This document shows, one piece after another, positions 1-64,000 of a stretch of DNA of 64,000 nt. Every line of letters begins with the position of its first letter. Positions within the stretch are counted from its first letter, which is position 1. The DNA lies in the NCBI GenBank assembly GCA_022574775.1, contig JACZRI010000001.1:31631-95630 (forward strand), given 5' to 3'. The DNA comes from Patescibacteria group bacterium. GTDB lineage: Bacteria > Patescibacteriota > Minisyncoccia > Minisyncoccales > RBG-13-36-15. The position numbers and the translations under genes were made by a program. The notes beneath the pieces were generated by a model, which saw nothing but the letters and a program-made list of their open reading frames with translations, searched no databases and was not told the DNA's origin.

Positions 1-1092
1 AAAGAGGGAGATCCACCATATACGTTATTAGATTATTTCGGATTCGCACAGCAACCCTACGGGGATTCTCGCCTTTTCTCGAGAAAAGGCGATCCGGCAC
101 AGAATTCGAATACATTCGTAGATTCACATTATGTTGTTTTTGTTGACGAATCTCATTTGACAATCCCTCAACTCAATGCAATGTCAGTTCAAGACCTAGC
201 AAGAAAGAAAACTTTAATTGAATATGGCTTCAGGCTGCCGTCAGCTATTGATAACCGGCCGCTTACGTTTCAAGAATTCACAAAAAAAACGGATCAAGTA
301 ATTTATGTTTCGGCTACTCCAGCTGAATTTGAAAAACAAAAAGCAGGTAAGAAATATATTATTAATCAACTTGTCAGGCCAACCGGCTTGGTAGAACCTT
401 CAATTACGATAAAACCGACAAAAAACCAAGTTAAAGACTTAATTAAGGAGATTAGAAAAAGGATTAAAAAAAAGGAAAGAGTTCTCGTTGCTACCTTAAC
501 AAAAAGGTTGGCTGAAGACTTATCTGATTTTTTAACAGAAAGAGGGATAAAAACAAAATGGTTTCATTCAGAAATAAAAACTTTAGAGAGGCCAGAAATA
601 TTAAGAAAATTAAGATTAGGAGAATATGATGTTTTAATCGGTATTAATCTCTTAAGAGAAGGGTTGGACTTGCCAGAAGTGTCTTTGGTCGCAATTTTGG
701 ATGCAGACAAAGAAGGATTTTTGAGGTCAGAAGTCACTTTAATCCAGACTATGGGGCGGGCGGCAAGACACCCTAAAGGGCATGCTATCTTATATGCTGA
801 TACCATTACTCACTCAATAAAAAAAGCGATAGATACAACGAAAAGAAAAAGAAAAATTCAAATGGATTATAATAAAAGACATAAAATATCTCCCAAACCT
901 ATAACAAAAGAGATAAGAGAATGGCCATTTAAAATAGCTACAACTCCTGAAGACTTCCTATCTCTCGCTGAACTAAAAGATGTAAAAAGCCTAGAAAAAA
1001 AGATGAAGAAAGCAGCGGCATCGCTCGATTTTGAGCAAGCTGCGAAATTAAGAGACTTGATCCTTCAACTTCGTTCAGGATTAAAAAACTGA
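1..1092 (+). CDS. uvrB: Excinuclease ABC subunit B, C-terminal part (5' end lies outside the window)
   Basis: Frame 1 is open from nt 1 (KEGDPPYTLLDYF...VVFVDESHLTIPQ). Helicase C-terminal motifs are present (LREGLDLPEVSLVAILDADKEGFLRS, QTMGRAAR), as is the C-terminal UVR motif (LDFEQAAKLRDLILQL). Track ORF 157..1092 is only the part after an in-frame TTG. Confidence 0.9.
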   Translation, partial: KEGDPPYTLLDYFGFAQQPYGDSRLFSRKGDPAQNSNTFVDSHYVVFVDESHLTIPQLNAMSVQDLARKKTLIEYGFRLPSAIDNRPLTFQEFTKKTDQVIYVSATPAEFEKQKAGKKYIINQLVRPTGLVEPSITIKPTKNQVKDLIKEIRKRIKKKERVLVATLTKRLAEDLSDFLTERGIKTKWFHSEIKTLERPEILRKLRLGEYDVLIGINLLREGLDLPEVSLVAILDADKEGFLRSEVTLIQTMGRAARHPKGHAILYADTITHSIKKAIDTTKRKRKIQMDYNKRHKISPKPITKEIREWPFKIATTPEDFLSLAELKDVKSLEKKMKKAAASLDFEQAAKLRDLILQLRSGLKN

Positions 1093-1317
1093 AAAGTTAA
1101 AGTTAAAATTTAAAAGCCTTGAAAAAAAAATCTAAATTGTTTAATATTACAGTAATCGGAATAAACTTTTAGATTTTCGTATTTTAAAAATTATGCCTAT
1201 AACCAAATCACGATCATACGGTTTCCCCCGACCCCCCTCTTTTAGACACCTTCGGTTTCTAACGCTCGGCTTCGCCTCGCTGTTTTTCCAACACGGGGGA
1301 AACCGAGATTTTATTAT

Positions 1318-1572
1318 ATGCCTATAACAAAATCGGCTAAAAAGGCTCTCCGCCAAAACGCCAAAAGAAAGAAAAGGAATTTAATCTACAAACACAAGAT
1401 AGCAAAACTTGTAAAAAAGATTAAGAAACTCGCAGTGCTGGGGGAAAAAGAGGAAATAAAAAAGCTGTTACCAGCAATTTACAAAGCATTAGACAAGGCG
1501 GCTAAGGTTAAAATAATCAAGAAAGGAACTGCAGCAAGAAGGAAATCCCGTATAGCTAAAACAATAAAATAA
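1318..1572 (+). CDS. rpsT: 30S ribosomal protein S20
   Basis: 84 aa, very basic. N-terminus MPITKSAKKALRQNAKRKKRN and the C-terminal KGTAARRKSRIAK pattern are typical of S20. Confidence 0.9.
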   Translation: MPITKSAKKALRQNAKRKKRNLIYKHKIAKLVKKIKKLAVLGEKEEIKKLLPAIYKALDKAAKVKIIKKGTAARRKSRIAKTIK

Positions 1573-1642
1573 TCCGCATACCATCCGAACTAACTCTCAC
1601 TTCGCAAGGTACAGTACTATCAGGATAGATTAGGATTGCATT

Positions 1643-2599
1643 TTAAATTTCAGCAACCAATATATCTAAAGCCATAACTGGATTTGTTTTTCCAGTTTTA
1701 ATCGCTAAATCTATCTGAAAAAATTTTTGATAGATTCTCTTTAATTCTTCTAAAGAGAATATTCTCGAAAGCTCTAATGTTTTTTTCACAACATAAGGAT
1801 GCATCCCTAATTCTCTGCTTAAATCACCAATTCGTGACATTCGTATGTCATCTGTAGATTGATATCGCGTTTTTATTAAAAGTAAATTTCGGAACTGGAA
1901 GTTAATCATTGAAAGAAGGTATAAAGGGGAATCACCATTTTCTAAATGTTGATGAATTAAAAAAAGTGCTCGTTTTTTATTCTTCAAGGCTAAGGCGTCA
2001 ACAGTTTTAAAAATATCTAGTTCAATTTTCGGCTTGACCAGTAAATCAATGTCCTCTCTTGTCACAAGAGGGGTTTTTTCTTTTATTTTATAAGATATGA
2101 GTTTTTTTATTTCTCCTGAAAGCCGCCAAAGATCGTTTCCTGTATAATCTATAAGATGGGTTAAGGCTTGATGCCCGATCTTTATTTTCGTTTTCCCGAA
2201 TTTTTGCTTCGTCCAGTGTTTTAATTTTTCTCTTTTTAACGGTTGGAATTCCTGAAACTTTCCAGATTTTTTTAAGAGTTTAAATAGTTTATTTCTTTCA
2301 GAAATTTCATCCTCAAAGAATAAAATTATATCTTTTGAATCTAAAAAAAAATTTTGATTCCTTAAAAAATTTATCTTAAAACTATCATTCAAACCAACAT
2401 TCTTTAAAACAAATAGTTTTTTCTCGCTAAACATCGAAAAGTTCCTAAAATCAGCTTCGAAATTTTCATATGCATCCTTTTGAAAATCAAAATATTTTAA
2501 GTTAAGCCCACTTTTATGAATTTTTTGGTAGTGCCCAACTATTTCATTAAGTTTTTGTAGGCGCCGATATGTATCTTGGCCGTAAAGAAAAAGAATCAT
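1643..2599 (-). CDS. holA: DNA polymerase III delta subunit-like protein
   Basis: ~318 aa. It starts MILFLYGQDTYRRLQKL, the usual delta-subunit N-terminus, and length and position fit holA. The track ORF extends to 2659, but the ATG at 2599 gives the canonical N-terminus. Confidence 0.6.
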   Translation of the reverse strand: MILFLYGQDTYRRLQKLNEIVGHYQKIHKSGLNLKYFDFQKDAYENFEADFRNFSMFSEKKLFVLKNVGLNDSFKINFLRNQNFFLDSKDIILFFEDEISERNKLFKLLKKSGKFQEFQPLKREKLKHWTKQKFGKTKIKIGHQALTHLIDYTGNDLWRLSGEIKKLISYKIKEKTPLVTREDIDLLVKPKIELDIFKTVDALALKNKKRALFLIHQHLENGDSPLYLLSMINFQFRNLLLIKTRYQSTDDIRMSRIGDLSRELGMHPYVVKKTLELSRIFSLEELKRIYQKFFQIDLAIKTGKTNPVMALDILVAEI

Positions 2600-2787
2600 A
2601 AAAAAATCCAAATCTACCCCGATACTATCCCGATAAGTCAGAAAGTATGGGACGGACACACAAAATTCAAATAACTAATCCATTATTGATGCTTGTCCCG
2701 AATGCTCCCGATAAATTATTCGGGGTGGGCGATTTCAGATACCCTGATCCCGCTGTAAATGGAGGAAGGGTACGCTATTTTGATGCT

Positions 2788-3156
2788 TTATTTCAAAATT
2801 TTTTTTATTTTCTCAATGATATCGCCAGGAGTAAAATGAGCTTTGATTAAATAATCAACCGCACCCAGCCCTAGTCCTTTTTCAACATCTTCCCTCTGAC
2901 CAAGGTTAGAAAGAATAATCACAGGAATTGATGAGATTTGTGGTTCTTCTTTCATTTTTTCTAAAACCTCAAATCCGTCAATGCCCGGCAAAATAAGATC
3001 AAGTAAAACCAAATCTGGCTTTTCCGCTTTGATTTTTTTAATACCATCCTCTCCATCTACAGCTTCAAAAATTTCATAGCCTTCTTTAAGAAGTTTTTGG
3101 ACAATTAATTCTCTTAAAAATTTATCGTCTTCAATTATTAAAATTGTTTTTGCCAT
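2788..3156 (-). CDS. Single-domain response regulator (receiver only, CheY-like)
   Basis: 122 aa. Receiver motifs: ILIIEDD, the phospho-acceptor context DLVLLDLILPGIDG, and IPVIILSN...KA. No output domain. Confidence 0.85.
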   Translation of the reverse strand: MAKTILIIEDDKFLRELIVQKLLKEGYEIFEAVDGEDGIKKIKAEKPDLVLLDLILPGIDGFEVLEKMKEEPQISSIPVIILSNLGQREDVEKGLGLGAVDYLIKAHFTPGDIIEKIKKILK

Positions 3157-3230
3157 AAACTATCAACGAATAACGAATCAATTACTAATTTACGAATTCT
3201 TTTATTCGTAAAAGATCGAGTATTCGCTGG

Positions 3231-3602
3231 TTACCTCCCGATTTGTTTTACTACTTTTTCCACTACCTCCTGTGGATCAAACTCGGTCTTGATAAGCCAG
3301 TCTTTTGCTCCCAGACGCTTAGTTCGATCCAATTCCACCGGTTGACCAGAATTAGAAATAACTATAATAGGTATCTTCTTTAAATCCTCATCTTTGGACA
3401 TCTCCTCCATTACCTCAAATCCTCCCATTCTAGGCATGACAATATCAAGCAGAATAAGATCTGGCTTTGCGGCCCTCATCTTTTCTAATCCTTCAATGCC
3501 GTCTTCAGCTACTGAAATGTCGTAGCCTTCTTGAGTCAACTTTTTTTCCAAAAGATTAATCATAAGCTGCTCGTCTTCAATTAATAAAATTTTTTTAGCC
3601 AT
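3231..3602 (-). CDS. Single-domain response regulator (receiver only, CheY-like)
   Basis: 123 aa. Motifs ILLIEDE, DLILLDIVMPRMGG, IPIIVISN...K. Paralogous to 2788..3156. Confidence 0.85.
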   Translation of the reverse strand: MAKKILLIEDEQLMINLLEKKLTQEGYDISVAEDGIEGLEKMRAAKPDLILLDIVMPRMGGFEVMEEMSKDEDLKKIPIIVISNSGQPVELDRTKRLGAKDWLIKTEFDPQEVVEKVVKQIGR

Positions 3603-3826
3603 AACATATAGAAGTAGGGACGAATCAACATGGATTAGAAAAATATTACTTCACATCTATCCAAGCTCATGCGCGTACCCTCCTATACTTTTATAATATA
3701 ATAATTTTTAACATTTTTCAACCCAATAGTGAAATTTTGACAAGATTTTCTGTAAAAAACCTCAAGCCGCAAGGCCAGGTACCGTACGGTATATTTGGTA
3801 AGGCAAGTCTGAATTTCACTACAAGG

Positions 3827-5446
3827 TCAAGTCTGCTTTATAGGTAAAGTGAGGTAAATGGTGGTTCCTTTGTTCTCCTCTGACTCAAACCAAATTTTGC
3901 CTCCGTGCGCCTCAATTATGTTTTTGGTAATAAACAGGCCGAGACCGGATCCTTCAGTTTCCATCCTCATCACGTTAACTCCACGGAAAAACTTGCTGAA
4001 TACTCTTTCTTGTTGGTTTTTAGGAACACCTATCCCAGAATCTTGAATCCTTAACTCTATTTCCTTTCTACCACTTTTTAAAGAAACTGTCACCTTCCCT
4101 CCTTTATGGGTATATCTAATGGCATTGTCAATAATATTCTGGATAGCTGAATTCATTTTCTCAATGTCTATTTTCAGCTTTGGAGATTTTCTTTTAGGTT
4201 TTTTAAACGTGAAAGTTATTTTTTTTCTCTTTGCCATATCAATATAAGAATTAACCACAGATTGAACAATATCTTCCAATCTATAAAGGGAAAGCTTGTA
4301 AAGATATCTTCCCTCTTCAATTCTTGCCACATTCAAGAGATCGTTAATTAAACTTATCATTCTCTCATTGGAAAGATATGTTTTTTGCAGAAAGTTTCTC
4401 TGGTCTTTGGTAATCTTGCCCAAATCTTCATCCAAAATCATTTTTAGTGTCCATTTGATTGCAGATAAAGGAGTTCGCAATTGATGTGCCGCCAAAGAAA
4501 CAAACTCTGTTTTCATCTGTTCAATCAATTTTTCCCTGGTGATATCATGTAAAATAATTAAATCTTGGCCAGCACCTATAGAAATAACAGTTATTTGAAA
4601 AGTCCTCTCTGGATTTTGAAAAACGATTTCTCTACGAAGGATTGGCCGTTTTTTACTTTCTTTTAGAAATTCAAAAAGGATTTTCAGATTCTGATATTTC
4701 TGTAAAGAATCTGTTGATTTCTTTATGATATCATTAGCTTTTATCCCGAATATAGTTTTGGCGCTGGGATTTGAAAGTAAAATTTCAGAATCTTGCAAAA
4801 CGAGTAATCCATCAGCTAAAAATAAAATAATATTTTCGATTCTCTTTTTTTCTACTTCTAAAGCTTCGCTTGTATCCCCAATGTCTTCTAAAATATTAAG
4901 TGTGGCTAATCTTGTTTCTTCCGCCTCTTGGCCAGAAAGCTCAAGAATCCTGATTTTTTCTATTAATTCTTGAGATTTTTCCTGGAGATCTCCTTCTCGC
5001 TCTTTTAATTTCATCCTTGATCTTTTAAGCTCATCAACGACGCGATTTAAAAAGTATGCTATCTCTCCTATTTCATCATAGCTTTCAATTTTTATTCGAA
5101 ATTCTAGATCGCCTGCCAGAATTCTTTTCAATCCATTGGAAATTCTATTTAATAATTTGGAAAAATGGCGAGAAATCAGTATCCCTAAAAAGAGTCCTAA
5201 AATTAAAGTAAAAATTAAAATTAATCTTGTCTGGAACTCAATATCTTGAACTAATAATGGGACCTTTTGCACCACCTCTTCAGACAAATAGGGCATGATA
5301 ATTCTCCCTATAAAATCTGAATAACTAAGAATGACTATCGGCAGACCCAATAAAAGAAGAGGAAACAATATCTTTACAAAAATCCCTGCTCTCTTTTTAA
5401 AGACTTCCTCTTGACCTATTCCTTGATTGACGAACTTTTGAGACAT
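3827..5446 (-). CDS. Membrane sensor histidine kinase (2 TM, HAMP-like linker, coiled coil, PAS-like region, HisKA, HATPase_c)
   Basis: H-box FVSLAAHQLRTPLSAI, N-box IIDNAIRYT, G-boxes DSGIGVP and GSGLGL. Two N-terminal hydrophobic segments are followed by a HAMP-like DLEFRIKIESYDEIGEIAYFLN. Confidence 0.85.
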   Translation of the reverse strand: MSQKFVNQGIGQEEVFKKRAGIFVKILFPLLLLGLPIVILSYSDFIGRIIMPYLSEEVVQKVPLLVQDIEFQTRLILIFTLILGLFLGILISRHFSKLLNRISNGLKRILAGDLEFRIKIESYDEIGEIAYFLNRVVDELKRSRMKLKEREGDLQEKSQELIEKIRILELSGQEAEETRLATLNILEDIGDTSEALEVEKKRIENIILFLADGLLVLQDSEILLSNPSAKTIFGIKANDIIKKSTDSLQKYQNLKILFEFLKESKKRPILRREIVFQNPERTFQITVISIGAGQDLIILHDITREKLIEQMKTEFVSLAAHQLRTPLSAIKWTLKMILDEDLGKITKDQRNFLQKTYLSNERMISLINDLLNVARIEEGRYLYKLSLYRLEDIVQSVVNSYIDMAKRKKITFTFKKPKRKSPKLKIDIEKMNSAIQNIIDNAIRYTHKGGKVTVSLKSGRKEIELRIQDSGIGVPKNQQERVFSKFFRGVNVMRMETEGSGLGLFITKNIIEAHGGKIWFESEENKGTTIYLTLPIKQT

Positions 5447-5464
5447 AAAGTTTGCAGTTTGTAA

Positions 5465-6316
5465 TTAGTTTTTAGCCTGAAGATGGTCTAATTCTGCTCG
5501 AAGTTTTTTTATTTTTTCCTCGCGTCCCGTAGTTATCTTCTGGAACTTTTCCAGTTCCTCTGCCCTCTCGCGAAGGCGAGCTTCCTCGTTCTCTAACTCC
5601 TTTTTCCTTTCTTGAATCCTCTCTTCAAGGCTCTTTCTTTCTTTCTCAAGCTCTTTTTTTCTTGATTCCACTCTTGCCTCCAGAGAAACTTTTTCTTCTT
5701 CCAACATCTCCTGTGTTTTTTGGAGCTCCACTATTTTTCCAGCGTATAGTTGATAAAAACCATGGCTAAAATAGGCCACTAAAATAAAAGTTGAGATATA
5801 GGCTGTTGACGTGGCGATAACATAAAGAAAATTAAAATATGTCTGGCTTCTAGGTAAAAAGATGGAAAATGAAGGAAAAACTTGGAGATATTGTGCGAGA
5901 ACAAAAATCAGATAAAGAGAAATTATCCAGATTGACAGAAAAACAGCCTGCCAACGAAAAAAAGTCATAAAATTTGAAATAAAGTAAAAGGAATAAAAAA
6001 TAAAGCCTAACCAGGTTATTCCTCCGAAATAATAAATAATTAAGGTTAAAAAAAATAAGTCAATAATAGTATAGAGAAAATAGACATTGATAATTGTTTC
6101 CCCGCGAGGAGGAAATCTATCAAAATAAAAATCGAGTATTAAAGAAGAAAGAAGCATTAAAGCAACTAAAAAAAATGCTATGTATGGAAATGGAATACCA
6201 ATTCCTTCTTTTAAAAAAATCATTACTAAAAAATAGCTCACAAGTATGGGAACCCGCATTTGAATGTTAGCATTAAATTTTTCTAAGGCTTCTTGTTGAG
6301 AAATTCTGTTCATCAT
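5465..6316 (-). CDS. Polytopic membrane protein (~6 TM) with C-terminal charged coiled coil; paralog 1 of 3
   Basis: 283 aa with a hydrophobic N-terminal two-thirds. The tail is LEARVESRKKELEKERKSLEERIQERKKEL...ELEKFQKITTGREEKIKKLRAEL. Its start overlaps the stop of the upstream paralog by 4 nt. Confidence 0.65.
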   Translation of the reverse strand: MMNRISQQEALEKFNANIQMRVPILVSYFLVMIFLKEGIGIPFPYIAFFLVALMLLSSLILDFYFDRFPPRGETIINVYFLYTIIDLFFLTLIIYYFGGITWLGFIFYSFYFISNFMTFFRWQAVFLSIWIISLYLIFVLAQYLQVFPSFSIFLPRSQTYFNFLYVIATSTAYISTFILVAYFSHGFYQLYAGKIVELQKTQEMLEEEKVSLEARVESRKKELEKERKSLEERIQERKKELENEEARLRERAEELEKFQKITTGREEKIKKLRAELDHLQAKN

Positions 6317-7179
6317 TTTGATTTGAACTCTTTTATATTTGCGATTTTCTCTTTGATTTCTGCCATTTTTAATTCTCTGGCAATTGCGGTTTTATGGAAT
6401 TTTTCAAGCTCTTTCACTTTAATCGCAACAATATTCTTTTTTTCTTCAAGCTCCCTCGTTTTTTCTTCAACCAGCTCTTCCATTTCCTTCCTCTCCTCCT
6501 GTAATTCTACTGTTTTGTTCTCAACCTCATCTTCAAGAATTTTTTTCGTTAGAAGCAGCTGTTTCCCTTTCTTTTGTAGTTCTTTGATTTTTTTATCTAA
6601 TAACCGGTAGAAGATATCGCCGGAATAACCTAAAAATACAAGAATAGATAAAGCAGCGATAGTTGTTAGCAAAACAAAATTTAAGTTCTGGGGATTTTTA
6701 TCTTCAATAGAAAATACGGTAAAATGAGGCAGAATTCCGGAATAATTACCAGCAACCAGTAAAATTAATAAAAAGATGGTAAAACCAAGTAAAAAAATTG
6801 CCTGTGCTTTGGGAAAAAGCCAGAAAATGGTAACAATATAAAAAAGATAAATACTAGGAATTATCCAGCTTATTCCTCCAATAAAATTAACAATTAAAGT
6901 TAAAACAAAAAGATCAAAAAGTAAATAACTAAAATAATAATTGATTGCTGTCTGTGGGTTTTTCTCCTTGACGCTCTTAATGAAGAGATCGACGGGAATG
7001 GAAGACAACGCTACAAGTGCAACCAAGAGGAATAAAATATCAGGCAAAAGAATTTTAAAACCAACACTTGAAACAAGCATTATAAGAAGAAAAAAACTGA
7101 CAATAAGAAACCTCTGATCAATGTCAGCTTCAATTCTTGGTAAAAATTCCCTGGCTTCAATAGTAGCGTGCTTTGCCAT
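6313..7179 (-). CDS. Polytopic membrane protein (~6 TM) with C-terminal charged coiled coil; paralog 2 of 3
   Basis: 288 aa with the same architecture. The tail ends ELEKFHKTAIARELKMAEIKEKI. Confidence 0.65.
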   Translation of the reverse strand: MAKHATIEAREFLPRIEADIDQRFLIVSFFLLIMLVSSVGFKILLPDILFLLVALVALSSIPVDLFIKSVKEKNPQTAINYYFSYLLFDLFVLTLIVNFIGGISWIIPSIYLFYIVTIFWLFPKAQAIFLLGFTIFLLILLVAGNYSGILPHFTVFSIEDKNPQNLNFVLLTTIAALSILVFLGYSGDIFYRLLDKKIKELQKKGKQLLLTKKILEDEVENKTVELQEERKEMEELVEEKTRELEEKKNIVAIKVKELEKFHKTAIARELKMAEIKEKIANIKEFKSK

Positions 7180-7222
7180 ACTTAAACTTTATACTGTCTT
7201 CGCGATTTTGAGATGCTCCAAT

Positions 7223-8092
7223 TTAATTTTTTGCCTTGAGCTCTTTTTGAATACTGGTGATTTCCTTTTTCAGTTCTTTCATTTTCAATTCTCTACCAAC
7301 AGCAGCTTTGTGGAATTTTTCAAGTTCTGCTAACTTTCTAGCCAACTCTTTTCTCTCTTTCTCTAGGTCTTTCGTCCTTTCTTGTATTTTCGCTTCAAGG
7401 CCCTCTCTCTCCTCCCACAACTCACTTGTTCTTGCTCTAACCCGAATTTCTAGAGATGCTCTTTCTTCTTCAAGTATTATCTCTGTTTTTTGGAGTTCTT
7501 CAATTTTTCCTTGTAAAAATCGGTACAAGCTGTCACTATAATAAGCCAAAACCCATAGGAAAATTATTGAGGTTACCCAGGTGGGAAATACATAAGAAAA
7601 ATTTTGAACAACCCTTTCTTCTGCGGAAAAAATGGTTTGATATGGAAAAATTCCTAAATATTGAACAATAACTAATAAAGTATATATAAAAGAGCAGTAA
7701 AAAACAAAGAATACGGAATAAGTACGAGGAAAGAATGAAAAACTAACATAGATGTAAAGAGCATAAAAAACAAACCCAATCCAAGTTATTCCACCAATGG
7801 TATAGATAATCATAGTCATAATGGTTACATCAAAAAGCAGATAGCCAAAGTAACCATTTACAATATGAGATATCTTGGGATCTTTAATTTGTTTGAAAAT
7901 GATGTCATATACAAGCGTAGAGATGGCTAAAAAAGAAACAAGGATAAAGTAAATATCAGGCAGCTGGACTCCAAAAATAACCCTTAAGATGAGTGTTGCG
8001 AAAAGAAAAACACCTATCACCGGCAATCTAATGCTAATCAGCTGATGATATCTGCTTACGGCTTCTTCTCTATCAAGTAAAATTTTAACCAT
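7223..8092 (-). CDS. Polytopic membrane protein (~6 TM) with C-terminal charged coiled coil; paralog 3 of 3
   Basis: 289 aa with the same architecture. The tail is LEIRVRARTSELWEE...ELEKFHKAAVGRELKMKELKKEI. Confidence 0.65.
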   Translation of the reverse strand: MVKILLDREEAVSRYHQLISIRLPVIGVFLFATLILRVIFGVQLPDIYFILVSFLAISTLVYDIIFKQIKDPKISHIVNGYFGYLLFDVTIMTMIIYTIGGITWIGFVFYALYIYVSFSFFPRTYSVFFVFYCSFIYTLLVIVQYLGIFPYQTIFSAEERVVQNFSYVFPTWVTSIIFLWVLAYYSDSLYRFLQGKIEELQKTEIILEEERASLEIRVRARTSELWEEREGLEAKIQERTKDLEKERKELARKLAELEKFHKAAVGRELKMKELKKEITSIQKELKAKN

Positions 8093-8148
8093 ACTGACTC
8101 TTTATTTTATTGTAATAAAAAATAGAGAATTCATTGAGAAAGCTTCTG

Positions 8149-9063
8149 TTATTTTGAAGCTCCTGGCAGACGATTGATCAAACTATGAAAATCCAGCCCT
8201 TTGAAAAGCTTAATAATCTTTTGTCTATCATATTCTTTCCATTTGCATTCTTGAAGATGAAAATCAATCTGTTCATCAATTCGTATTGTTACCAGCATCT
8301 TGCTAAGAAATGCCTGTTCTTTAGATTGAAGCAATAATTCTTTTGTTTTTGTTTTTAACTTATTGGCTCTCTCTGTTTTTTTCTCGAGTTCTCGGTAAAG
8401 ATTTTCCAAGCTCCCGAATTCTTTGATTAAAGAAATTGCTGTTTTTTCTCCAATACCCATCACCCCCGGGACGTTATCTGAAGGATCTCCCTTTAGAGCC
8501 TTAAAGTCGGGAAGCTGGGAAGGCGTTAAGCCTCCGTATCTTTCTGAAACTTTGTTTTCGTCATATAAAATTGTATCCTTGACTCCTTTTCTTAATGTAT
8601 AAACTTTTGTTTGCTGATTAACCAACTGAAGCATATCTAAGTCTCCGCTTAAAATTATCGTCTCGACTATAGGAAAAACCTGCTGCCTTTGGGTAAGTTT
8701 AGCTAATACCCCAATAACATCATCTGCCTCAATGCCTTCTTTCTCAAAAATAGAGATATTAAATACTCTTAGTACCTCCTTAATTTTTGTTAATTGGCGG
8801 GAAAGCTCTTCTGGAGTTTTGGGACGATTGGCTTTATAAGCTTTGAATTTTGTATGCCGGAAAGTAGGCGAGGGAAGGTCAAAGGTAGCTGCAATAAAAT
8901 CTGGTTGGAATTCTTTTATTGCTTTTAAAAAAACTAACAAAAAACCATAAACAGCGTTAACCAACTCTCCTTTTTTGGTAGTCAGAGGAGGTAGCGCGTG
9001 ATAGGCACGGTACAAAACAGAGTTCCCGTCAATAATAACAAATAGCTTTTTCCTATCTCCCAT
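8149..9063 (-). CDS. Stand-alone 5'-3' exonuclease (Pol I N-terminal / FEN-like domain)
   Basis: 304 aa. Motifs LFVIIDGNSVLYRAYHALP, FRHTKFKAYKANR, GIEADDVIG, LSGDLDMLQLV and the helix-hairpin-helix part DNVPGVMGIGEKTA. Confidence 0.85.
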   Translation of the reverse strand: MGDRKKLFVIIDGNSVLYRAYHALPPLTTKKGELVNAVYGFLLVFLKAIKEFQPDFIAATFDLPSPTFRHTKFKAYKANRPKTPEELSRQLTKIKEVLRVFNISIFEKEGIEADDVIGVLAKLTQRQQVFPIVETIILSGDLDMLQLVNQQTKVYTLRKGVKDTILYDENKVSERYGGLTPSQLPDFKALKGDPSDNVPGVMGIGEKTAISLIKEFGSLENLYRELEKKTERANKLKTKTKELLLQSKEQAFLSKMLVTIRIDEQIDFHLQECKWKEYDRQKIIKLFKGLDFHSLINRLPGASK

Positions 9064-9067
9064 CTGC

Positions 9068-9604
9068 TTATTTTACCATATTTCTTATTTTTCTTCTCTT
9101 CTCATCTATAAAATCAAAATAAATCCAAGTGGTATCTTTAGGCATTATTCTCCTTATTCTGTCTGCCCATTCAATGGTTACAATATTTTTTTGATCAGAA
9201 ATCATTTTTTTAAAACCTAAATCCAAAATTTCTTGAGTTTTTTGGATTCGGTAGCAATCAACATGATACAGTATCCCGTATCTTGCTGTGCCCTGCATCA
9301 AGCTTTGCTCTGGCGCTGGGGTATTTTGCTGCGTCCCGCACCTTCTTCGAGTCAGACTCGACTGGTGCCGGGGTATTTTATATTTTTTTATAATAACGAA
9401 TGTAGGGCTCAGAATTTTTTCTTTAATTGTGAGACCTTTGGCAAAACCCTGTAAAAAAGTAGTCTTTCCCCCTCCTAAATCCCCTATTAAACCAAAAACT
9501 TTGGCGTGTTTCTTTTTGGCAGAGCTTTGTATAATTTTTTTTGCTAAAACCTCGCCTAGTTTTTTAGTTTGGGAAGGAGAATTTGTTGTATATTTAAACC
9601 TCAT
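9068..9604 (-). CDS. tsaE: tRNA t6A37 biosynthesis ATPase TsaE, carrying a ~30-aa internal insertion
   Basis: P-loop GDLGGGKTTF, plus SPTFVII, YHVDCYR and IEWADRI motifs in TsaE order. There is an extra GC-rich segment between KKYKIP and YGILYHVD. Confidence 0.8.
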   Translation of the reverse strand: MRFKYTTNSPSQTKKLGEVLAKKIIQSSAKKKHAKVFGLIGDLGGGKTTFLQGFAKGLTIKEKILSPTFVIIKKYKIPRHQSSLTRRRCGTQQNTPAPEQSLMQGTARYGILYHVDCYRIQKTQEILDLGFKKMISDQKNIVTIEWADRIRRIMPKDTTWIYFDFIDEKRRKIRNMVK

Positions 9605-9701
9605 AGTAAATTTGACGATTTCTGAAGAATAAGATAGTCTGAAATAACATAAATCCTCTTTTTAGTTTAAAGAAAGCTTGAAGGGTTGTAAACTTAAACT
9701 T

Positions 9702-11003
9702 ATGCCCGATGCCAAAATTACAGGTGAAATAAAAATCTCCACTTCGGTTATTTCAGATCTTAAGAAAAAAATAAAGAATATTTCTGATTTTCAGGAAAAG
9801 ATTGAAGGGGTCTTAAAAAAAGAAATTACTGGAATATTTGAGGTCTTATTGGGTGGAGGAATAATTTTGGAAGCTTCTGATTTGCATATTGAACACGAAC
9901 AAGAAAGGGCGAAATTAAGGATAAGAATTGATGGTATTTTACAAGATGTGATGTTTTTTGATTTAAAACTCTATAGCTCCCTCGTTTCTCGAATAAAGCT
10001 TCTTTCTGGCATTAAATTGAATATTACCGATCGCCCGCAAGACGGCAGATTTTCAATAATTTTAGGCGGTCCCCCGATTGAAATTAGAGTATCTACGCTG
10101 CCCGCTGAATATGGCGAATCAGTTGTATTGCGGATTCTAAATCCGAAAAGTCTAATTACTATTGAAGCGTTGGGATTAAGAAAAGATCTGTTGGAAATCT
10201 TCAGGAAGGAGATTAAAAAACCAAATGGAATGATTATTGTGACAGGTCCTACGGGTTCTGGGAAAACTACTACCTTATATGCTTTTCTTAAAAAAATTCA
10301 GAAGACGGAAATCAAAATTATTACAATTGAAGACCCGATTGAATATCATTTAGAAGGCGTGAATCAGACACAAGTTGCCTCAGAAAAAGGTTATGACTTT
10401 GCCAAAGGCTTAAGATCAATAATGCGCCAAGACCCAGATGTTGTTTTGGTAGGTGAGATTAGGGATCTAGAAACAGCCAAAATAGCTCTCCAGGCATCTC
10501 TCACTGGCCATTTCGTCCTAACCACTCTGCATACTAACGACGCAGCAGGCACTATAGCCAGGCTTCAGGCTTTAGGGGAGAAACCAGCAAATATTGCCTC
10601 GGCCATTAATATAGCTGTTGCTCAAAGACTAGTCAGAAAAATTTGTAAAAAATGCGCGAAGCTTGTTGTACTTTCCCCGAGTTTGTCCAAAAAGCTGAAA
10701 AAGGAACTAAAGAATATTCCTAAAGAAGTTAAAATTCCTCCACTGAAAAATTCTTTGAAAATCCCAGAAGTAAAAGGATGCAAAAATTGCAACTTTACTG
10801 GTTATCGCGGAAGAATTGGAATTTTTGAGGCTTTTGTCGTGGACGCAGAGATGGAAAAATTTATTTTAACTTCACCGCCTATCTCGGTCTTCAAAGAAAA
10901 AGCGATTAAAAAAGGAATGGTAACAATGCGCCAAGACGGCGTCATAAAAGTCCTTCAAAATGTAACAACTATGGATGAAATAGAAAGGGTTACTGGTGAA
11001 TAA
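9702..11003 (+). CDS. GspE/PilB-family secretion or type IV pilus assembly ATPase
   Basis: Walker A GPTGSGKTTTLY, Asp box, Walker B DPDVVLVGEIRD, His box TGHFVLTTLHTND, and a C-terminal tetracysteine CKKC...CKNC. The ATG at 9702 is preferred over the track's TTG at 9678. Confidence 0.8.
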   Translation: MPDAKITGEIKISTSVISDLKKKIKNISDFQEKIEGVLKKEITGIFEVLLGGGIILEASDLHIEHEQERAKLRIRIDGILQDVMFFDLKLYSSLVSRIKLLSGIKLNITDRPQDGRFSIILGGPPIEIRVSTLPAEYGESVVLRILNPKSLITIEALGLRKDLLEIFRKEIKKPNGMIIVTGPTGSGKTTTLYAFLKKIQKTEIKIITIEDPIEYHLEGVNQTQVASEKGYDFAKGLRSIMRQDPDVVLVGEIRDLETAKIALQASLTGHFVLTTLHTNDAAGTIARLQALGEKPANIASAINIAVAQRLVRKICKKCAKLVVLSPSLSKKLKKELKNIPKEVKIPPLKNSLKIPEVKGCKNCNFTGYRGRIGIFEAFVVDAEMEKFILTSPPISVFKEKAIKKGMVTMRQDGVIKVLQNVTTMDEIERVTGE

Positions 11004-11009
11004 AAAAAC

Positions 11010-11142
11010 AACCTCAAAGCTGGGGGATTCTTCTTGAAGTTGTACCTCAAAGATAGAAACTCTCCGAGGAATAATCCAGGAAAAACCCAGATTATCCAAA
11101 CTAAGAGAGTTTCCAAAAATGAAATCCCCCAGCTTTGGGGTT
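11010..11142 (+). repeat. ~133-nt nested inverted-repeat element (long imperfect hairpin)
   Basis: Outer arms aacctcaaagctgggggatt (11010-11029) and aatcccccagctttggggtt (11123-11142). Inner 9-bp stem gaaactctc/gagagtttc (11056-64 / 11105-13). Innermost stem ggaataatc/gattatcc. Confidence 0.7.
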
Positions 11143-11290
11143 GCTTACTTCCTTAATATAACAAATTATCAAATATTTGTCAAGTCCCACTACCAATTCT
11201 ATTGGTGTGGAACTACTCCACCACTTAATTTATTAAGTGGTGGAGGTTAACCCCTCCCTTCCTTCTGCGGTTGGGCGGCGCAATAAAAAA

Positions 11291-12304
11291 ATGGTTTTAA
11301 AATATACTTCTCCAAAACCAACAGAAGAAGATAAAACTTTAGATAAAACTCTTAGGCCGAAAACCTGGCAGGAATTTCTTGGACAAGAAAAAATAAAAAG
11401 AAACTTGAGAGTAATTATTGATGCTGCAAAAAAAAGAAAAGATCCTGTAGAGCATCTTTTATTTTATGGCGGAAGCGGATTGGGGAAATCCACTCTTTCT
11501 TATATTATAGCTAATGAAATCGGGGTAAATATCCGTGTCATTTCAGGACCTGCCATTGAAAGAGCAGGAGATTTAGCTGCCATTTTAACTAATCTTTCAC
11601 AAGGAGATGTCCTTTTTATTGATGAAGTGCATAGGATTAATAAAATCTGTGAAGAAATATTGTACCCTGCGATGGAAGACTCTAAGTTAAATTTAATTTT
11701 AGGCAGGGGTCCGATGGCAAAAACAATGGAAATTGAAATTCCTCCATTCACCTTTATTGGAGCCACTACCAGAATTGCCCTCTTGAGCTCTCCTCTACGC
11801 TCTAGATTTGGGGCAACTTTTCAGTTGAATTTTTACGACGTCGAAGATATTGAAAAAATTATCCAACAATCCAGTAAAATATTGGGAATTGAAGTAGTTC
11901 CTGAAGCAATAAAAATAATTGCCAAAAGATCTCGTTTTACCCCAAGAGTAGCCAACCGTTTATTAAAAAGAGTGAGGGATTTTGCCCAGGTGGAAGGAGA
12001 AGGAATAATCACAGCTGTTATCGCTAAAGACTCTTTAGAATTTTTAGAGATTGATGAAGAAGGATTGGAATTTGGAGATAGGAAAATCTTGGAAACGATT
12101 ATCAAAAAATTTGAAGGAGGGCCGGTTGGGCTTCAGGCATTAGCGGCAACAACCTCTGAAGAAGAAGATACTATTTTGGATATATACGAGCCTTATTTAA
12201 TGCAATTAGGTTTTATTGAAAGAACCCCAAAGGGAAGAATGGCAACAAAACTTGCCTATCAACATTTAGGAATGGATTATAAAGCAACTCAAAATTTGAT
12301 TTAA
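11291..12304 (+). CDS. ruvB: Holliday junction branch migration helicase RuvB
   Basis: LRPKTWQEFLGQEKIK, Walker A GGSGLGKSTL, Walker B LFIDEVHR, sensor and winged-helix regions. The ATG at 11291 (MVLKYTS...) is preferred over the track's GTG at 11237, which lies inside a hairpin. Confidence 0.9.
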   Translation: MVLKYTSPKPTEEDKTLDKTLRPKTWQEFLGQEKIKRNLRVIIDAAKKRKDPVEHLLFYGGSGLGKSTLSYIIANEIGVNIRVISGPAIERAGDLAAILTNLSQGDVLFIDEVHRINKICEEILYPAMEDSKLNLILGRGPMAKTMEIEIPPFTFIGATTRIALLSSPLRSRFGATFQLNFYDVEDIEKIIQQSSKILGIEVVPEAIKIIAKRSRFTPRVANRLLKRVRDFAQVEGEGIITAVIAKDSLEFLEIDEEGLEFGDRKILETIIKKFEGGPVGLQALAATTSEEEDTILDIYEPYLMQLGFIERTPKGRMATKLAYQHLGMDYKATQNLI

Positions 12305-12482
12305 TGCACAAGCGTAGGCTTGACAAGAATTCTTATCTATAATACACTTTACTTGTTTAGTTTTTTAGCCTTTGGAAGGAGGTGGTGGAAAAATATGAAT
12401 GCCTGATTGTCACCTGCCGCGCACATCGCCATAGGCGTAGCTGTAGGAGAGGAGGAGATTCTCCTCCTCTCCTCAATTTAAA

Positions 12483-12516
12483 GAGCTCCATAAATAACAG
12501 GAGCTCGTTTTTTTTA
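12483..12516 (+). terminator. Rho-independent terminator
   Basis: Stem gagctcc/ggagctc (12483-12489 / 12500-12506) followed by an 8-9 nt T run. Confidence 0.65.
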
Positions 12517-12688
12517 TTTTAGTTAAAAAGGAGGGTGGGTGGATTGTCCCACAAAACAACTGAAACCTTCAGCATATTCGTAACCACCAAGCTTGTGCCG
12601 AAGAATGAGGTGAAGAAGTTGAGTTCGACTAAGGTATAAGCTTAATTATCCTGCATTTTGCGGGACTTTTGTTTGCGGAAATTTACTC

Positions 12689-12717
12689 TTGACAAATTCA
12701 AAGCATGGGTGTATAAT
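12689..12717 (+). promoter_or_regulatory. Consensus sigma70-type promoter (TTGACA-17 nt-TATAAT)
   Basis: TTGACA at 12689-12694 and TATAAT at 12712-12717, with TG two nt upstream of the -10. It sits 80 nt upstream of ORF 12799. Confidence 0.7.
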
Positions 12718-12798
12718 ACAGATAGAAGAAAGAAACGATTCTGCGGAAATCCGCGGACTCCGAGAAATCTCGGAGGAATGAGATGAAAGGAGATAACG

Positions 12799-13086
12799 AT
12801 GGAACATGTTAAGACTCGGAGGGAGTTGGTGGAGCAATATCCTTTTCTCCGCCCGCTCGTTTCCAGTGCCGGGACGCTGTCAGGTGGCATAGCCAATCAG
12901 CGTCTCGAAGAATTCACCAAAAGTGCCTGGAAGGGTGGGAGCACTATCCCCGATGTTGGCCCAGAAGAGCTTGGCGCAATCTTTCGTCGCATCTTTTTCC
13001 AACTGGATTGGGATCCCGAAGGACTATCTCGGTTCGTTAAGGGCTGGGAGATCGCTGAGTTCTACATGAATTGCCCGAAAACCTAG
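12799..13086 (+). CDS. Hypothetical 95-aa protein in GC-rich islet
   Basis: The ATG is preceded by gaaaggag 6 nt upstream and by a consensus TTGACA-17-TATAAT promoter. I recognise no family. Confidence 0.5.
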   Translation: MEHVKTRRELVEQYPFLRPLVSSAGTLSGGIANQRLEEFTKSAWKGGSTIPDVGPEELGAIFRRIFFQLDWDPEGLSRFVKGWEIAEFYMNCPKT

Positions 13087-13360
13087 GCTCTCTGCCTCCC
13101 CGGCAGAGTTCTCGCCTGAACCACGGCGAGATAAGGTTCAAAAGAATACAAGGAGAACTTCGGTTCTCCTTCCCTCAGAGCTCATTAGAATTAGTGGGTT
13201 GTGAGGGAAGAAAAAATCGCCAAGCCCTAAACCAGAGCAAGCACGGTTCAGGGTAAAAAAGGCGGTTTTTTTGGTAGAATGTCTATCGATGACTAATCTC
13301 AGCACCGAGTAAAACAATCAATAATATACTAGTTAGCCTTTATAGAAAAAGAATAAAACA

Positions 13361-13397
13361 GGGCGGGGAAGCTCCTTAGTACGAAGCTTTCCCGCCC
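13361..13397. terminator. Bidirectional terminator between ORF 12799 region and the collagen-like gene
   Basis: 13-bp stem gggcggggaagct/agctttcccgccc, with an A-rich run upstream and a T-rich run downstream. Confidence 0.65.
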
Positions 13398-13434
13398 TTT
13401 GTTTACTGGTGGTTATTCCAGTAAATTGCTGTTG

Positions 13435-13980
13435 CTACGGCGCTACGTTGGCGCAGATGGCGTAGACTCTGAGGGTAAAGCCAGGGGAACCGCCAACATG
13501 CCCTGCAGCCCCTGTCCATCCGCCAGAGCCACCCGCGTCGTTAATCCCGATGCCCGGCTGGTTGATCCAGACATTTATATTGCTGTTCGACGCGCTCGCG
13601 CCTCCACCCAACACCACTCTGCCGTCGGTGCAAATGGCACTGACGAGGAGGAAACTGTTGGTACTGATAGTAGCCTGGTTCGAGACACGCTGGAGGTTGC
13701 TGACGCCTGGCGAGCCTGGATTGCCCTGCGGGCCTGCTGGTCCTGTCAGACCTATTGGTCCCTGCGGCCCCGTTTGGTTCCAGGAAATCTTCGTCTCGTT
13801 GTTCGCACAGTTCCCATTGACGTCGACGACGCTCAGCTGTTCACTCTGGTTTTTGTAGCAGGCGTTGATCACGCCATTCTGGTCAGGGATGTGACTCGTC
13901 GCTAGCGCGACACCGCCGGCCACGAGCAGAACTGCTGCCAAACCGAGAACCGCTACCAGCACCTTTATTCGTCCTTGCAT
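13435..13980 (-). CDS. Secreted collagen-triple-helix-repeat protein with a Cys-bounded C-terminal globular domain
   Basis: Signal or anchor peptide VLVAVLGLAAVLLVAGGVALA, then ACYKNQ...C...ETKISWNQTGPQGPIGLTGPAGPQGNPGSPG (7 G-X-Y triplets), then a C-terminal domain ...AICTDGRVVLGGG...RVYAICANV. Strong SD (gaaggag). The gene is visibly GC-rich compared with its flanks. Confidence 0.75.
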   Translation of the reverse strand: MQGRIKVLVAVLGLAAVLLVAGGVALATSHIPDQNGVINACYKNQSEQLSVVDVNGNCANNETKISWNQTGPQGPIGLTGPAGPQGNPGSPGVSNLQRVSNQATISTNSFLLVSAICTDGRVVLGGGASASNSNINVWINQPGIGINDAGGSGGWTGAAGHVGGSPGFTLRVYAICANVAP

Positions 13981-14258
13981 GGTTGTCTCCTTCTTTCCTT
14001 TCTGCTTGCTGTTTTATGGCTAACGGGCAAAAGTAATCAGGTCATCGATTCCTCCTTTCAACGGTACGTATCTTATACAGTTGTATAGACTCTCGATCAA
14101 TACAACATTATGGTGTGGATTTGTCAAGGATTCTCGGCGCTGCGGATATTTCTCTTTTGAGTTCCCCTAAAAGTACAAAAAAGAATTAGTCCGCTTTTTT
14201 GTTTTGTTTTTAAAAAGCGTTGCTTGCCCTGACTTTATTGAAGGGATAGAATAAAATA

Positions 14259-16214
14259 ATGGAAATTAAATTTCTTAAAATAACTTTTCTTGCCTTGCTT
14301 GTTTTGTTTGTTTTTAGTTTGCCAAATAGAACTGTTCAAGCTGCGAATTCTCTGGATATCGTCATCAACGAGATCGCCTGGATGGGAACGGAAGCTGCTT
14401 ATCAGGATGAGTGGATTGAATTATATAATAACACCGGCTCTCCACTAAACCTTGATGGTTGGATGCTAAAAGCCACTGACAGCATCCCAGAAATCAACTT
14501 AGCGGGAACAGTTCCCGCTAATGGTTTTTATCTTTTAGAAAGGACAGATGATACAACTCTCCCTGATATTGCTGCTGATCAAATTTATACTGGGGCAATG
14601 AGTAATAATGGAGAATATTTACAGCTTTTCAACAGCCAAAATAATTTAATTGATGAAGTTAATGCTTCTGAGGATTGGCCTGCAGGTGACAACGCAACAA
14701 AACAAACAATGGAACGAACAAACTCTAATATACTGGGAACAGTTCCCGAAAATTGGCAGACAAGTCAAAATCCCGGCGGAACACCAAAAGCCGAAAACAA
14801 CATAACTGAACCAGACCCAGGATCTATCTGCCAACCAACTGAAGAAATTTGCGATGGAATAGATAACGACTGTGATGGTTTAATTGATGAAGATTTCGGA
14901 ACAATTAGTTGTGGAGTAGGAGCTTGTGCAATTACAGTAGAAAGTTGTGTCGGTGGAGTAGCTCAAATATGTACGCCCGGAACTCCAACTACTGAAACCT
15001 GTGACCAAATAGACAATGACTGCGATGGACAAATAGATGAAGGTGATATATGTGTAGCACCTGAACCTGAAGCTCAACCGCAACCATCTCCTCAAACCTA
15101 TCCATCAGGTATTTTTATCAACGAGCTTTTGCCGTCGCCTGAAGGGCCGGACAACGAGGAAGAATTTATTGAGCTATACAACAACAATTCAGTACCGGTT
15201 AATCTTTCTGAGTGGACTATTCAAGATACTCGAGGAAGCACAAAAGCATATACCTTTCCAGAGGGTACCAATATCCACAGTCGTAGTTTTTTGGTTTTGA
15301 ACCGTCCTGTTTCAAAAATCGTGTTGAATAACGAGGGAGAGGGTTTGATTTTGAAAAATCCTTCAGAAAGTATAGTAGATTCTGTTTTGTATGAGGGTAA
15401 AGCTCCTCAAGGTCAATCTTACGCAAAAAAGATAGACGGAATCTGGGAATGGACTTTGATACTTACGCCCGGAGAAGAAAACCGTTTCTTGCTTCCAGCA
15501 GAAACTCAACTTGAACCAGAAACTCAAGCAGAATCACAAGCTGCCGAAAAACTTCAGCCAGAGCCCAAATCCAAACCGCAGCCAGAAACTTTATTAGAAA
15601 CTCAACCTCAAGAAGAATCAGCGCCAATATCTTATCCTTCTGCAATTTTCATAAATGAAATTTTACCCTCCCCTACCGGTTCTGATGCAATAGAAGAATG
15701 GATTGAGATTTTCAACGAAAATAAGTTTGAGGTTGAGCTTTCTGGCTGGCAAATCCAAGACAAAAATGGAAGAATAAAGACTTATACTTTCCCTAAAGGG
15801 ATAAAAATTTCTCCAAAAGGATATTTAGTCCTTTTCCGCCCAACAACAAAAATTACTTTGAATAACGATGGGGATGAGGTACATTTAATACAACCTAATG
15901 GAGAAATTGGAGATCAGGTTTCTTATGGAAAAGCTCCTGCTGGCAAATCTTATAATCGGGTAGGCGCTGAATGGTTTTGGAGCGATATTCTAACTCCAGG
16001 TTCTGAAAATGTTGTTCCCTCTCAAGCTCCTGAAGAAACAGATGAAAAAAAGGTTGGCAGTAGCCCAAAAATCCAGGAGAAAGGGATAGCTGCTATCGGT
16101 CAACTATTTTCTAAATCATCTCAAGGTTTATTTACTCTGTTGGCGGCCATCGTTGTTGCTATTTTCTCTGGAGCAATAATTTTAATTCTCAAAAGAAAAG
16201 CAAAAGCAGAGTAA
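14259..16214 (+). CDS. Cell-surface protein with three lamin-tail-like domains, two CDGIDNDCDG Cys-rich motifs, P/E/Q-rich linkers and a C-terminal membrane anchor
   Basis: Signal peptide. The LTD signature occurs three times (VINEIAWMGT..EWIELYN; IFINELLPSP..EFIELYN; IFINEILPSP..EWIEIFN). Motifs CDGIDNDCDGLIDE and CDQIDNDCDGQIDE. C-terminal TM LFTLLAAIVVAIFSGAIILIL followed by KRKAKAE. Confidence 0.8.
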   Translation: MEIKFLKITFLALLVLFVFSLPNRTVQAANSLDIVINEIAWMGTEAAYQDEWIELYNNTGSPLNLDGWMLKATDSIPEINLAGTVPANGFYLLERTDDTTLPDIAADQIYTGAMSNNGEYLQLFNSQNNLIDEVNASEDWPAGDNATKQTMERTNSNILGTVPENWQTSQNPGGTPKAENNITEPDPGSICQPTEEICDGIDNDCDGLIDEDFGTISCGVGACAITVESCVGGVAQICTPGTPTTETCDQIDNDCDGQIDEGDICVAPEPEAQPQPSPQTYPSGIFINELLPSPEGPDNEEEFIELYNNNSVPVNLSEWTIQDTRGSTKAYTFPEGTNIHSRSFLVLNRPVSKIVLNNEGEGLILKNPSESIVDSVLYEGKAPQGQSYAKKIDGIWEWTLILTPGEENRFLLPAETQLEPETQAESQAAEKLQPEPKSKPQPETLLETQPQEESAPISYPSAIFINEILPSPTGSDAIEEWIEIFNENKFEVELSGWQIQDKNGRIKTYTFPKGIKISPKGYLVLFRPTTKITLNNDGDEVHLIQPNGEIGDQVSYGKAPAGKSYNRVGAEWFWSDILTPGSENVVPSQAPEETDEKKVGSSPKIQEKGIAAIGQLFSKSSQGLFTLLAAIVVAIFSGAIILILKRKAKAE

Positions 16215-16235
16215 TTGTCTTAAAATGCGCTTGAC

Positions 16236-16395
16236 AAGTCTGCAGGACTGCGAGAGGCGACGCGATACCCAAGGCAGCTCAGTAAGCGCGGACACGACAC
16301 CCCAACCACAGCAGCGCCTGGCTTGATCTAACCACCCACAACGGATAACCCACCTCAAAGCACCTTTAAGGCTCCAGCCTCGGCTGGAGCCTTTT
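16236..16395 (+). ncRNA. Candidate GC-rich non-coding transcript or gene remnant ending in a strong terminator
   Basis: A ~160-nt stretch of roughly 60 percent GC in an AT-rich context, with no ORF and a terminator at 16368-16395. It matches none of the signature motifs I know for SRP RNA, RNase P RNA, tmRNA or riboswitches. Confidence 0.25.
16368..16395 (+). terminator. Rho-independent terminator
   Basis: Stem aaggctccagc/gctggagcctt with loop ctcg, followed by tttt. Confidence 0.65.
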
Positions 16396-16497
16396 ACTTT
16401 ACCTTTAAGTTTATTCCAAAATTTTTGTTAAAAAAATAGAGTTGATTTATCAAAGAAATTAGAATAAAATTAGTATGTAAATACAAACAAACAAATT

Positions 16498-17220
16498 ATG
16501 AGTGGACATTCACATTTTTCGAGTATAAAGCATAAAAAAGAAATTACAGACAAAAAACGGGGGCAGATTTTTTCTAAGCTCTCCAGGGAAATTTCTGTTG
16601 TAGCTAAAGAAGGAGGCGGCAACCCTGAAACCAATACCAAGCTGCGTTTGGTTATTGAAAAAACCAAGGAATGGAACCTGCCCAAAGAAAATATTGAAAG
16701 AGCTATAAAGCGCGGGACTGGAGAACTGGCAGGCGGAAAATTAGAAGAAATTTTATTTGAAGCTTATGGTCCCAGCGGCATTGCAATTATTATTGAAGGA
16801 ATTACCGACAATAAAAACCGGGCCTTGTCTGAAATCAAGCAAGTCCTGTCTCAAAATAATGGAAAACTGGCAGACACAGGTTCTGTAAGATGGCTTTTTG
16901 AGAGAAAAGGGGTGATTGTTGTTAACTCTCAATTTACAGCCAAAGAAGACTTAGAATTGAAAGTGATTGAGGCAGGGGCTGAGGATATCCACTGGAACGA
17001 TAACAAAAAAGTGGATATTTATACAAAAGGGCAAGATTTGGAGAAGGTGAAAGCGAATCTTGAAAAACAAGGAATACAAATTGAATCTGCCTCTTTAGAT
17101 TGGGTGGCAAAAGAAAATGTTCAAATTGGAGAAAAAGATAAAATTGGTTCCAAGAAGCTGTTTGAAACCCTAGATGAATTAGACAGCGTTCAGGAAATAT
17201 ACTCTAACTTGGCATCTTAA
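16498..17220 (+). CDS. yebC: YebC/PmpR-family transcriptional regulator
   Basis: N-terminus MSGHSHFSSIKHKKEITDKKRG, then NPETNTKLRLVIEKTKEWNLPKENIERAIKRG. 240 aa. Confidence 0.9.
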   Translation: MSGHSHFSSIKHKKEITDKKRGQIFSKLSREISVVAKEGGGNPETNTKLRLVIEKTKEWNLPKENIERAIKRGTGELAGGKLEEILFEAYGPSGIAIIIEGITDNKNRALSEIKQVLSQNNGKLADTGSVRWLFERKGVIVVNSQFTAKEDLELKVIEAGAEDIHWNDNKKVDIYTKGQDLEKVKANLEKQGIQIESASLDWVAKENVQIGEKDKIGSKKLFETLDELDSVQEIYSNLAS

Positions 17221-17282
17221 TATATAAACATTCAAGCATATAAACATTCTTTTAAAATCTGCTTAAATGTTTAAATGAACTT

Positions 17283-17777
17283 GTGATTATATTGGGTATT
17301 GATCCCGGAACAGCCACTACAGGATATGGGGTAATCCGGAAAATTAAAAAAACAGGGGTGAAGGGAGGAGATGAAATAAAATGTTTGGATTATGGCATCA
17401 TTTCCACCAATCCTTCCCTGTCTGACGGAGAACGTCTAAAAAAAATCCATCTGGAAATTTCTCGTTTAATAAAAAAACACAAACCAATGATCTTGGCTGT
17501 GGAAAATATCTATTTTTTCAAAAACTTAAAAACGGCGTTTCCAGTAAGCCAGGCCAAAGGAGTTATCTTACTGGCCGCAGCAGATAAAAAAATCCTGACC
17601 TATGAGCTCACCCCTCTCCAGGCGAAAATGGCAATTACTGGATACGGAAGAGCAGATAAAAAACAAGTCCAAAAAATGGTGAAAGTATTACTTAATCTAA
17701 AAGAAATCCCGCGCCCGGATGATGCGTCTGACGCTTTAGCGATAGCGATAGCATGTTCTTTTATGCATAGGCTTTAA
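17283..17777 (+). CDS. ruvC: Crossover junction endodeoxyribonuclease RuvC
   Basis: ILGIDPGTATTGYGVI, AVENIYF, the GYGRADKKQVQ motif and C-terminal DASDALAIAI. GTG start. Confidence 0.9.
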   Translation: MIILGIDPGTATTGYGVIRKIKKTGVKGGDEIKCLDYGIISTNPSLSDGERLKKIHLEISRLIKKHKPMILAVENIYFFKNLKTAFPVSQAKGVILLAAADKKILTYELTPLQAKMAITGYGRADKKQVQKMVKVLLNLKEIPRPDDASDALAIAIACSFMHRL

Positions 17778-17865
17778 TATCAAACTTGCTCTGTAATAGA
17801 AATTTGACAGATGTTTTGTGTGATAAAGTCAAATACCAAAGACAGTCAAATTTTCACTACGGGGC

Positions 17866-17893
17866 TTGACAGACAATTTTGAAAACATATAAT
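17866..17893 (+). promoter_or_regulatory. Sigma70-type promoter (TTGACA-16-TATAAT)
   Basis: TTGACA at 17866-17871 and TATAAT at 17888-17893. Confidence 0.6.
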
Positions 17894-17974
17894 ACCAAGA
17901 GTGCTGAAAAGGTCGAATAAACCGCCCACAATTTTCCAATAGGATATGGGAATAAAAATAGAAAAAACATTAAA

Positions 17975-18115
17975 ATGATCTACGAAGAAAAAATCTTAAA
18001 GCCTCTCCTCAATCAAGACGAGGAAACTCCAGCAACCCCAGAAACAGAAACCCCTAAAGAAGAAGGCAGTGATGAAAAAGAGGAATCAAAAGAGGAATCA
18101 AAAGAAGGAGAGTAG
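17975..18115 (+). CDS. Possible 46-aa acidic small protein
   Basis: ATG ORF (MIYEEKILKPLLNQDEETPATPETETPKEEGSDEKEESKEESKEGE). It sits between a TTGACA-16-TATAAT promoter (17866-17893) and two consecutive intrinsic terminators (18122-18150, 18155-18174). No homology is recognised. Confidence 0.4.
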   Translation: MIYEEKILKPLLNQDEETPATPETETPKEEGSDEKEESKEESKEGE

Positions 18116-18121
18116 AATAAA

Positions 18122-18174
18122 CCCCGCGAACTCTCGCGGGGTTTGTTTTTCAAGACCCCTTAAGGGGTTTTTTG
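18122..18174 (+). terminator. Two consecutive intrinsic terminators
   Basis: ccccgcga/tcgcgggg followed by a T run, then acccctt/aaggggt followed by a T run. Confidence 0.6.
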
Positions 18175-18223
18175 TTAGGTTTTATATATTCTGTTAAAAT
18201 TAAATAAAGCAACAAGATTTTTT

Positions 18224-20149
18224 ATGGCAAAAAGAAAATATCATCGTCAAATATTCCAAGAAAATAAAAAGAGGAGGTGGTTCTTTTTTGCAGTTAAATT
18301 ACTGGGGTTTCTATTTTTTATATCACTCTTTACAGGTTTTGCCTTGTTTGTTTTTTATGCCAAAGACTTGCCACGGCCAGAAGGGTTTACAGAACGGGAT
18401 TTTGTAGAATCCACAAAAATTTATGACAGAACAGGGGAAATCCTCTTATATGAAATTTATGGCGAGGAGAAACGAAAGGTCGTCCCATTAGAAGTCGTTC
18501 CAGAATATTTAAAACAAGGAGTGATGCTTGCTGAAGACTCTAATTTTTATAACCATTTTGGCATTGATTTTAAAGGCATTTTTAGGGCGGCTTTAGTTAA
18601 CTTGAGGCTGGGAAAGCCGATTCAAGGAGGATCCACCATCTCTCAACAACTCGTTCGTTCTTCTATGCTGACAAGGAAAAAAACTTTAGAGAGAAAAATA
18701 AGAGAGGTTATTTTAACATTAGAACTTGAAAGAAGGTACTCAAAAGACCAAATTTTAGAATGGTATTTAAACCAAGTTCCGTTCGGATCAAATGCGTACG
18801 GAGTGGAAGCTGCAAGCCAAACTTTTTTTCAAAAAAGCGTTTCAGAGATTTCTATAGGAGAAGCTGCTGTTTTAGCAACTCTAATTCAGGCCCCCAGCTA
18901 TCTTTCCCCTTATGGTGAGAATAAATCTCAGCTTTTAGATAGGATGAATCTTATTCTAGATAAGATGGTAGGGGCTGGTATTTTGACTAAAGAAGAAAAA
19001 AATCAGATAAAAGAAGATGGAATAGATTTTGCTGAAATTTTGCAGCCGATTAAAGCGCCCCATTTTGTGTTCTATATAACAGAATACTTGCTTTCGAAAT
19101 ACGGAGAAGAGTTTTTAAAAGAAAAAGGGCTTAGGGTTTACACGAGTTTAAATTGGGAATTTCAAAAATTAGCAGAGAAGGTGGTTCAAAAAGGAGCAGA
19201 AAACAATATAAACTACCGCGCTTTTAATGCTTCCTTGGTGGCAATTGCGCCTCAAACTGGAGAGATCTTGGCGATGGTTGGCTCAAAAGATTTTTTCGGC
19301 GAGAATTTTCCTGAAGATTGTATCTCTGGAAAAAATTGTTTATTTGAGCCGCAATTCAATGTGGCTTTAGGTAGCAAAAGGTCTCCAGGGAGACAACCGG
19401 GATCCGCTTTCAAGCCTTTTGTTTACGCTACCGCCTTTAAAAAAGGGTATAATGATGAAACGGTTGTAGTCGATAAAGAAACCGATTTTGGAATTTGGGG
19501 AGGAAAAAGATATATTCCTCAAAATTACGATGGGATATTCCGCGGGCCTGTAACTCTTAGAACAGCACTCGCTCAATCTTTAAATATACCGTCGGTAAAA
19601 GTTTTAGTTGAATTAGCAGGAATAGAAGACTCTATTGAAACCGCAAAAGAGCTTGGGATAACCACTCTCAATATGCCCACTTCCTTTTATGGACCTTCTC
19701 TGGTATTAGGTGGTGGCGAAGTAAAGCTTTTGGATATGGTTTCTGGTTATGGCGTATTTGCCGCAGGAGGAATGAAAATTCCGCCTGTTAGTATTTTAAA
19801 AATAACTGATTCTGGTGGCAATATTATTGAGGAAAACAAAAAAACCCAGAAGAGGGTTTTGGAAATAAAAATTGCCGACTTGATTACTGATATTTTATCG
19901 GACAACACGGCCAGGTCTCCAATGTTCGGAAATAACTCTTTGATGTATTTCAAAAACTTTCAAGTGGCCGCCAAGACTGGAACAACAGGAGACTTTAGAG
20001 ACGGTTGGATTATAGGTTATACTTCATTGATTGCCGTCGGGGTTTGGGTTGGAAACAACGATAATTCTCCGATGTTTAAACAACCAGGTATAATGACTGC
20101 CGGCCCTATTTGGCGGGCATTTATAGAAAAGGTTCTGTTTGAATTATAG
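18224..20149 (+). CDS. Class A penicillin-binding protein (glycosyltransferase + transpeptidase)
   Basis: N-terminal TM. GT51 motifs (EDSNFYNHFGID, GGSTISQQL, RKIREV) and transpeptidase motifs (SAFKPF, AKTGTT). Confidence 0.85.
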   Translation: MAKRKYHRQIFQENKKRRWFFFAVKLLGFLFFISLFTGFALFVFYAKDLPRPEGFTERDFVESTKIYDRTGEILLYEIYGEEKRKVVPLEVVPEYLKQGVMLAEDSNFYNHFGIDFKGIFRAALVNLRLGKPIQGGSTISQQLVRSSMLTRKKTLERKIREVILTLELERRYSKDQILEWYLNQVPFGSNAYGVEAASQTFFQKSVSEISIGEAAVLATLIQAPSYLSPYGENKSQLLDRMNLILDKMVGAGILTKEEKNQIKEDGIDFAEILQPIKAPHFVFYITEYLLSKYGEEFLKEKGLRVYTSLNWEFQKLAEKVVQKGAENNINYRAFNASLVAIAPQTGEILAMVGSKDFFGENFPEDCISGKNCLFEPQFNVALGSKRSPGRQPGSAFKPFVYATAFKKGYNDETVVVDKETDFGIWGGKRYIPQNYDGIFRGPVTLRTALAQSLNIPSVKVLVELAGIEDSIETAKELGITTLNMPTSFYGPSLVLGGGEVKLLDMVSGYGVFAAGGMKIPPVSILKITDSGGNIIEENKKTQKRVLEIKIADLITDILSDNTARSPMFGNNSLMYFKNFQVAAKTGTTGDFRDGWIIGYTSLIAVGVWVGNNDNSPMFKQPGIMTAGPIWRAFIEKVLFEL

Positions 20150-20178
20150 TCCGCCAAAAAAAAAGCCATTCCATAAAA

Positions 20179-21303
20179 TTATGTACCTTTGATAGGCATC
20201 ACAACATAAAGATAGCTTGGGTCGTCTATTGGTTTTAAAACAGCAGGCCCATCTTCTCCACTCAGTTCAAAAACAACTTCTTTGGTTTTAATATTAAAAA
20301 GACCATCGAGTAGAAAACGCCAGTTGAAAGAAATTCCCGTTTTTTTTCCTTGTACCTTTCCTGTTAAAAAAGATTGGTTTTGTCCGATACCAGCACTTTG
20401 GGAAAAAATCTCCATCCCCTTTTTTTCCGGATCGATTTTTAATTTTACCTCGTTGATTTTTCCGCTAAAAAGTCCTGCGGCTTTTAATTGGTTTACAAAT
20501 TCCTTTTTTATGGTTATAAATTGGGTTTCATATTTTTTAGGAATTATTTCTTGGTAGTTCGGGTATTCCCCGTCTATTAGTTTTGATATAATTTGAAGTT
20601 GGGGATGGTCGGTTTCCGTCATGGGAAATTCAAACATCACCTGGTTTGAGTTAAAATAAATAGATAATTTACCTTTTTTCTCTAAAAGGGAATTTATTAA
20701 CTCGCGGGCTGCCTTTTGCGGTAAAATAAAAGAGTATTCTTTATCGATCTTTTTTTCAAGAAAAAGGGTTTTTTCCGCTAAGCGAAAACTATCAGTTGCA
20801 ACTATTTTTAAAAACTCTTTTTGAAAGTTAAAATAAACTCCGGAGATTTCAGGACGAGTAGAAGTTGAAGAAATAACCTCTATTACTTGCGATAATCCTT
20901 CGATAAATTGTAAATTATTAATTTTTATATATGGTGCGCTTTCTATTTTCGGGATAACAGGAAAATCTTCCGGGTCAAACCCTTGAATTTGGTTTTGAAA
21001 ATTTCCGCTTTTAATATAAAGTGTTGAGTTTTTAACCTCTAAATCAACTGAGTTTTTTAATAAAAGGCTAATAAGATTTGATAAAAACTTGACTGGGCTT
21101 GTTATTTTTCCCTTTTTTTCTATTTTAGCCAATCCCCACCAAGAGATAGTTGTTTCTAAATCAGTAGTAGTTAAATTAAGGAAATTTTCTTTAGTAGAAA
21201 TTAAAACATTTTCTAGAATCGGAAGGGATAAATTTTTTCCTGCTATTCTTTCTACGATATTTAATCCACTCTTTAAACTTTCTTTTAATATTAATAATTT
21301 CAT
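20179..21303 (-). CDS. dnaN: DNA polymerase III beta sliding clamp
   Basis: 374 aa, immediately downstream of dnaA. Has the three-domain clamp length and a C-terminal ...YLYVVMPI pattern. Confidence 0.9.
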   Translation of the reverse strand: MKLLILKESLKSGLNIVERIAGKNLSLPILENVLISTKENFLNLTTTDLETTISWWGLAKIEKKGKITSPVKFLSNLISLLLKNSVDLEVKNSTLYIKSGNFQNQIQGFDPEDFPVIPKIESAPYIKINNLQFIEGLSQVIEVISSTSTRPEISGVYFNFQKEFLKIVATDSFRLAEKTLFLEKKIDKEYSFILPQKAARELINSLLEKKGKLSIYFNSNQVMFEFPMTETDHPQLQIISKLIDGEYPNYQEIIPKKYETQFITIKKEFVNQLKAAGLFSGKINEVKLKIDPEKKGMEIFSQSAGIGQNQSFLTGKVQGKKTGISFNWRFLLDGLFNIKTKEVVFELSGEDGPAVLKPIDDPSYLYVVMPIKGT

Positions 21304-23068
21304 TATTATTTAAATTATTATTATTAGTTAAGATAATATGTTTTCCTTCTTAAATTTTGTATATAAAATGTGGAAAAAAAGGGAAAAATAGACTAGTAAT
21401 TATTTTACCCAGTTTATCAACTATAAATCTTCTGTTTGATTAAAGAAATTTCATTTTTAAAATTCTCGTTTTTATTAATCTCTTTTTTTATCTTTTCATA
21501 ACTATAAATAGCGGTAGTATGGTCTTTACCCCCAATTTTCTTTCCGATAAAAGGGTATGAACACTTTAACTCTTCTCTTAAAAAATAAGTTATAATTTGT
21601 CTCGGTTTAACTATTTCTTTTTTTCTTGATTTAGCAATTATATCCTTCTCTTTTAAATCATAAAAATCAATTACAACCTGGATTATTTTTTTAGGATTAA
21701 TAATTTTTATAGGAGATATAATTAAGTTTTCTAATAAAGACTGTGCGATTTCTAGATTGGGTGTTTGATTGTTTAACTTCTGATACGCAACCAATCTATT
21801 TAAGGCTCCCTCAAGCTCTCTGATATTTTTTTGGATATTTGTTGCGATATAACTCAAAACATCTTCCTGTAAATTAATTTTTCTTTCCTGGGTTTTGAAG
21901 TTTAGAATAGCCATTCTTGTCTCAAAATCGGGATAACTAATATCTGCGGTCATACCTCCTTCGAAACGAGATTTTAACCTTTCTTCTAGCGCGGAAATTG
22001 CCTTGGGTGGTCGGTCAGAAGAAATAATGATCTGTTTATTTTTTTCATATAAAGCGTTGAATGTGTAGAAAAACTCTTCTTGGGTTTTTTCCTTTCCAGC
22101 TAAAAATTGCACATCATCAATGATTAAAACATCTAAAGTTCGGTATTTTTCTTTGAGTTCCTCCATTTTTTTATTGCGTATAGAAGACACTACTTCTGAA
22201 GTAAATTTTTCAGAACTAATATACTTAACCCTTTTTTGTGGAAACGTTTTCACTATTTCATTACCTAACGCTTGAAGGAGATGGGTTTTTCCTAGGCCAA
22301 CCCCGCCATAAATAAATAATGGGTTATAAATTAAACCAGGTTCTTTAATTATGGCCATGGTTGCAGCGTGTGGAAGTTCATTAAAAGAGCCGACAATAAA
22401 ATTTTCAAACGTATAACGAGGATTAAGGTTTGTTTCTTTATCTATTTTAAATTCCTGGAATTCAAGTTGCCCAAATACAGGGAGAGAAGTCATTTCTTTC
22501 TCGCGCGGAGCCTTCGAACTTGTTTTTCCGACACAGTATTTTACTTCTTTGATTTCTTCGTCTAGGTTGTGAAGGATTTTTAAAATAAGCTTACAATATT
22601 TATTTTCAATCCACTCTTTTGAAAAAGCATTAGGGACCGATACCCATACTATTCTACCCTGTTTATCAAAAATCTCGGTACTTTTAAACCAAGTAGAAAA
22701 ATTAGCAGGGGATATATTGAATTGAATTTGGGCTAAAACCGCTTGCCAAAGGTTCTCTTTGTCCATAGTATTATAAAGAAGGTTAATATGTAGTTTCATT
22801 ATATCATAAAAACAAAGACACTTGTCAATTAGAAGTAAAAATAAAAAAAATCAAGATTTCTGTTGAAAAACTGGGGAAAAAATGTGTACTTATAACTATT
22901 TGACGCCTTGATAAAAAACCCCGTTTTTTGCAAAGAAAATTATAGTCAAACCTGATAAAAATAAACCAATCCAGGTTTTTTTAAAAAAGCTTGCCGTTCA
23001 TAATTAAACACTGAGCGCAATTAAATTAGTTGACCAAAAAGTAGAAATTTGTTAAATTAATAAAACCA
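21304..23068. other. Probable replication origin neighbourhood (intergenic regions flanking dnaA)
   Basis: Canonical arrangement of rpmH-rnpA diverging from dnaA-dnaN. The spacers are AT-rich (22767-23068 and 21304-21416). One 8/9 DnaA-box match, tgtggaaaa, lies at 21369-21377. I could not find clear consensus boxes in the dnaA-rpmH spacer. Confidence 0.4.
21417..22766 (-). CDS. dnaA: Chromosomal replication initiator DnaA
   Basis: Walker A GGVGLGKTHLL, Walker B LIIDDVQFL, sensor motifs, and the C-terminal DNA-binding region (KIGGKDHTTAIYSYEKI). The ATG at 22766 (MDKENLWQ) is preferred over the track start at 22799. Confidence 0.9.
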   Translation of the reverse strand: MDKENLWQAVLAQIQFNISPANFSTWFKSTEIFDKQGRIVWVSVPNAFSKEWIENKYCKLILKILHNLDEEIKEVKYCVGKTSSKAPREKEMTSLPVFGQLEFQEFKIDKETNLNPRYTFENFIVGSFNELPHAATMAIIKEPGLIYNPLFIYGGVGLGKTHLLQALGNEIVKTFPQKRVKYISSEKFTSEVVSSIRNKKMEELKEKYRTLDVLIIDDVQFLAGKEKTQEEFFYTFNALYEKNKQIIISSDRPPKAISALEERLKSRFEGGMTADISYPDFETRMAILNFKTQERKINLQEDVLSYIATNIQKNIRELEGALNRLVAYQKLNNQTPNLEIAQSLLENLIISPIKIINPKKIIQVVIDFYDLKEKDIIAKSRKKEIVKPRQIITYFLREELKCSYPFIGKKIGGKDHTTAIYSYEKIKKEINKNENFKNEISLIKQKIYS

Positions 23069-23203
23069 ATGAGTGTTACTTATCAACCTAAAAAAAGAAA
23101 AAGAAAAAGAACGCACGGGTTTTTAAAAAGAACACGTGGGAAGGGAGGAAAAAGGGTGCTTTTAAGAAGGAGAAGAAAAAAAAGAAAGAGATTAACAGTG
23201 TAG
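23069..23203 (+). CDS. rpmH: 50S ribosomal protein L34
   Basis: 44-aa [47 protein letters not shown], translated by hand and too short for the ORF track. It holds the canonical position upstream of rnpA. Confidence 0.85.
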
Positions 23204-23290
23204 GTGAAGTATGAATTACGAAGTATGAAGAAATGAATTGGTAAAACAGTCTTCAAATCTTCAACCTTTAGACTTCGTACTTTTTCTTTA

Positions 23291-23635
23291 TTGTTGCCCA
23301 AACAAAACAGGCTTAGAAAAAAAAATGATTTTGAGAAAGTTTTGAAAGAAGGAAGGTGGGTTAAGAACGACTTTTTATTTTTAAAATGGACATTTAATAA
23401 CTTAAAGGTTAGCCGTTTCGGGTTTGTAGTAAGCAGAAAAACCTCAAAAAAATCTACCCTAAGAAATAAAATTAAAAGAAGACTTAGAGAAATAATCAAA
23501 CGAGAACTCCCGAAAATTAAAAAAGGCATAGACGGAGTGTTTATTTCCAAGAGCGGATTGGAAAAAGAAGAATTCCAACAACTCAAGGAAACAGTAAGTA
23601 AAATTTTAACCAAGGCCAGGATTTTAAAAAAATGA
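23291..23635 (+). CDS. rnpA: RNase P protein component
   Basis: [20 protein letters not shown]..., 114 aa, basic, following rpmH. TTG start. Confidence 0.85.
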
Positions 23636-23838
23636 GAGGATTGATATTAAATCTTATTAAATTCTATCAAAAATTTTTCTCTTTTTATCTTGGAAAAGTT
23701 TGCCGATTTTACCCTTCGTGTTCGGAATATTACTATTTAGCGATAGAAAAATACGGAGTCTTTAGAGGCTCTTTTTTAGGGACAAAAAGGATATTGAAAT
23801 GCCATCCCTGGCATCAAGGGGGAGTTGACCCTCTATAA
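23632..23838 (+). CDS. yidD: Membrane protein insertion efficiency factor YidD
   Basis: 68 aa. Motifs [10 protein letters not shown] and [11 protein letters not shown]. Overlaps the rnpA stop by 4 nt. Confidence 0.85.
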
Positions 23839-23875
23839 GAATTTAAAAATTTAAGAAACTGAAAAACTAAAATTT

Positions 23876-24604
23876 ATGGATCTATTTATAAATTTTTTTA
23901 ATGTAATTCTATTCCAACCGTTATTCAACGCCCTTGTTTTGTTATATATTTACCTGCCCGGGCGCGACTTTGGCGTGGCAGTCATTGTTTTAACTTTTTT
24001 AACCAGGATAATATTTTATCCTTTAGGAATGAAAGCCATCAAATCCCAAAAAGAACTTTCAGAGCTGCAGCCTAAAATAAAAGAAGTTCAGGAACAATAC
24101 AAAAACGACAAACAAAAACAAAGTAAAGCTTTAATGGAACTTTACAAAAAAGAGAAAATAAACCCTTTTTCCGGATGTTTGCCTATATTAATTCAACTCC
24201 CAATTCTCATTGCTCTTTACCAGGTATTTTGGAAGGGGCTGCAGCCAGAGGCAATGGCTAATCTTTATTCCTTTGTGCAATTCCCCGGCGTAATTGATCC
24301 GACCCTTTTCGGGTTATTAAACCTTTCCACTCCAAGTTTAGGATTAGCTATTGCGGCCGGGATTCTACAGTTTTTCCAGACAAAAATGTTGGCTCCTCTC
24401 CAGAAATCCAGCGGTGGACAAAAAAAAGGAACCTCTGATTTCTCCCAGCTTATGCAAAAACAAATGCTTTATTTTTTCCCAATTTTTACCGTTGTTATTT
24501 TATTAAGACTCCCTTCTGCCATCGCTCTTTATTGGCTGGTTACCTCAATGTTTTCAATTTTCCAGCAATATTTAGTATTCAATAAAAAAGCGCAAACCGT
24601 TTAA
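23876..24604 (+). CDS. yidC: Membrane protein insertase YidC (short form)
   Basis: 242 aa, multi-TM. Motifs LQPKIKEVQEQYKNDKQKQSKALMELYKKEKINPFSGCLPILIQLPI. Confidence 0.85.
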   Translation: MDLFINFFNVILFQPLFNALVLLYIYLPGRDFGVAVIVLTFLTRIIFYPLGMKAIKSQKELSELQPKIKEVQEQYKNDKQKQSKALMELYKKEKINPFSGCLPILIQLPILIALYQVFWKGLQPEAMANLYSFVQFPGVIDPTLFGLLNLSTPSLGLAIAAGILQFFQTKMLAPLQKSSGGQKKGTSDFSQLMQKQMLYFFPIFTVVILLRLPSAIALYWLVTSMFSIFQQYLVFNKKAQTV

Positions 24605-24636
24605 TTTCTGTATAAAGCGTCAATTATTGCAAAAAT

Positions 24637-25098
24637 ATGACTGTTGATATTGATTCAGAAAAAATAAAAAACATAACGAAAGAATTTTTTGATAAAATGG
24701 GTTTTGAAGTTGATGTTGAGGTGAAGGTTTTTGAAGAAAACACCCTGCCCGTTGATGTACAAATAGAAGATCCGAAGATTTTGATTGGAGAAGGCGGAAA
24801 AACATTGGCTGAAATTCAGCATCTTTTAAAAGCGATCTTGATGAAAGAAGTAAAATCACCCTTTTTTTTCCATTTAGATATCAACGAATATAAAAAGAAA
24901 AAATATCAATATCTAAGAGAATTGGCAAAATCAATTGCAGACGAAGTCGCACTTACAAAAAAAGAGAGGGCTTTATCTCCTATGCCGGCCGCAGAAAGGA
25001 GAATAATTCATCTGGAGTTGGCAGAAAGGCAAGATGTTGTTTCAGAAAGTATTGACCAGGGCTTTGAAAGAAGGATAGTTATTAAACCGCATCCTTAA
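24637..25098 (+). CDS. jag: Jag/KhpB-like RNA-binding protein (KH + R3H)
   Basis: 153 aa. R3H region PMPAAERRIIHLELAERQDV. Canonical position after yidC. Confidence 0.75.
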   Translation: MTVDIDSEKIKNITKEFFDKMGFEVDVEVKVFEENTLPVDVQIEDPKILIGEGGKTLAEIQHLLKAILMKEVKSPFFFHLDINEYKKKKYQYLRELAKSIADEVALTKKERALSPMPAAERRIIHLELAERQDVVSESIDQGFERRIVIKPHP

Positions 25099-25123
25099 AA
25101 TAAAACAGTAAATATCTCAATCA

Positions 25124-25146
25124 AAAATCGCCGCAAAGGCGATTTT
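25124..25146. terminator. Bidirectional terminator between jag and the T4SS-like locus
   Basis: aaaatcgcc-gcaaa-ggcgatttt. Confidence 0.6.
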
Positions 25147-25172
25147 CTTTAGATACTAATTTTATCTATTAT

Positions 25173-26675
25173 TCAAGGGGATATAGGTATAACTAGCATA
25201 AACTTGGTTTGATTATCACCAATATGTTGATCTTTTAGCCTTAAAACAGTTTTTCTAAAAACTTGCCCTCTTCCATCATCTCTAAATAAAACAGCAATAT
25301 AGTTACCTTCTATTTTAATTGAAGATACTTGATTAGGAGGAAAAACGCTACAATCAGTTATCCAGCGGGGTTTTTCTATAACTTGGGAAACATACATACC
25401 GCACGCTAAGCCATTTTCGTCTAAATTCAAATTTTCATGTTCATAAAGAGCTACCCCGCCCGGAGAGATTTCATTTCCCATCCATTGCTTGAAAACAGCA
25501 ATAGATGAAACGCTTGTGCCAACAGTATTTTGACAAAAAGAACTAAACATATTATTACCGCAGGGTTCCCCTCCATCATTTAAAGTTATACATTGCGGGG
25601 ACCAGGTTTCGGTTGAGCCTCCAAAAAAAACTTCAGCATCATGACGAAAATTATTATCTTCATACAAGATTGCCCCGAATTTATCAACAGGGACTGTTTT
25701 TTGACAATTTGTATACGTGGCTAAATCTGCGCATTGTATAAGACCGTCGGGGTGGTTATTACATGCGTCAAAAATAGGGTCGGTAGATCCGAACCCGCAC
25801 GTTATTCTTGTTTTTGACACTATCTTCATAGATTTTGCTTTATCAGTAAAATCACCAAGATCAGCAATATCAGTGACAAAAAGTTTGGGGTTTTCTTTAC
25901 ACTCGGTATCAGTAAAAAGATAGACCCCTGGCAATTTCCAGATTAATTGGATGGATTTACTTGCAGAGGGTACAGCGAAACAATCACCGCTGCTAAAAGG
26001 ATAAGGAGCAGCATCTTTTTCAGAATCCCAAACAGGGTTCTCTCCTGCAGGTTCGGGCCCGTAAAATCCTTCACCGAAAATTTTTACTTGCAGTTCATTA
26101 TTGGAGCTATAAAAATAAATCGATTTTGTTTTATTATTGAATCCTCCAACCGCAGGATCTCCCAACGAAGACATACTACCCCTCACTCTGAGAAAATCTT
26201 TGTCTACCACCAGTCCTGCTGCTTCTGGGTTGGCATTTCCTGGACAGCCCAGGTTTGTGTACAAAATAACTCCTTTTGCAAACTCCTTTTTCTCTATCGT
26301 TAAAGTTACCAACTGAGGGTTGAGCTGAATGAGAAACAAATAGGCTGTGATTAAAATAAGCAAACCTAAAATTCCAGCTGTAATCTGGCTTCTTGCATCA
26401 GACATTACAGTCGGGTTTCCCGCTGAAGCCAGATAGCGGAGTCCTCCATATACCAGGCTGATAAAAGCAACGAAACCGGCAATAATAAGAGCAAAGTTAA
26501 AAAGAAATTGAATATATTCTGGCAAGAGAGTCTTGACTGTTGTTGGGGTTTCAGCTCTGGGAACCTGAGGATAGATCTGTTCTAACTCTTGAGCCAGCAC
26601 CAAACCGCCAAAAACCAAAAACCAAAAACTAACAAAAACTAAGATACAAAGTATTTTTTTAAAATATTTCATCAT
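25173..26675 (-). CDS. Secreted or membrane protein: N-terminal VirB2/TrbC-like pilin domain fused to a ~370-aa Cys-rich beta-rich domain
   Basis: Signal peptide. Pilin-like module LPEYIQFLFNFALIIAGFVAFISLVYGGLRYLASAGNPTVMSDARSQITAGILGLLILITAYLFLIQLNP: two hydrophobic helices separated by a short polar loop. The ATG at 26675 overlaps the upstream TGA (ATGA). Confidence 0.7.
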   Translation of the reverse strand: MMKYFKKILCILVFVSFWFLVFGGLVLAQELEQIYPQVPRAETPTTVKTLLPEYIQFLFNFALIIAGFVAFISLVYGGLRYLASAGNPTVMSDARSQITAGILGLLILITAYLFLIQLNPQLVTLTIEKKEFAKGVILYTNLGCPGNANPEAAGLVVDKDFLRVRGSMSSLGDPAVGGFNNKTKSIYFYSSNNELQVKIFGEGFYGPEPAGENPVWDSEKDAAPYPFSSGDCFAVPSASKSIQLIWKLPGVYLFTDTECKENPKLFVTDIADLGDFTDKAKSMKIVSKTRITCGFGSTDPIFDACNNHPDGLIQCADLATYTNCQKTVPVDKFGAILYEDNNFRHDAEVFFGGSTETWSPQCITLNDGGEPCGNNMFSSFCQNTVGTSVSSIAVFKQWMGNEISPGGVALYEHENLNLDENGLACGMYVSQVIEKPRWITDCSVFPPNQVSSIKIEGNYIAVLFRDDGRGQVFRKTVLRLKDQHIGDNQTKFMLVIPISP

Positions 26676-27502
26676 GGGGTTCTTGGCCTGCAGCAAAAGA
26701 AATTCCTTGGATTACTACAATCTTGTCCTGCCGGCAAAATTTTATAAAATTTTGCATTCTCACAAGTAACTATAGTCTCGATTAGCTGAACCGTTTCTCC
26801 TGCTACATAACCTGAAGCTGGAAGCGCGCATTGTTCTAATGCAGTTCTTGCCGCCTCTAGTTTTGCTATAATACCGGGCCTTGTCGCTATGGCAGCGTTT
26901 ATTGCCGCTTCATTTGCAAGAATAAGAGGGTATAAAGCAGAAATTTGGCTGACATTAGCTGCGGCTTCAGCCATTAATGCAGGGTCGCAAGCATCTCCTG
27001 TGCAAGGCGAAATATTGCACTGAGAAACTTGTTGGCATGTTGTTTCTTGCCAGCAATACTCAGTTGAACAAAGCGGTGCTCCTAAGAATGGGAGACAAAT
27101 TTCTTCCTCTGTACAGCTTTCTCCTGGGGGGCAAGATGACCCACAATGTTCGTTCGTTGTGCACTCGGTGTGATAAGTAACATCACAGCCAGCCTGGCAG
27201 TTCTCTGCCTTGCATTCATTCGGAAGATCAAGCCCATGAATTGTATAAGCTGACGCAACCTGCTGTCCACCCCTGCTTAGCATTTGGTCGGCATTACTTG
27301 TTACAGTATTCACCAATACAATTGCTTCATCAAGAGCTTCCCCAATGGGAATTTCTTCTCCGCAGTCCCAAATCACTTCTCCCTGCGCCAAAGTTCCCTC
27401 TTCTTTATTATAAGGAAAAGTGAAAGCAAAGAGAAGCAGTACCAATATAGAAAGAAGGAAGATAAATTTTTTATACTTTTGAAAATGAAACTTCATAACC
27501 AT
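26672..27502 (-). CDS. Secreted Cys-rich protein, paralogous to the middle region of the 27521..29743 protein
   Basis: Signal peptide. EIPIGEALDEAIVL..., a dense Cys cluster, and ...DACDPALMAEAAANV...RPGIIAKLEAARTALEQC. These parallel YEIPIGQLIENALEP...DPCPNRAGIIAAKNAL in the next gene. Confidence 0.6.
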   Translation of the reverse strand: MVMKFHFQKYKKFIFLLSILVLLLFAFTFPYNKEEGTLAQGEVIWDCGEEIPIGEALDEAIVLVNTVTSNADQMLSRGGQQVASAYTIHGLDLPNECKAENCQAGCDVTYHTECTTNEHCGSSCPPGESCTEEEICLPFLGAPLCSTEYCWQETTCQQVSQCNISPCTGDACDPALMAEAAANVSQISALYPLILANEAAINAAIATRPGIIAKLEAARTALEQCALPASGYVAGETVQLIETIVTCENAKFYKILPAGQDCSNPRNFFCCRPRTP

Positions 27503-27520
27503 ATAAAATTTGTTTGATTA

Positions 27521-29743
27521 TTAACACTGGACAGCAAAATCGGTGCATAGATTAGAAGCACTCGTGACAGAGATGCACTCAATTCCCAAACATTCGATAG
27601 GAAGGGCATTCAAAGAATGTATTACCCCGTTTGGATAGTACGCAAAATGGAGGTGGTCACCAAAGGAATGGCCGGTATCATCAACAAAGCCAATGAGATC
27701 ACCTTTTGAAACCACTCTCCCGCCAGCAGGGATATCTGGGGCTACATCTGTATGACTGGTTTCTGTGAGATGGGCATAAACAAAAATTCCAGCTGATTCT
27801 CCTGTTTGAGGGTTAGTTGCCTGAAGGATAACATAAAAACCAAGTCCGTGTCCGTCGCTCCCTAATCCAAAAGCATTCCCATCAGCGACAGCATAAACCG
27901 GAGCACCCCTGACCGTACCCAAATCCATCCCATCATGGTAATATCCATCTGCCCTACAATAAGAGTGCCAACCGCCGCTAAAAGAAAAACTTTCTGGGTC
28001 AAGCGGACAACCTGCTAACCCAGGAGGAAGGGCGCTAGGAAATGTAGTACAGTTACCACTTGGAGCTGCTGGATTTAATTGCTCTTCTCCTGCAGCGGGA
28101 ATTAAATCCATATATATATCAAAGAAAACTGTCCAAAAATCAGGATTCTCGTCTCCTACGCCACTAAGAAGACAGCTGTTAGGTCCTCCAGACCAGCAGC
28201 GCATAAATCCACAAAACTCATTATTATTCCCAGTGGAGCATGTTGAAGGTCCGCAATTTCCTGTAGCTGGATCTGTTGTTGCAGCAAAACAACTTAGTTG
28301 ATCAACTATATTTGAAGTACCGTCTAAACATCCTAAAACAGAACAGTTGCCTCCGCCAGGAGGACATGCTATGCCATCTCTATCCCATCCTCCTTCCTCT
28401 TTCCATAGAGCCAAAATGAAGGCCGGATTCCATCCATTAGTATCTGCCCAATCTATTACATAGTCCCAGCAGTCTTTTCCCCCGGGACAAGAACCGTCAT
28501 CTATTTCTGGGTTAAAACTCACAAACTCACCTTTCCTGCCTTTAAGGAAACTTATCAGCTCTGGACTGCTATAATGTATATCAATTTTACACTCATCACA
28601 AACAGCGAGTGTATCAAACCGTGGAAAAGCAGGAAATCTTCCACCAGCCAATAAGCTGCTTATTTCTTCCTCATCAGTATAAAAAGTAGCAGGGTCGCCA
28701 AGGCCGCGAGTTCTCTGTCCTAAAACAACAAAAGGAATAACTTTTATTTCTTTCCCCGTTTGTATTATGGTTTGTTTTGTTTCTAAAAAGCTATCGTAAT
28801 TTACTGGAAAAATAGTTTGGTTGAATATTTCAGCCCCTATTTCTAATCTCTGTTCATCCTTTTTTAATGAAGTAAGTGGAGGGAGCATTGTTTCTATTGT
28901 TGCTGCCAAATTGTCAGCTAATCCTGGCAAAGCATTTTTTGCTGCAATAATACCAGCTCTATTCGGGCAAGGATCGTTTACGCATTGGGCTGTTGGTGGC
29001 GGAAGTGGAGCTGGGCAAGCTTGGCCTAACCCAGAAGCTACACAGCTGAAAGTAGGATTCGTATTATTACAGGAGCATTGGTTAAGTAAGTTCCAAAACT
29101 CCTCAGCTTTGTTTTTTAAGATTCCAGAGTCATTGCTAATTTGGCTTGCAATAGCAGTAATCGTACTTAACCTCACTGGTTCCAAGGCGTTTTCAATTAA
29201 TTGTCCAATAGGAATTTCATAGACCCTAAAAGTTATGGCTGTCAATTCAATTTGAGTGCAATCTTCAGGACAGCTTTCGTACTCTCCCAGCTCACATCTA
29301 TTGTTTCCACAAACCGTCACAATTTCTGGAAGTGGCGCATCGAGACGGAAAACGGCAAGCTGTGGGTTCACTATTACTAAAAAGAGATAAGAGCCCAACA
29401 AAATAATCAGGCCTAAAATTCCAGCTGTGATTTGATCTCTCGCGTCTGCCATTGCAGCCGGCGAGCCAACTGAAAACATATAACGGAGTCCTCCGTACAC
29501 TAAAGAAAAAAAGGCCACAAGCCCTGCAATAATTATGGAAAAATTGTATAAAAATTTTATATATTCTGGCAAAGTAGGTTCTGCTGAAAGGGGTGCGCCT
29601 GGGATTGTTGGATATTCAACCTCTAAATCTTGAGCAAACGCCTCGAAATTCGCCGCAAGAGGCGAATTTGAAAGGATAAAGAAAGCGAAGACCGAAAGAG
29701 TAAAAATGAGAAAAAATAATAATTTCTTTTTTCTAAACCTCAT
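27521..29743 (-). CDS. Secreted multidomain protein: VirB2/TrbC-like pilin domain + Cys-rich module + central domain + C-terminal M23 peptidase
   Basis: Pilin-like LPEYIKFLYNFSIIIAGLVAFFSLVYGGLRYMFSVGSPAAMADARDQITAGILGLIILLGSYLFLVIVNP. M23 motifs HDGMD and GHSFGDHLHF. The ATG at 29743 (MRFRKKK) lies 1 nt after the upstream TAA. Confidence 0.75.
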   Translation of the reverse strand: MRFRKKKLLFFLIFTLSVFAFFILSNSPLAANFEAFAQDLEVEYPTIPGAPLSAEPTLPEYIKFLYNFSIIIAGLVAFFSLVYGGLRYMFSVGSPAAMADARDQITAGILGLIILLGSYLFLVIVNPQLAVFRLDAPLPEIVTVCGNNRCELGEYESCPEDCTQIELTAITFRVYEIPIGQLIENALEPVRLSTITAIASQISNDSGILKNKAEEFWNLLNQCSCNNTNPTFSCVASGLGQACPAPLPPPTAQCVNDPCPNRAGIIAAKNALPGLADNLAATIETMLPPLTSLKKDEQRLEIGAEIFNQTIFPVNYDSFLETKQTIIQTGKEIKVIPFVVLGQRTRGLGDPATFYTDEEEISSLLAGGRFPAFPRFDTLAVCDECKIDIHYSSPELISFLKGRKGEFVSFNPEIDDGSCPGGKDCWDYVIDWADTNGWNPAFILALWKEEGGWDRDGIACPPGGGNCSVLGCLDGTSNIVDQLSCFAATTDPATGNCGPSTCSTGNNNEFCGFMRCWSGGPNSCLLSGVGDENPDFWTVFFDIYMDLIPAAGEEQLNPAAPSGNCTTFPSALPPGLAGCPLDPESFSFSGGWHSYCRADGYYHDGMDLGTVRGAPVYAVADGNAFGLGSDGHGLGFYVILQATNPQTGESAGIFVYAHLTETSHTDVAPDIPAGGRVVSKGDLIGFVDDTGHSFGDHLHFAYYPNGVIHSLNALPIECLGIECISVTSASNLCTDFAVQC

Positions 29744-29744
29744 T

Positions 29745-30134
29745 TTATTGTTGTAATTCAAAATAAACAGCTATAATCCAGAGTGGAAGTATTCCTACAA
29801 TTGGGATAAACTCGCCAATTATAAGAAGAGGTCTTAACCACTTCATTTTTTTTGCCCATTTGGCTATTTTTCCCATTCTACCTGCCGCTCTTCCTGTCAC
29901 CTGAACGGTTTGAGACCGAAAAAACATCCAGCCTCCAATAAAAATTAGCCCAAAAATATCTACGCCATAAGAAAGAATGTTTCCAATTACTGGAATTAAA
30001 TCAATTAACCCTGCCAAGTCAACAAGAACAGCCAGGGTTAACATTAAAATTCCCTCTGGGCTAAACAAAGCTCCCTGTTTTTGAGCTTCAGCGGCTTCTG
30101 TTCCTGTTTCCGAAATTTGAGCAACTTCCGCCAT
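29745..30134 (-). CDS. Small polytopic membrane protein of the T4SS-like operon
   Basis: 129 aa, 3-4 hydrophobic segments. Its start overlaps the VirB4 stop (TAATG). Confidence 0.55.
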   Translation of the reverse strand: MAEVAQISETGTEAAEAQKQGALFSPEGILMLTLAVLVDLAGLIDLIPVIGNILSYGVDIFGLIFIGGWMFFRSQTVQVTGRAAGRMGKIAKWAKKMKWLRPLLIIGEFIPIVGILPLWIIAVYFELQQ

Positions 30135-31951
30135 TATTTTAATCCTTTATTGGGTAATTTTTCTTTAGCAAGTTCCTTCTTAGCTTTTCTAATTTTTAAA
30201 ACTTCTTCAGGAGCTGTGGTAATTAACTGGTCTTCGCTATAAGAAGCAACAACTTTAATTGCCACATGTTTTTGTCCTGCAAAGAATAAGCCTTCCCCTA
30301 CTGCCGACTCCAGTAATAGATATTTTTCCTCGTCAGTTAAATTAAAAGTCTTTTTTACTATATCAATAGTTGCAGGACTCTGTTTCATTATCATTTGCAG
30401 AGAGGAGTTTGCAATAATCGGCTGGCCGTATTCAGATTTCATAAAATCTGAAACATCCTGAGTGATAGTTGTGACTCCCAGCCAGTATTTTCTTGCCCTC
30501 TTTGCAGTCCCGTATAAAAAGGAAGCTCCATCTCCAGTCTGCATTAACCACCAGGCCTCGTCTACAATCAAAATCCTTTTTTTCAGTTTTGAGCGGACAG
30601 TGTTCCAGATGTACCGTAGAACAATAAACATTGCCATTGGCCTTAATTCTTCTTCCATATCTCTGATTCCAAAGCACACAAATTGATTGTTCATATTAAT
30701 ATTTGAAGGCTGATTGAAAAAACTGGAATAAGTTCCCTTGGTAAACTTCCTGATTCTTCTTACTAAACTTTCTCCTCCTTCCATTGTATCCAAGACTGCC
30801 TCAAGGTCTGACATTAATGGAATTCTGTCGTGCCAAGTAGCAGGATCCGAATCTGTGGTAATATCCTTTGCGTTATAGGTTTCTGTGAGCGCCTGGTCAA
30901 TAATTGCATCTTCTTCCGGAGTCAAGCCACCGAGCATAATTCTTAACAATCCTACCAAGTTAATGATATTGGACCTTAAAATGTCTTCCGGTCTTTCGTC
31001 TTCTCTCGGAGTTGGTAAATCAAAAGGATTGAGGTGATGAGGAGAGGTTAAAGACATTTTAAAATAAGAACCTTCCACTGCGTCAGATAAAAATTCATAT
31101 TCATGTTCCGGGTCTATTATTATTACATCCACTCCCTGCATTAGATACCTAAGAATTTCTAATTTGATGGCGTAGGATTTTCCAGATCCTGCCTTCCCGA
31201 AAACGACTTCATTCGCGTTCTCTAAGGTGAACCTGTCAAATAGAATCAAAGAATTATTATGCCTGTTGATTCCGTACAGAATCCCTTCGCCGGATGAAAG
31301 ATCAAAAGAGAGAAAAGGAAAAAATGAAGAGAGGGGAGCAGTGTTCATCGGGGTTGAGACTTGTAGAAGATCTAAACCAGAAGGAGAACAGCAAATAAAC
31401 CCTTCCTTTTGCTGAAAGAGGGCTGGCTTAAGAAAGATTAATCTTGATTCAAAGATAGACCTTAAAACTGTTTCTGTGTTCCTCAAGTCTTTTTCTGTGT
31501 CACCGTAAATAGTCAGATAGAGCCCGAATTTGAACATTCTTTCCTGGGCAGACTGGAGTTTATCTCTTAGACCTTCCAGGTCCCGGTAAGCAATTTCTAA
31601 AACTGGATCTCTGATTAATCCTTTACCCTCTCTTTCCATAATTTGAGCTTGAACCTCGGTTACTTTCTTTCTAAGTTGTTTTAAAACTTTATCTGTCTCA
31701 ATAGGATGGACAAACATCGATACATCAATTGGAGTTTCAAGGTTAATTACCGGTGACAGCCAGCCAGAATTTATATATCTTGGAAAAGAGAAAGCAAAAA
31801 AGGATCTAGCAAATCTCTCGCCAAATTTAAGATGACTTTGACCGACTTCAATAGAGGCGGGCGCAATAATGTCTAGAGCAGTAATAGCTTCACGCTCAAA
31901 GATTCTTTCTGGAAGCTCTATTTCTTGTTTTTTAAAAAATGGCAGTTTCAT
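30134..31951 (-). CDS. virB4: VirB4/TrbE-family type IV secretion ATPase
   Basis: Walker A FGKAGSGKSY, Walker B RILIVDEAWW. The N-terminal segment ...FARSFFAFSFPRYINSGWL... is typical of VirB4. 605 aa. Confidence 0.8.
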   Translation of the reverse strand: MKLPFFKKQEIELPERIFEREAITALDIIAPASIEVGQSHLKFGERFARSFFAFSFPRYINSGWLSPVINLETPIDVSMFVHPIETDKVLKQLRKKVTEVQAQIMEREGKGLIRDPVLEIAYRDLEGLRDKLQSAQERMFKFGLYLTIYGDTEKDLRNTETVLRSIFESRLIFLKPALFQQKEGFICCSPSGLDLLQVSTPMNTAPLSSFFPFLSFDLSSGEGILYGINRHNNSLILFDRFTLENANEVVFGKAGSGKSYAIKLEILRYLMQGVDVIIIDPEHEYEFLSDAVEGSYFKMSLTSPHHLNPFDLPTPREDERPEDILRSNIINLVGLLRIMLGGLTPEEDAIIDQALTETYNAKDITTDSDPATWHDRIPLMSDLEAVLDTMEGGESLVRRIRKFTKGTYSSFFNQPSNINMNNQFVCFGIRDMEEELRPMAMFIVLRYIWNTVRSKLKKRILIVDEAWWLMQTGDGASFLYGTAKRARKYWLGVTTITQDVSDFMKSEYGQPIIANSSLQMIMKQSPATIDIVKKTFNLTDEEKYLLLESAVGEGLFFAGQKHVAIKVVASYSEDQLITTAPEEVLKIRKAKKELAKEKLPNKGLK

Positions 31952-32013
31952 AAATTAGTAGCTAAGTAGTAAGTATCTAAGATTTTATATAAAATACCAT
32001 CTACGAAATATAC

Positions 32014-32655
32014 CTATACAATGAGCTCCGGCGGTATTTCTGGGTAATAGCCAAATTCTGCTTCTTTTGGATGATGGGTTCTCCAGAAAAGCTCAATAAG
32101 CTCTTCTGTGGTCAAGGGCACAGCTTTCAATCCGCACCTTCTTAATCCAAGGGCCACAAATTCCACTCTTTGCCATAGCTGGGATTTACACCTTTGAAAT
32201 TCCTCTACAGTTAAGACTCGTGCCCTCTTTCTTTTTAACAACCTGGTACCTGCAGCTGGTCCCAGTGCTTCAAAAAGGGAAAATGGCACAATGACAAAGA
32301 ATGACTTGTTCATTATTGTTCCTGCCCCCACCAAGTTTTTAATAAAGTTATAGTATTCAGAGGTTTGGATTTTCAGTAATTCATTTTTTTGCTCTGTCTC
32401 TAATTCTTTTATTTTTTCTAAATACCCGGTAATATTTAATCTTCGCGACTGAACCAAGAATTGTGTGGAAAAATCCAGGGAATTTAAAAAGTTCTGGAAC
32501 TGATACGTAATTGCCTGCTGTTCCTCGTCAGACTTTAGGGCAAAATTCAAAGAAGAAACCATTAAAACTCCCCGTAAAGCCTGGTTCTTAAGGATAATTG
32601 TACCTTCTTTAATTTTGCTAATTGCCAAAAATTGTTGCGTAGATGACTGTGCCAT
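32014..32655 (-). CDS. Hypothetical soluble protein of the T4SS-like operon (possibly a detached VirB4 N-terminal module)
   Basis: 213 aa with no TM. The pattern ISKIKEGTIILKNQALRGVLMVSSLNFALKSDEEQQAITYQFQNFLNSLDF resembles, from memory, the N-terminus of Gram-positive VirB4-like ATPases. Confidence 0.5.
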   Translation of the reverse strand: MAQSSTQQFLAISKIKEGTIILKNQALRGVLMVSSLNFALKSDEEQQAITYQFQNFLNSLDFSTQFLVQSRRLNITGYLEKIKELETEQKNELLKIQTSEYYNFIKNLVGAGTIMNKSFFVIVPFSLFEALGPAAGTRLLKRKRARVLTVEEFQRCKSQLWQRVEFVALGLRRCGLKAVPLTTEELIELFWRTHHPKEAEFGYYPEIPPELIV

Positions 32656-32659
32656 ATTT

Positions 32660-33079
32660 TTACTTAGTTCTCGTTTCTATCTGAGTTGATAAATTGCTTA
32701 ATTTACTTTTTTTGCTCATTTTAAGCGAGCTTATTTTATCAATCTCTTCTTTTTTCAATCCTACCTCTTCTTTTTTGAGTATAATTTTTGGCGGGATTCT
32801 TTTTTTCTGCCAAATGTAAAGCTTGGAAGAGATAGTGAAAACAACAAAATTAGTCAGCACAGCAAAGATATTTCGTCCTCCAATTTTCAAGAAAGCAAAA
32901 ACTACGGCTAATCCCAATAAGAAAATACTAATCACTAAAAATAAAAATAAATGCTTAATTGTAAAATAAAGAAAAAAGATAACAATTCCAGCGCCTCCAA
33001 TCAAAAGAAATTGCCTCCAAGTGAGAGGACCTACAATTTTGGGAGATTGTTCAATAAATTGAGGGATGGTGAATTCCAT
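32660..33079 (-). CDS. PrgI-family (VirB3-like) small membrane protein
   Basis: 139 aa. IPQFIEQSPKIVGPLTWRQFLLIGG is followed by two TM helices. It sits just upstream of the VirB4-type genes, as in Gram-positive conjugation loci. Confidence 0.65.
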   Translation of the reverse strand: MEFTIPQFIEQSPKIVGPLTWRQFLLIGGAGIVIFFLYFTIKHLFLFLVISIFLLGLAVVFAFLKIGGRNIFAVLTNFVVFTISSKLYIWQKKRIPPKIILKKEEVGLKKEEIDKISSLKMSKKSKLSNLSTQIETRTK

Positions 33080-33180
33080 AATCGCTTCGTTAAATTAAAA
33101 TTTTAAAATGAAAAATGAAAAACTATAATCTAAAATCTTGATTTTTTATCATTTTTCTTTTTTCGCTTTTAGTTTTTCAT

Positions 33181-33618
33181 TTACTCAATTGCTTCCCGAT
33201 ACGTATCTGTTGTTTCTGGTTTCTCTTTTTCGGGCGAGGTTTTAGGTTTAACTTCTTTTATCACTCCCGGTGGTCTTGCAGGAGGATCAATCTCTATTTC
33301 ATAAAGCTTGGAAAGTATTTCCTTGACTGGGAAAAAGATAAAACGATTTATTTCCCTGGCGACATTTTTTGCCGTTTCTGCTTTTAGTTTCACTTTTTTA
33401 ATTAAGGTATCTTCAAATTCGTTGGGAGGCAGTAAACCTGACAAAACGTAGCCCGTACGTTCAGCTACTTCAGGAATTTTATTTTCTGGTACTTGATTTC
33501 TTTCGCAGGCATTGCCAATACTATCTGCAGTTTCTTGAGAAAAAACAGCTTCCTGCAACTCTTCTGGCAGTTTTTTATAAAGCTTCCAAAGTTGTTCTCT
33601 TAAGTATTCCTTCGGCAT
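33181..33618 (-). CDS. Hypothetical protein (145 aa, acidic, P/E/K-rich tail)
   Basis: Clean ORF co-oriented with the T4SS-like genes. No recognisable family. Confidence 0.5.
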   Translation of the reverse strand: MPKEYLREQLWKLYKKLPEELQEAVFSQETADSIGNACERNQVPENKIPEVAERTGYVLSGLLPPNEFEDTLIKKVKLKAETAKNVAREINRFIFFPVKEILSKLYEIEIDPPARPPGVIKEVKPKTSPEKEKPETTDTYREAIE

Positions 33619-33765
33619 TGATTTATTTTTATTATTTTATTTTATCACAACCTTTTTTTATTTGAAACGACTGCCTTATTATCTTTATTTTACTACAAAC
33701 AAGGGAAAGAAACCATAATACGACAATTATTACCGATCGCTAATTTCCTATAACAAAAACTGGTC

Positions 33766-33794
33766 TTGACAAATATCACACAAGCTTATATAAT
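33766..33794 (+). promoter_or_regulatory. Consensus sigma70-type promoter for the SPFH gene
   Basis: TTGACA at 33766-33771, a 17-nt spacer, TATAAT at 33789-33794. Confidence 0.7.
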
Positions 33795-33862
33795 TTAATA
33801 ATCAAGGATGCGGAGGGTTTCCTTGATAATTGTAACTTAAAAACTACATAGGAGGTGCGAAG

Positions 33863-35008
33863 ATGAGACAACGAGCAATAGATGTGGGGAAGTTCTTCTG
33901 GAAAGCTATAAAAAGAGGGATGACTATCAGCTACCAATTTTCTCGAGGAGGAATAAAGGAGGTAACAAGAATGAAGGTTAAAATGATCTATATATGGTTG
34001 AGTGTTGTAATAGCACTGTTTATTCTCGCCTTGACTTTGATTACGGTTGGGATTGTAATCGGTGATTACGGTTATCTAATGACTTTTTTTGGAGCACTAC
34101 TTCTTGTTTTGCTTGCTTTCTGGATCCGCCGCTGTTTCCGGAAAGTGGGATCTCTTGAGTCGCCAGCTCGGGCAGTAAGAGTTAGGTGGGGAAAGCCTCG
34201 AGATGTACTTGAAGCAGGCCTCCACATTATCTGGTGGCCAGTTGATGACTTGGTAGTATATCCAACCAAACAATATCTGGTAGATATTACGTGTACCAAG
34301 GTTCACTCAAAGAAAGATGAAAAACACGACACCGCTCTAATGACCGTTGAACTATCTGTTTACTTTGCTTGGCCAGGACTAAAAGATGAAGCCTACGATT
34401 TGATAGAAAGTTTTAAACGAGCGCCTACTCCTGCTGGAGGTTTCGCAGAGGATACAGAGCTTTACACAGCATTTTTTACTCCAACAATAGATGATGCTGT
34501 AAGAAATGTAATGGCAACACATAATCACGAAGACTGTCGCCAAGAAAAAGAAAAGATAGAGAGAGAAATTAAGGATTATTTACTCGACGAGGAGGGCAAC
34601 CCCTTTAAAGAAGCGAGTTTGCCTAAAGACAAAGTTGACGTAGCAATAACACAGATAAGTTTCACAGAAGCGATGGAACAAGCTTTCTCTGCCGAGGAAA
34701 TAGGTGTCAAAACAGGGGCAGGAGAAAAGGCTCGGAGAAGAGCGAATATCTCTGCTCTCATTGAGGAAGGAGTGCCTTCCCTCTTCGCTGCTATGTTTAT
34801 GGAGAAGGGTGAAGAAAAGGGATTTAGCTCCCAGGAGCTCATGTTTACAGCATTAGCTTTGAGAGTGTTTGGAATTGATTTTGGAAATATTGGGGGCACA
34901 GGGGTAAGAATCAGCGAAGAACAAGAGAGAAAACTTCTCGATCTTATTGGTCTAGATAAACGAAATGAATTTCGCCAACTCCTGAAAGAAGCAGGACTGG
35001 ATATATAA
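33863..35008 (+). CDS. SPFH (band 7/stomatin/HflK-like) domain membrane protein
   Basis: Two N-terminal TM helices, then an SPFH-like core: ARAVRVRWGKPRDVLEAGLHIIWWPVDDLVVYPTKQ, TALMTVELSVYFAW, IDDAVRNVMATHNHEDC. Own TTGACA-17-TATAAT promoter and SD. An alternative start ATG at 33971 also has an SD. Confidence 0.65.
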   Translation: MRQRAIDVGKFFWKAIKRGMTISYQFSRGGIKEVTRMKVKMIYIWLSVVIALFILALTLITVGIVIGDYGYLMTFFGALLLVLLAFWIRRCFRKVGSLESPARAVRVRWGKPRDVLEAGLHIIWWPVDDLVVYPTKQYLVDITCTKVHSKKDEKHDTALMTVELSVYFAWPGLKDEAYDLIESFKRAPTPAGGFAEDTELYTAFFTPTIDDAVRNVMATHNHEDCRQEKEKIEREIKDYLLDEEGNPFKEASLPKDKVDVAITQISFTEAMEQAFSAEEIGVKTGAGEKARRRANISALIEEGVPSLFAAMFMEKGEEKGFSSQELMFTALALRVFGIDFGNIGGTGVRISEEQERKLLDLIGLDKRNEFRQLLKEAGLDI

Positions 35009-35024
35009 AAGAGGCAAAAAAAAT

Positions 35025-35048
35025 AGGCTAGATCATCTAGCCTTTTTT
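35025..35048. terminator. Bidirectional terminator between the SPFH gene and the 84-aa gene
   Basis: aggctagat-c-atctagcct, flanked by A8 and T6 runs. Confidence 0.65.
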
Positions 35049-35068
35049 CTTTACAAATGAACAATACA

Positions 35069-35323
35069 TTATCTATACCTATTTTTACCATACCACTGCC
35101 TTTTTCCTTGTCTTTTTTCTGAGGCTCCTTCTGCTGTTTCTCCTTCTATTCTTTCTAGTTCTCCTTCAAAATGCCTTTCTAACTGTTCTAACATTTTTTC
35201 TTGCTTTTTTTTTTCTCTTTTTTTCCTTTCCTTCCTTCTCTTTGCTTCCTCTTCATCTAATTCTCTTGCGTGATCTAAGGTAAGTTGATCTAATATGCGC
35301 TTAACTTCTCTTTGGGTATCCAC
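35069..35323 (-). CDS. Hypothetical highly charged 84-aa protein
   Basis: GTG start with aaggaagg upstream. The K/E/R-rich sequence is predicted to be helical. A bidirectional terminator follows at 35025-35048. Confidence 0.4.
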   Translation of the reverse strand: MDTQREVKRILDQLTLDHARELDEEEAKRRKERKKREKKKQEKMLEQLERHFEGELERIEGETAEGASEKRQGKRQWYGKNRYR

Positions 35324-35473
35324 ACCTTGCCTTCCTTTCTATCAATGTTGTTAAATAGCTTGTTTTTCAGTTATAACATAAGTGGGAAAATTTAACAAGT
35401 TTTAAATTGTTGATATAGTAAAATTCAGGAGGGTTAAGTTCTTTCAAAGCAAATACCCAATCAAAGGAGGGAA

Positions 35474-35848
35474 ATGATGCTAGTCACCTGTCCAGAATGT
35501 AGGGCGAAAATCAGCAAAGTGGCTGATCCTTGTCCGAAATGCGGATTAACCTATGCAGGAGCACAATCCAAAGAAACGTGGGAGTCAACCGAGCAGGCCA
35601 TTCGTGGGGAAATTGGAACAGGAAAGGAAAGATCAGTTTCGAGCAAGGGAATAGGAATAAGTATATATCCATGTGAGTGCGAGCTTCGTGATAGTATTCG
35701 GGGACAGGTTACTAGAGTAAAATTAGAGAAAGATCATTCTGGCCGCTATTCTACTATCATTTACTGGATTCGTTGTTCAGTATGCGGGAAAGAGGTAGAA
35801 GTAAGGGAAGATTCTATAAGAAGGTTAGCCTGGCGGAAGACCTTGTAA
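35474..35848 (+). CDS. Zinc-ribbon protein (124 aa)
   Basis: N-terminal CPECRAKISKVADPCPKCG and a second Cys pair CSVCGKE. SD aaaggaggg, promoter-like TTAACA-16-TATAGT upstream, terminator downstream. Confidence 0.6.
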   Translation: MMLVTCPECRAKISKVADPCPKCGLTYAGAQSKETWESTEQAIRGEIGTGKERSVSSKGIGISIYPCECELRDSIRGQVTRVKLEKDHSGRYSTIIYWIRCSVCGKEVEVREDSIRRLAWRKTL

Positions 35849-35872
35849 GAATATAGACGCGGAAACAAAAAG

Positions 35873-35896
35873 GCGGGTAATTTCTACCCGCTTTTT
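35873..35896. terminator. Bidirectional terminator between the zinc-ribbon gene and the VirB6-like gene
   Basis: gcgggta-atttc-tacccgc, flanked by an A run and a T run. Confidence 0.65.
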
Positions 35897-35911
35897 GATG
35901 TGGAAGAACGG

Positions 35912-38131
35912 TTAAATTGTAAAGTATCCTCGACCCCCAGATTGGTGCATATAGCGGAGTAATGCAGGATTATTCTCTTTCAACCAGAACTCGGCATTGG
36001 AGATTTTTTCTCCTTTCGCTTTCTCTTTTTCCTCATCCGTTAATTGATCATACGCTAATTGTTTAATTCTATTTTCCAATGCTTCAGCTCCTGCACGCTG
36101 GCGCCATTTCAAGAAGTTGCCAATTCGATCTCCAGTCCAATTTTTAACTATAGACTCCATTAACTCTGGGTGCTGAAATCGTTTTGTACCTGGTACTCCT
36201 TCGTAATCTGCTCCTGTTGTTGCGTAAAGTCGATTTGAAATATATCCAGCCCTATCAGGTCTTGTTTTCACGAGAATTTCTTTGTGATAAGCTTTAACGA
36301 GAATTTGTTGTTGGGGTGGGGTAAGAGGAGGTAGAGGAGTACCGGGTGGGGAATCTGGCGGAGGGACAGGAAGTCCAGCGCCCACTCTTATTTCGCTCTC
36401 TAATAAGAAAGGCACTGCAGCTTTCATTTCTTTATGGAGCTGATATTTTTCGGCTTCCTTCATTGTATTGGCTATTTCCTCAAATGTTAATCCTTTATCT
36501 ATGGCTTCGTCAAAATCATAAGGGTCTTTTGCCAGTCTATTTGTGTAGCCAATTTTTGTTGCCCAATCAGGAGCTGCTCTAAGTTTTGAAAGAATCGTAT
36601 CCACTTCCATCCCTTGCATTTCCTTTTCAGCTTCAGCAGCTCTTTTTCTTTGAGCTTCCATAAAACCTGGTCCTATTGCTCTTCCTGTTGCTCGGGCTCC
36701 TGCCCACGTAGCAGTAGTTGTACCTCCTACTGCTACTCCTGCTCCACGTTTAGCCCAACCAATTGGATTCCAACGACTTTCTTTTCTCCCCCATTTAAAT
36801 TCAGGTGTTTTAATTCCTGACAGTCTTTCCGTTGCAAATTCCCTGATTCCTTTTGCTCTTTCTGATTCTTCCCATTTTGATCTTCCCCAAGATTCTGCTC
36901 TGTCTCTGGCTTGTCTTCTTGTCCATGGTGCTACTGCCTTTCCAAACTTTTGACCTCCAGCTATAATACCAGAAGCTCCCATTGCAGAAGTTGACAAGGC
37001 AACAAAAAAGCCAATTAATAAAAAGACCAAAGCCACCCCAAAAGGTAAAACCTCGTTTAAAAAGCCTTGTCCCGATTCTCTTGCGGCAATTTCAATCATA
37101 TGGTCTCCTAACCATAAGAAAAAGGCGGCAGAGACTCCGATTATGGTCCATTGCCAGAACTGATGCCACCAAAATGTAAAGAATCCTCTTGTTGCAGGTA
37201 AAATATAAGCGACGAAGGCCAAGGGAGACAAAATAACTAATATCCAGATAGCCACTCTTCTGATAATAAAAAGGAGAGCGAAAAGGAGGAAAATAATGGA
37301 AGCAAAGACATTATAGGCAGTCATAATGATTACTTTAAAAGTAAGCTCGAGATTTGCTAAGGCATCAAAAGATCCAATGTTTTGGAGAGTATTAGCAATT
37401 GTTTGGCCAATAGACTTAAATCTGGTAGCTAAACTCTCAGTTCCGCTCAGTCCTGACAAGAAAAAATTCATTGTAATATTGGCGCCATCAACAATGACTC
37501 CTAAAATGACCGGGGTGAAATTAATGAGTAAGGCTACCCCGATTAAACGAGGAAGAGTTTTCTGTGCTTGATACTCTTTTAACCTGAGGGCAGTTGCCAA
37601 GCCAATAAAGACTAATACCAAAACGATAAACATATTAGATAAGTCCCTGACAACTGGCCAACCAACATCAACCACTCCTCCTGAGGTATAGGAGGAAATA
37701 AGAAAGAAGGGATCGACTGCCCAGCCTAAAACCATCCTGGCAAAATCTAAAAGAACTATACTCAAGGCAAGGATAAGAGACATTATTATTGTGGCTATAG
37801 CTCCTGCAATGGCGCCTGCTATACCTCCAGCAATGCCAGCAGCCCCTTTTATTGCGCCCAATAATCCTGGACCCCATCCAAAACCAATAGGCGGAAGAAT
37901 TGGAAAAAATTGGGATTGGGCATAAGACAAAGGAAAGAATAATCCCAAAATAATAAAAAATAAAATGGTCCCAGACCAAAAAACCCGCTTGGATATAAAA
38001 TAGCTAGAGATTAAATTTTTAGGTTTTTTATCCATTACATTCAATAGATAATATTTTGATAACAGTTCGCGCGAAGTTGGTTTTACCCGATTTTTTACTG
38101 GAAGATAGATGAGCGTGGCGCGGATTGCCAC
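35912..38131 (-). CDS. VirB6/TrbL-like polytopic membrane protein with a large C-terminal soluble domain
   Basis: 739 aa (707 aa if it starts at ATG 38035). There are 8 or more hydrophobic segments including the glycine zipper GAIKGAAGIAGGIAGAIAGAIATI, then a ~330-aa hydrophilic C-terminus. It sits at the head of the T4SS-like locus. Confidence 0.6.
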   Translation of the reverse strand: MAIRATLIYLPVKNRVKPTSRELLSKYYLLNVMDKKPKNLISSYFISKRVFWSGTILFFIILGLFFPLSYAQSQFFPILPPIGFGWGPGLLGAIKGAAGIAGGIAGAIAGAIATIIMSLILALSIVLLDFARMVLGWAVDPFFLISSYTSGGVVDVGWPVVRDLSNMFIVLVLVFIGLATALRLKEYQAQKTLPRLIGVALLINFTPVILGVIVDGANITMNFFLSGLSGTESLATRFKSIGQTIANTLQNIGSFDALANLELTFKVIIMTAYNVFASIIFLLFALLFIIRRVAIWILVILSPLAFVAYILPATRGFFTFWWHQFWQWTIIGVSAAFFLWLGDHMIEIAARESGQGFLNEVLPFGVALVFLLIGFFVALSTSAMGASGIIAGGQKFGKAVAPWTRRQARDRAESWGRSKWEESERAKGIREFATERLSGIKTPEFKWGRKESRWNPIGWAKRGAGVAVGGTTTATWAGARATGRAIGPGFMEAQRKRAAEAEKEMQGMEVDTILSKLRAAPDWATKIGYTNRLAKDPYDFDEAIDKGLTFEEIANTMKEAEKYQLHKEMKAAVPFLLESEIRVGAGLPVPPPDSPPGTPLPPLTPPQQQILVKAYHKEILVKTRPDRAGYISNRLYATTGADYEGVPGTKRFQHPELMESIVKNWTGDRIGNFLKWRQRAGAEALENRIKQLAYDQLTDEEKEKAKGEKISNAEFWLKENNPALLRYMHQSGGRGYFTI

Positions 38132-38180
38132 ACGGATTTGCGTAGAAAAATTAAGAAGTTAGTTCATTGTAAAACTAAAA

Positions 38181-39038
38181 TTAAGCAACGTCAAAAGTAT
38201 TTGCCAGTCTTGACCAGTCTTTGAGGGTTAACGTTTCAGCTCTCTGGTTTGGTTGAATTTTGTTTCGCAGGAGCAAAATTCTTGTTTTTTCTCTATTAAT
38301 CTTTAGACATTTCGACAAATTATTGATTATTTGTTTGCGTGGTTGGGAAAAACCAGCCCGTACTATTTTAAAAAATAAATCTGTTTTAATCGATTTCTTG
38401 CCAGAGGTTGTTCGTGGCGTGATTCTGAGAATTGCTGAGTCAACTTTTGGCTGTGGCCAGAAGGATTTTTTTGATACATAAGAAACAATTTCGGTTTTAG
38501 CGTAAAACTGCACAGAGACAGCTAGTAAACTCATATTTGGAGGCCGAGCTATAATTCTTTGCGCTACCTCTTTTTGAACCATTAAAACCATCAACTTTGG
38601 AGGATAACCGCTTTCTAAAAATTTCCTGATGACCGGGGAAACAATATAATAAGGAAGATTGGCTACAATCTTGTAGCTCGTAGTTGGTAGTTGATAGTTT
38701 GGGATTTTCAGGACATCACTGTTTATAATTTTAACATTTTTTAAATTTTTTGTGTTCTCTTTTAAAATTTCAACCATTTTCATATCTTTTTCTATCGCTA
38801 TTACCTTTTTAGCGTTTCTTGCCAGCTCATGGGTTAAGTTCCCTATTCCCGAGCCAATTTCTAAGATAACATCTTTTTGACCAATACCAGCAGCTTCCAT
38901 GATTTTTCTTAATATTTTTTTATCAATCAGAAAATTTTGGCCAAACCTTTTTTTCGGAAAGGCTTTATATTTTTTGAGGAAAATTTTAATATCTTTTTTA
39001 GAGAAAAGATCTACTTGTGGCGAGCTTAGTTGAGCCAT
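38181..39038 (-). CDS. rsmA: 16S rRNA (adenine1518/1519-N6)-dimethyltransferase
   Basis: KKRFGQNFLIDKKIL, the SAM motif VILEIGSGIGNLT, and NLPYYI. Confidence 0.9.
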   Translation of the reverse strand: MAQLSSPQVDLFSKKDIKIFLKKYKAFPKKRFGQNFLIDKKILRKIMEAAGIGQKDVILEIGSGIGNLTHELARNAKKVIAIEKDMKMVEILKENTKNLKNVKIINSDVLKIPNYQLPTTSYKIVANLPYYIVSPVIRKFLESGYPPKLMVLMVQKEVAQRIIARPPNMSLLAVSVQFYAKTEIVSYVSKKSFWPQPKVDSAILRITPRTTSGKKSIKTDLFFKIVRAGFSQPRKQIINNLSKCLKINREKTRILLLRNKIQPNQRAETLTLKDWSRLANTFDVA

Positions 39039-39158
39039 TTGGTCATTTTAACATAAAAATTGAGAGTGGGGGTCACAGTTCCATACTGAATTGTTTTAGT
39101 TTGGGGAGAGCGCCGCTATAACACTTTTTGTGAAATAAGTGGGGGTGTGGAAAAACCA

Positions 39159-39186
39159 CTTGACATTACTTCTCAAACGATTATAT
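39159..39186 (+). promoter_or_regulatory. Sigma70-type promoter (TTGACA-16-TATATT) upstream of the LysM-M23 gene
   Basis: TTGACA at 39159-39164 and TATATT at 39181-39186. Confidence 0.55.
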
Positions 39187-39442
39187 TAGGAAAAAAGAGG
39201 TCGTTTAGGCGTCAAGCGCCCTTTGGGCGATATGCGCTTTTTTACTAAGAAACTTAACATCACTCACTAATATTTCTAGTTTTTTTCTGATTCGTCAGAT
39301 TTTAGCAGTCTGGCCAATAGCCCAAAAAGGAATCTGGGTTTATCTTCAAAAAACGAGAAAGGGACTTCAATCAAATTTCAGGGGATTTTCCAAAGACCCC
39401 CTTATTTATTTTGGGATTTTTGCTGTTTTATTATTTGGAGTT

Positions 39443-40426
39443 TTGGTTTTTAAGACTTCTTCTTTTTCTCCGCAGAACACAGGGCTTAGCAGCACCACCT
39501 TACAAGAAAACATTTTAGCATCTGTTTCTCAAAGGTTCTCTGGCAGTATAGGGCAAGAGAGCCTTTTTCTTGGGAAGATCGGGTTGGAGGAGCCTGAATT
39601 TCCATCTCTCAATATAGTTCAAAATAATAGCTTAGTAGGTATTTCTCCTCCAATCACTGTTTCACCAAAAGTTTTGGGCAGTTCAGGGAATTTTAATGAA
39701 GAACCAAAAGAAGTTTCTGAGTACGTTGTTCAATTCGGTGATAATCTATCTTTAATCGCTGAAAAATTTAATATCTCTCTAAACACCCTGCTTTGGGCGA
39801 ACGATTTGAGCAGCAGTTCCTCTATTAATTCCGGTCAAAAACTTATTATTCTCCCGGTCTCCGGGATTTTGCACCATGTGAAGAATGGAGAAACATTAAG
39901 CGGTATTACTAAAACATATCAAGGCGATATAGCTGAAATTGTTTCTTTTAACGAGCTTTCGGGCGAAAGTATTTTTATTGGGGATATTTTAATTATCCCC
40001 GACGGCAAGATGCCTTCAAAGCCAAAATATACTTCAGCGCCAGTTTCTCAAATTCCCTTAGCAGGCTCTTACTTTATTTTTCCCACCCAGGGAAAAATAA
40101 GTCAGGGTCTTCACTGGTATAATGCGGTAGATATTGCAAATGATTGCGGAAACCCTATTTATGCAGCAGCAGGAGGCAAGGTTTTAAGCACTAAGTACGG
40201 ATACAATCTAGGAGCTGGGAATTACATTAAAATATTGCATCCTAACGGCGCAGTTACTTTTTATGGACATTTAAATAGTATTTTAATTGGATCTGGCCAA
40301 TCTGTTTCTCAAGGTCAGACCATCGCACTGACTGGAGGGAAACCAGGAACACTGGGAGCTGGAATATCAACTGGTTGCCATTTGCATTTTGAGGTACGAG
40401 GAGCAAGAAATCCTTTTGCGGGATAG
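39443..40426 (+). CDS. LysM (x2) + M23 peptidase cell-wall hydrolase; the N-terminus is probably longer than the track ORF
   Basis: LysM repeats YVVQFGDNLSLIAEKFNISLNTLLWAN and HHVKNGETLSGITKTYQG. M23 motifs AVDIA, YGHL and GCHLHFEV. The frame stays open upstream to 39209 and encodes a TM helix. Confidence 0.75.
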   Translation: MVFKTSSFSPQNTGLSSTTLQENILASVSQRFSGSIGQESLFLGKIGLEEPEFPSLNIVQNNSLVGISPPITVSPKVLGSSGNFNEEPKEVSEYVVQFGDNLSLIAEKFNISLNTLLWANDLSSSSSINSGQKLIILPVSGILHHVKNGETLSGITKTYQGDIAEIVSFNELSGESIFIGDILIIPDGKMPSKPKYTSAPVSQIPLAGSYFIFPTQGKISQGLHWYNAVDIANDCGNPIYAAAGGKVLSTKYGYNLGAGNYIKILHPNGAVTFYGHLNSILIGSGQSVSQGQTIALTGGKPGTLGAGISTGCHLHFEVRGARNPFAG

Positions 40427-40529
40427 GAGTATTTAGAAGTTTGATTTTTCCAATAGATTACTATATACTAAGCTTAGTCGCAAGAAGTGACTGCGACAGC
40501 TCGTTGCAAAAGCCAAAGGAGGGGCAAAA

Positions 40530-40701
40530 TTGCTGGTACTCGACAGGAAAGTCGAACAAGGTTTCTGGATCGGAGGTAATATATTCATCAAACAAAGTTC
40601 TCTTCATCGGAAGAAGAAACGTTAAGTTGGGAATCGAAGCGCCAAAGGATGTAATAATTAAGAGAGAGGAGCTTCTTGAAAGAAACTCTTCCTCAAGATA
40701 A
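40530..40701 (+). pseudogene. csrA: CsrA-family RNA-binding regulator interrupted by a +1 frameshift near 40596
   Basis: After SD aaaggaggg, the frame starting at TTG 40530 reads LLVLDRKVEQGFWIGGNIFIKQ and then stops at 40623. The next frame (track ORF 40441..40701) reads VLFIGRRNVKLGIEAPKDVIIKREELLERN from 40597. Joined, they give a full-length CsrA pattern (LVLxRK...IG..I.I......VKLGIEAPK...I.R.E). Confidence 0.7.
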
Positions 40702-40761
40702 AGACAACAGAAAACCAAATAGGATTGATCTAAAGAGCGTACATTAGTTGCGCTTTTTTTT

Positions 40762-42249
40762 CTAGGTCACCCAGTATTTTTTCTTGGTCATTTCATCTTC
40801 TTTTATTTCCAGCTTTTTTCTTTCTTCTCTCGCTTTTTTTGCCAAATCCTCTAACTTTGAATCGGTTAGGTTGCTCAAGTCCTTTATTTTTTCTTTCAAA
40901 TATTCTTTTTTATTTCTTTCTGGTTTTTCTATAACCTCACCGAGCAGAATATCTAAAATTTGTCCTATTTTTGGCCCAGGTGAAATCTCCAAGATTTTCA
41001 TTACCTTATCCCCGTTAACTTTAAGCATTTTGACCGAAATTGGATCTTGAGATATTTTTTCAATCACATACCGCAAATGTCTCAATTTATAAGGTTCTGC
41101 CTTTGGCACGCCAGAGCCTATTCTATCTGCCATTCTAACTTGCAGCAGTTCATCCATATTTTCTCTGCCAACCTGTCTTACCAATCTTCTTATCGAGCTT
41201 TCTGAAACCTCGTCAACATTGTAGTAAAAGAGGTGATACCTGACTAATTTGGCAATTTTTTCAATGTCTTTTCTTGGAAATTTCAACCTATTTAAAATCT
41301 GGGCAGTCATTTTCGCTCCCAAGATCTCATGGCCATAGAATGTTGCATCCGGTCCATTCCCCTGTTTAACTCTTGGTTTTGCAATATCGTGAAAAAGGCT
41401 GGCTACTCGGACGTGTTTATTAAAACGTTTTTTGGCAGAGTATTTTAAAGACAAAATATTGTGTTCGTAGCAGTCGTAAATATGATGTTTATTTTGGCTG
41501 ACCTTATATCCTTCCTCTAATTCAGGAAGTATATATTTTAAAAGATTGAGTTTTCTCAATATTTCTATTCCTTCTGAAGCCCTATCAGCCATAATGATTT
41601 TTATTAGTTCGTCCCTTATTCTCTCTTTTGAAATAGCCTGAAGCCAAAAAGAATTTTTTTTAATTGCTTTTGCAGTATCTTTTTCTATTTCAAAGCCTAA
41701 AGATGCAGCAAACCTTACAGCTCTCATCATTCTTAGGGCATCTTCATTGAATCTATCATCTGCTTTCCCAACTGTTCTAATAATTTTGTTTTCCAAATCT
41801 TTTTGTCCTTCAAAAGGGTCGATAGCTTGCAGTTTGTAGCTTGCAGCTTGTAGCTTAGGAGTTGTTTTGGGTTTGATATCTATGGCTATGGCGTTGATTG
41901 TGAAGTCGCGGCGGGCAAGGTCTTTTTCAATAGTTTTTGCCCACTTTATTCTGTCTGGATGTCTTTTATCTGAATATTTCTCATCAATTCTAAAAGGAGT
42001 AATCTCAATTTCTTTTAATTTTGGGTTTTGAGATTCAGTCAAAACAGTTACTGTCCCGAATTTGTTGTTAATAAAACTTTTTGGAAAGACTTTTCCGATT
42101 TCATCAGGTTTGGCATTTGTAGCTATATCCCAGTCTTTTGGCTCTTCTTTACGCAATAAATCCCGAACGCAACCTCCGACAATATATGCTTTAAAACCAG
42201 CTTTTTTTAACGCATCAATAACAAATTTTACTTCTTTTGGTATAAACAT
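40762..42249 (-). CDS. cca: CCA-adding enzyme / tRNA nucleotidyltransferase with HD domain
   Basis: YIVGGCVRDLLR, DWDIAT, RDFTINAIA, and an HD region LFHDIAKP. 495 aa. Confidence 0.85.
   Translation of the reverse strand: MFIPKEVKFVIDALKKAGFKAYIVGGCVRDLLRKEEPKDWDIATNAKPDEIGKVFPKSFINNKFGTVTVLTESQNPKLKEIEITPFRIDEKYSDKRHPDRIKWAKTIEKDLARRDFTINAIAIDIKPKTTPKLQAASYKLQAIDPFEGQKDLENKIIRTVGKADDRFNEDALRMMRAVRFAASLGFEIEKDTAKAIKKNSFWLQAISKERIRDELIKIIMADRASEGIEILRKLNLLKYILPELEEGYKVSQNKHHIYDCYEHNILSLKYSAKKRFNKHVRVASLFHDIAKPRVKQGNGPDATFYGHEILGAKMTAQILNRLKFPRKDIEKIAKLVRYHLFYYNVDEVSESSIRRLVRQVGRENMDELLQVRMADRIGSGVPKAEPYKLRHLRYVIEKISQDPISVKMLKVNGDKVMKILEISPGPKIGQILDILLGEVIEKPERNKKEYLKEKIKDLSNLTDSKLEDLAKKAREERKKLEIKEDEMTKKKYWVT
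41823..41856 (-). repeat. 14-nt tandem repeat (2.4 copies) inside cca
   Basis: tagcttgcag(t/c)ttg repeats on the plus strand. It encodes KLQAASYKLQA within an apparent insertion. Confidence 0.8.
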
Positions 42250-42352
42250 AGGCCCTACGATTACGAATCATTACGAATATACGAATTTATATCTTCATTA
42301 TAGCTTTAAAATTGATTTTTCCCAATAATTTTGATAGAATATCAATATATTT

Positions 42353-42424
42353 GCCCTCGTGGTGTAATGGATAGCATTTTTGTCTTCGGAACAAAAGATA
42401 GGGGTTCGAGTCCTCTCGAGGGCA
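42353..42424 (+). tRNA. tRNA-Arg (anticodon UCG)
   Basis: Hand-folded cloverleaf. Acceptor gccctcg/cgagggc, anticodon stem tttgt/acaaa with loop cTTCGga, T arm agggg-ttcgagt-cctct, discriminator A. No encoded CCA. Confidence 0.85.
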
Positions 42425-42435
42425 TTGAGAAGAAA

Positions 42436-42918
42436 ATGAAAAAGAGAATTTTTATAATTTTAGTTTTTTTGTTTGTGGTTTCACTGCTTTCTTTTATCCC
42501 TCAAGGAATTCAGGCTGGAGGAGAGTGTACCGCAAATGTTTGTACAAATGGGTCAGGAGGATTGGTGCCTTGTGGAAGAGATTGCGACGATCCTAACACA
42601 GGATATAACGAGACATGTCCCTGTCAGCTTTGTCATTTCTTTGTGATGATGGACAGAATTTTAGATTTTATTTTTTTGATTCTTGTTCCCACAGTCGCTG
42701 TTTTGATGCTGGTAATTGGGGGAATAATGTTCTTTTTCGCCGGGGGAAGTCCTCAAAGGCTTGAAAGCGCAAAATCAATAATCACTTCAACAATTACGGG
42801 TTTGGTAATTATTTTTACTGCATGGGTGATAATTAATACGTTTTTTATAATTATCGGAGTAAATACTTGGACTGGCCTTGAATCAGGTTGGTTTACAATA
42901 GATTGTGCGGTTGATTGA
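42436..42918 (+). CDS. Small VirB2/TrbC-like pilin-domain protein with a Cys-rich N-terminal region
   Basis: Signal peptide, Cys cluster (CTANVCTNG..CGRDCDD..CPCQLC), then two hydrophobic helices around GGIMFFFAGGSPQRLESAKSIITSTITGLVII, matching the pilin modules at 26.4 and 29.4 kb. The track ORF start at 42331 runs through the tRNA, so the ATG at 42436 is used. Confidence 0.65.
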   Translation: MKKRIFIILVFLFVVSLLSFIPQGIQAGGECTANVCTNGSGGLVPCGRDCDDPNTGYNETCPCQLCHFFVMMDRILDFIFLILVPTVAVLMLVIGGIMFFFAGGSPQRLESAKSIITSTITGLVIIFTAWVIINTFFIIIGVNTWTGLESGWFTIDCAVD

Positions 42919-43004
42919 TTGTTTTAAGAGCATTCTACCCTTTTTATCTTAGCTCCAAACCAATATTTATCTGCCCTGAACTAAACTTTTTTCTAGTTCA
43001 TCAG

Positions 43005-43077
43005 GCCCCGTTAGCTCAATTGGTAGAGCAGATCCCTCTTAAGGATAAGGTTGTGGGTTCAAATCCCTCACGGGGCA
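43005..43077 (+). tRNA. tRNA-Lys (anticodon CUU)
   Basis: Acceptor gccccgt/acggggc, D arm gctc-aattggta-gagc, anticodon loop cTCTTaa. The T arm gtggg-ttcaaat-ccctc has one U-U mismatch. Discriminator A. Confidence 0.8.
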
Positions 43078-43203
43078 CAGATTTTATTTAAACATGTCAA
43101 CATTTAAACATTTTAGTATTTAGACTGTGAGTTTGTTTTTTTATTTTCTTGCGTGATTTTTTAATGTTTTTATGTTAAGATGTTTAAATGTTAGGTTGTA
43201 TTT

Positions 43204-43470
43204 ATGTTAACACAGCAAGAAAAAGAGAAAATTATTAAAAAATACGAACTCCATAAAGAAGATACTGGTTCTCCCGAAGTGCAAATCGCTTTATTTACAG
43301 AGGAAATTACAAGGCTGATTTTACATTTGAAAAAACACAAAAAAGATGTTCATTCCAAGAGAGGTTTGTTAAAAATGGTGGCCAAGAGAAGGACTCTTTT
43401 AAATTATGTCAAAAAAGAAAGCACAAGGCGATATAATAATATTTTAAAAAAGATCGGCCTGAAAAAGTAA
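43204..43470 (+). CDS. rpsO: 30S ribosomal protein S15
   Basis: 88 aa. [48 protein letters not shown]. Confidence 0.9.
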
Positions 43471-43564
43471 CCACCAATAAAACACGAATTTTTCACTAAT
43501 TTTCACGAATCTGGATTATTAGTGATTATTTGTGCAAGATTAGTGATTGATTAGTGGTATGGTA

Positions 43565-44062
43565 ATGCAACACAAAGAGCAAAGAGTCAGCGTTTTTATC
43601 GATGCTCAGAATCTCTACCATTCAGCAAGAAATCGTTACAACGCAAGAGTTAATTTCAGAGAGATTCTGAAATTGGCAGTATCTCAAAGGAGATTAGTTC
43701 GGGCCTTTGGTTATGTGATTCGCACCAAAACAGGAGAAGAAAAATCATTTTTTAAGGCTTTGACGAAATTAGGTATTGAAACGAGGATCAAAGATTTGCA
43801 GGAGTTTTATGGCGGGTTGAAAAAAGCTGATTGGGATGTAGGGATAGTAATAGACGCGATTAAAATATCACCTTCAATAGATACAATAGTTTTAGTTTCA
43901 GGAGATGGAGATTTCGTTCCACTGGTGGAATATTTAAAAAATCAAGGGAAAAGAGTAGAGGTTATTGCTTTTGGCAGATCAGCTTCTTTAAAATTAAAAG
44001 AGGCTGCTGACGAATTTTTAGACTTGGAGAAAAATCCAGAGAGATATTTATTAAAGAAATAA
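43565..44062 (+). CDS. NYN-domain (LabA/PIN-like) putative ribonuclease
   Basis: RVSVFIDAQNLY, WDVGIVIDAI, and the LVSGDGDFVPLVEYLKNQGKRVEVIAF pattern of NYN/LabA proteins. Alternative starts at 43547 and 43559. Confidence 0.7.
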   Translation: MQHKEQRVSVFIDAQNLYHSARNRYNARVNFREILKLAVSQRRLVRAFGYVIRTKTGEEKSFFKALTKLGIETRIKDLQEFYGGLKKADWDVGIVIDAIKISPSIDTIVLVSGDGDFVPLVEYLKNQGKRVEVIAFGRSASLKLKEAADEFLDLEKNPERYLLKK

Positions 44063-44063
44063 A

Positions 44064-46226
44064 ATGGAATTTAAATTACAACTCGGAGGAAGAGAATTAA
44101 AGATAGAAATCAGAAACTTGGCAGAAAGGGCCAATGCAGATGCTTTGGTATCATATGGAGATACTATGGTTTTGGCAACCTGCGTGATGTCAAAAGAAGA
44201 TAGAGGAGGGCTGAGTTTTTTCCCGTTAACTGTTGATTATGAAGAGAAATATTATGCAGCTGGCAAAATTAAAGGACCGAGGTACATCAAAAGGGAATCT
44301 CGGCCTTCAGATGAGGCAATTTGCAACGCCAGATTGATTGATAGATCTATTCGTCCCAGGTTCCCGAAATATTTGAAAAGGGATGTTCAAGTAGTTTTAA
44401 CCATTTTGTCTTGGGACGAAGAAAATGAACCTGATCTGGTTGGGTTGCTGGCGAGCTCAATCTGTCTTTCTATTTCTGATATCCCTTGGGCAGGCCCAAT
44501 AGCAGCCTTGAGAATAGGAAAATCAAACATCGCTAGAGATAACAAAGATGAAGAAAAGGCAAAAAGAGAACAAATCTCTGACGAAGCAAACAATAAGTTC
44601 ATTTTAAATCCAACATATAAAGAAAAAGAGGGAAATGGAATGGATCTAATTTTTGTAGGAGGGAAATCAGATGGAGAATTTTTAATCAATATGATAGAAG
44701 GAAGTTTTGACGAGATTCCAGAAGAACTTATTTTAAAAGCTTTTGATTTTGCAAAAAAAGACCTTGATAGCTTAATCGATTTTCAAGAAGAGATTATAAA
44801 AAAAGTTGGCAAAGAGAAAGTAGAAATTGAGGATAAACCGAGAGATCTCGAGTTGGAAAAAGAGATTAGAGAGTTTCTTGGAAATAATTTAGAAAAGGCT
44901 CTTTTTCAAAAAAAAGAACGAATGGAAGAGGTAAACAGGCTGAAAACTGAACTATCTTATTTTATTGAGGGAAAATATCCAGGCGAAGGAAAGGCAAAAT
45001 ATGCTGAGAATTTTTTCGAGGATGAAATTGAAAAAGTAATTCACCAAAATGCTATCCTTAATGGGAAAAGGCCAGACGGAAGGTCTGTAGATGAAATAAG
45101 GGAAATTCATGTTGAGACAGGATTGCTGCCGAGAACCCATGGCTCCGCTCTATTTACTCGAGGGCAAACTAAATCCTTGTCTATTTTGACTTTAGGGACT
45201 CCAGGTGATCAGCAATTGTTAGAAGGGATGGAGATTACAGGAAAGAAGCGTTTTATGCATCATTATAATTTTCCTGCTTATTCTGTGGGAGAAATACGGC
45301 CAATGAGGGGACCTGGAAGGAGGGATATTGGACATGGAATGCTGGCAGAAAAAGCGCTTTTTCCGTTAATTCCAAGCTTTGATCAATTTCCATATACTAT
45401 AAGGATAGTTTCTGAAATTCTTTCTTCAAACGGCTCAACTTCAATGGCTTCAGTTTCCTCTTCTTCTATGGCTTTGATGGATGCCGGAGTGCCAGTGAAA
45501 AGACCGATAGCTGGTATTGCTTTGGGGTTGATGATTGAACAAGGAGTGCCTGTAGATAAGGCAAATTACAAAATTTTAACCGATATTCAAGGCCCAGAAG
45601 ATTTTCATGGAGATATGGATTTTAAAGTGGCTGGGACTAAAAACGGAATAACTGTTCTCCAGATGGACGTGAAAATCGATGGGATTACAAAAAAAATTCT
45701 AAAAGAGTCTTTAGAGCAGGGAAAGAAAGCTAGAGCTCAAATTCTTGGCGTAATGGAAAAGACTTTAGCTCGCCCTAGAGAGAAACTTTCTCCTTTTGCC
45801 CCACGGATTTTCACCATACAGATTAATCCTGAAAAAATCGGTGATGTAGTCGGGCCGCGTGGAAAAACTATTAATGAAATTATTGCAGATACTGAAGTAA
45901 TAATCGATATTCAGCCCACGGGCCTTATTTTTGTTACTTCAGAGCCGGGATTTGAAGAAAATGCAGAAAGAGCTATCGCTGCAATAAAAAGTATTACCAG
46001 AGAAATAAAGGTTGGCGAGGTTTTTCAGGGAAAAGTGAAAAAAGTAGTTAATTTCGGCGCTTTCGTAGAGTTAGTTCCAAAACAAGAAGGGTTAATCCAT
46101 ATTTCCCAATTGAGTATTCCCAGAGGAAAAAACCTTGAAGAACTAATTAAAATTGGAGATATTCTGCAAGTAGAGGTTGTCGGTATTGACGAAAAAGGCA
46201 GAATAAATTTATCGTTACCAAAATAG
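44064..46226 (+). CDS. pnp: Polyribonucleotide nucleotidyltransferase (PNPase)
   Basis: Two RNase PH-like domains, FMHHYNFPAYSVGE, KH (DVVGPRGKTINEI) and S1 (GEVFQGKVKKVVNFGAFVEL) domains. 720 aa. Confidence 0.9.
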   Translation: MEFKLQLGGRELKIEIRNLAERANADALVSYGDTMVLATCVMSKEDRGGLSFFPLTVDYEEKYYAAGKIKGPRYIKRESRPSDEAICNARLIDRSIRPRFPKYLKRDVQVVLTILSWDEENEPDLVGLLASSICLSISDIPWAGPIAALRIGKSNIARDNKDEEKAKREQISDEANNKFILNPTYKEKEGNGMDLIFVGGKSDGEFLINMIEGSFDEIPEELILKAFDFAKKDLDSLIDFQEEIIKKVGKEKVEIEDKPRDLELEKEIREFLGNNLEKALFQKKERMEEVNRLKTELSYFIEGKYPGEGKAKYAENFFEDEIEKVIHQNAILNGKRPDGRSVDEIREIHVETGLLPRTHGSALFTRGQTKSLSILTLGTPGDQQLLEGMEITGKKRFMHHYNFPAYSVGEIRPMRGPGRRDIGHGMLAEKALFPLIPSFDQFPYTIRIVSEILSSNGSTSMASVSSSSMALMDAGVPVKRPIAGIALGLMIEQGVPVDKANYKILTDIQGPEDFHGDMDFKVAGTKNGITVLQMDVKIDGITKKILKESLEQGKKARAQILGVMEKTLARPREKLSPFAPRIFTIQINPEKIGDVVGPRGKTINEIIADTEVIIDIQPTGLIFVTSEPGFEENAERAIAAIKSITREIKVGEVFQGKVKKVVNFGAFVELVPKQEGLIHISQLSIPRGKNLEELIKIGDILQVEVVGIDEKGRINLSLPK

Positions 46227-46387
46227 GCCGCTAATAAAATACCAATAATCACTAACCAAATACTAATCTAAAACGAATAAACAATAATGTTCGTGTTGAT
46301 TCGTGTTTATAATCTACCTTACGGAGGGAGTCTCACCTTTTCTAAAGAAAGAGTGGTACAGCGTGAAATATCAGTGGTTAGATACTT

Positions 46388-48874
46388 ATGATTGATGAAG
46401 AAAAAAAAGAATTTTTAAGGAGAGAAGAGATTAGGACGATGAGAAAAGATATTGAATTGGCTCGCGAAGAAGAAGCAAAAAGCGGAAGGGAGCGAATTTC
46501 AGGCTTAAAAATTAAAGAAGAAGCAAAAAAGAAACCGGAAAAACCATCTTTTCTTACAGTCCAACCAAAACCGGAGCAAAAACCAGATTTAAAGCCAGTT
46601 GCTGAAGCTGTTGATGTTGGCAAAGAAGCTCTGGAAGCCGAGGAAGAAATAAAAATAGAGAAAGAAAAAGAAGAGCAAGAAAAAAAAGTTTCGGCCTGGG
46701 ACCAAGAGAGAAAAAAATTAGCAGAAGAAGTTGAAAGAAAATGGGAAGAAGAACAAGGAAGGGTTAAGAGAGAACGAGAAGGAATAATTTTAGCCAAAAA
46801 AGAAGAAAAAGAAAAACTGAAAGAAGAATCGATTGACATTGAAAATTTATTAAAAGGATTACCATTGAGAAGAAAACCCTTGCAAGATAGAATAAGAGAG
46901 CTTTCTGATAAAAATGAACAACTACAAAAGGATTTAACCCCGATTCTAGACGAAGAGAAAGAGATTGAGGAAAAAAAGAGCAAGATTGAAGAAAAAGAGA
47001 AAAAGGCAGTTTCTCCAGAAAAAAAACGCGAGGCAGAACAGGAGCGGTGGAAAATAGAAAAAGAGAGGAAAAAAATAGAAACTCAAAAGTGGAAAGTAGG
47101 AGAAGAAATAGAAGGGGTAGAAAAAGAAATTAAAAAAATAGAGGCGAAGTTTCAGGAAATTCTTAGAGATGAAAAAGAATTAAGAAAGAGAAAGGAGGAA
47201 ATTAACGCAAGAGAGAAAGAAATAGCCTTAGAAAATGAGAAGGAGGAATTGGGAAAAGAAATTACAGAACTTATCAAAGAAAGACAACCTTTTGATAGAA
47301 AGATTGCTGAGTTCTCCGAAAAAAAACGTACATTGGATGAAAGCCTCGGTAAAATTTTGAAAGAAGAGAAAGAAGTTGAGGAACAAATAAGAAGCCTTGA
47401 GGAGAAAGAAAAGTCAGCCCCTTCTTTGAACGAACAGAGAGAAATAGAAAAAAAGAGATGGGAAATGGAAAAGGATAGAATAGAGGTAGAGGAAGAGAGA
47501 TGGAAATCAGAAAATGAGAAAAAAGAAATAAATATCCAAACCAAAGAGATTAATTTAAACAGGCAAAGATTATTGGGCAAAGAAAACCGCTTTAAAGTGA
47601 GAGTAAAAGAGATCGAAAAAGCGCTACAAAAAGGCAGGAAGGAAGAAGAACCCTCGGTAGAAAAAGAAAAACCCTCCGTCGTTCCACAGGACGGGACTAT
47701 GGAGGACATTGAGGAAAAAGAACGCCCAACAGAAAAAGAAGAACCAGAAACCGAGCTTATAAGAAAAGCGAGAGAAAGACTGGAAAAATTAACTAAGGAG
47801 GATGAGAAAATGTCTGGTGAAAACAAAACGATAGAACAAGGACATCCTGATGAAGAATTCAGACCTAAAGGATTTGGCAGAGACATGAGGAGAGATTTCA
47901 CCACAGGAGAGCAAGATCGTGGAGCTGAAAAAGAAAGATTAGAAAGAGCAAGATCTGTATTAGAAGAGCAGGGAAAGAAAACAGAGGAGGCAAGAAAAAT
48001 ATTTCCAGAGAGAGTTTTTCATGAAGAGAAAAAAGAGTTCCCTCCTAAAAAACCTTCTCAAGTATCTTTCTCTTTGGAAAAGGAAGGTGTCCCGAATGTT
48101 CCTTTACATCCAATTCCACAGAGACCAACTTCTTTCAAAAAGATTGCAGTAAGAATAGCAGTTATTCTGATTTTAGTTCTTTTTCTTGCATCCATTTTAT
48201 TCATATGGCCAGGTTTTTTGAAAAAAGAGACTTCTATCCAAGGAGAACCGATTACACCGCCAGAAACTTCATTGCCGGAGACTCCGCCAGAAATTCAACT
48301 ACCCCCAGTTGTTGAACCTCCTATTTCTCTTATTAAAGTCGGGGCAACTGAAATATTAGAAATCTCTGAAGTTTCAGATATTCCCGCATTTTTTGATTCA
48401 GTTTTGCAGACGGAGATGCAGGAAGGAGAATTTACAAGACTTTTATTTAAAAACACAAAAGAGAATAAATTCGTTGAATTTTCCGAATTCTTGACAACTT
48501 TTCAAATTAAAGTTCCAGAAGATTTTTATCAAAACATAACTAAAGATTACGTTCTTTTTATCTTTGCTCAAACAGAAGGAAAAAGATTCGGGTTTGTGGT
48601 TAGAACTGAAGAGGCAGAACAATTAAACGCTGTTTTGAAATCTTGGGAAGAGACAATGGAAAAAGATTTTGAGAGTTTGCTTTTAGTTTTGGGCAAGGAA
48701 AAACCAGTCACCCTTCCCGTTTTTAAATCGGCGAACAAGGCAGGAATCAGTTTTCGCTACATGACGTTTATTGATAAAGAAGGCTTTGGAATTTGTTATT
48801 TAATATCTGGCGAGTATTTTATTTGGAGCAGTTCTTGTCAAGGACTCATCGCGTTAATTGAAAAACTTTTTTGA
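46388..48874 (+). CDS. Large membrane-anchored protein: ~570-aa E/K-rich repetitive coiled-coil N-terminus, one TM, ~230-aa C-terminal domain
   Basis: 828 aa with extreme E/K bias. It has repeated modules (...EKEKKAVSPEKKREAEQERWKIEKERKKIE... and ...EKEKSAPSLNEQREIEKKRWEMEKDRIEVE...) and the TM AVRIAVILILVLFLASILFIW. Confidence 0.6.
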   Translation: MIDEEKKEFLRREEIRTMRKDIELAREEEAKSGRERISGLKIKEEAKKKPEKPSFLTVQPKPEQKPDLKPVAEAVDVGKEALEAEEEIKIEKEKEEQEKKVSAWDQERKKLAEEVERKWEEEQGRVKREREGIILAKKEEKEKLKEESIDIENLLKGLPLRRKPLQDRIRELSDKNEQLQKDLTPILDEEKEIEEKKSKIEEKEKKAVSPEKKREAEQERWKIEKERKKIETQKWKVGEEIEGVEKEIKKIEAKFQEILRDEKELRKRKEEINAREKEIALENEKEELGKEITELIKERQPFDRKIAEFSEKKRTLDESLGKILKEEKEVEEQIRSLEEKEKSAPSLNEQREIEKKRWEMEKDRIEVEEERWKSENEKKEINIQTKEINLNRQRLLGKENRFKVRVKEIEKALQKGRKEEEPSVEKEKPSVVPQDGTMEDIEEKERPTEKEEPETELIRKARERLEKLTKEDEKMSGENKTIEQGHPDEEFRPKGFGRDMRRDFTTGEQDRGAEKERLERARSVLEEQGKKTEEARKIFPERVFHEEKKEFPPKKPSQVSFSLEKEGVPNVPLHPIPQRPTSFKKIAVRIAVILILVLFLASILFIWPGFLKKETSIQGEPITPPETSLPETPPEIQLPPVVEPPISLIKVGATEILEISEVSDIPAFFDSVLQTEMQEGEFTRLLFKNTKENKFVEFSEFLTTFQIKVPEDFYQNITKDYVLFIFAQTEGKRFGFVVRTEEAEQLNAVLKSWEETMEKDFESLLLVLGKEKPVTLPVFKSANKAGISFRYMTFIDKEGFGICYLISGEYFIWSSSCQGLIALIEKLF

Positions 48875-48876
48875 AA

Positions 48877-49245
48877 ATGAAAAAAGAGATCCTTGAAAAA
48901 CTGAAGGCGAAATTAGAAAAAGAGAAAGAAAATTTAGAAAAAGAACTCAAGAGTTTTGCCAAGAAAAATCCGAAACTGAAAGGCGATTGGAATACAAAAT
49001 ACCCTGAATTCAACAGGGGCGTGGGCTCTCAGGGATTAGAAGATGCAGCAGACGAGGTTGAAGAGTATCTTAATTTATTGCCCATTGAGGCTAATCTTGA
49101 GTTGAGGCTGCAGTTAGTTAATTCAGCTTTTGAAAAAATGAAGAAGGGAAAATACGGAAGATGTGAAAAATGCAAAAAGCAAATGTCTTTAGAAAGACTC
49201 AAAGCCTATCCTGAAGCCCAATTCTGCATAAAATGTAAAAAGTAA
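48877..49245 (+). CDS. DksA/TraR-family C4 zinc-finger protein
   Basis: C-terminal CEKCKKQMSLERLKAYPEAQFCIKCKK. It overlaps or abuts the upstream stop. Confidence 0.7.
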   Translation: MKKEILEKLKAKLEKEKENLEKELKSFAKKNPKLKGDWNTKYPEFNRGVGSQGLEDAADEVEEYLNLLPIEANLELRLQLVNSAFEKMKKGKYGRCEKCKKQMSLERLKAYPEAQFCIKCKK

Positions 49246-49274
49246 GGAATTTCTAGAAAATCTTATTCCTGTTG

Positions 49275-49301
49275 CCCGAGAATTATTATCTCGGGTTTTT
49301 T
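49275..49301 (+). terminator. Rho-independent terminator after the dksA-like gene
   Basis: cccgaga-attatta-tctcggg followed by TTTTTT. Confidence 0.65.
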
Positions 49302-49420
49302 ATTTGACATCCAAAATTTCGAAGAAACTTAGGATGGCTTGCCTTGAGTTTATCGTCCTTCAATTCGATTCAGGGCGACCCTGAGTTGATTTGAATGGGT
49401 CGAAGGGATATAATGAAAAT

Positions 49421-52204
49421 ATGATTTCAAAACATTCTGTTTCTTACATCATCTACGGCTTGGTGTTTCTAGCTTTTTTTATAGTGCCTGGCCTTTTTCG
49501 GCTGCTGACTGACTGGTATTGGTTTGAGGAGATTGGCTTTAGCAATATTTTTACTACTATTCTTGGAGCCAAGATTTTTTTGGGATTGGTGGTGGGGCTT
49601 TTTAGCTTTTTTATTATTTACGGCAATCTTTTGCTGGCCAGGCGGTTTGTTCAATCAAAGCCGCTGGTTGTCCGCCTGCCCGCTTCGATGAATTTTCAGC
49701 AAGGCGAGCGCGAAGGCGCGCAAGGCGGAATCACTCAGATTCAAGAATTGAATGTAGGGAGCTATATTGATAAACTCATCTTGCCAATTTCACTGATACT
49801 CGGATTTTTGACCGGCCTGGTTGGGGCGGGCAGTTGGGAAACGGTGCTTAAATATTTTAACGCAACGCCTTTTAACATAAAAGATCCGATATTTGGCCGT
49901 GATATTGCTTTTTATTTCTTTGATTTGCCGTTTATCCAGTTTTTAATTGGAATAGGATTTTGGATTATTGCTGTGTCTCTGATCGGAGTGGCTGTAATCT
50001 ATGTTTTGCGCGGCGCTATTATTTTAAGACAACCAGCTCCGGGATATGGAGCTCTGAAATCTTTATTTATAGAAAAGACTGCTAAGGTCCACCTGTCAAT
50101 TTTTGCCGTTTTTTTGTTTGTCTTGACTGCCGTGCAGATTTATTTCATTAAAATTCCGTCTTTGCTCTATAGCACTACAGGACCCTTTACCGGCGCCAGT
50201 TTTACCGATATTCATGCTACTTTGCCGTTTTTGAAAATACTCATTTTTGTAGCCATTGCAGCAGCCTTGCTGACTGTGATAAATATTTTTAGGCCAAATA
50301 ACCGTTTCATTGTTTTAGCTGTCGGTATCTATATCGCAGTTTCAATTTTAGGCGGTTTGGTATATCCTACCATTCTGCAGAGATTCTTGGTTTTACCAAA
50401 TGAATTAGTCAAAGAAACCCCTTACATCAAACATAATATTGAGGCAACGCAAAAAGCCTTTGCCTTGGATAAGGTGACGGAGCGCAATCTAACTGGAGAA
50501 GCCACGCTTACCATGGCTGATATCAATAACAACCGCTCCACTATTAAAAACGTGCGGCTCTGGGACCGTGGTCCCCTTCTTGACACTTTTGGCCAGCTCC
50601 AGGAAATCCGTACCTACTATGATTTTGTCTCTATTGACAACGACCGTTACCAGCTAAACGGTGACTACCGTCAGGTTTTGCTTTCTCCCAGGGAGCTTGA
50701 TTCCGAAGCGCTGCCTCAGCGTACCTTTATCAACGAACGCCTGACTTTTACTCATGGCTTTGGGCTTACTCTAAGCCCGGTTAACGAAGTAACGCCAGAA
50801 GGCTTGCCTGTGCTGTTTTTAAAAGATTTGCCTCCTTCATCAAGCATAGAATCGCTTGCAGTAACTCGGCCGGAAATATACTACGGAGAGCTGGCCAGCG
50901 ACTGGGTGGTAGTCAACACCAAAACCAAAGAATTCAATTATCCGTCGGGCGAGAAAAATGTCTTTATAAACTATGAGGGAAAAGGAGGCGTAAAAGTTGA
51001 ATCGATTTTCCGCAAAGTATTGTTTGCCATAAGATTTAAGTCAGTGAAAATTCTTTTGTCCAACGACATCACTCAAGATTCAAGAATAATGTATTACCGC
51101 AATATTGAGGAAAGAGTCAGACGAGTTCTGCCTTTCCTGCGTTTGGACCAAGATCCTTACATGGTCGTTACCGAAGAAGGCGAGCTGAAATGGATTTACG
51201 ATGCCTACACTACTTCGGACCGCTATCCGTATGCTGAGTTGGTCAAAGACACGTTTAGTTTTTCCCCCGGAAGAAATATTAATTACATTAGAAATTCGGT
51301 TAAGGTGGTAATTGATGCTTATGACGGCAAAATGACGTTTTACATCGCCGACATTAACGATCCGGTTATTAAAACCTATGCCAAGATTTTTAAGGATTCG
51401 TTTTTGCCGATTGAAGAAATGAGCAGCGATTTGAAAGCCCACATCAGATATCCGGAAGACTTATTTGCATACCAAACCAAACTTTACACGGTATACCACA
51501 TGGATGAAGTGCAGATTTTCTACAATAAAGAAGATCAGTGGCAGGTTCCAATCATTGCAAGCGGAACACAGGCCGATCCAATGATGAGACACATGATTAT
51601 GAAACTGCCGGGAGAAGAACGGGAGGAGTTTATTTTAATGATTCCTTTTACCCCACGCGGCAAAGACAATTTGTCAGCCTGGATGGTGGCGCGAAATGAC
51701 GGAGAATTTTACGGTCAGTTGGTGGTTTACCGTTTCCCAAAGCAAAAACTGGTTTTCGGCCCCAAACAGATAACCAATCGCATTAATCAGGATGCGGATA
51801 TTTCACGCCAAATTTCCCTTTGGGATCAGAGAGGCTCTAGGGTTATCAGAGGCAACCTTTTGGTGATTCCGATTGAGGAGTCGCTTATTTATGTTCAACC
51901 GATTTACCTGCAGGCCGAAGGCGGCAAGATCCCAGAGCTAAAAAGAGTGATTGTGGCTTACGAGAACCGTATTGCCATGGAAGAAACCCTGGGTTTAGCG
52001 CTGGAGAGGATATTTGGCGGCAGAGTTATCGTGGACGAAAAGACAACGCCGATATCTGCGGCACAACCTTTTACCGATGACGATTTGATCCGCCAAATCA
52101 GAGAGCATTTTGACCGTGCTATGCAGGCCCAACGCCGCGGCGACTGGGGTTTGTACGGCGAAGAAATTAAAAAACTTGGAGAATTGTTGGAAAGTATAAA
52201 ATAA
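49421..52204 (+). CDS. UPF0182-family large membrane protein
   Basis: ~927 aa. About 7 N-terminal TM helices, then a long extracytoplasmic region with the family's typical conserved blocks (NIEATQKAF, NVRLWD, RYPEDLF, IFYNKEDQWQVP, LLVIPIE..LIYVQPIYLQA). Visibly GC-richer than its neighbours. Confidence 0.75.
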   Translation: MISKHSVSYIIYGLVFLAFFIVPGLFRLLTDWYWFEEIGFSNIFTTILGAKIFLGLVVGLFSFFIIYGNLLLARRFVQSKPLVVRLPASMNFQQGEREGAQGGITQIQELNVGSYIDKLILPISLILGFLTGLVGAGSWETVLKYFNATPFNIKDPIFGRDIAFYFFDLPFIQFLIGIGFWIIAVSLIGVAVIYVLRGAIILRQPAPGYGALKSLFIEKTAKVHLSIFAVFLFVLTAVQIYFIKIPSLLYSTTGPFTGASFTDIHATLPFLKILIFVAIAAALLTVINIFRPNNRFIVLAVGIYIAVSILGGLVYPTILQRFLVLPNELVKETPYIKHNIEATQKAFALDKVTERNLTGEATLTMADINNNRSTIKNVRLWDRGPLLDTFGQLQEIRTYYDFVSIDNDRYQLNGDYRQVLLSPRELDSEALPQRTFINERLTFTHGFGLTLSPVNEVTPEGLPVLFLKDLPPSSSIESLAVTRPEIYYGELASDWVVVNTKTKEFNYPSGEKNVFINYEGKGGVKVESIFRKVLFAIRFKSVKILLSNDITQDSRIMYYRNIEERVRRVLPFLRLDQDPYMVVTEEGELKWIYDAYTTSDRYPYAELVKDTFSFSPGRNINYIRNSVKVVIDAYDGKMTFYIADINDPVIKTYAKIFKDSFLPIEEMSSDLKAHIRYPEDLFAYQTKLYTVYHMDEVQIFYNKEDQWQVPIIASGTQADPMMRHMIMKLPGEEREEFILMIPFTPRGKDNLSAWMVARNDGEFYGQLVVYRFPKQKLVFGPKQITNRINQDADISRQISLWDQRGSRVIRGNLLVIPIEESLIYVQPIYLQAEGGKIPELKRVIVAYENRIAMEETLGLALERIFGGRVIVDEKTTPISAAQPFTDDDLIRQIREHFDRAMQAQRRGDWGLYGEEIKKLGELLESIK

Positions 52205-52291
52205 TTAAAACCTAATATTATTATGAACTGGCAAAACCGCCGAGAAAACAGTTTTATTTGACAGATATTTATAATTTGTGCTAATTTATAG

Positions 52292-52423
52292 GTAGGTCTG
52301 GCTGTGGTGCTAGCTTGAAGGTTTTTGGAGGGTTTGCCCTCTTTCACTTCGGTAAAGCCCATCAGCCTACCTTCCAAGCCAGGGATAGAGAGAGCGGAAA
52401 CTCTTTGTCCCTGGCACTTTTTT
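52292..52423 (+). ncRNA. Candidate ~130-nt structured small RNA (unknown family)
   Basis: A -35 TTGACA (52258-52263) with a weak extended -10 lies upstream. Closing helix gtagg/cctac (52292-96 / 52366-70), internal hairpins gaggg-tttg-ccctc and a UUCG-capped stem, then a long terminator gccaggga...tccctggc (52378-52415) plus T6. No ORF. Confidence 0.35.
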
Positions 52424-52497
52424 ATTTGACAAAATACTAGTTCTGTAATAGTGTTGAAATAGTTAAAAGCACATTCCCAACAAGGAGGACGAAGATT

Positions 52498-52803
52498 ATG
52501 AGAAAAGATGACAAAGAAGAACCTATACCTATAGATTATTTTAGTCCAGAAACAATACGACAGGCAAAGGCAAGAGGCAGATTTTGGCAGTGTATTCGTC
52601 GCCAGCAAAATAAAACTAAAGATGAAGTTTCAGAAGCTACAGGAGCCACACGCTACCAAGTGGCACAGTTCGAAAAAGGATTAATTTTACTTGCGGATTT
52701 ACCAAAAGCTTTCATTGTTCACTTGGCAGGTTTCCTGGGGCGTGAAAGTGCCCTTGATGAAAATATTCAGAGGTTCGAATACGAATACCTTTTTCATACT
52801 TGA
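52498..52803 (+). CDS. XRE-family helix-turn-helix protein
   Basis: 101 aa. HTH segment KTKDEVSEATGATRYQVAQFEKG. SD aaggagg, own promoter-like element, and a terminator at 52861-52889. Confidence 0.65.
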   Translation: MRKDDKEEPIPIDYFSPETIRQAKARGRFWQCIRRQQNKTKDEVSEATGATRYQVAQFEKGLILLADLPKAFIVHLAGFLGRESALDENIQRFEYEYLFHT

Positions 52804-52860
52804 TAGATGAGTTAGATAATCCTTGACGATGAATATACTGATTAAATACTGCAAAAATAA

Positions 52861-52889
52861 GCGGTGAGATAACATCACACCGCCTTTTT
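52861..52889 (+). terminator. Rho-independent terminator after the XRE gene
   Basis: gcggtg...caccgc followed by TTTTT. Confidence 0.5.
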
Positions 52890-53098
52890 ATTTACCTCAC
52901 ACAGGTTCTAATCTCATCCGCTAGACAACCCATCTTTCGTTAAAACTATGGATGTCAGCCTGCCAATTAAAAATCGCCAAGAAGCATGCCCCGTACCTCC
53001 CAACAGGTCGGAATGGTTCTGGGGGCGGTTTTATTTTTAAATTACCCCAACTTTTGCATATAGACATCAATTCAATATTTATATATATTTAAAACATC

Positions 53099-54649
53099 AT
53101 GCCTTCAAAAATATACTCAGTAGCAATAGTTGGTCTTGACGCCCAGATTGTGGAGGTAGAAGTTGAATCATCATACGGACTTCGTTCTTTCACTATCGTT
53201 GGGCTGCCCGATAAAGCGGTTGAGGAATCAAAAGAAAGAATTGCCTCAGCCATTAAAAGCATTGGTTTCAGATCCCCTTATCAGCAGCCATTGCGCGTAT
53301 TGGTAAATTTAGCTCCAGCAGATTTAAAAAAAGAAGGTTCTCTTTATGATCTTCCTATTGCCTTGGGTTTCTTAGTAGCTTCTGAACAATTAAAATTCAA
53401 TCCTGAAAAGAAAATTTTTCTTGGCGAACTGGGCTTGGACGGTAAATTAAGACCGGTGAAAGGAGTATTGTCTTTTGCCCTTAAAGCGAAAGAAAAACAT
53501 TATACGGAGATCATTTTGCCAAAAGCCAATACAAAAGAAGCAGCTTTAGTTAAAGATATAAAAGTCATTGGAATTGATAATTTAAAAGAGCTTATCCCCC
53601 ATCTTGAAGGTAAAAAAGAAATTACCTCTTTGAAAATTAAAAGCGAAGATTTATTTGAAGAACCAGAGTATCCAATAGACATCAACTGGATTCGAGGTCA
53701 AGAGCATGGGAAAAGAGCTCTAGAAATTGCAGCAGCTGGTGCCCATAATCTTATGATGGTAGGCCCGCCTGGCGCCGGAAAGACTCTTTTGGCAAAAAGC
53801 CTTCCTTCTATTTTGCCTCCACTTTCTTTTGAAGAATCTTTGGAGGTGACAAAAATTTATAGTGTCATCGGCATTTTACCCAAAGGAAAACCTCTTATTA
53901 ACATTAGGCCCTTTCGCTATCCTCATCATACTTCATCTGAAGTGGCGTTGATTGGAGGAGGAAATCCTCCATTTCCCGGCGAGATAACATTGGCTCATAG
54001 AGGAGTTCTCTTTTTAGACGAGTTTCCTGAATTTCATAGAGATGTTTTAGAAAGTCTTCGCCAGCCGATTGAGGAGGGGCAGATTACCTTATTGAGGGCA
54101 AGACACTCTTTAACTTTACCGTGTTCTTTCACCTTGGTGGCGGCTTCGAATCCTTGCCCTTGCGGTTACTTTAATGATCCGGAAAAGGATTGTAAGTGTT
54201 TAGGGATTCAAGTTCAGAAATATCGAAGAAAACTTTCCGGCCCTATTACTGACCGAATGGACCTTTTCATTGAAGTTCCCCATTTAAAATACGAGAAATT
54301 GGTTATGGAAAGTAACCAAAGAATTAGCCCTCAAATTAGAGAAAGAGTAAAAGTGGCCAGAGAAATTCAGAAAAAGAGATTTCAAAATGAGAAAAATAGC
54401 GTTCAATTGAACTCAGTCAAAGTCTTGGTCAATTCTGAAATGATTATTCCCCAAATTAAGAAATATTGCCAGATTGAGCAAAAATCCGAAAACCTTTTGC
54501 GAAAAGCTGTTAACTCAAGAGAACTTTCAGCCCGCGGCTATCACAGGGTTTTGAAGGTAGCCAGGACCATTGCTGATTTGAATTCAGCAGAAAAAATTTC
54601 TTTTGAACATTTGGCTGAAGCTTTGATGTATAGAGTGAGGGAATCATAA
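53099..54649 (+). CDS. comM: YifB/ComM-family Mg-chelatase-like AAA ATPase
   Basis: N-terminal Lon-like domain (VEVEVESSYGLRSFTIVGLPDKAVEESKERI), Walker A GPPGAGKT, Walker B VLFLDEFPEF, and C-terminal SARGYHRVLKVARTIADL. Confidence 0.9.
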   Translation: MPSKIYSVAIVGLDAQIVEVEVESSYGLRSFTIVGLPDKAVEESKERIASAIKSIGFRSPYQQPLRVLVNLAPADLKKEGSLYDLPIALGFLVASEQLKFNPEKKIFLGELGLDGKLRPVKGVLSFALKAKEKHYTEIILPKANTKEAALVKDIKVIGIDNLKELIPHLEGKKEITSLKIKSEDLFEEPEYPIDINWIRGQEHGKRALEIAAAGAHNLMMVGPPGAGKTLLAKSLPSILPPLSFEESLEVTKIYSVIGILPKGKPLINIRPFRYPHHTSSEVALIGGGNPPFPGEITLAHRGVLFLDEFPEFHRDVLESLRQPIEEGQITLLRARHSLTLPCSFTLVAASNPCPCGYFNDPEKDCKCLGIQVQKYRRKLSGPITDRMDLFIEVPHLKYEKLVMESNQRISPQIRERVKVAREIQKKRFQNEKNSVQLNSVKVLVNSEMIIPQIKKYCQIEQKSENLLRKAVNSRELSARGYHRVLKVARTIADLNSAEKISFEHLAEALMYRVRES

Positions 54650-54661
54650 ACTTTTTAACAT

Positions 54662-54733
54662 CGGGGCATGGTGTAATGGTAACATACACGCTTCGGGAGC
54701 GTGTGATTCTGGGTTCAAATCCCAGTGCCCCGA
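54662..54733 (+). tRNA. tRNA-Pro (anticodon CGG)
   Basis: Acceptor cggggca/tgccccg (C1-G72), anticodon stem cacgc/gcgtg with loop ttCGGga, T arm ctggg-ttcaaat-cccag, discriminator A. Confidence 0.9.
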
Positions 54734-54740
54734 CAAAATT

Positions 54741-54811
54741 GGGCCTATAGTATAGTGGTAGTACATCGCATTCGCATTGCGGAGACGCGAGTTCGACTCT
54801 CGCTAGGTCCA
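54741..54811 (+). tRNA. tRNA-Ala (anticodon CGC)
   Basis: Acceptor gggccta/taggtcc with the G3:U70 alanine identity pair. Anticodon stem tcgca/tgcgg with loop ttCGCat, T arm gcgag-ttcgact-ctcgc. Confidence 0.9.
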
Positions 54812-54821
54812 CCGAGTCATT

Positions 54822-55214
54822 ATGACCTTCTCAACAAAAAAATTAGGAGATTTGGGAGAGAGAGTTGCTGCGGAGTATTTAAAAAGCAAGGGCTACCAGA
54901 TTTTAGCGAAAAATTATATTCCTAAATTTGCCGATTTGAATAAATCCGAGATTGATATTATAGCGAAAAAAACAGGGATTATTACCTTTGTTGAGGTGAA
55001 AGCTGTTTCTGGAAATTTAAACTCTCCATTTTTGCCTCAAGACAAAGTTGATTATTTAAAACAGAGAAAAATAATCAAAGCTGCAAAAATGTACCTTTTA
55101 GAAAAGAAATTGTTTGACTATCCTTGGCAGATTGATATTATCGCCTTGAAAATTGATTTGAATACTCAAAAAGCTAAAACCTGGCATTTGGAAAACGTTG
55201 TTTCTGAATCTTAA
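54822..55214 (+). CDS. yraN: YraN-family (UPF0102) endonuclease-like protein
   Basis: GERVAAEYLKSKGYQILAKNY...EIDIIAKK...ITFVEVKA pattern. 130 aa. Confidence 0.8.
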   Translation: MTFSTKKLGDLGERVAAEYLKSKGYQILAKNYIPKFADLNKSEIDIIAKKTGIITFVEVKAVSGNLNSPFLPQDKVDYLKQRKIIKAAKMYLLEKKLFDYPWQIDIIALKIDLNTQKAKTWHLENVVSES

Positions 55215-55295
55215 ACCCCAAAGGAACTGTGGTTAAACAACAAAAAGTTTTCCGCAGTGATATATATTTCCAATTTGTTATAATAAAATTGCAAT

Positions 55296-56525
55296 ATGGT
55301 TCTTTGGTTTAGAAAAAAACAAAATAAACAGCAGGAGACTATTGGGTTTGAGCCGGAAGAGCAAAAAACCCCCTTATTAGGACGGATTCTTTTAGTTATT
55401 TTAACTGTTGTCTTGCTTTACTTTGGCTGGGCGGGACTTTCTGATTTAGGAAAAATACCCGAAAGACCAGAAAGACTCTCTGATTGTTCTATACGATATT
55501 ATCGCGAAGGAAGATTAAATCATATTGAGCGATATAAGGGTGATTATTTAAAATATGATGACATAGGTCGAATACAGGTTTTACGGACTTATGATGACAT
55601 AGGTCGAACACAGGTTTTACGGACTTGTGTTTTTTCACAATATGAAAAAGAAACCGGGGTATCTTCAGATTACAAGGATGCCCAACTCATCTGGCAGGAA
55701 AAAGACAATTTTTCACGCAGCACCATTGAACCACTTCAGAAACAACTTTCCCAGCTTCGGACCCAGATTTCAAAAAAAGAAAACGAATACAATACCAGCT
55801 TGAGAGAAGTTACAGCTGGGCAACCGCCAGTTAGTAAGACACCAGAAGAGCTCCGTCAAGAATTACAAACTTTTCAAAAACAGGAACAATCTCTTTCTCA
55901 AGAGCTTGCGAGGCACCAAGTTACTTTAAATCAACTTGAGAGTAAATTGGGAGAAAAAGAGAGTATTCTCGTCGGTAAAATCAACAAAGCTATCGACCTT
56001 TATAATAAAAGCTGGGCAGGCTACAAGTTTTGGGTATTCTTGCTTGAAATGACCTTTGCCTTGCCATTTTTTGCAGTATCGGTTTGGTTCTATTTCAAGC
56101 TTCTTCGGAAAAACAGCCCCCATACAATTATTCTTTTGCCCGTTGTTTCTGTTGGCGCAATCCTTGTCGCAAGAAATCTTATTATTTATTTCTGGGCTTC
56201 ATTTTTAGCTGACCTTATTGCAATTATTTTACAGCTAGCTGGAGCTTTATTGATATTCAGAGTCCTCATTTTCTATTTTGGAATGTTTCTTGCGATTGTT
56301 ATATTCGGCGGGGCGGTGTTCCTTTTACAAAAAAGAATATACGCGCCTCAAAGAGTAAAATTACGAAGGCTGAAAGCCAAAAGATGTCCTCACTGTGAAA
56401 CACCAGTTGAGTTTACGAAAAAATTCTGTGCTGGTTGCGGTAGTTCCCTAATTCAGAAATGTCCATCTTGCGACCAGGATAAATTTATTGACTTTAAATT
56501 CTGTCCCCATTGCGGCAGATCATAG
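55296..56525 (+). CDS. Membrane protein with coiled-coil ectodomain, 4-5 TM helices and a C-terminal double zinc ribbon
   Basis: 409 aa. C-terminus CPHCETPVEFTKKFCAGCGSSLIQKCPSCDQDKFIDFKFCPHCG. Contains an internal 12-aa tandem duplication. Confidence 0.6.
   Translation: MVLWFRKKQNKQQETIGFEPEEQKTPLLGRILLVILTVVLLYFGWAGLSDLGKIPERPERLSDCSIRYYREGRLNHIERYKGDYLKYDDIGRIQVLRTYDDIGRTQVLRTCVFSQYEKETGVSSDYKDAQLIWQEKDNFSRSTIEPLQKQLSQLRTQISKKENEYNTSLREVTAGQPPVSKTPEELRQELQTFQKQEQSLSQELARHQVTLNQLESKLGEKESILVGKINKAIDLYNKSWAGYKFWVFLLEMTFALPFFAVSVWFYFKLLRKNSPHTIILLPVVSVGAILVARNLIIYFWASFLADLIAIILQLAGALLIFRVLIFYFGMFLAIVIFGGAVFLLQKRIYAPQRVKLRRLKAKRCPHCETPVEFTKKFCAGCGSSLIQKCPSCDQDKFIDFKFCPHCGRS
55554..55625 (+). 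repeat. 36-nt perfect-frame tandem duplication (2 copies, 1 mismatch) inside CDS 55296..56525
   Basis: tatgatgacataggtcgaa(t/c)acaggttttacggact occurs twice, encoding YDDIGR(I/T)QVLRT twice. Confidence 0.9.
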
Positions 56526-56537
56526 AATAAAGTAAAG

Positions 56538-56566
56538 TTGACAAACCTTTTTCAAAGGCTTATAAT
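56538..56566 (+). promoter_or_regulatory. Consensus sigma70-type promoter upstream of nusA
   Basis: TTGACA at 56538-56543, a 17-nt spacer, TATAAT at 56561-56566. Confidence 0.7.
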
Positions 56567-56592
56567 AAAAGTGAATCTTGAATGATAAGTTT

Positions 56593-56619
56593 ATGTCCGT
56601 TGTCTAACGGACATTTTTT
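56593..56619 (+). terminator. Intrinsic terminator/attenuator hairpin in the nusA leader
   Basis: The 9-bp stem atgtccgtt/aacggacat (56593-56614, loop gtct) is followed by TTTTT and lies immediately before the nusA start. Confidence 0.6.
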
Positions 56620-56625
56620 GTGAAT

Positions 56626-57942
56626 ATGGATATAAAAAGTTTTACTTCAGCTGTAGCCCAAATTGCGGAAGAGAAAGGTATTCCTGCTGAAAAAGTGCAA
56701 GACATTATTGAACAGGCAATCGCTTCTGCATATAAAAAGGATTATGGGAAAAAAGGACAGGTTATCAAGGCAGAATTAAATCCTGCGACTGGGCAGGCTA
56801 AGTTTTGGCAGGTAAAATTAGTGGTAGATTCCTCAATGATTCTTGCTGAAGAAGAATTAGTTGAAAAAAAGGAAAAAGAGATTGATGAACCCTCTTTCGC
56901 CAAGGCTACGGAGGGCGAGGAAAAAATCCGTTTTAATTCAGAGAGACATATACTTCTGAAAGACGCCAAGAAAATAAATCCCAAGATTAAAATCAATGAA
57001 GAGCTGGAAATTTCCTTAGAGGCAAAAGGAGATTATGGCAGAATTGCGGCTCAAACAGCCAAACAAGTAATTTTACAAAGGATTAGAGAAGCAGAAAGAG
57101 ATATTGTTTTTGAAGAGTACAAAGCAAAAGAGGATGAGATAATTTCTGGAATAATACAGAGAATTGAGGGGACAAATGTTTTTGTGGACATTGGAAAGAC
57201 ACTGGGAGTTTTGCCTAAAGAAGAACAAGTGAGGGGGGAATTTTATCGCTTCGGCCAGAGATTAAAATTCTATATTTTAAAGGTAGAAAAAACTTCAAGA
57301 GGATCTGTTATTTTTCTCTCTCGGGCCTATCCAAAAATAATTTCACAACTTTTTGAGTTAGAGGTCCCGGAAATATCTCAAGGCCTGGTGCAAATCAAGT
57401 CCGTTGCCAGAGAGGCAGGGTCTCGTTCTAAAGTTGCAGTAATATCAACTCAAGAAGAAATTGATCCCATTGGTTCTATGGTTGGTCAGAGAGGAACAAG
57501 GGTCCAAGCTGTGATTAATGAATTGGGAGGAGAAAGAATAGATATTATTGAATATGTGGAAGATCAAGAGAACTATATTGCAAATTCTCTTTCCCCTGCC
57601 AAAATTGAGGAAGTGAAAATTTTACCAAGAAACAAAGCATTAGCTATCTGCCGCGAAGATCAATTATCATTGGCTATTGGGAAAGATGGTCAGAATGTAA
57701 GACTGGCAGCGAAACTTACTGGTTGGAAAATAGACATAAGGAGCGTGGAGAAGGCTAAAGAAGAGCCAGGTGAAGAAGAGCCAGATGAAAAAGAGAAAGG
57801 AAGCAAGAAGAAATCCTCTGATATTAAGTCTGCCAGTCCGGCAGGCGAGGCTATAGATGCCAAGGAGAAAAAAACGACGAAAGACGAAAAGGCCACGAAA
57901 AAAAAGGAGACTAAAAAGAAAACAACTAAGAAAAATAAATGA
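56626..57942 (+). CDS. nusA: Transcription termination/antitermination factor NusA with a K/E-rich C-terminal tail
   Basis: N-terminal domain, S1 (GIIQRIEGTNVFVDIG), KH1/KH2 (DPIGSMVGQRGTRVQAV; LAIGKDGQNVRLAAKLTGWKIDI). The ATG at 56626 is preferred over the GTG at 56620. Confidence 0.9.
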   Translation: MDIKSFTSAVAQIAEEKGIPAEKVQDIIEQAIASAYKKDYGKKGQVIKAELNPATGQAKFWQVKLVVDSSMILAEEELVEKKEKEIDEPSFAKATEGEEKIRFNSERHILLKDAKKINPKIKINEELEISLEAKGDYGRIAAQTAKQVILQRIREAERDIVFEEYKAKEDEIISGIIQRIEGTNVFVDIGKTLGVLPKEEQVRGEFYRFGQRLKFYILKVEKTSRGSVIFLSRAYPKIISQLFELEVPEISQGLVQIKSVAREAGSRSKVAVISTQEEIDPIGSMVGQRGTRVQAVINELGGERIDIIEYVEDQENYIANSLSPAKIEEVKILPRNKALAICREDQLSLAIGKDGQNVRLAAKLTGWKIDIRSVEKAKEEPGEEEPDEKEKGSKKKSSDIKSASPAGEAIDAKEKKTTKDEKATKKKETKKKTTKKNK

Positions 57943-58001
57943 CCAATTCCTAATTTCTAACAATTAGAAATTGAATATTAGTAATTAGAAATTTTACAAG
58001 T

Positions 58002-59984
58002 ATGTTAGTTTTACCCATTTTTATTTCTCTTTTTACAATTTTATTTGCTCTTTTTTTGGCGAGAACTGTCCAAAAAGCTCCTTCTGGCTCCGGAAAGCAG
58101 ATTGAAATATCTTTAGCTATCAGAGAAGGGGCGCTTGCTTATCTAAAGCGGCAATATTTTATAATTTTTTTAGTAGCTATTTTTTTATTTTTCATTATTT
58201 GGATAGCAATGAATCTTAGCGCAGCCCTTGGTTTTTTCATCGGAGCTTCTTTTTCCGCCTTAGCTGGTTTTATTGGAATGATGGTTTCCACAAAAGCTAA
58301 TGTGAAGGTAGTTGAAGCTGCAAAGAAAGGATTGCCAGGTGCTTTTCAGCTAGCTTTTCAAGGAGGAGCAGTGACCGGTCTCTTAGTGGTGTCTTTAAGT
58401 TTGTTGGCAGTGGCTGGTATTTATTTTTTCACCCAGGATTTCAAAGCTTTGTTAGCTTTGGGTTTTGGGGGGGGCTTAATTTCTATTTTTGCCAGACTGG
58501 GAGGCGGAATTTATACAAAAGCTGCTGATGTTGGAGCAGATTTGGTAGGAAAGATTGAAAAAGGCATTCCAGAAGATGACCCGAGAAATCCAGCTGTTAT
58601 TGCAGATCAGGTTGGAGATAATGTTGGGGATGTTGCCGGTATGGCTGCAGATTTATTTGAAACTTATGCAATTATCTTGATCGCAGTAATTATTTTGGGG
58701 TCCTTAATCTTTCCGGCAAATCCACAAGCAGTTTTCTTGCCGCTCTTTTTAGCTTCCATTGCTATTTTAGCTTCCATTATTGCTGTTTTCTTCGTGAAAT
58801 TGGGAAAGAAGGGAAATATTATGGGAGCTTTGAGTAAAAGTTTGATTGTCTCTGGCATTCTCTCAGTTGTTGGGTTTTATCCTCTGATGAAAAGTTCAAG
58901 CGTGTATCTTGGCGTTCAAACTATCTCTCTTTATATCCCGGCTTTAATAGGATTGTTAATCGCAGGAGGGATTTTTGTAACCACAAATTATTTTACCTCA
59001 AAAAGTCACAAACCAGTAAAATCTATTGCAGAGTCTTCTAAAGCAGGGCCTGCCACCAACATTATCACGGGATTGGCAGTAGGAATGAAATCCACTGTCC
59101 CTCCTGTTCTCTTTATTTCTTTTGGGATTTTAATTAGTTTTTGGTTTGGAGGAATGTACGGTCTTGCGATAGCTGTTCTTTCTATGATTTCTCTGGCAGG
59201 CATCGTTATTGCTTTGGATGCGTACGGCCCAATTACAGATAATGCTTCTGGCATTGCTGAGATGGCTGATTTGCCGGAAGAAGTTAGGGCAGTTACAGAC
59301 TCTTTGGATGCGGTAGGCAATACCACAAAAGCTGTGACTAAGGCTTATGCCATAGCTTCAGCAGGCTTGGCCGCTCTAGTTCTTTTTACTGTCTACCAGC
59401 AGGAGCTTCAGAGTTTGGGTTCAGATGCTCAATTCCTTTTAGGAAATCATAAGGTTTTAATTGGTCTTTTTCTTGGAGGGTTGCTCCCCTATATTTTCGG
59501 GGCTTTAGCAATGGAGGCAGTTTCAAAAACAGCTTCCAGCGTGGTTAAGGAAGTTAGAAGACAGTTTCGTGAAATTAAAGGTTTAATGGAAGGGACAGCC
59601 AAGCCTGAATACGGAAAATGCGTTGATATTGTTACGAAATCTGCCCTAAAAGAGATGATTTTACCAGCTTTAATTCCAGTTATTTCTCCAATTTTAGTTG
59701 GCTTTTTTCTTGGGGTTGAGGCTTTGGGGGGACTTTTAATAGGGTCAATTATCACTGGCCTTTTTTTGGCAATATCCATGACTTCAGGAGGAGCTGCTTG
59801 GGATAATGCAAAAAAATATATTGAAGAAGGAAATTTGGGAGGAAAGGGCTCTTTCGCCCACAAAGCAGCAGTTATTGGAGACACCGTTGGAGATCCTTGC
59901 AAGGATACAGTAGGTCCAGCCATCAACCCTATGATCCAAGTATTAAATATTGTAGCTTTGCTCATTGTTGGATTTCTTGTTTGA
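58002..59984 (+). CDS. hppA: Membrane-bound proton/sodium-translocating pyrophosphatase
   Basis: [26 protein letters not shown]-like ([13 protein letters not shown]), [11 protein letters not shown]. About 15 TM helices. Confidence 0.9.
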
Positions 59985-60063
59985 CGCGATACCAATATAC
60001 GAATTCCATACGAATGACACTAATAGATAGTTTATTATTACGAGCCCCGGACTCGTAGGAATA

Positions 60064-61335
60064 ATGGAAACTAGAATTCAAAAGTTACCAAAATCAGAAA
60101 TAGAAATGGAGGTTGAAATTTCTCCCGAAGAATTCCAGACCTTTATTGAAAAAGCGATTAGTGATTTGAGTAAAAATATAAAAATTGATGGTTTTCGCCA
60201 GGGAAAGGTTCCAAAAGACATTATTGAGAGAGAAATAGGAACAGATGGAATTTTCAAAGAGGCTGGCGATCAAGCAGTAAAGGAAAAATACCTTCAGGCG
60301 ATTGCAGAAAATAAAGTTGAGCCAATTTCCTCCCCGGAAATTAGTATTTTGAAATTAAGCCCTGGCAATCCTTTCATCTTTAAAGCCCGTTTCTCTATTT
60401 TGCCAAAACTTAGCCTCCCAGATTACAAAAAAATCGCCTCTTTAGTTAAAAAAAGAGAAATTCAGGTTGGAGAAGAAGAAATTAAGAAGGCCTTGCTGGA
60501 GCTTCAAAAATCTCGGGCAAAATTGAGCCAGATTGCAGTGCCCGCTAAAAAAGGAAACTTTGTGGAAATTGAATTTAGTTCTCCGCAAATTGAAATAGGA
60601 AAAGCTCATAAAGACGGTTTTTTATTGGGCGATGGTCGTTTGATTCCTGGTTTTGAAGAGAAACTGGAAGGAATGGCGGCAGGCGATGAAAAGAGTTTTT
60701 CATTAAAATTTCCAGCGAAGCATTCTCAGCAAAATTTAACAAACCAAGAAACACATTTTAAAGTCAAGATGGAGTCTGTAAAAAAGATGGAACTTCCGGA
60801 GATCAATGAACAATTCGCTCAATCTTTGGGAAAATTTGAAAGTGTACCGGCCTTAAAGCAGTCAATCTTGGAAGGCATAAAACTTGAGAAAACACACTTG
60901 GAAAAACAAAGAACGAGAGAGGAAATTTTAAGAAAGATAAACAACGAGATTTCTATGGAGATTCCTGAAGTTTTGCTAGACGCTGAAAAAAATCGCCAAT
61001 TAGAAGAGCTCAAAAATTATGTAGACTCTCAACTCAAAATCAGTTTTAAAGAATATTCGCAAAGAATCAACAAATCGGAAAACGAGATTAAAGATTCTTT
61101 CCCGGCTAAAGAAAGAATTCAAAATTTTCTTGTTTTAAAGAAAATCGCGCAGGCAGAGAATATTGAAGTTACAGATGAGGAAATAGAAGCTGAGATAAAT
61201 AAGGTTTTAAAGCAATACCCGAGTAAAGAGGGAGCAAAAAAAGAACTTGACCTTGCAAAATTAAAAAGCTATTATGGAGAGGCAATCAAGAATGAAAAAG
61301 TATTTCAATTATTGGAAAATCTAATCCAAAAATAA
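60064..61335 (+). CDS. tig: Trigger factor
   Basis: N-terminal ribosome-binding motif GFRQGKVP, a central PPIase-like region, and the position directly upstream of clpP. Confidence 0.85.
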
Positions 61336-61336
61336 T

Positions 61337-61921
61337 ATGAATTTAATTCCAACTGTAATTGAAAAAACTCAATATGGGGAACGAGCGTACGACATTTATT
61401 CCCGTCTTTTAAAGGATAGAATAATTTTTCTGGCAAGCCCCATTACAGACTCTGTGGCAAATTCCATAATTGCGCAGATGCTCTTTTTGGCTTCCCAGGA
61501 TTTAAACAAAGACATCCAGCTCTATATCAACACTCCCGGTGGATCTGTGACGGCAGGGCTTGCAATTTACGACACAATGCAATACGTGAAGTCTAATATT
61601 TCAACAGTCTGTATTGGCATGGCAGGTTCCATGGGAGCTACGCTCTTGGCAGCTGGCGAGAAAGGAAAGAGATTTGCCCTTCCCAATTCTGAAATTTTAC
61701 TCCATCAGGTAGCAGGGGGGGTAACCGGAGAGGCGGTGGAAATAGAAATTACCGCCAAACAAATTGTGAAAATAAAAGATAGGTTAAATAAAATTTTGGC
61801 GTTCCATACCGGTCAGTCAGTAGAGAAAGTTGAGAAAGACACCGACAGGGATTTTTATCTGTCTGCCATTGAGGCAAAGGATTATGGAATAATCGATGAA
61901 GTGATAAAACCTAAAGGATGA
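61337..61921 (+). CDS. clpP: ATP-dependent Clp protease proteolytic subunit
   Basis: RIIFLASPI, catalytic context GMAGSMGA (Ser), and LHQ (His). 194 aa. Confidence 0.9.
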
Positions 61922-61972
61922 TATATCGGAAACAGTTACGAGTCCGTTATGAGATTTGTAAATACATATACA

Positions 61973-61999
61973 CAGCCCCGAATGGTTCGGGGCTGTTTT
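61973..61999 (+). terminator. Rho-independent terminator after clpP
   Basis: cagccccgaa-tgg-ttcggggctg followed by TTTT. Confidence 0.7.
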
Positions 62000-62078
62000 A
62001 ATACTGGATTTCTCGAAGTTCTGCAGAAGGGTTGTTGACAACCCTTTTTGCTGTTAAAATAAAATAATACTTTGAATA

Positions 62079-62408
62079 ATGGCTGAATTCACGGACCCAA
62101 AAATTTCTTTGGAAAAAGGTTGGAAATTAACCCCGCATGTTTTAATTTTGATTATTTTGGGGATTGTTGTTATTTTAGGAATTCTCATTTTGGTTTGGCC
62201 GGAAAAAGAATCTTCTCAATTTCAGCCAGAAGAAAAAACTCCAGAAGAGATATTAAAGGAAAGTTTAACAGTTCCTGAAGAAAACAAGGGAGTTTTAAAA
62301 GAGCTTCCTCCAGAAGTGATTGAAGATTTAACTGTTCCTGAAGAGAATATAGAGACCGTAAAAGAGCTTTCTCCGGAAGTAATCTATGATTTAACTGTTC
62401 CAAAATAA
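62079..62408 (+). CDS. Small membrane-anchored protein with 21-aa tandem repeats
   Basis: 109 aa. TM VLILIILGIVVILGILILVW, then LTVPEEN-x7-KEL-PEVI-DL repeated. Confidence 0.5.
   Translation: MAEFTDPKISLEKGWKLTPHVLILIILGIVVILGILILVWPEKESSQFQPEEKTPEEILKESLTVPEENKGVLKELPPEVIEDLTVPEENIETVKELSPEVIYDLTVPK
62265..62405 (+). repeat. 63-nt tandem repeat (2.2 copies) inside CDS 62079..62408
   Basis: Units start at 62265, 62328 and 62391 (ttaac(a/t)gttcc...). Confidence 0.85.
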
Positions 62409-62492
62409 AATTAATAATAATTAACATCGGCGCTGTGAGAATTTTGTTTTCCAAAACAATAAAATCCTCATCGTAGCCCGAAAAAAAACAAA

Positions 62493-64000
62493 ATGACTCA
62501 ATTTTTTCAAAAAACAAAAGAACTTTTCTTCAAATCTCTTTTGCCAATTTTAGTTAGTCTGTTTTTTGTGGTCGCCGTCATTTACGCAGTTTGGACAGAA
62601 CCAGAGGTCGCTCCCCCCGACGGCAATGTGGATGCACCTCTTAATGTTGGGTCTGTTTCCCAGCAAAAAATAGGACCGTTAATTCTTAACACTGGTGGAG
62701 CAGCCACAGGATTAATTGTTGACCAGGGCAACGTTGGCATTGGCACAACGAATCCAGGGGCAAAACTTGAAATCGCAGGCCAGATTAAAATAACTGGCGG
62801 TACGCCTGGAGCAGGCCAAGTACTTACTACTCTTGATGCAAGTGGGTTAGCTACTTGGGAAATTCCAGCAGGCGGATCAGGTTTTTGGACTGCTAGTGGT
62901 GCAAATATCTACAATTTAAACAGCGGCAACGTCGGCATCGGGACAGCGAGCCCGAGCCAAAAATTGCATGTGTCTGTTTCTTCAGGAAATGTAGCGCAGC
63001 GCTTATCTTCTGGGACTAATAATGCATATTGGGCTGTTGCAGGATCTTCTGGTTCATATTCGAGTATTGCGGTTGCGGGTGATGTGGTGCTGCGATCAGA
63101 TGGGGGGGATTTAATATTGCAAGGAAGAAATGCTGGCGATATATTTTTCACTACAGGTAATCCAGATTCTGTAAAAATGACTATTTTAAACAGCGGCAAC
63201 GTCGGCATCGGGTTATCGGGTCCAAGCCAGCTCCTTCATATTGATGGTATTGTGCAAGCTGCAACATTTTACGCGAGTACTGGTGTGTCAACCTTTGGTA
63301 CATCGATTATTAATCCAGGTGTCGTAAAAGCCACAAGTTTCTGTTTAGATGATGGTGAAACCAACTGCGTCAGCGGCACTTGGCCATCTGGTGGAGCAGG
63401 TCTTTGGACTGCTAGTGGTGCAAATATCTACAATTCAAACAGCGGCAACGTTGGCATCGGAGACACAACCCCTACTTTCAAGCTTGACATTACTGGTAAT
63501 CTTAGAGCAACTACGGACATAAGAGCAGATGATGATTTAATTTTCTTTGGTGAATTAATGCCGGACGGAGTAACTTGTAGCAACGGTCAGATATTAAAGA
63601 GAACTGGGTCTAACAACTGGGATTGTGCAGCTGATGATACAGGTGGATCAGGTCTTTGGACTGCTAGTGGTGCAAATATCTACAATTCAAACAGCGGCAA
63701 TGTCGGCATTGGGGCAACGAGCCCTACAATTGACTTAGCCATAGGAGACAATGACAGCGGGCTTAACTCCACGGGTGATGGGGTGCTCGATCTATGGGCG
63801 AATGGGGGGGCTCGGGTCCAGGTTCGAGATACGCGGGTCACGGTCACCAACGATCTTTATATTGGAAGCCAGCGAGTCTGCCGGGAGGATGGGACCGGAT
63901 GCCCTGCGCGTGTAGTAAGCACATGTACCGCTTCTGTAATGCCGACTGTGTGCACTGCGACATGCCCTGCGGGTTATGAGGTGACCGGTGGAGGCATGAA
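62493..64000 (+). CDS. Tail-fibre-like repeat surface protein, N-terminal membrane anchor; 3' end outside the window
   Basis: Hand translation from ATG 62493 is open to the window end (502 codons), which is why it is absent from the ORF track. N-terminal TM LLPILVSLFFVVAVIYAVW. The motif GLWTASGANIYNSNSGNVGIG recurs three times, plus shorter GNVGIG units. It ends ...CTATCPAGYEVTGGGM. Confidence 0.75.
   Translation, partial: MTQFFQKTKELFFKSLLPILVSLFFVVAVIYAVWTEPEVAPPDGNVDAPLNVGSVSQQKIGPLILNTGGAATGLIVDQGNVGIGTTNPGAKLEIAGQIKITGGTPGAGQVLTTLDASGLATWEIPAGGSGFWTASGANIYNLNSGNVGIGTASPSQKLHVSVSSGNVAQRLSSGTNNAYWAVAGSSGSYSSIAVAGDVVLRSDGGDLILQGRNAGDIFFTTGNPDSVKMTILNSGNVGIGLSGPSQLLHIDGIVQAATFYASTGVSTFGTSIINPGVVKATSFCLDDGETNCVSGTWPSGGAGLWTASGANIYNSNSGNVGIGDTTPTFKLDITGNLRATTDIRADDDLIFFGELMPDGVTCSNGQILKRTGSNNWDCAADDTGGSGLWTASGANIYNSNSGNVGIGATSPTIDLAIGDNDSGLNSTGDGVLDLWANGGARVQVRDTRVTVTNDLYIGSQRVCREDGTGCPARVVSTCTASVMPTVCTATCPAGYEVTGGGM
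62874..63713 (+). repeat. Three dispersed near-identical ~68-nt repeats within the tail-fibre-like gene (62874-62942, 63393-63461, 63645-63713)
   Basis: The core tggactgctagtggtgcaaatatctacaat(t/c)(t/a)aaacagcggcaa(c/t)gt(c/t)ggcat occurs three times. A shorter copy of the 3' half lies at 63186-63212. Confidence 0.9.

Follow-up and report, generated by a model that had tools for sequence, protein, structure and literature searches.

A chromosomal type IV secretion-like locus in a Patescibacteria group bacterium, with pilin-module fusion proteins and no DNA-processing genes nearby

What does a set of type IV secretion system (T4SS)-like genes do on the chromosome of a Patescibacteria group bacterium when no DNA-processing genes stand beside it, and how are pilin-type modules joined to large extracellular domains to be understood within it? 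In the 64,000-nucleotide stretch of contig JACZRI010000001.1 analyzed here (the window), the cluster comprises an extended VirB6, a PrgI/VirB3 protein, a VirB4 divided between a TrsD-like N-domain protein and a 605-aa ATPase, three proteins bearing T4SS_pilin modules, and a cell-wall peptidase of the M23 type. The assignment to a T4SS-like apparatus of a monoderm, MPF_FATA-related type is supported, and the locus as a whole is very probably explained as a relaxase-less, chromosomal T4SS of the Patescibacteria type that serves host-dependent growth rather than conjugation.

The cluster is placed among housekeeping genes, flanked by jag-yidC-rnpA-rpmH-dnaA-dnaN at one end and by ksgA at the opposite end, which bears out the original prediction that the apparatus is chromosomal. 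Its position next to the origin agrees with the dnaN-dnaA and rpmH-rnpA-yidD-yidC-jag context, the one basis for that placement, with DnaA-box matches showing no excess over chance level. The comparison of 80 related loci (one genome per species, VirB4 identity 56-88%) gives the common order ksgA-virB6-h145-prgI-trsD-virB4-tm129, then one to three pilin-module proteins, then jag-yidC-dnaA-dnaN, and the cluster order is kept in dozens of Paceibacteria/Nealsonbacteria-like species genomes. The genes originally listed, from the VirB6-like protein to the 500-aa pilin-module protein, all exist at the coordinates given for them; the list was incomplete in two places, with a TrsD-like and a conserved 145-aa ORF left out.

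The VirB6-like polytopic membrane protein (739 aa; 35912..38131, minus strand), 49 nt downstream of ksgA, has a TrbL-like core at about residues 169-373, after which a hydrophilic extension of about 350 aa runs to the C terminus. Its naming as VirB6-like is upheld by a precomputed PF19590 TrbL_3 match for an identical protein together with a TrbL/VirB6 PF04610 match of 19.3 bits, under the gathering score of 25.9, and phmmer finds homologues upstream of prgI in 33 of the 80 related loci. The small PrgI/VirB3-like membrane protein (139 aa; 32660..33079, minus strand) matches PF12666 (35.6 bits, cut-off 27), as predicted, and has homologues in 72 of the 80 loci. No VirB8-like component was identified at the locus.

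The ATPase body of VirB4 (605 aa; 30134..31951, minus strand) is without the ~180-220 residues at the N terminus that full-length VirB4 proteins have. Profile searches agree with its original identification, the NF045971 VirB4-like CD1110 family scoring 358 bits (cut-off 325) over profile positions 177-734 of 752 and P-loop_TraG scoring 95 bits, and the Walker A GKAGSGKSY and Walker B IVDEAWW motifs are present in the translation. The protein aligns with residues 221-772 of pCF10 PrgJ at 23% identity (E 2e-35). Between prgI and virB4 lies the TrsD-like gene (213 aa; 32014..32655, minus strand), which on its profile matches appears equivalent to the N-terminal domain of VirB4 carried as a separate gene and absent from the short VirB4. 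The matches are to positions 102-233 of NCBIfam VirB4_plasma (E 2.3e-9), positions 5-104 of conju_CD1110 (E 0.0017) and the TrsD profile (E 0.0058), all below cut-off, with a precomputed PF26593 TraC-like match in addition; homologues occur in 76 of the 80 loci. On the other side of virB4, the 129-aa membrane protein tm129 (29745..30134, minus strand) has no family match in Pfam/NCBIfam profile searches, and its homologues follow virB4 directly in 21 of the 80 loci.

Two large secreted proteins carry pilin modules. The first (740 aa; 27521..29743, minus strand; NCBI MCH8741349.1) is a membrane protein that opens with a signal sequence and a T4SS_pilin-type hairpin of helices (~38-130), continues through a Cys-rich helical middle and a region at 410-550, and ends in a C-terminal M23 metallopeptidase domain with HxxxD, catalytic His and HxH motifs, in which the active-site residues are conserved. 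It scores 24.3 bits for T4SS_pilin PF18895 (cut-off 26.6) and 46.7 bits for Peptidase_M23. The second (500 aa; 25173..26675, minus strand; NCBI MCH8741347.1) has a signal sequence, then a T4SS_pilin-type hairpin (~30-125; PF18895 22.6 bits, below cut-off) and a beta-rich extracellular part; the modules of the two proteins share 60% identity. AlphaFold2 models give two-helix hairpins in both at moderate confidence (pLDDT 67, with helices at 58-90 and 95-125, for the 740-aa protein and 65.5 for the 500-aa protein), and the fusion of a pilin module to further domains, an M23 peptidase in the one and a beta-rich region in the other, is real in both. The beta-rich region resembles gamma-crystallins in Foldseek comparisons (E 1e-4, TM 0.62-0.65), so that the model suggests a beta-gamma-crystallin-like fold. 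Between the two genes lies a Cys-rich protein (276 aa; 26672..27502, minus strand) with an N-terminal signal/anchor sequence, which has no Pfam or NCBIfam match and homologues in 2 of the 80 loci; with the middle of the 740-aa protein it has just a weak 'EIPIG..L.E' motif in common (BLASTP E 0.014).

A free canonical T4SS pilin (160-aa precursor; 42436..42918, plus strand) is found 4.3 kb from the cluster, beyond the region first described, between tRNA-Arg (42352-42425) and tRNA-Lys (43005-43078). It is composed of a signal peptide, a Cys-rich 'LVPCGR..C.C..C' segment and a two-helix hairpin, and it matches PF18895 with 44.9 bits (cut-off 26.6) and the pilin-module HMM with E 5.7e-20. The description of the pilin as covalently fused thus applies to the two large proteins and not to the system overall. 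In relatives, proteins ending in a module of this type are encoded between ksgA and virB6. The VirB2/TrbC likeness first claimed for the modules has a single direct link, the TrbC/VirB2 PF04956 match of this small pilin (E 0.0035, below cut-off), and sequence does not show kinship with solved VirB2 pilins: the module profile found no pilin in the PDB, and hhalign of the modules with pCF10 PrgF was not significant.

Large pilin-module fusions are genuine and very common. Of 88 family members 53 match PF18895, and there are 14,541 matching cluster representatives, the best 150 of which have a median length of 455 aa. Across relatives the C-terminal domains are highly varied (SLT, lamin-tail, C39-like peptidase, crystallin). 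The modules of the 740- and 500-aa proteins could be mere two-helix membrane anchors of surface enzymes or adhesins, linked to the T4SS by co-expression only, a reading that is possible although not the favored one. This diversity of C-terminal domains is in its favor, as are a weak match of the module to the HtrII transmembrane hairpin family, the steric crowding that large domains would be expected to cause in a filament, and the free small pilin, which could make the filament alone. However, the module is the best conserved segment of the M23-fusion family (mean column identity 0.83 compared with 0.53-0.60, of which 0.53 is the value for the M23 domain), more than a plain membrane anchor requires, and simple anchors usually drift. 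In addition, the fusion genes lie directly 3' of virB4-tm129, overlapping or spaced by 1 nt, a position kept in 62 of the 80 related loci.

The suggestion of a T4SS type that had yet to be described does not stand, with chromosomal Patescibacteria T4SSs already published (PMC10633639; PMC12102498; PMC12857230, the last a 2025 FEMS review). Wang et al. (2023) described an essential T4SS and pilin array without recognizable coupling protein or relaxase in the Saccharibacterium Southlakia (PMC10633639), and Quiñonero-Coronel et al. (2025) surveyed 2,474 Patescibacteria virB4 genes, finding systems of VirB4, TrsD, PrgI/VirB3, VirB6 and PF18895/VirB2-like pilins near dnaA/dnaN/ksgA from which relaxases are usually absent (PMC12102498). 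The present locus is like these and Southlakia epibionticum SEML1_0006-0019 in its chromosomal site near the same genes, its VirB4 related to the monoderm MPF_FATA class, its TrsD-like, PrgI/VirB3, VirB6 and PF18895 proteins, the peptidase gene after virB4, and the lack of a relaxase or coupling protein nearby. Southlakia has six small pilins (genes of ~380-420 nt where sizes are given), which also match PF04956 (PMC10633639), whereas one small pilin, displaced by 4.3 kb, is present here and most pilin-module proteins of this locus and of related Paceibacteria are 300-1000 aa with extra extracellular domains. That two of three pilin-like proteins bear such domains is the under-described trait of the locus; no paper analyzing large pilin-module fusions was found, and T4SS-pilin-domain extracellular proteins are among the top-expressed genes of archaea-parasitising Paceibacteria (PMC10936435).

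The pCF10 Prg/Pcf system of Enterococcus faecalis, the MPF_FATA prototype, shares the order VirB6, VirB3, VirB4, wall hydrolase, with VirB4 homologous to PrgJ and a PrgI family protein present. Its VirB4 is a single 796-aa protein whereas that described here is split, and its coupling protein PcfC, relaxase PcfG, VirB8-like PrgL and LPXTG adhesins have no counterpart found at the locus; its hydrolase PrgK gave no significant profile match with the 740-aa family. Like VirB2/TrbC conjugative pilins of Gram-negative T4SSs, the modules have a signal peptide and then a hydrophobic two-helix hairpin. Known VirB2 pilins are ~70-130 aa with no appended domains, adhesion being assigned to a separate tip protein, VirB5, whereas the module here is joined covalently to domains of 350-600 aa. 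The premise that Gram-positive T4SSs have no VirB2 pilins is itself under revision, with PrgF now proposed as the VirB2-like pilin of pCF10 (bioRxiv 10.64898/2025.12.18.695078). In its fold and its conserved zinc and catalytic residues, the M23 domain at the C terminus of the 740-aa protein is like LytM/lysostaphin-type peptidoglycan endopeptidases (Foldseek TM 0.75-0.81; family profile against zoocin A, E 3e-22), from which it differs in following a pilin-type hairpin and two additional regions and in being encoded inside a T4SS cluster.

By analogy with other T4SSs, VirB4, which PrgI/VirB3 and VirB6 would keep at the membrane, would power a membrane platform. This would draw hairpin pilins out of the membrane and assemble a short pilus or conduit across the cell's own wall, with the small free pilin the likeliest bulk subunit. 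Insertion of the two large fusions via Sec would leave the hairpin loop inside and the C terminus outside, and their Cys-rich domains would therefore be extracellular. The M23 fusion may act as the wall hydrolase associated with the machine, in the functional place of VirB1/PrgK, and the crystallin-like 500-aa protein as an adhesin; the pilin module would direct each of them either to the machine or to the pilus, at its base or tip. Bulk polymerization of the fusions is doubtful because a 400-600-aa domain on each subunit would crowd a VirB2-type filament. All these steps are proposed by analogy.

The apparatus would, by analogy with Southlakia, support attachment to and macromolecule exchange with a host. 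In that organism Tn-seq found the T4SS genes and pilin array to be essential for epibiotic growth (PMC10633639; PMC12857230), a result that belongs to Southlakia. Import of DNA as a nucleotide source, as in the Helicobacter ComB or archaeal Ced systems, is an unlikely function, although Patescibacteria are unable to make nucleotides and the 2025 survey puts forward import of host DNA or other host macromolecules (PMC12102498). Matches of VirB4 to the DNA-import ATPase models CedB (47 bits) and CedD (25 bits) are far below cut-offs and explained by general VirB4 homology, with the conjugative CD1110 family the best model; the locus encodes no DNA-binding or DNA-processing component, and DNA uptake in Southlakia needs comEC, which is dispensable for growth (PMC10633639; PMC12857230).

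It is decidedly improbable that the fusions are precursors from which the pilin module, a carrier for export or targeting, is cut off after export to release the enzyme or adhesin. VirB2/TrbC pilins such as RP4 TrbC and Ti VirB2 are processed at both ends, an invariant N-P motif closes helix 2 ahead of a low-confidence linker, and the 2-6 tandem modules per polypeptide in 21 of the 150 best relatives would be sensible as polyproteins. However, no TraF-like processing protease was found in the locus, and the N-P motif may merely cap the helix.

In agreement with the original reading, a Pfam scan of ~50 ORFs of the window gave no match to a VirD4, relaxase, VirB11 or integrase family, and none was found among the genes called ~7-10 kb past each window end; a coupling protein, relaxase or integrase was not found in ~80 kb in all (window plus ~17 kb beyond). 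Elsewhere, T4CP homologues occur in 2,918 Patescibacteria genomes with just 148 near virB4 (PMC12102498). An integrated conjugative element with its relaxase, coupling protein and attachment sites beyond the window is extremely unlikely, for while VirB4 belongs to a family named after conjugative elements (CD1110) and the search covered ~80 kb of the genome, the gene order and dnaA, dnaN, yidC, jag and ksgA context are kept in dozens of species whose VirB4 identity is as low as 56%, neither an integrase nor a repeat boundary was found, housekeeping genes lie past the window ends, and the G+C of the cluster (0.35-0.43 compared with 0.31-0.48 for the whole window) shows no foreign sign.

The T4SS cluster, first read as one translationally coupled operon, is not a single operon because plus-strand SPFH and Zn-ribbon genes and terminator-like hairpins part virB6 from the remainder, giving two units. 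The overlapping starts and stops do hold from virB4 to the 500-aa gene, where the junctions are in order a 1-nt overlap (virB4 stop and tm129 start), a 1-nt gap, an 18-nt gap and a 4-nt overlap. Directly past the virB6 stop codon a hairpin with a T-run (35873..35891, minus strand; read from 35891 to 35873 as GCGGGTAGAAATTACCCGC then CTTTTTGTTT, 8 pairs) is the predicted end of the ksgA-virB6 transcription unit. The second T4SS unit opens with h145 (145 aa; 33181..33618, minus strand), preceded by a promoter-like site at 33666-33639; the protein has no Pfam or NCBIfam match, and homologues lie directly upstream of prgI in 33 of the 80 loci. A LysM x2 plus M23 peptidase gene (327 aa; 39443..40426, plus strand) has homologues beside ksgA-virB6 in 19 of the 80 loci and is a conserved neighbor that possibly encodes an accessory cell-wall enzyme. 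The interruption itself (33863..35848, plus strand) holds two genes outside the T4SS machine, an SPFH/Band-7 gene (33863-35008, plus strand), whose consensus promoter lies at 33766-33794, and a Zn-ribbon gene (35474-35848, plus strand), along with a bidirectional terminator-like hairpin (35025-35043) and an 84-aa ORF (35069-35323, minus strand); an SPFH homologue is found at the corresponding place in just 3 of the 80 related loci.

The 740-aa protein (27521-29743) and the 500-aa protein (25173-26675) of the minus-strand cluster each begin with a signal sequence followed by two hydrophobic helices folded as a hairpin, the helices spanning residues 58-90 and 95-125 in the AF2 model of the former and residues 53-83 and 88-118 in that of the latter. 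The T4SS_pilin family (PF18895, cut-off 26.6 bits) gives sub-threshold matches to both, at 24.3 bits over residues 72-131 of the 746-aa open reading frame of the larger protein (residues 66-125 as annotated) and at 22.6 bits in the smaller. The two modules are paralogous with 60% identity, and 53 of the 88 members of the large pilin-module protein family match PF18895. The 740-aa protein carries an M23 peptidase domain (PF01551, 46.7 bits against a cut-off of 28.7), in which the HxxxD, catalytic-His and HxH motifs are present and His-603, Asp-607, His-658 and His-697 are invariant in 16 homologues. The model of this domain superposes onto LytM/lysostaphin structures with Foldseek TM scores of 0.75-0.81, and the profile of the family matches zoocin A (E 3e-22); the hhalign comparison of the family with PrgK, the hydrolase of the Enterococcus faecalis conjugative system pCF10, is not significant. 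Taken alone, regions 171-360 and 410-550 of the 740-aa protein receive no Pfam assignment, and the second gives the impression of a possible lysozyme-like domain from a W..EE motif and from relatives with SLT_3 or SLT. The C-terminal β-rich region of the 500-aa protein resembles two-domain γ-crystallins (Foldseek E 1e-4, TM 0.62-0.65) in a model of moderate confidence (pLDDT 65.5); the Pfam Crystall family has no match in this protein itself and one in its homologue P0034. The Cys-rich secreted 276-aa protein encoded between them (26672-27502) has only a short motif in common with the 740-aa protein (E 0.014).

A third pilin module was located by running a pilin-module HMM over all ORFs of the window. 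It lies at 42436-42918 on the plus strand, between tRNA-Arg (42352-42425) and tRNA-Lys (43005-43078), in a 160-aa protein annotated as 'hypothetical protein' at NCBI (MCH8741362.1), and is absent from mechanical ORF lists because the longest ORF begins within the tRNA-Arg gene. A signal peptide is followed by a Cys-rich 'LVPCGR' segment and then by the hairpin, and the PF18895 match of 44.9 bits is above the threshold of the family, so that a free, canonical small pilin exists. The original prediction described the large proteins as pilin-module fusions; that architecture is real, but the free small pilin had been missed.

The modules appear to be linked to the characterized VirB2 pilins indirectly, through the name of the Pfam family, the co-matches of pilins from Southlakia (a Saccharibacterium with a published T4SS), which hit both PF18895 and PF04956 (PMC10633639), and the weak match of the small pilin to TrbC/VirB2 (PF04956, E 0.0035, 18 bits against a cut-off of 27.9). 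When a profile built from 30 pilin modules is compared with every PDB sequence, it retrieves no VirB2, TraA or TrbC pilin, the best matches being unrelated membrane helices at E ≥ 0.02, and its hhalign comparison with PrgF of pCF10 is not significant (probability 1.5%). With Foldseek a whole-protein model weakly matches the Aeropyrum conjugation pilin (PDB code 8dfu, E 2.7, TM 0.60), the short hairpin not being isolable from whole models. The background assumed earlier, that Gram-positive T4SSs do without pilins, is itself contested by a preprint on PrgF (bioRxiv 10.64898/2025.12.18.695078).

Related loci were compared in 80 Patescibacteria species (one genome searched per species), whose VirB4 proteins are 56-88% identical to that of the window. 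Their labels read Nealsonbacteria, Parcubacteria, Paceibacteria/Paceibacterota or Minisyncoccales, and in many cases an automated binning project has assigned the generic name 'Saccharibacteria'. The genes commonly run in the order ksgA, virB6, the 145-aa gene (33181-33618 in the window), prgI, trsD, virB4, the 129-aa gene (29745-30134), one to three pilin-module proteins, jag, yidC, dnaA and dnaN. The pilin module occurs in 105 ORFs from 62 of the 80 loci with a median length of 430 aa, and nine are shorter than 200 aa, some of these being cut by contig ends. Most contain no other Pfam domain, and the remainder carry SLT (10), lamin-tail (3), C39-like peptidase (1) or crystallin (1) domains. 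Outside these loci, at least six other metagenomic proteins have the PF18895 plus M23 architecture of the 740-aa protein, with variants carrying M23 plus SLT_3 or a C39-like peptidase. A phmmer search of 1.84 billion cluster representatives with the 100-residue module gives 14,541 matches at E ≤ 1e-3 (2,180 at E ≤ 1e-10), and among the best 150 of these the median length is 455 aa, with seven proteins shorter than 200 aa and 21 containing two to six tandem modules. The best conserved part of the M23-fusion family is the module, with a mean column identity of 0.83 compared with 0.53 for the M23 domain, and the module is more strongly constrained than the enzyme domain. These counts and the conservation of the module indicate that the fusion architecture is real, abundant and constrained and is not peculiar to this genome.

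The module is also found in other arrangements. In relatives, a module of the 'LVPCG' type forms the C terminus of 240-860-aa tandem-repeat proteins encoded between ksgA and virB6 (L006 2894-5113, L020 853-3333, L021 2303-4507, L024 639-3224, L013 2690-3418 and L044 3-1430, numbered by locus), so that the cargo precedes the pilin, whereas it follows the pilin in the two fusions of the window. Their Cys-containing repeats of ~90 aa share the motif W.V.AC.D..G..CG.WS..W.F.T. A 1032-aa protein in another related locus (L009 12748-15846) has β-helix-like repeats, a mid-protein pilin module (416-510) and then a Cys-rich region opening with an 'EIPVG.LIEN' motif, which is common to the 740-aa and, weakly, the 276-aa proteins of the window. 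The tandem-module proteins (P0045-P0048, P0061, P0146 and 15 others) are single polypeptides of 380-920 aa with two to six T4SS_pilin modules; they may be polyproteins or multi-hairpin membrane proteins, and no description of them was found in the literature searched.

All of the cluster genes listed in the original prediction are present where it placed them, and its Walker A and B motifs are found as quoted in the translation of VirB4. The 605-aa ATPase, for which a profile search had been proposed as the check, is a VirB4, matching the CD1110-family VirB4-like conjugal transfer ATPases at 358 bits (NCBIfam NF045971, cut-off 325), P-loop_TraG of Pfam at 95 bits and PrgJ of pCF10 with 23% identity (E 2e-35); judged by these matches it is of an MPF_FATA-related type. 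Its alignment starts at position ~177 in the CD1110 profile and at PrgJ residue 221, and the gap between prgI and virB4 holds a 213-aa ORF (32014-32655) that fits the missing N terminus, indicating that VirB4 is split over two genes. This ORF matches positions 102-233 of the VirB4_plasma profile (E 2.3e-9) and, weakly, TrsD (E 0.0058), both below the families' own cut-offs, has a precomputed match to the TraC-like family PF26593 and has a homologue in 76 of the 80 related loci. Pairwise BLAST aligns it collinearly with PrgJ only over residues 45-106 at E 0.15, and the TrsD/VirB4-N assignment therefore depends on the matches to NCBIfam profiles together with the precomputed match to PF26593. 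TrsD is the most abundant T4SS protein in Patescibacteria in a 2025 survey (PMC12102498). The 139-aa protein is a PrgI, scoring 35.6 bits with PF12666 (cut-off 27). For the 739-aa polytopic protein the match to TrbL/VirB6 is borderline (PF04610, 19.3 bits, under the cut-off of 25.9), an identical sequence has a precomputed match to TrbL_3 (PF19590), and the place of virB6 beside the cluster is kept in 33 of the 80 loci. A VirB8-like component of the PrgL/TraM type has no sequence match in the cluster.

The window covers a housekeeping region in a genome of low G+C (about 0.31-0.48 in 2-kb windows), and its proteins are identical to NCBI entries of a Patescibacteria MAG with IH779_ locus tags. 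The minus-strand dnaN and dnaA are followed by rpmH, rnpA, yidD, yidC and jag/khpB on the plus strand, and the T4SS cluster starts on the minus strand 75 nt past jag; beyond it are ksgA, a LysM-M23 peptidase, the CCA-adding enzyme, tRNAs, PNPase, NusA, an H+-pyrophosphatase, trigger factor and ClpP. With dnaA, dnaN, yidC, jag and ksgA as its flanks, the cluster occupies the same chromosomal site as the published Patescibacteria T4SS. Matches to the DnaA box number 15 with 14.9 expected, so their count gives no direct evidence of an oriC. The reported absence of VirD4, relaxase, VirB11 and integrase from the 64 kb is borne out, as Pfam finds no match to the coupling protein or the other three families among ~50 window ORFs or among the genes called over the 7-10 kb that follow each window end (~17 kb of extra flank).

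The proposal that this T4SS type had not been described does not stand. In the features examined the locus agrees with the published Patescibacteria T4SS, having an MPF_FATA-related VirB4, a TrsD-like protein, PrgI/VirB3, PF18895 pilins, the dnaA/dnaN/ksgA site and no relaxase or coupling protein nearby, with VirB6 as the borderline match. The system type is already known and reviewed, and the locus is one more member and nothing categorically new. Its VirB4 and PrgI are homologous to those of conjugative MPF_FATA systems, but it is not functionally a member of these, since a coupling protein and relaxase were searched for and not found in the 64-kb window and ~17 kb of flank. Systematic fusion of pilin modules to large extracellular domains in Paceibacteria was not found discussed in the literature searched, and a 2024 mBio paper lists such fusion proteins only among highly expressed genes (PMC10936435). 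The fusion merits follow-up as a property of thousands of database proteins, not as a discovery specific to the window. Cultivated members of the Paceibacteria branch are parasites of methanogenic archaea. In this branch large fusions with wall-degrading or adhesin-like domains account for most of the pilin-type proteins, and it is unsafe for surveys to count each PF18895 match as a simple pilin. A large part of all uncultured bacteria belongs to the Patescibacteria, whose T4SS is, to our knowledge, the first with a demonstrated essential role in the growth of its owner.

Around this component set and gene order, with no DNA-processing genes nearby and with M23 and hairpin folds behind signal sequences, a working arrangement may be proposed. 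From established knowledge of T4SSs, VirB4 would be held by VirB3 and VirB6 and would supply the power for pulling hairpin pilins out of the membrane and assembling them. Arginines in the hairpin loop, together with C-terminal domains that are either Cys-rich or wall-active, suggest that the C terminus lies outside the cell. On our best reading the small pilin would be the bulk filament subunit, the M23 fusion a machine-associated wall hydrolase and functional counterpart of VirB1/PrgK, and the crystallin-like fusion an adhesin, with the module bringing each fusion to the machine or to a filament end; these three proteins are candidates for the host-touching parts. By analogy with Southlakia the purpose would be host-dependent growth, a requirement demonstrated by Tn-seq in that organism only (PMC10633639); there the T4SS genes and pilins are essential and comEC is not (PMC10633639, PMC12857230). 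In relatives of the present lineage, which are parasites of methanogenic archaea, extracellular proteins with T4SS-pilin domains are expressed very highly (PMC10936435).

The pilin modules could instead be mere membrane anchors, a reading with which the strong constraint on the module would sit less easily. The machine could also, with less probability, import DNA. The fusion proteins could be cleaved precursors, as polyproteins among the tandem-module proteins might suggest, the domains then acting apart from the hairpin. That the locus is a mobile element is the weakest proposal, the same housekeeping context being kept over deep divergence in the 80 loci. Returning to machine-associated fusions, a broader and rather improbable version would make the VirB2-type hairpin a general covalent carrier in Paceibacteria, with enzymes (M23, SLT, C39-like) and adhesin-like domains (crystallin, lamin-tail, tandem Ig-like repeats) borne at either end of pilin subunits and two to six modules in some proteins, so that the T4SS filament or conduit itself would display lytic and adhesive domains at the contact with a host, perhaps an archaeon. 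We know of no described T4SS pilus with covalently decorated subunits of this sort.

The junctions from virB4 to the last gene (1-nt overlap, 1-nt gap, 18-nt gap and 4-nt overlap) are as first described, but the cluster is not the single operon claimed, being split by two plus-strand genes. These encode an SPFH protein, with a perfect consensus promoter, and a Zn-ribbon protein and lie between virB6 and the rest of the cluster, and a strong terminator-like hairpin is placed directly 3' of virB6. In relatives the 145-aa gene normally comes straight after virB6, and the SPFH gene occupies this place in just 3 of the 80 loci.

Several other features of the window were recorded. The 176-aa ORF at 23083-23613 on the minus strand, with seeming conservation in 13 of the related loci, is not a gene but the antisense shadow cast by rpmH-rnpA. 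The stretch at 12300-14260 has a G+C of 0.475, compared with about 0.31-0.44 elsewhere, and holds no convincing ORF with a family match; an Rfam search of 12250-14300 gives no match even at E 0.1. An 828-aa ORF (46388-48874, plus strand) with no Pfam match sits in extreme purine skew (GC skew 0.34, AT skew 0.45); its product is predicted to form a Glu/Lys-rich coiled coil over ~560 residues and has one transmembrane segment and a C-terminal domain of ~200 aa. Three neighboring ~285-aa paralogues with coiled-coil-like C termini and no real family assignment (5465-8092, minus strand) have a 5'-3' exonuclease gene on their upstream side and a histidine kinase with two response regulators on their downstream side. 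A PilB/PilT-type T2SSE ATPase (9678-11003, plus strand) is a type IV pilus gene, belonging to a machine distinct from the T4SS, and further T2SSE and T2SSF genes occur roughly 6-8 kb past the right end of the window, at 15518-17560 of L083, a near-identical contig from another sample that carries the right-hand genes. A 651-aa secreted protein (14259-16214, plus strand) has three lamin-tail domains together with metal-binding motifs of the MopE type; in relatives, domains of the lamin-tail family are also fused to pilin modules.
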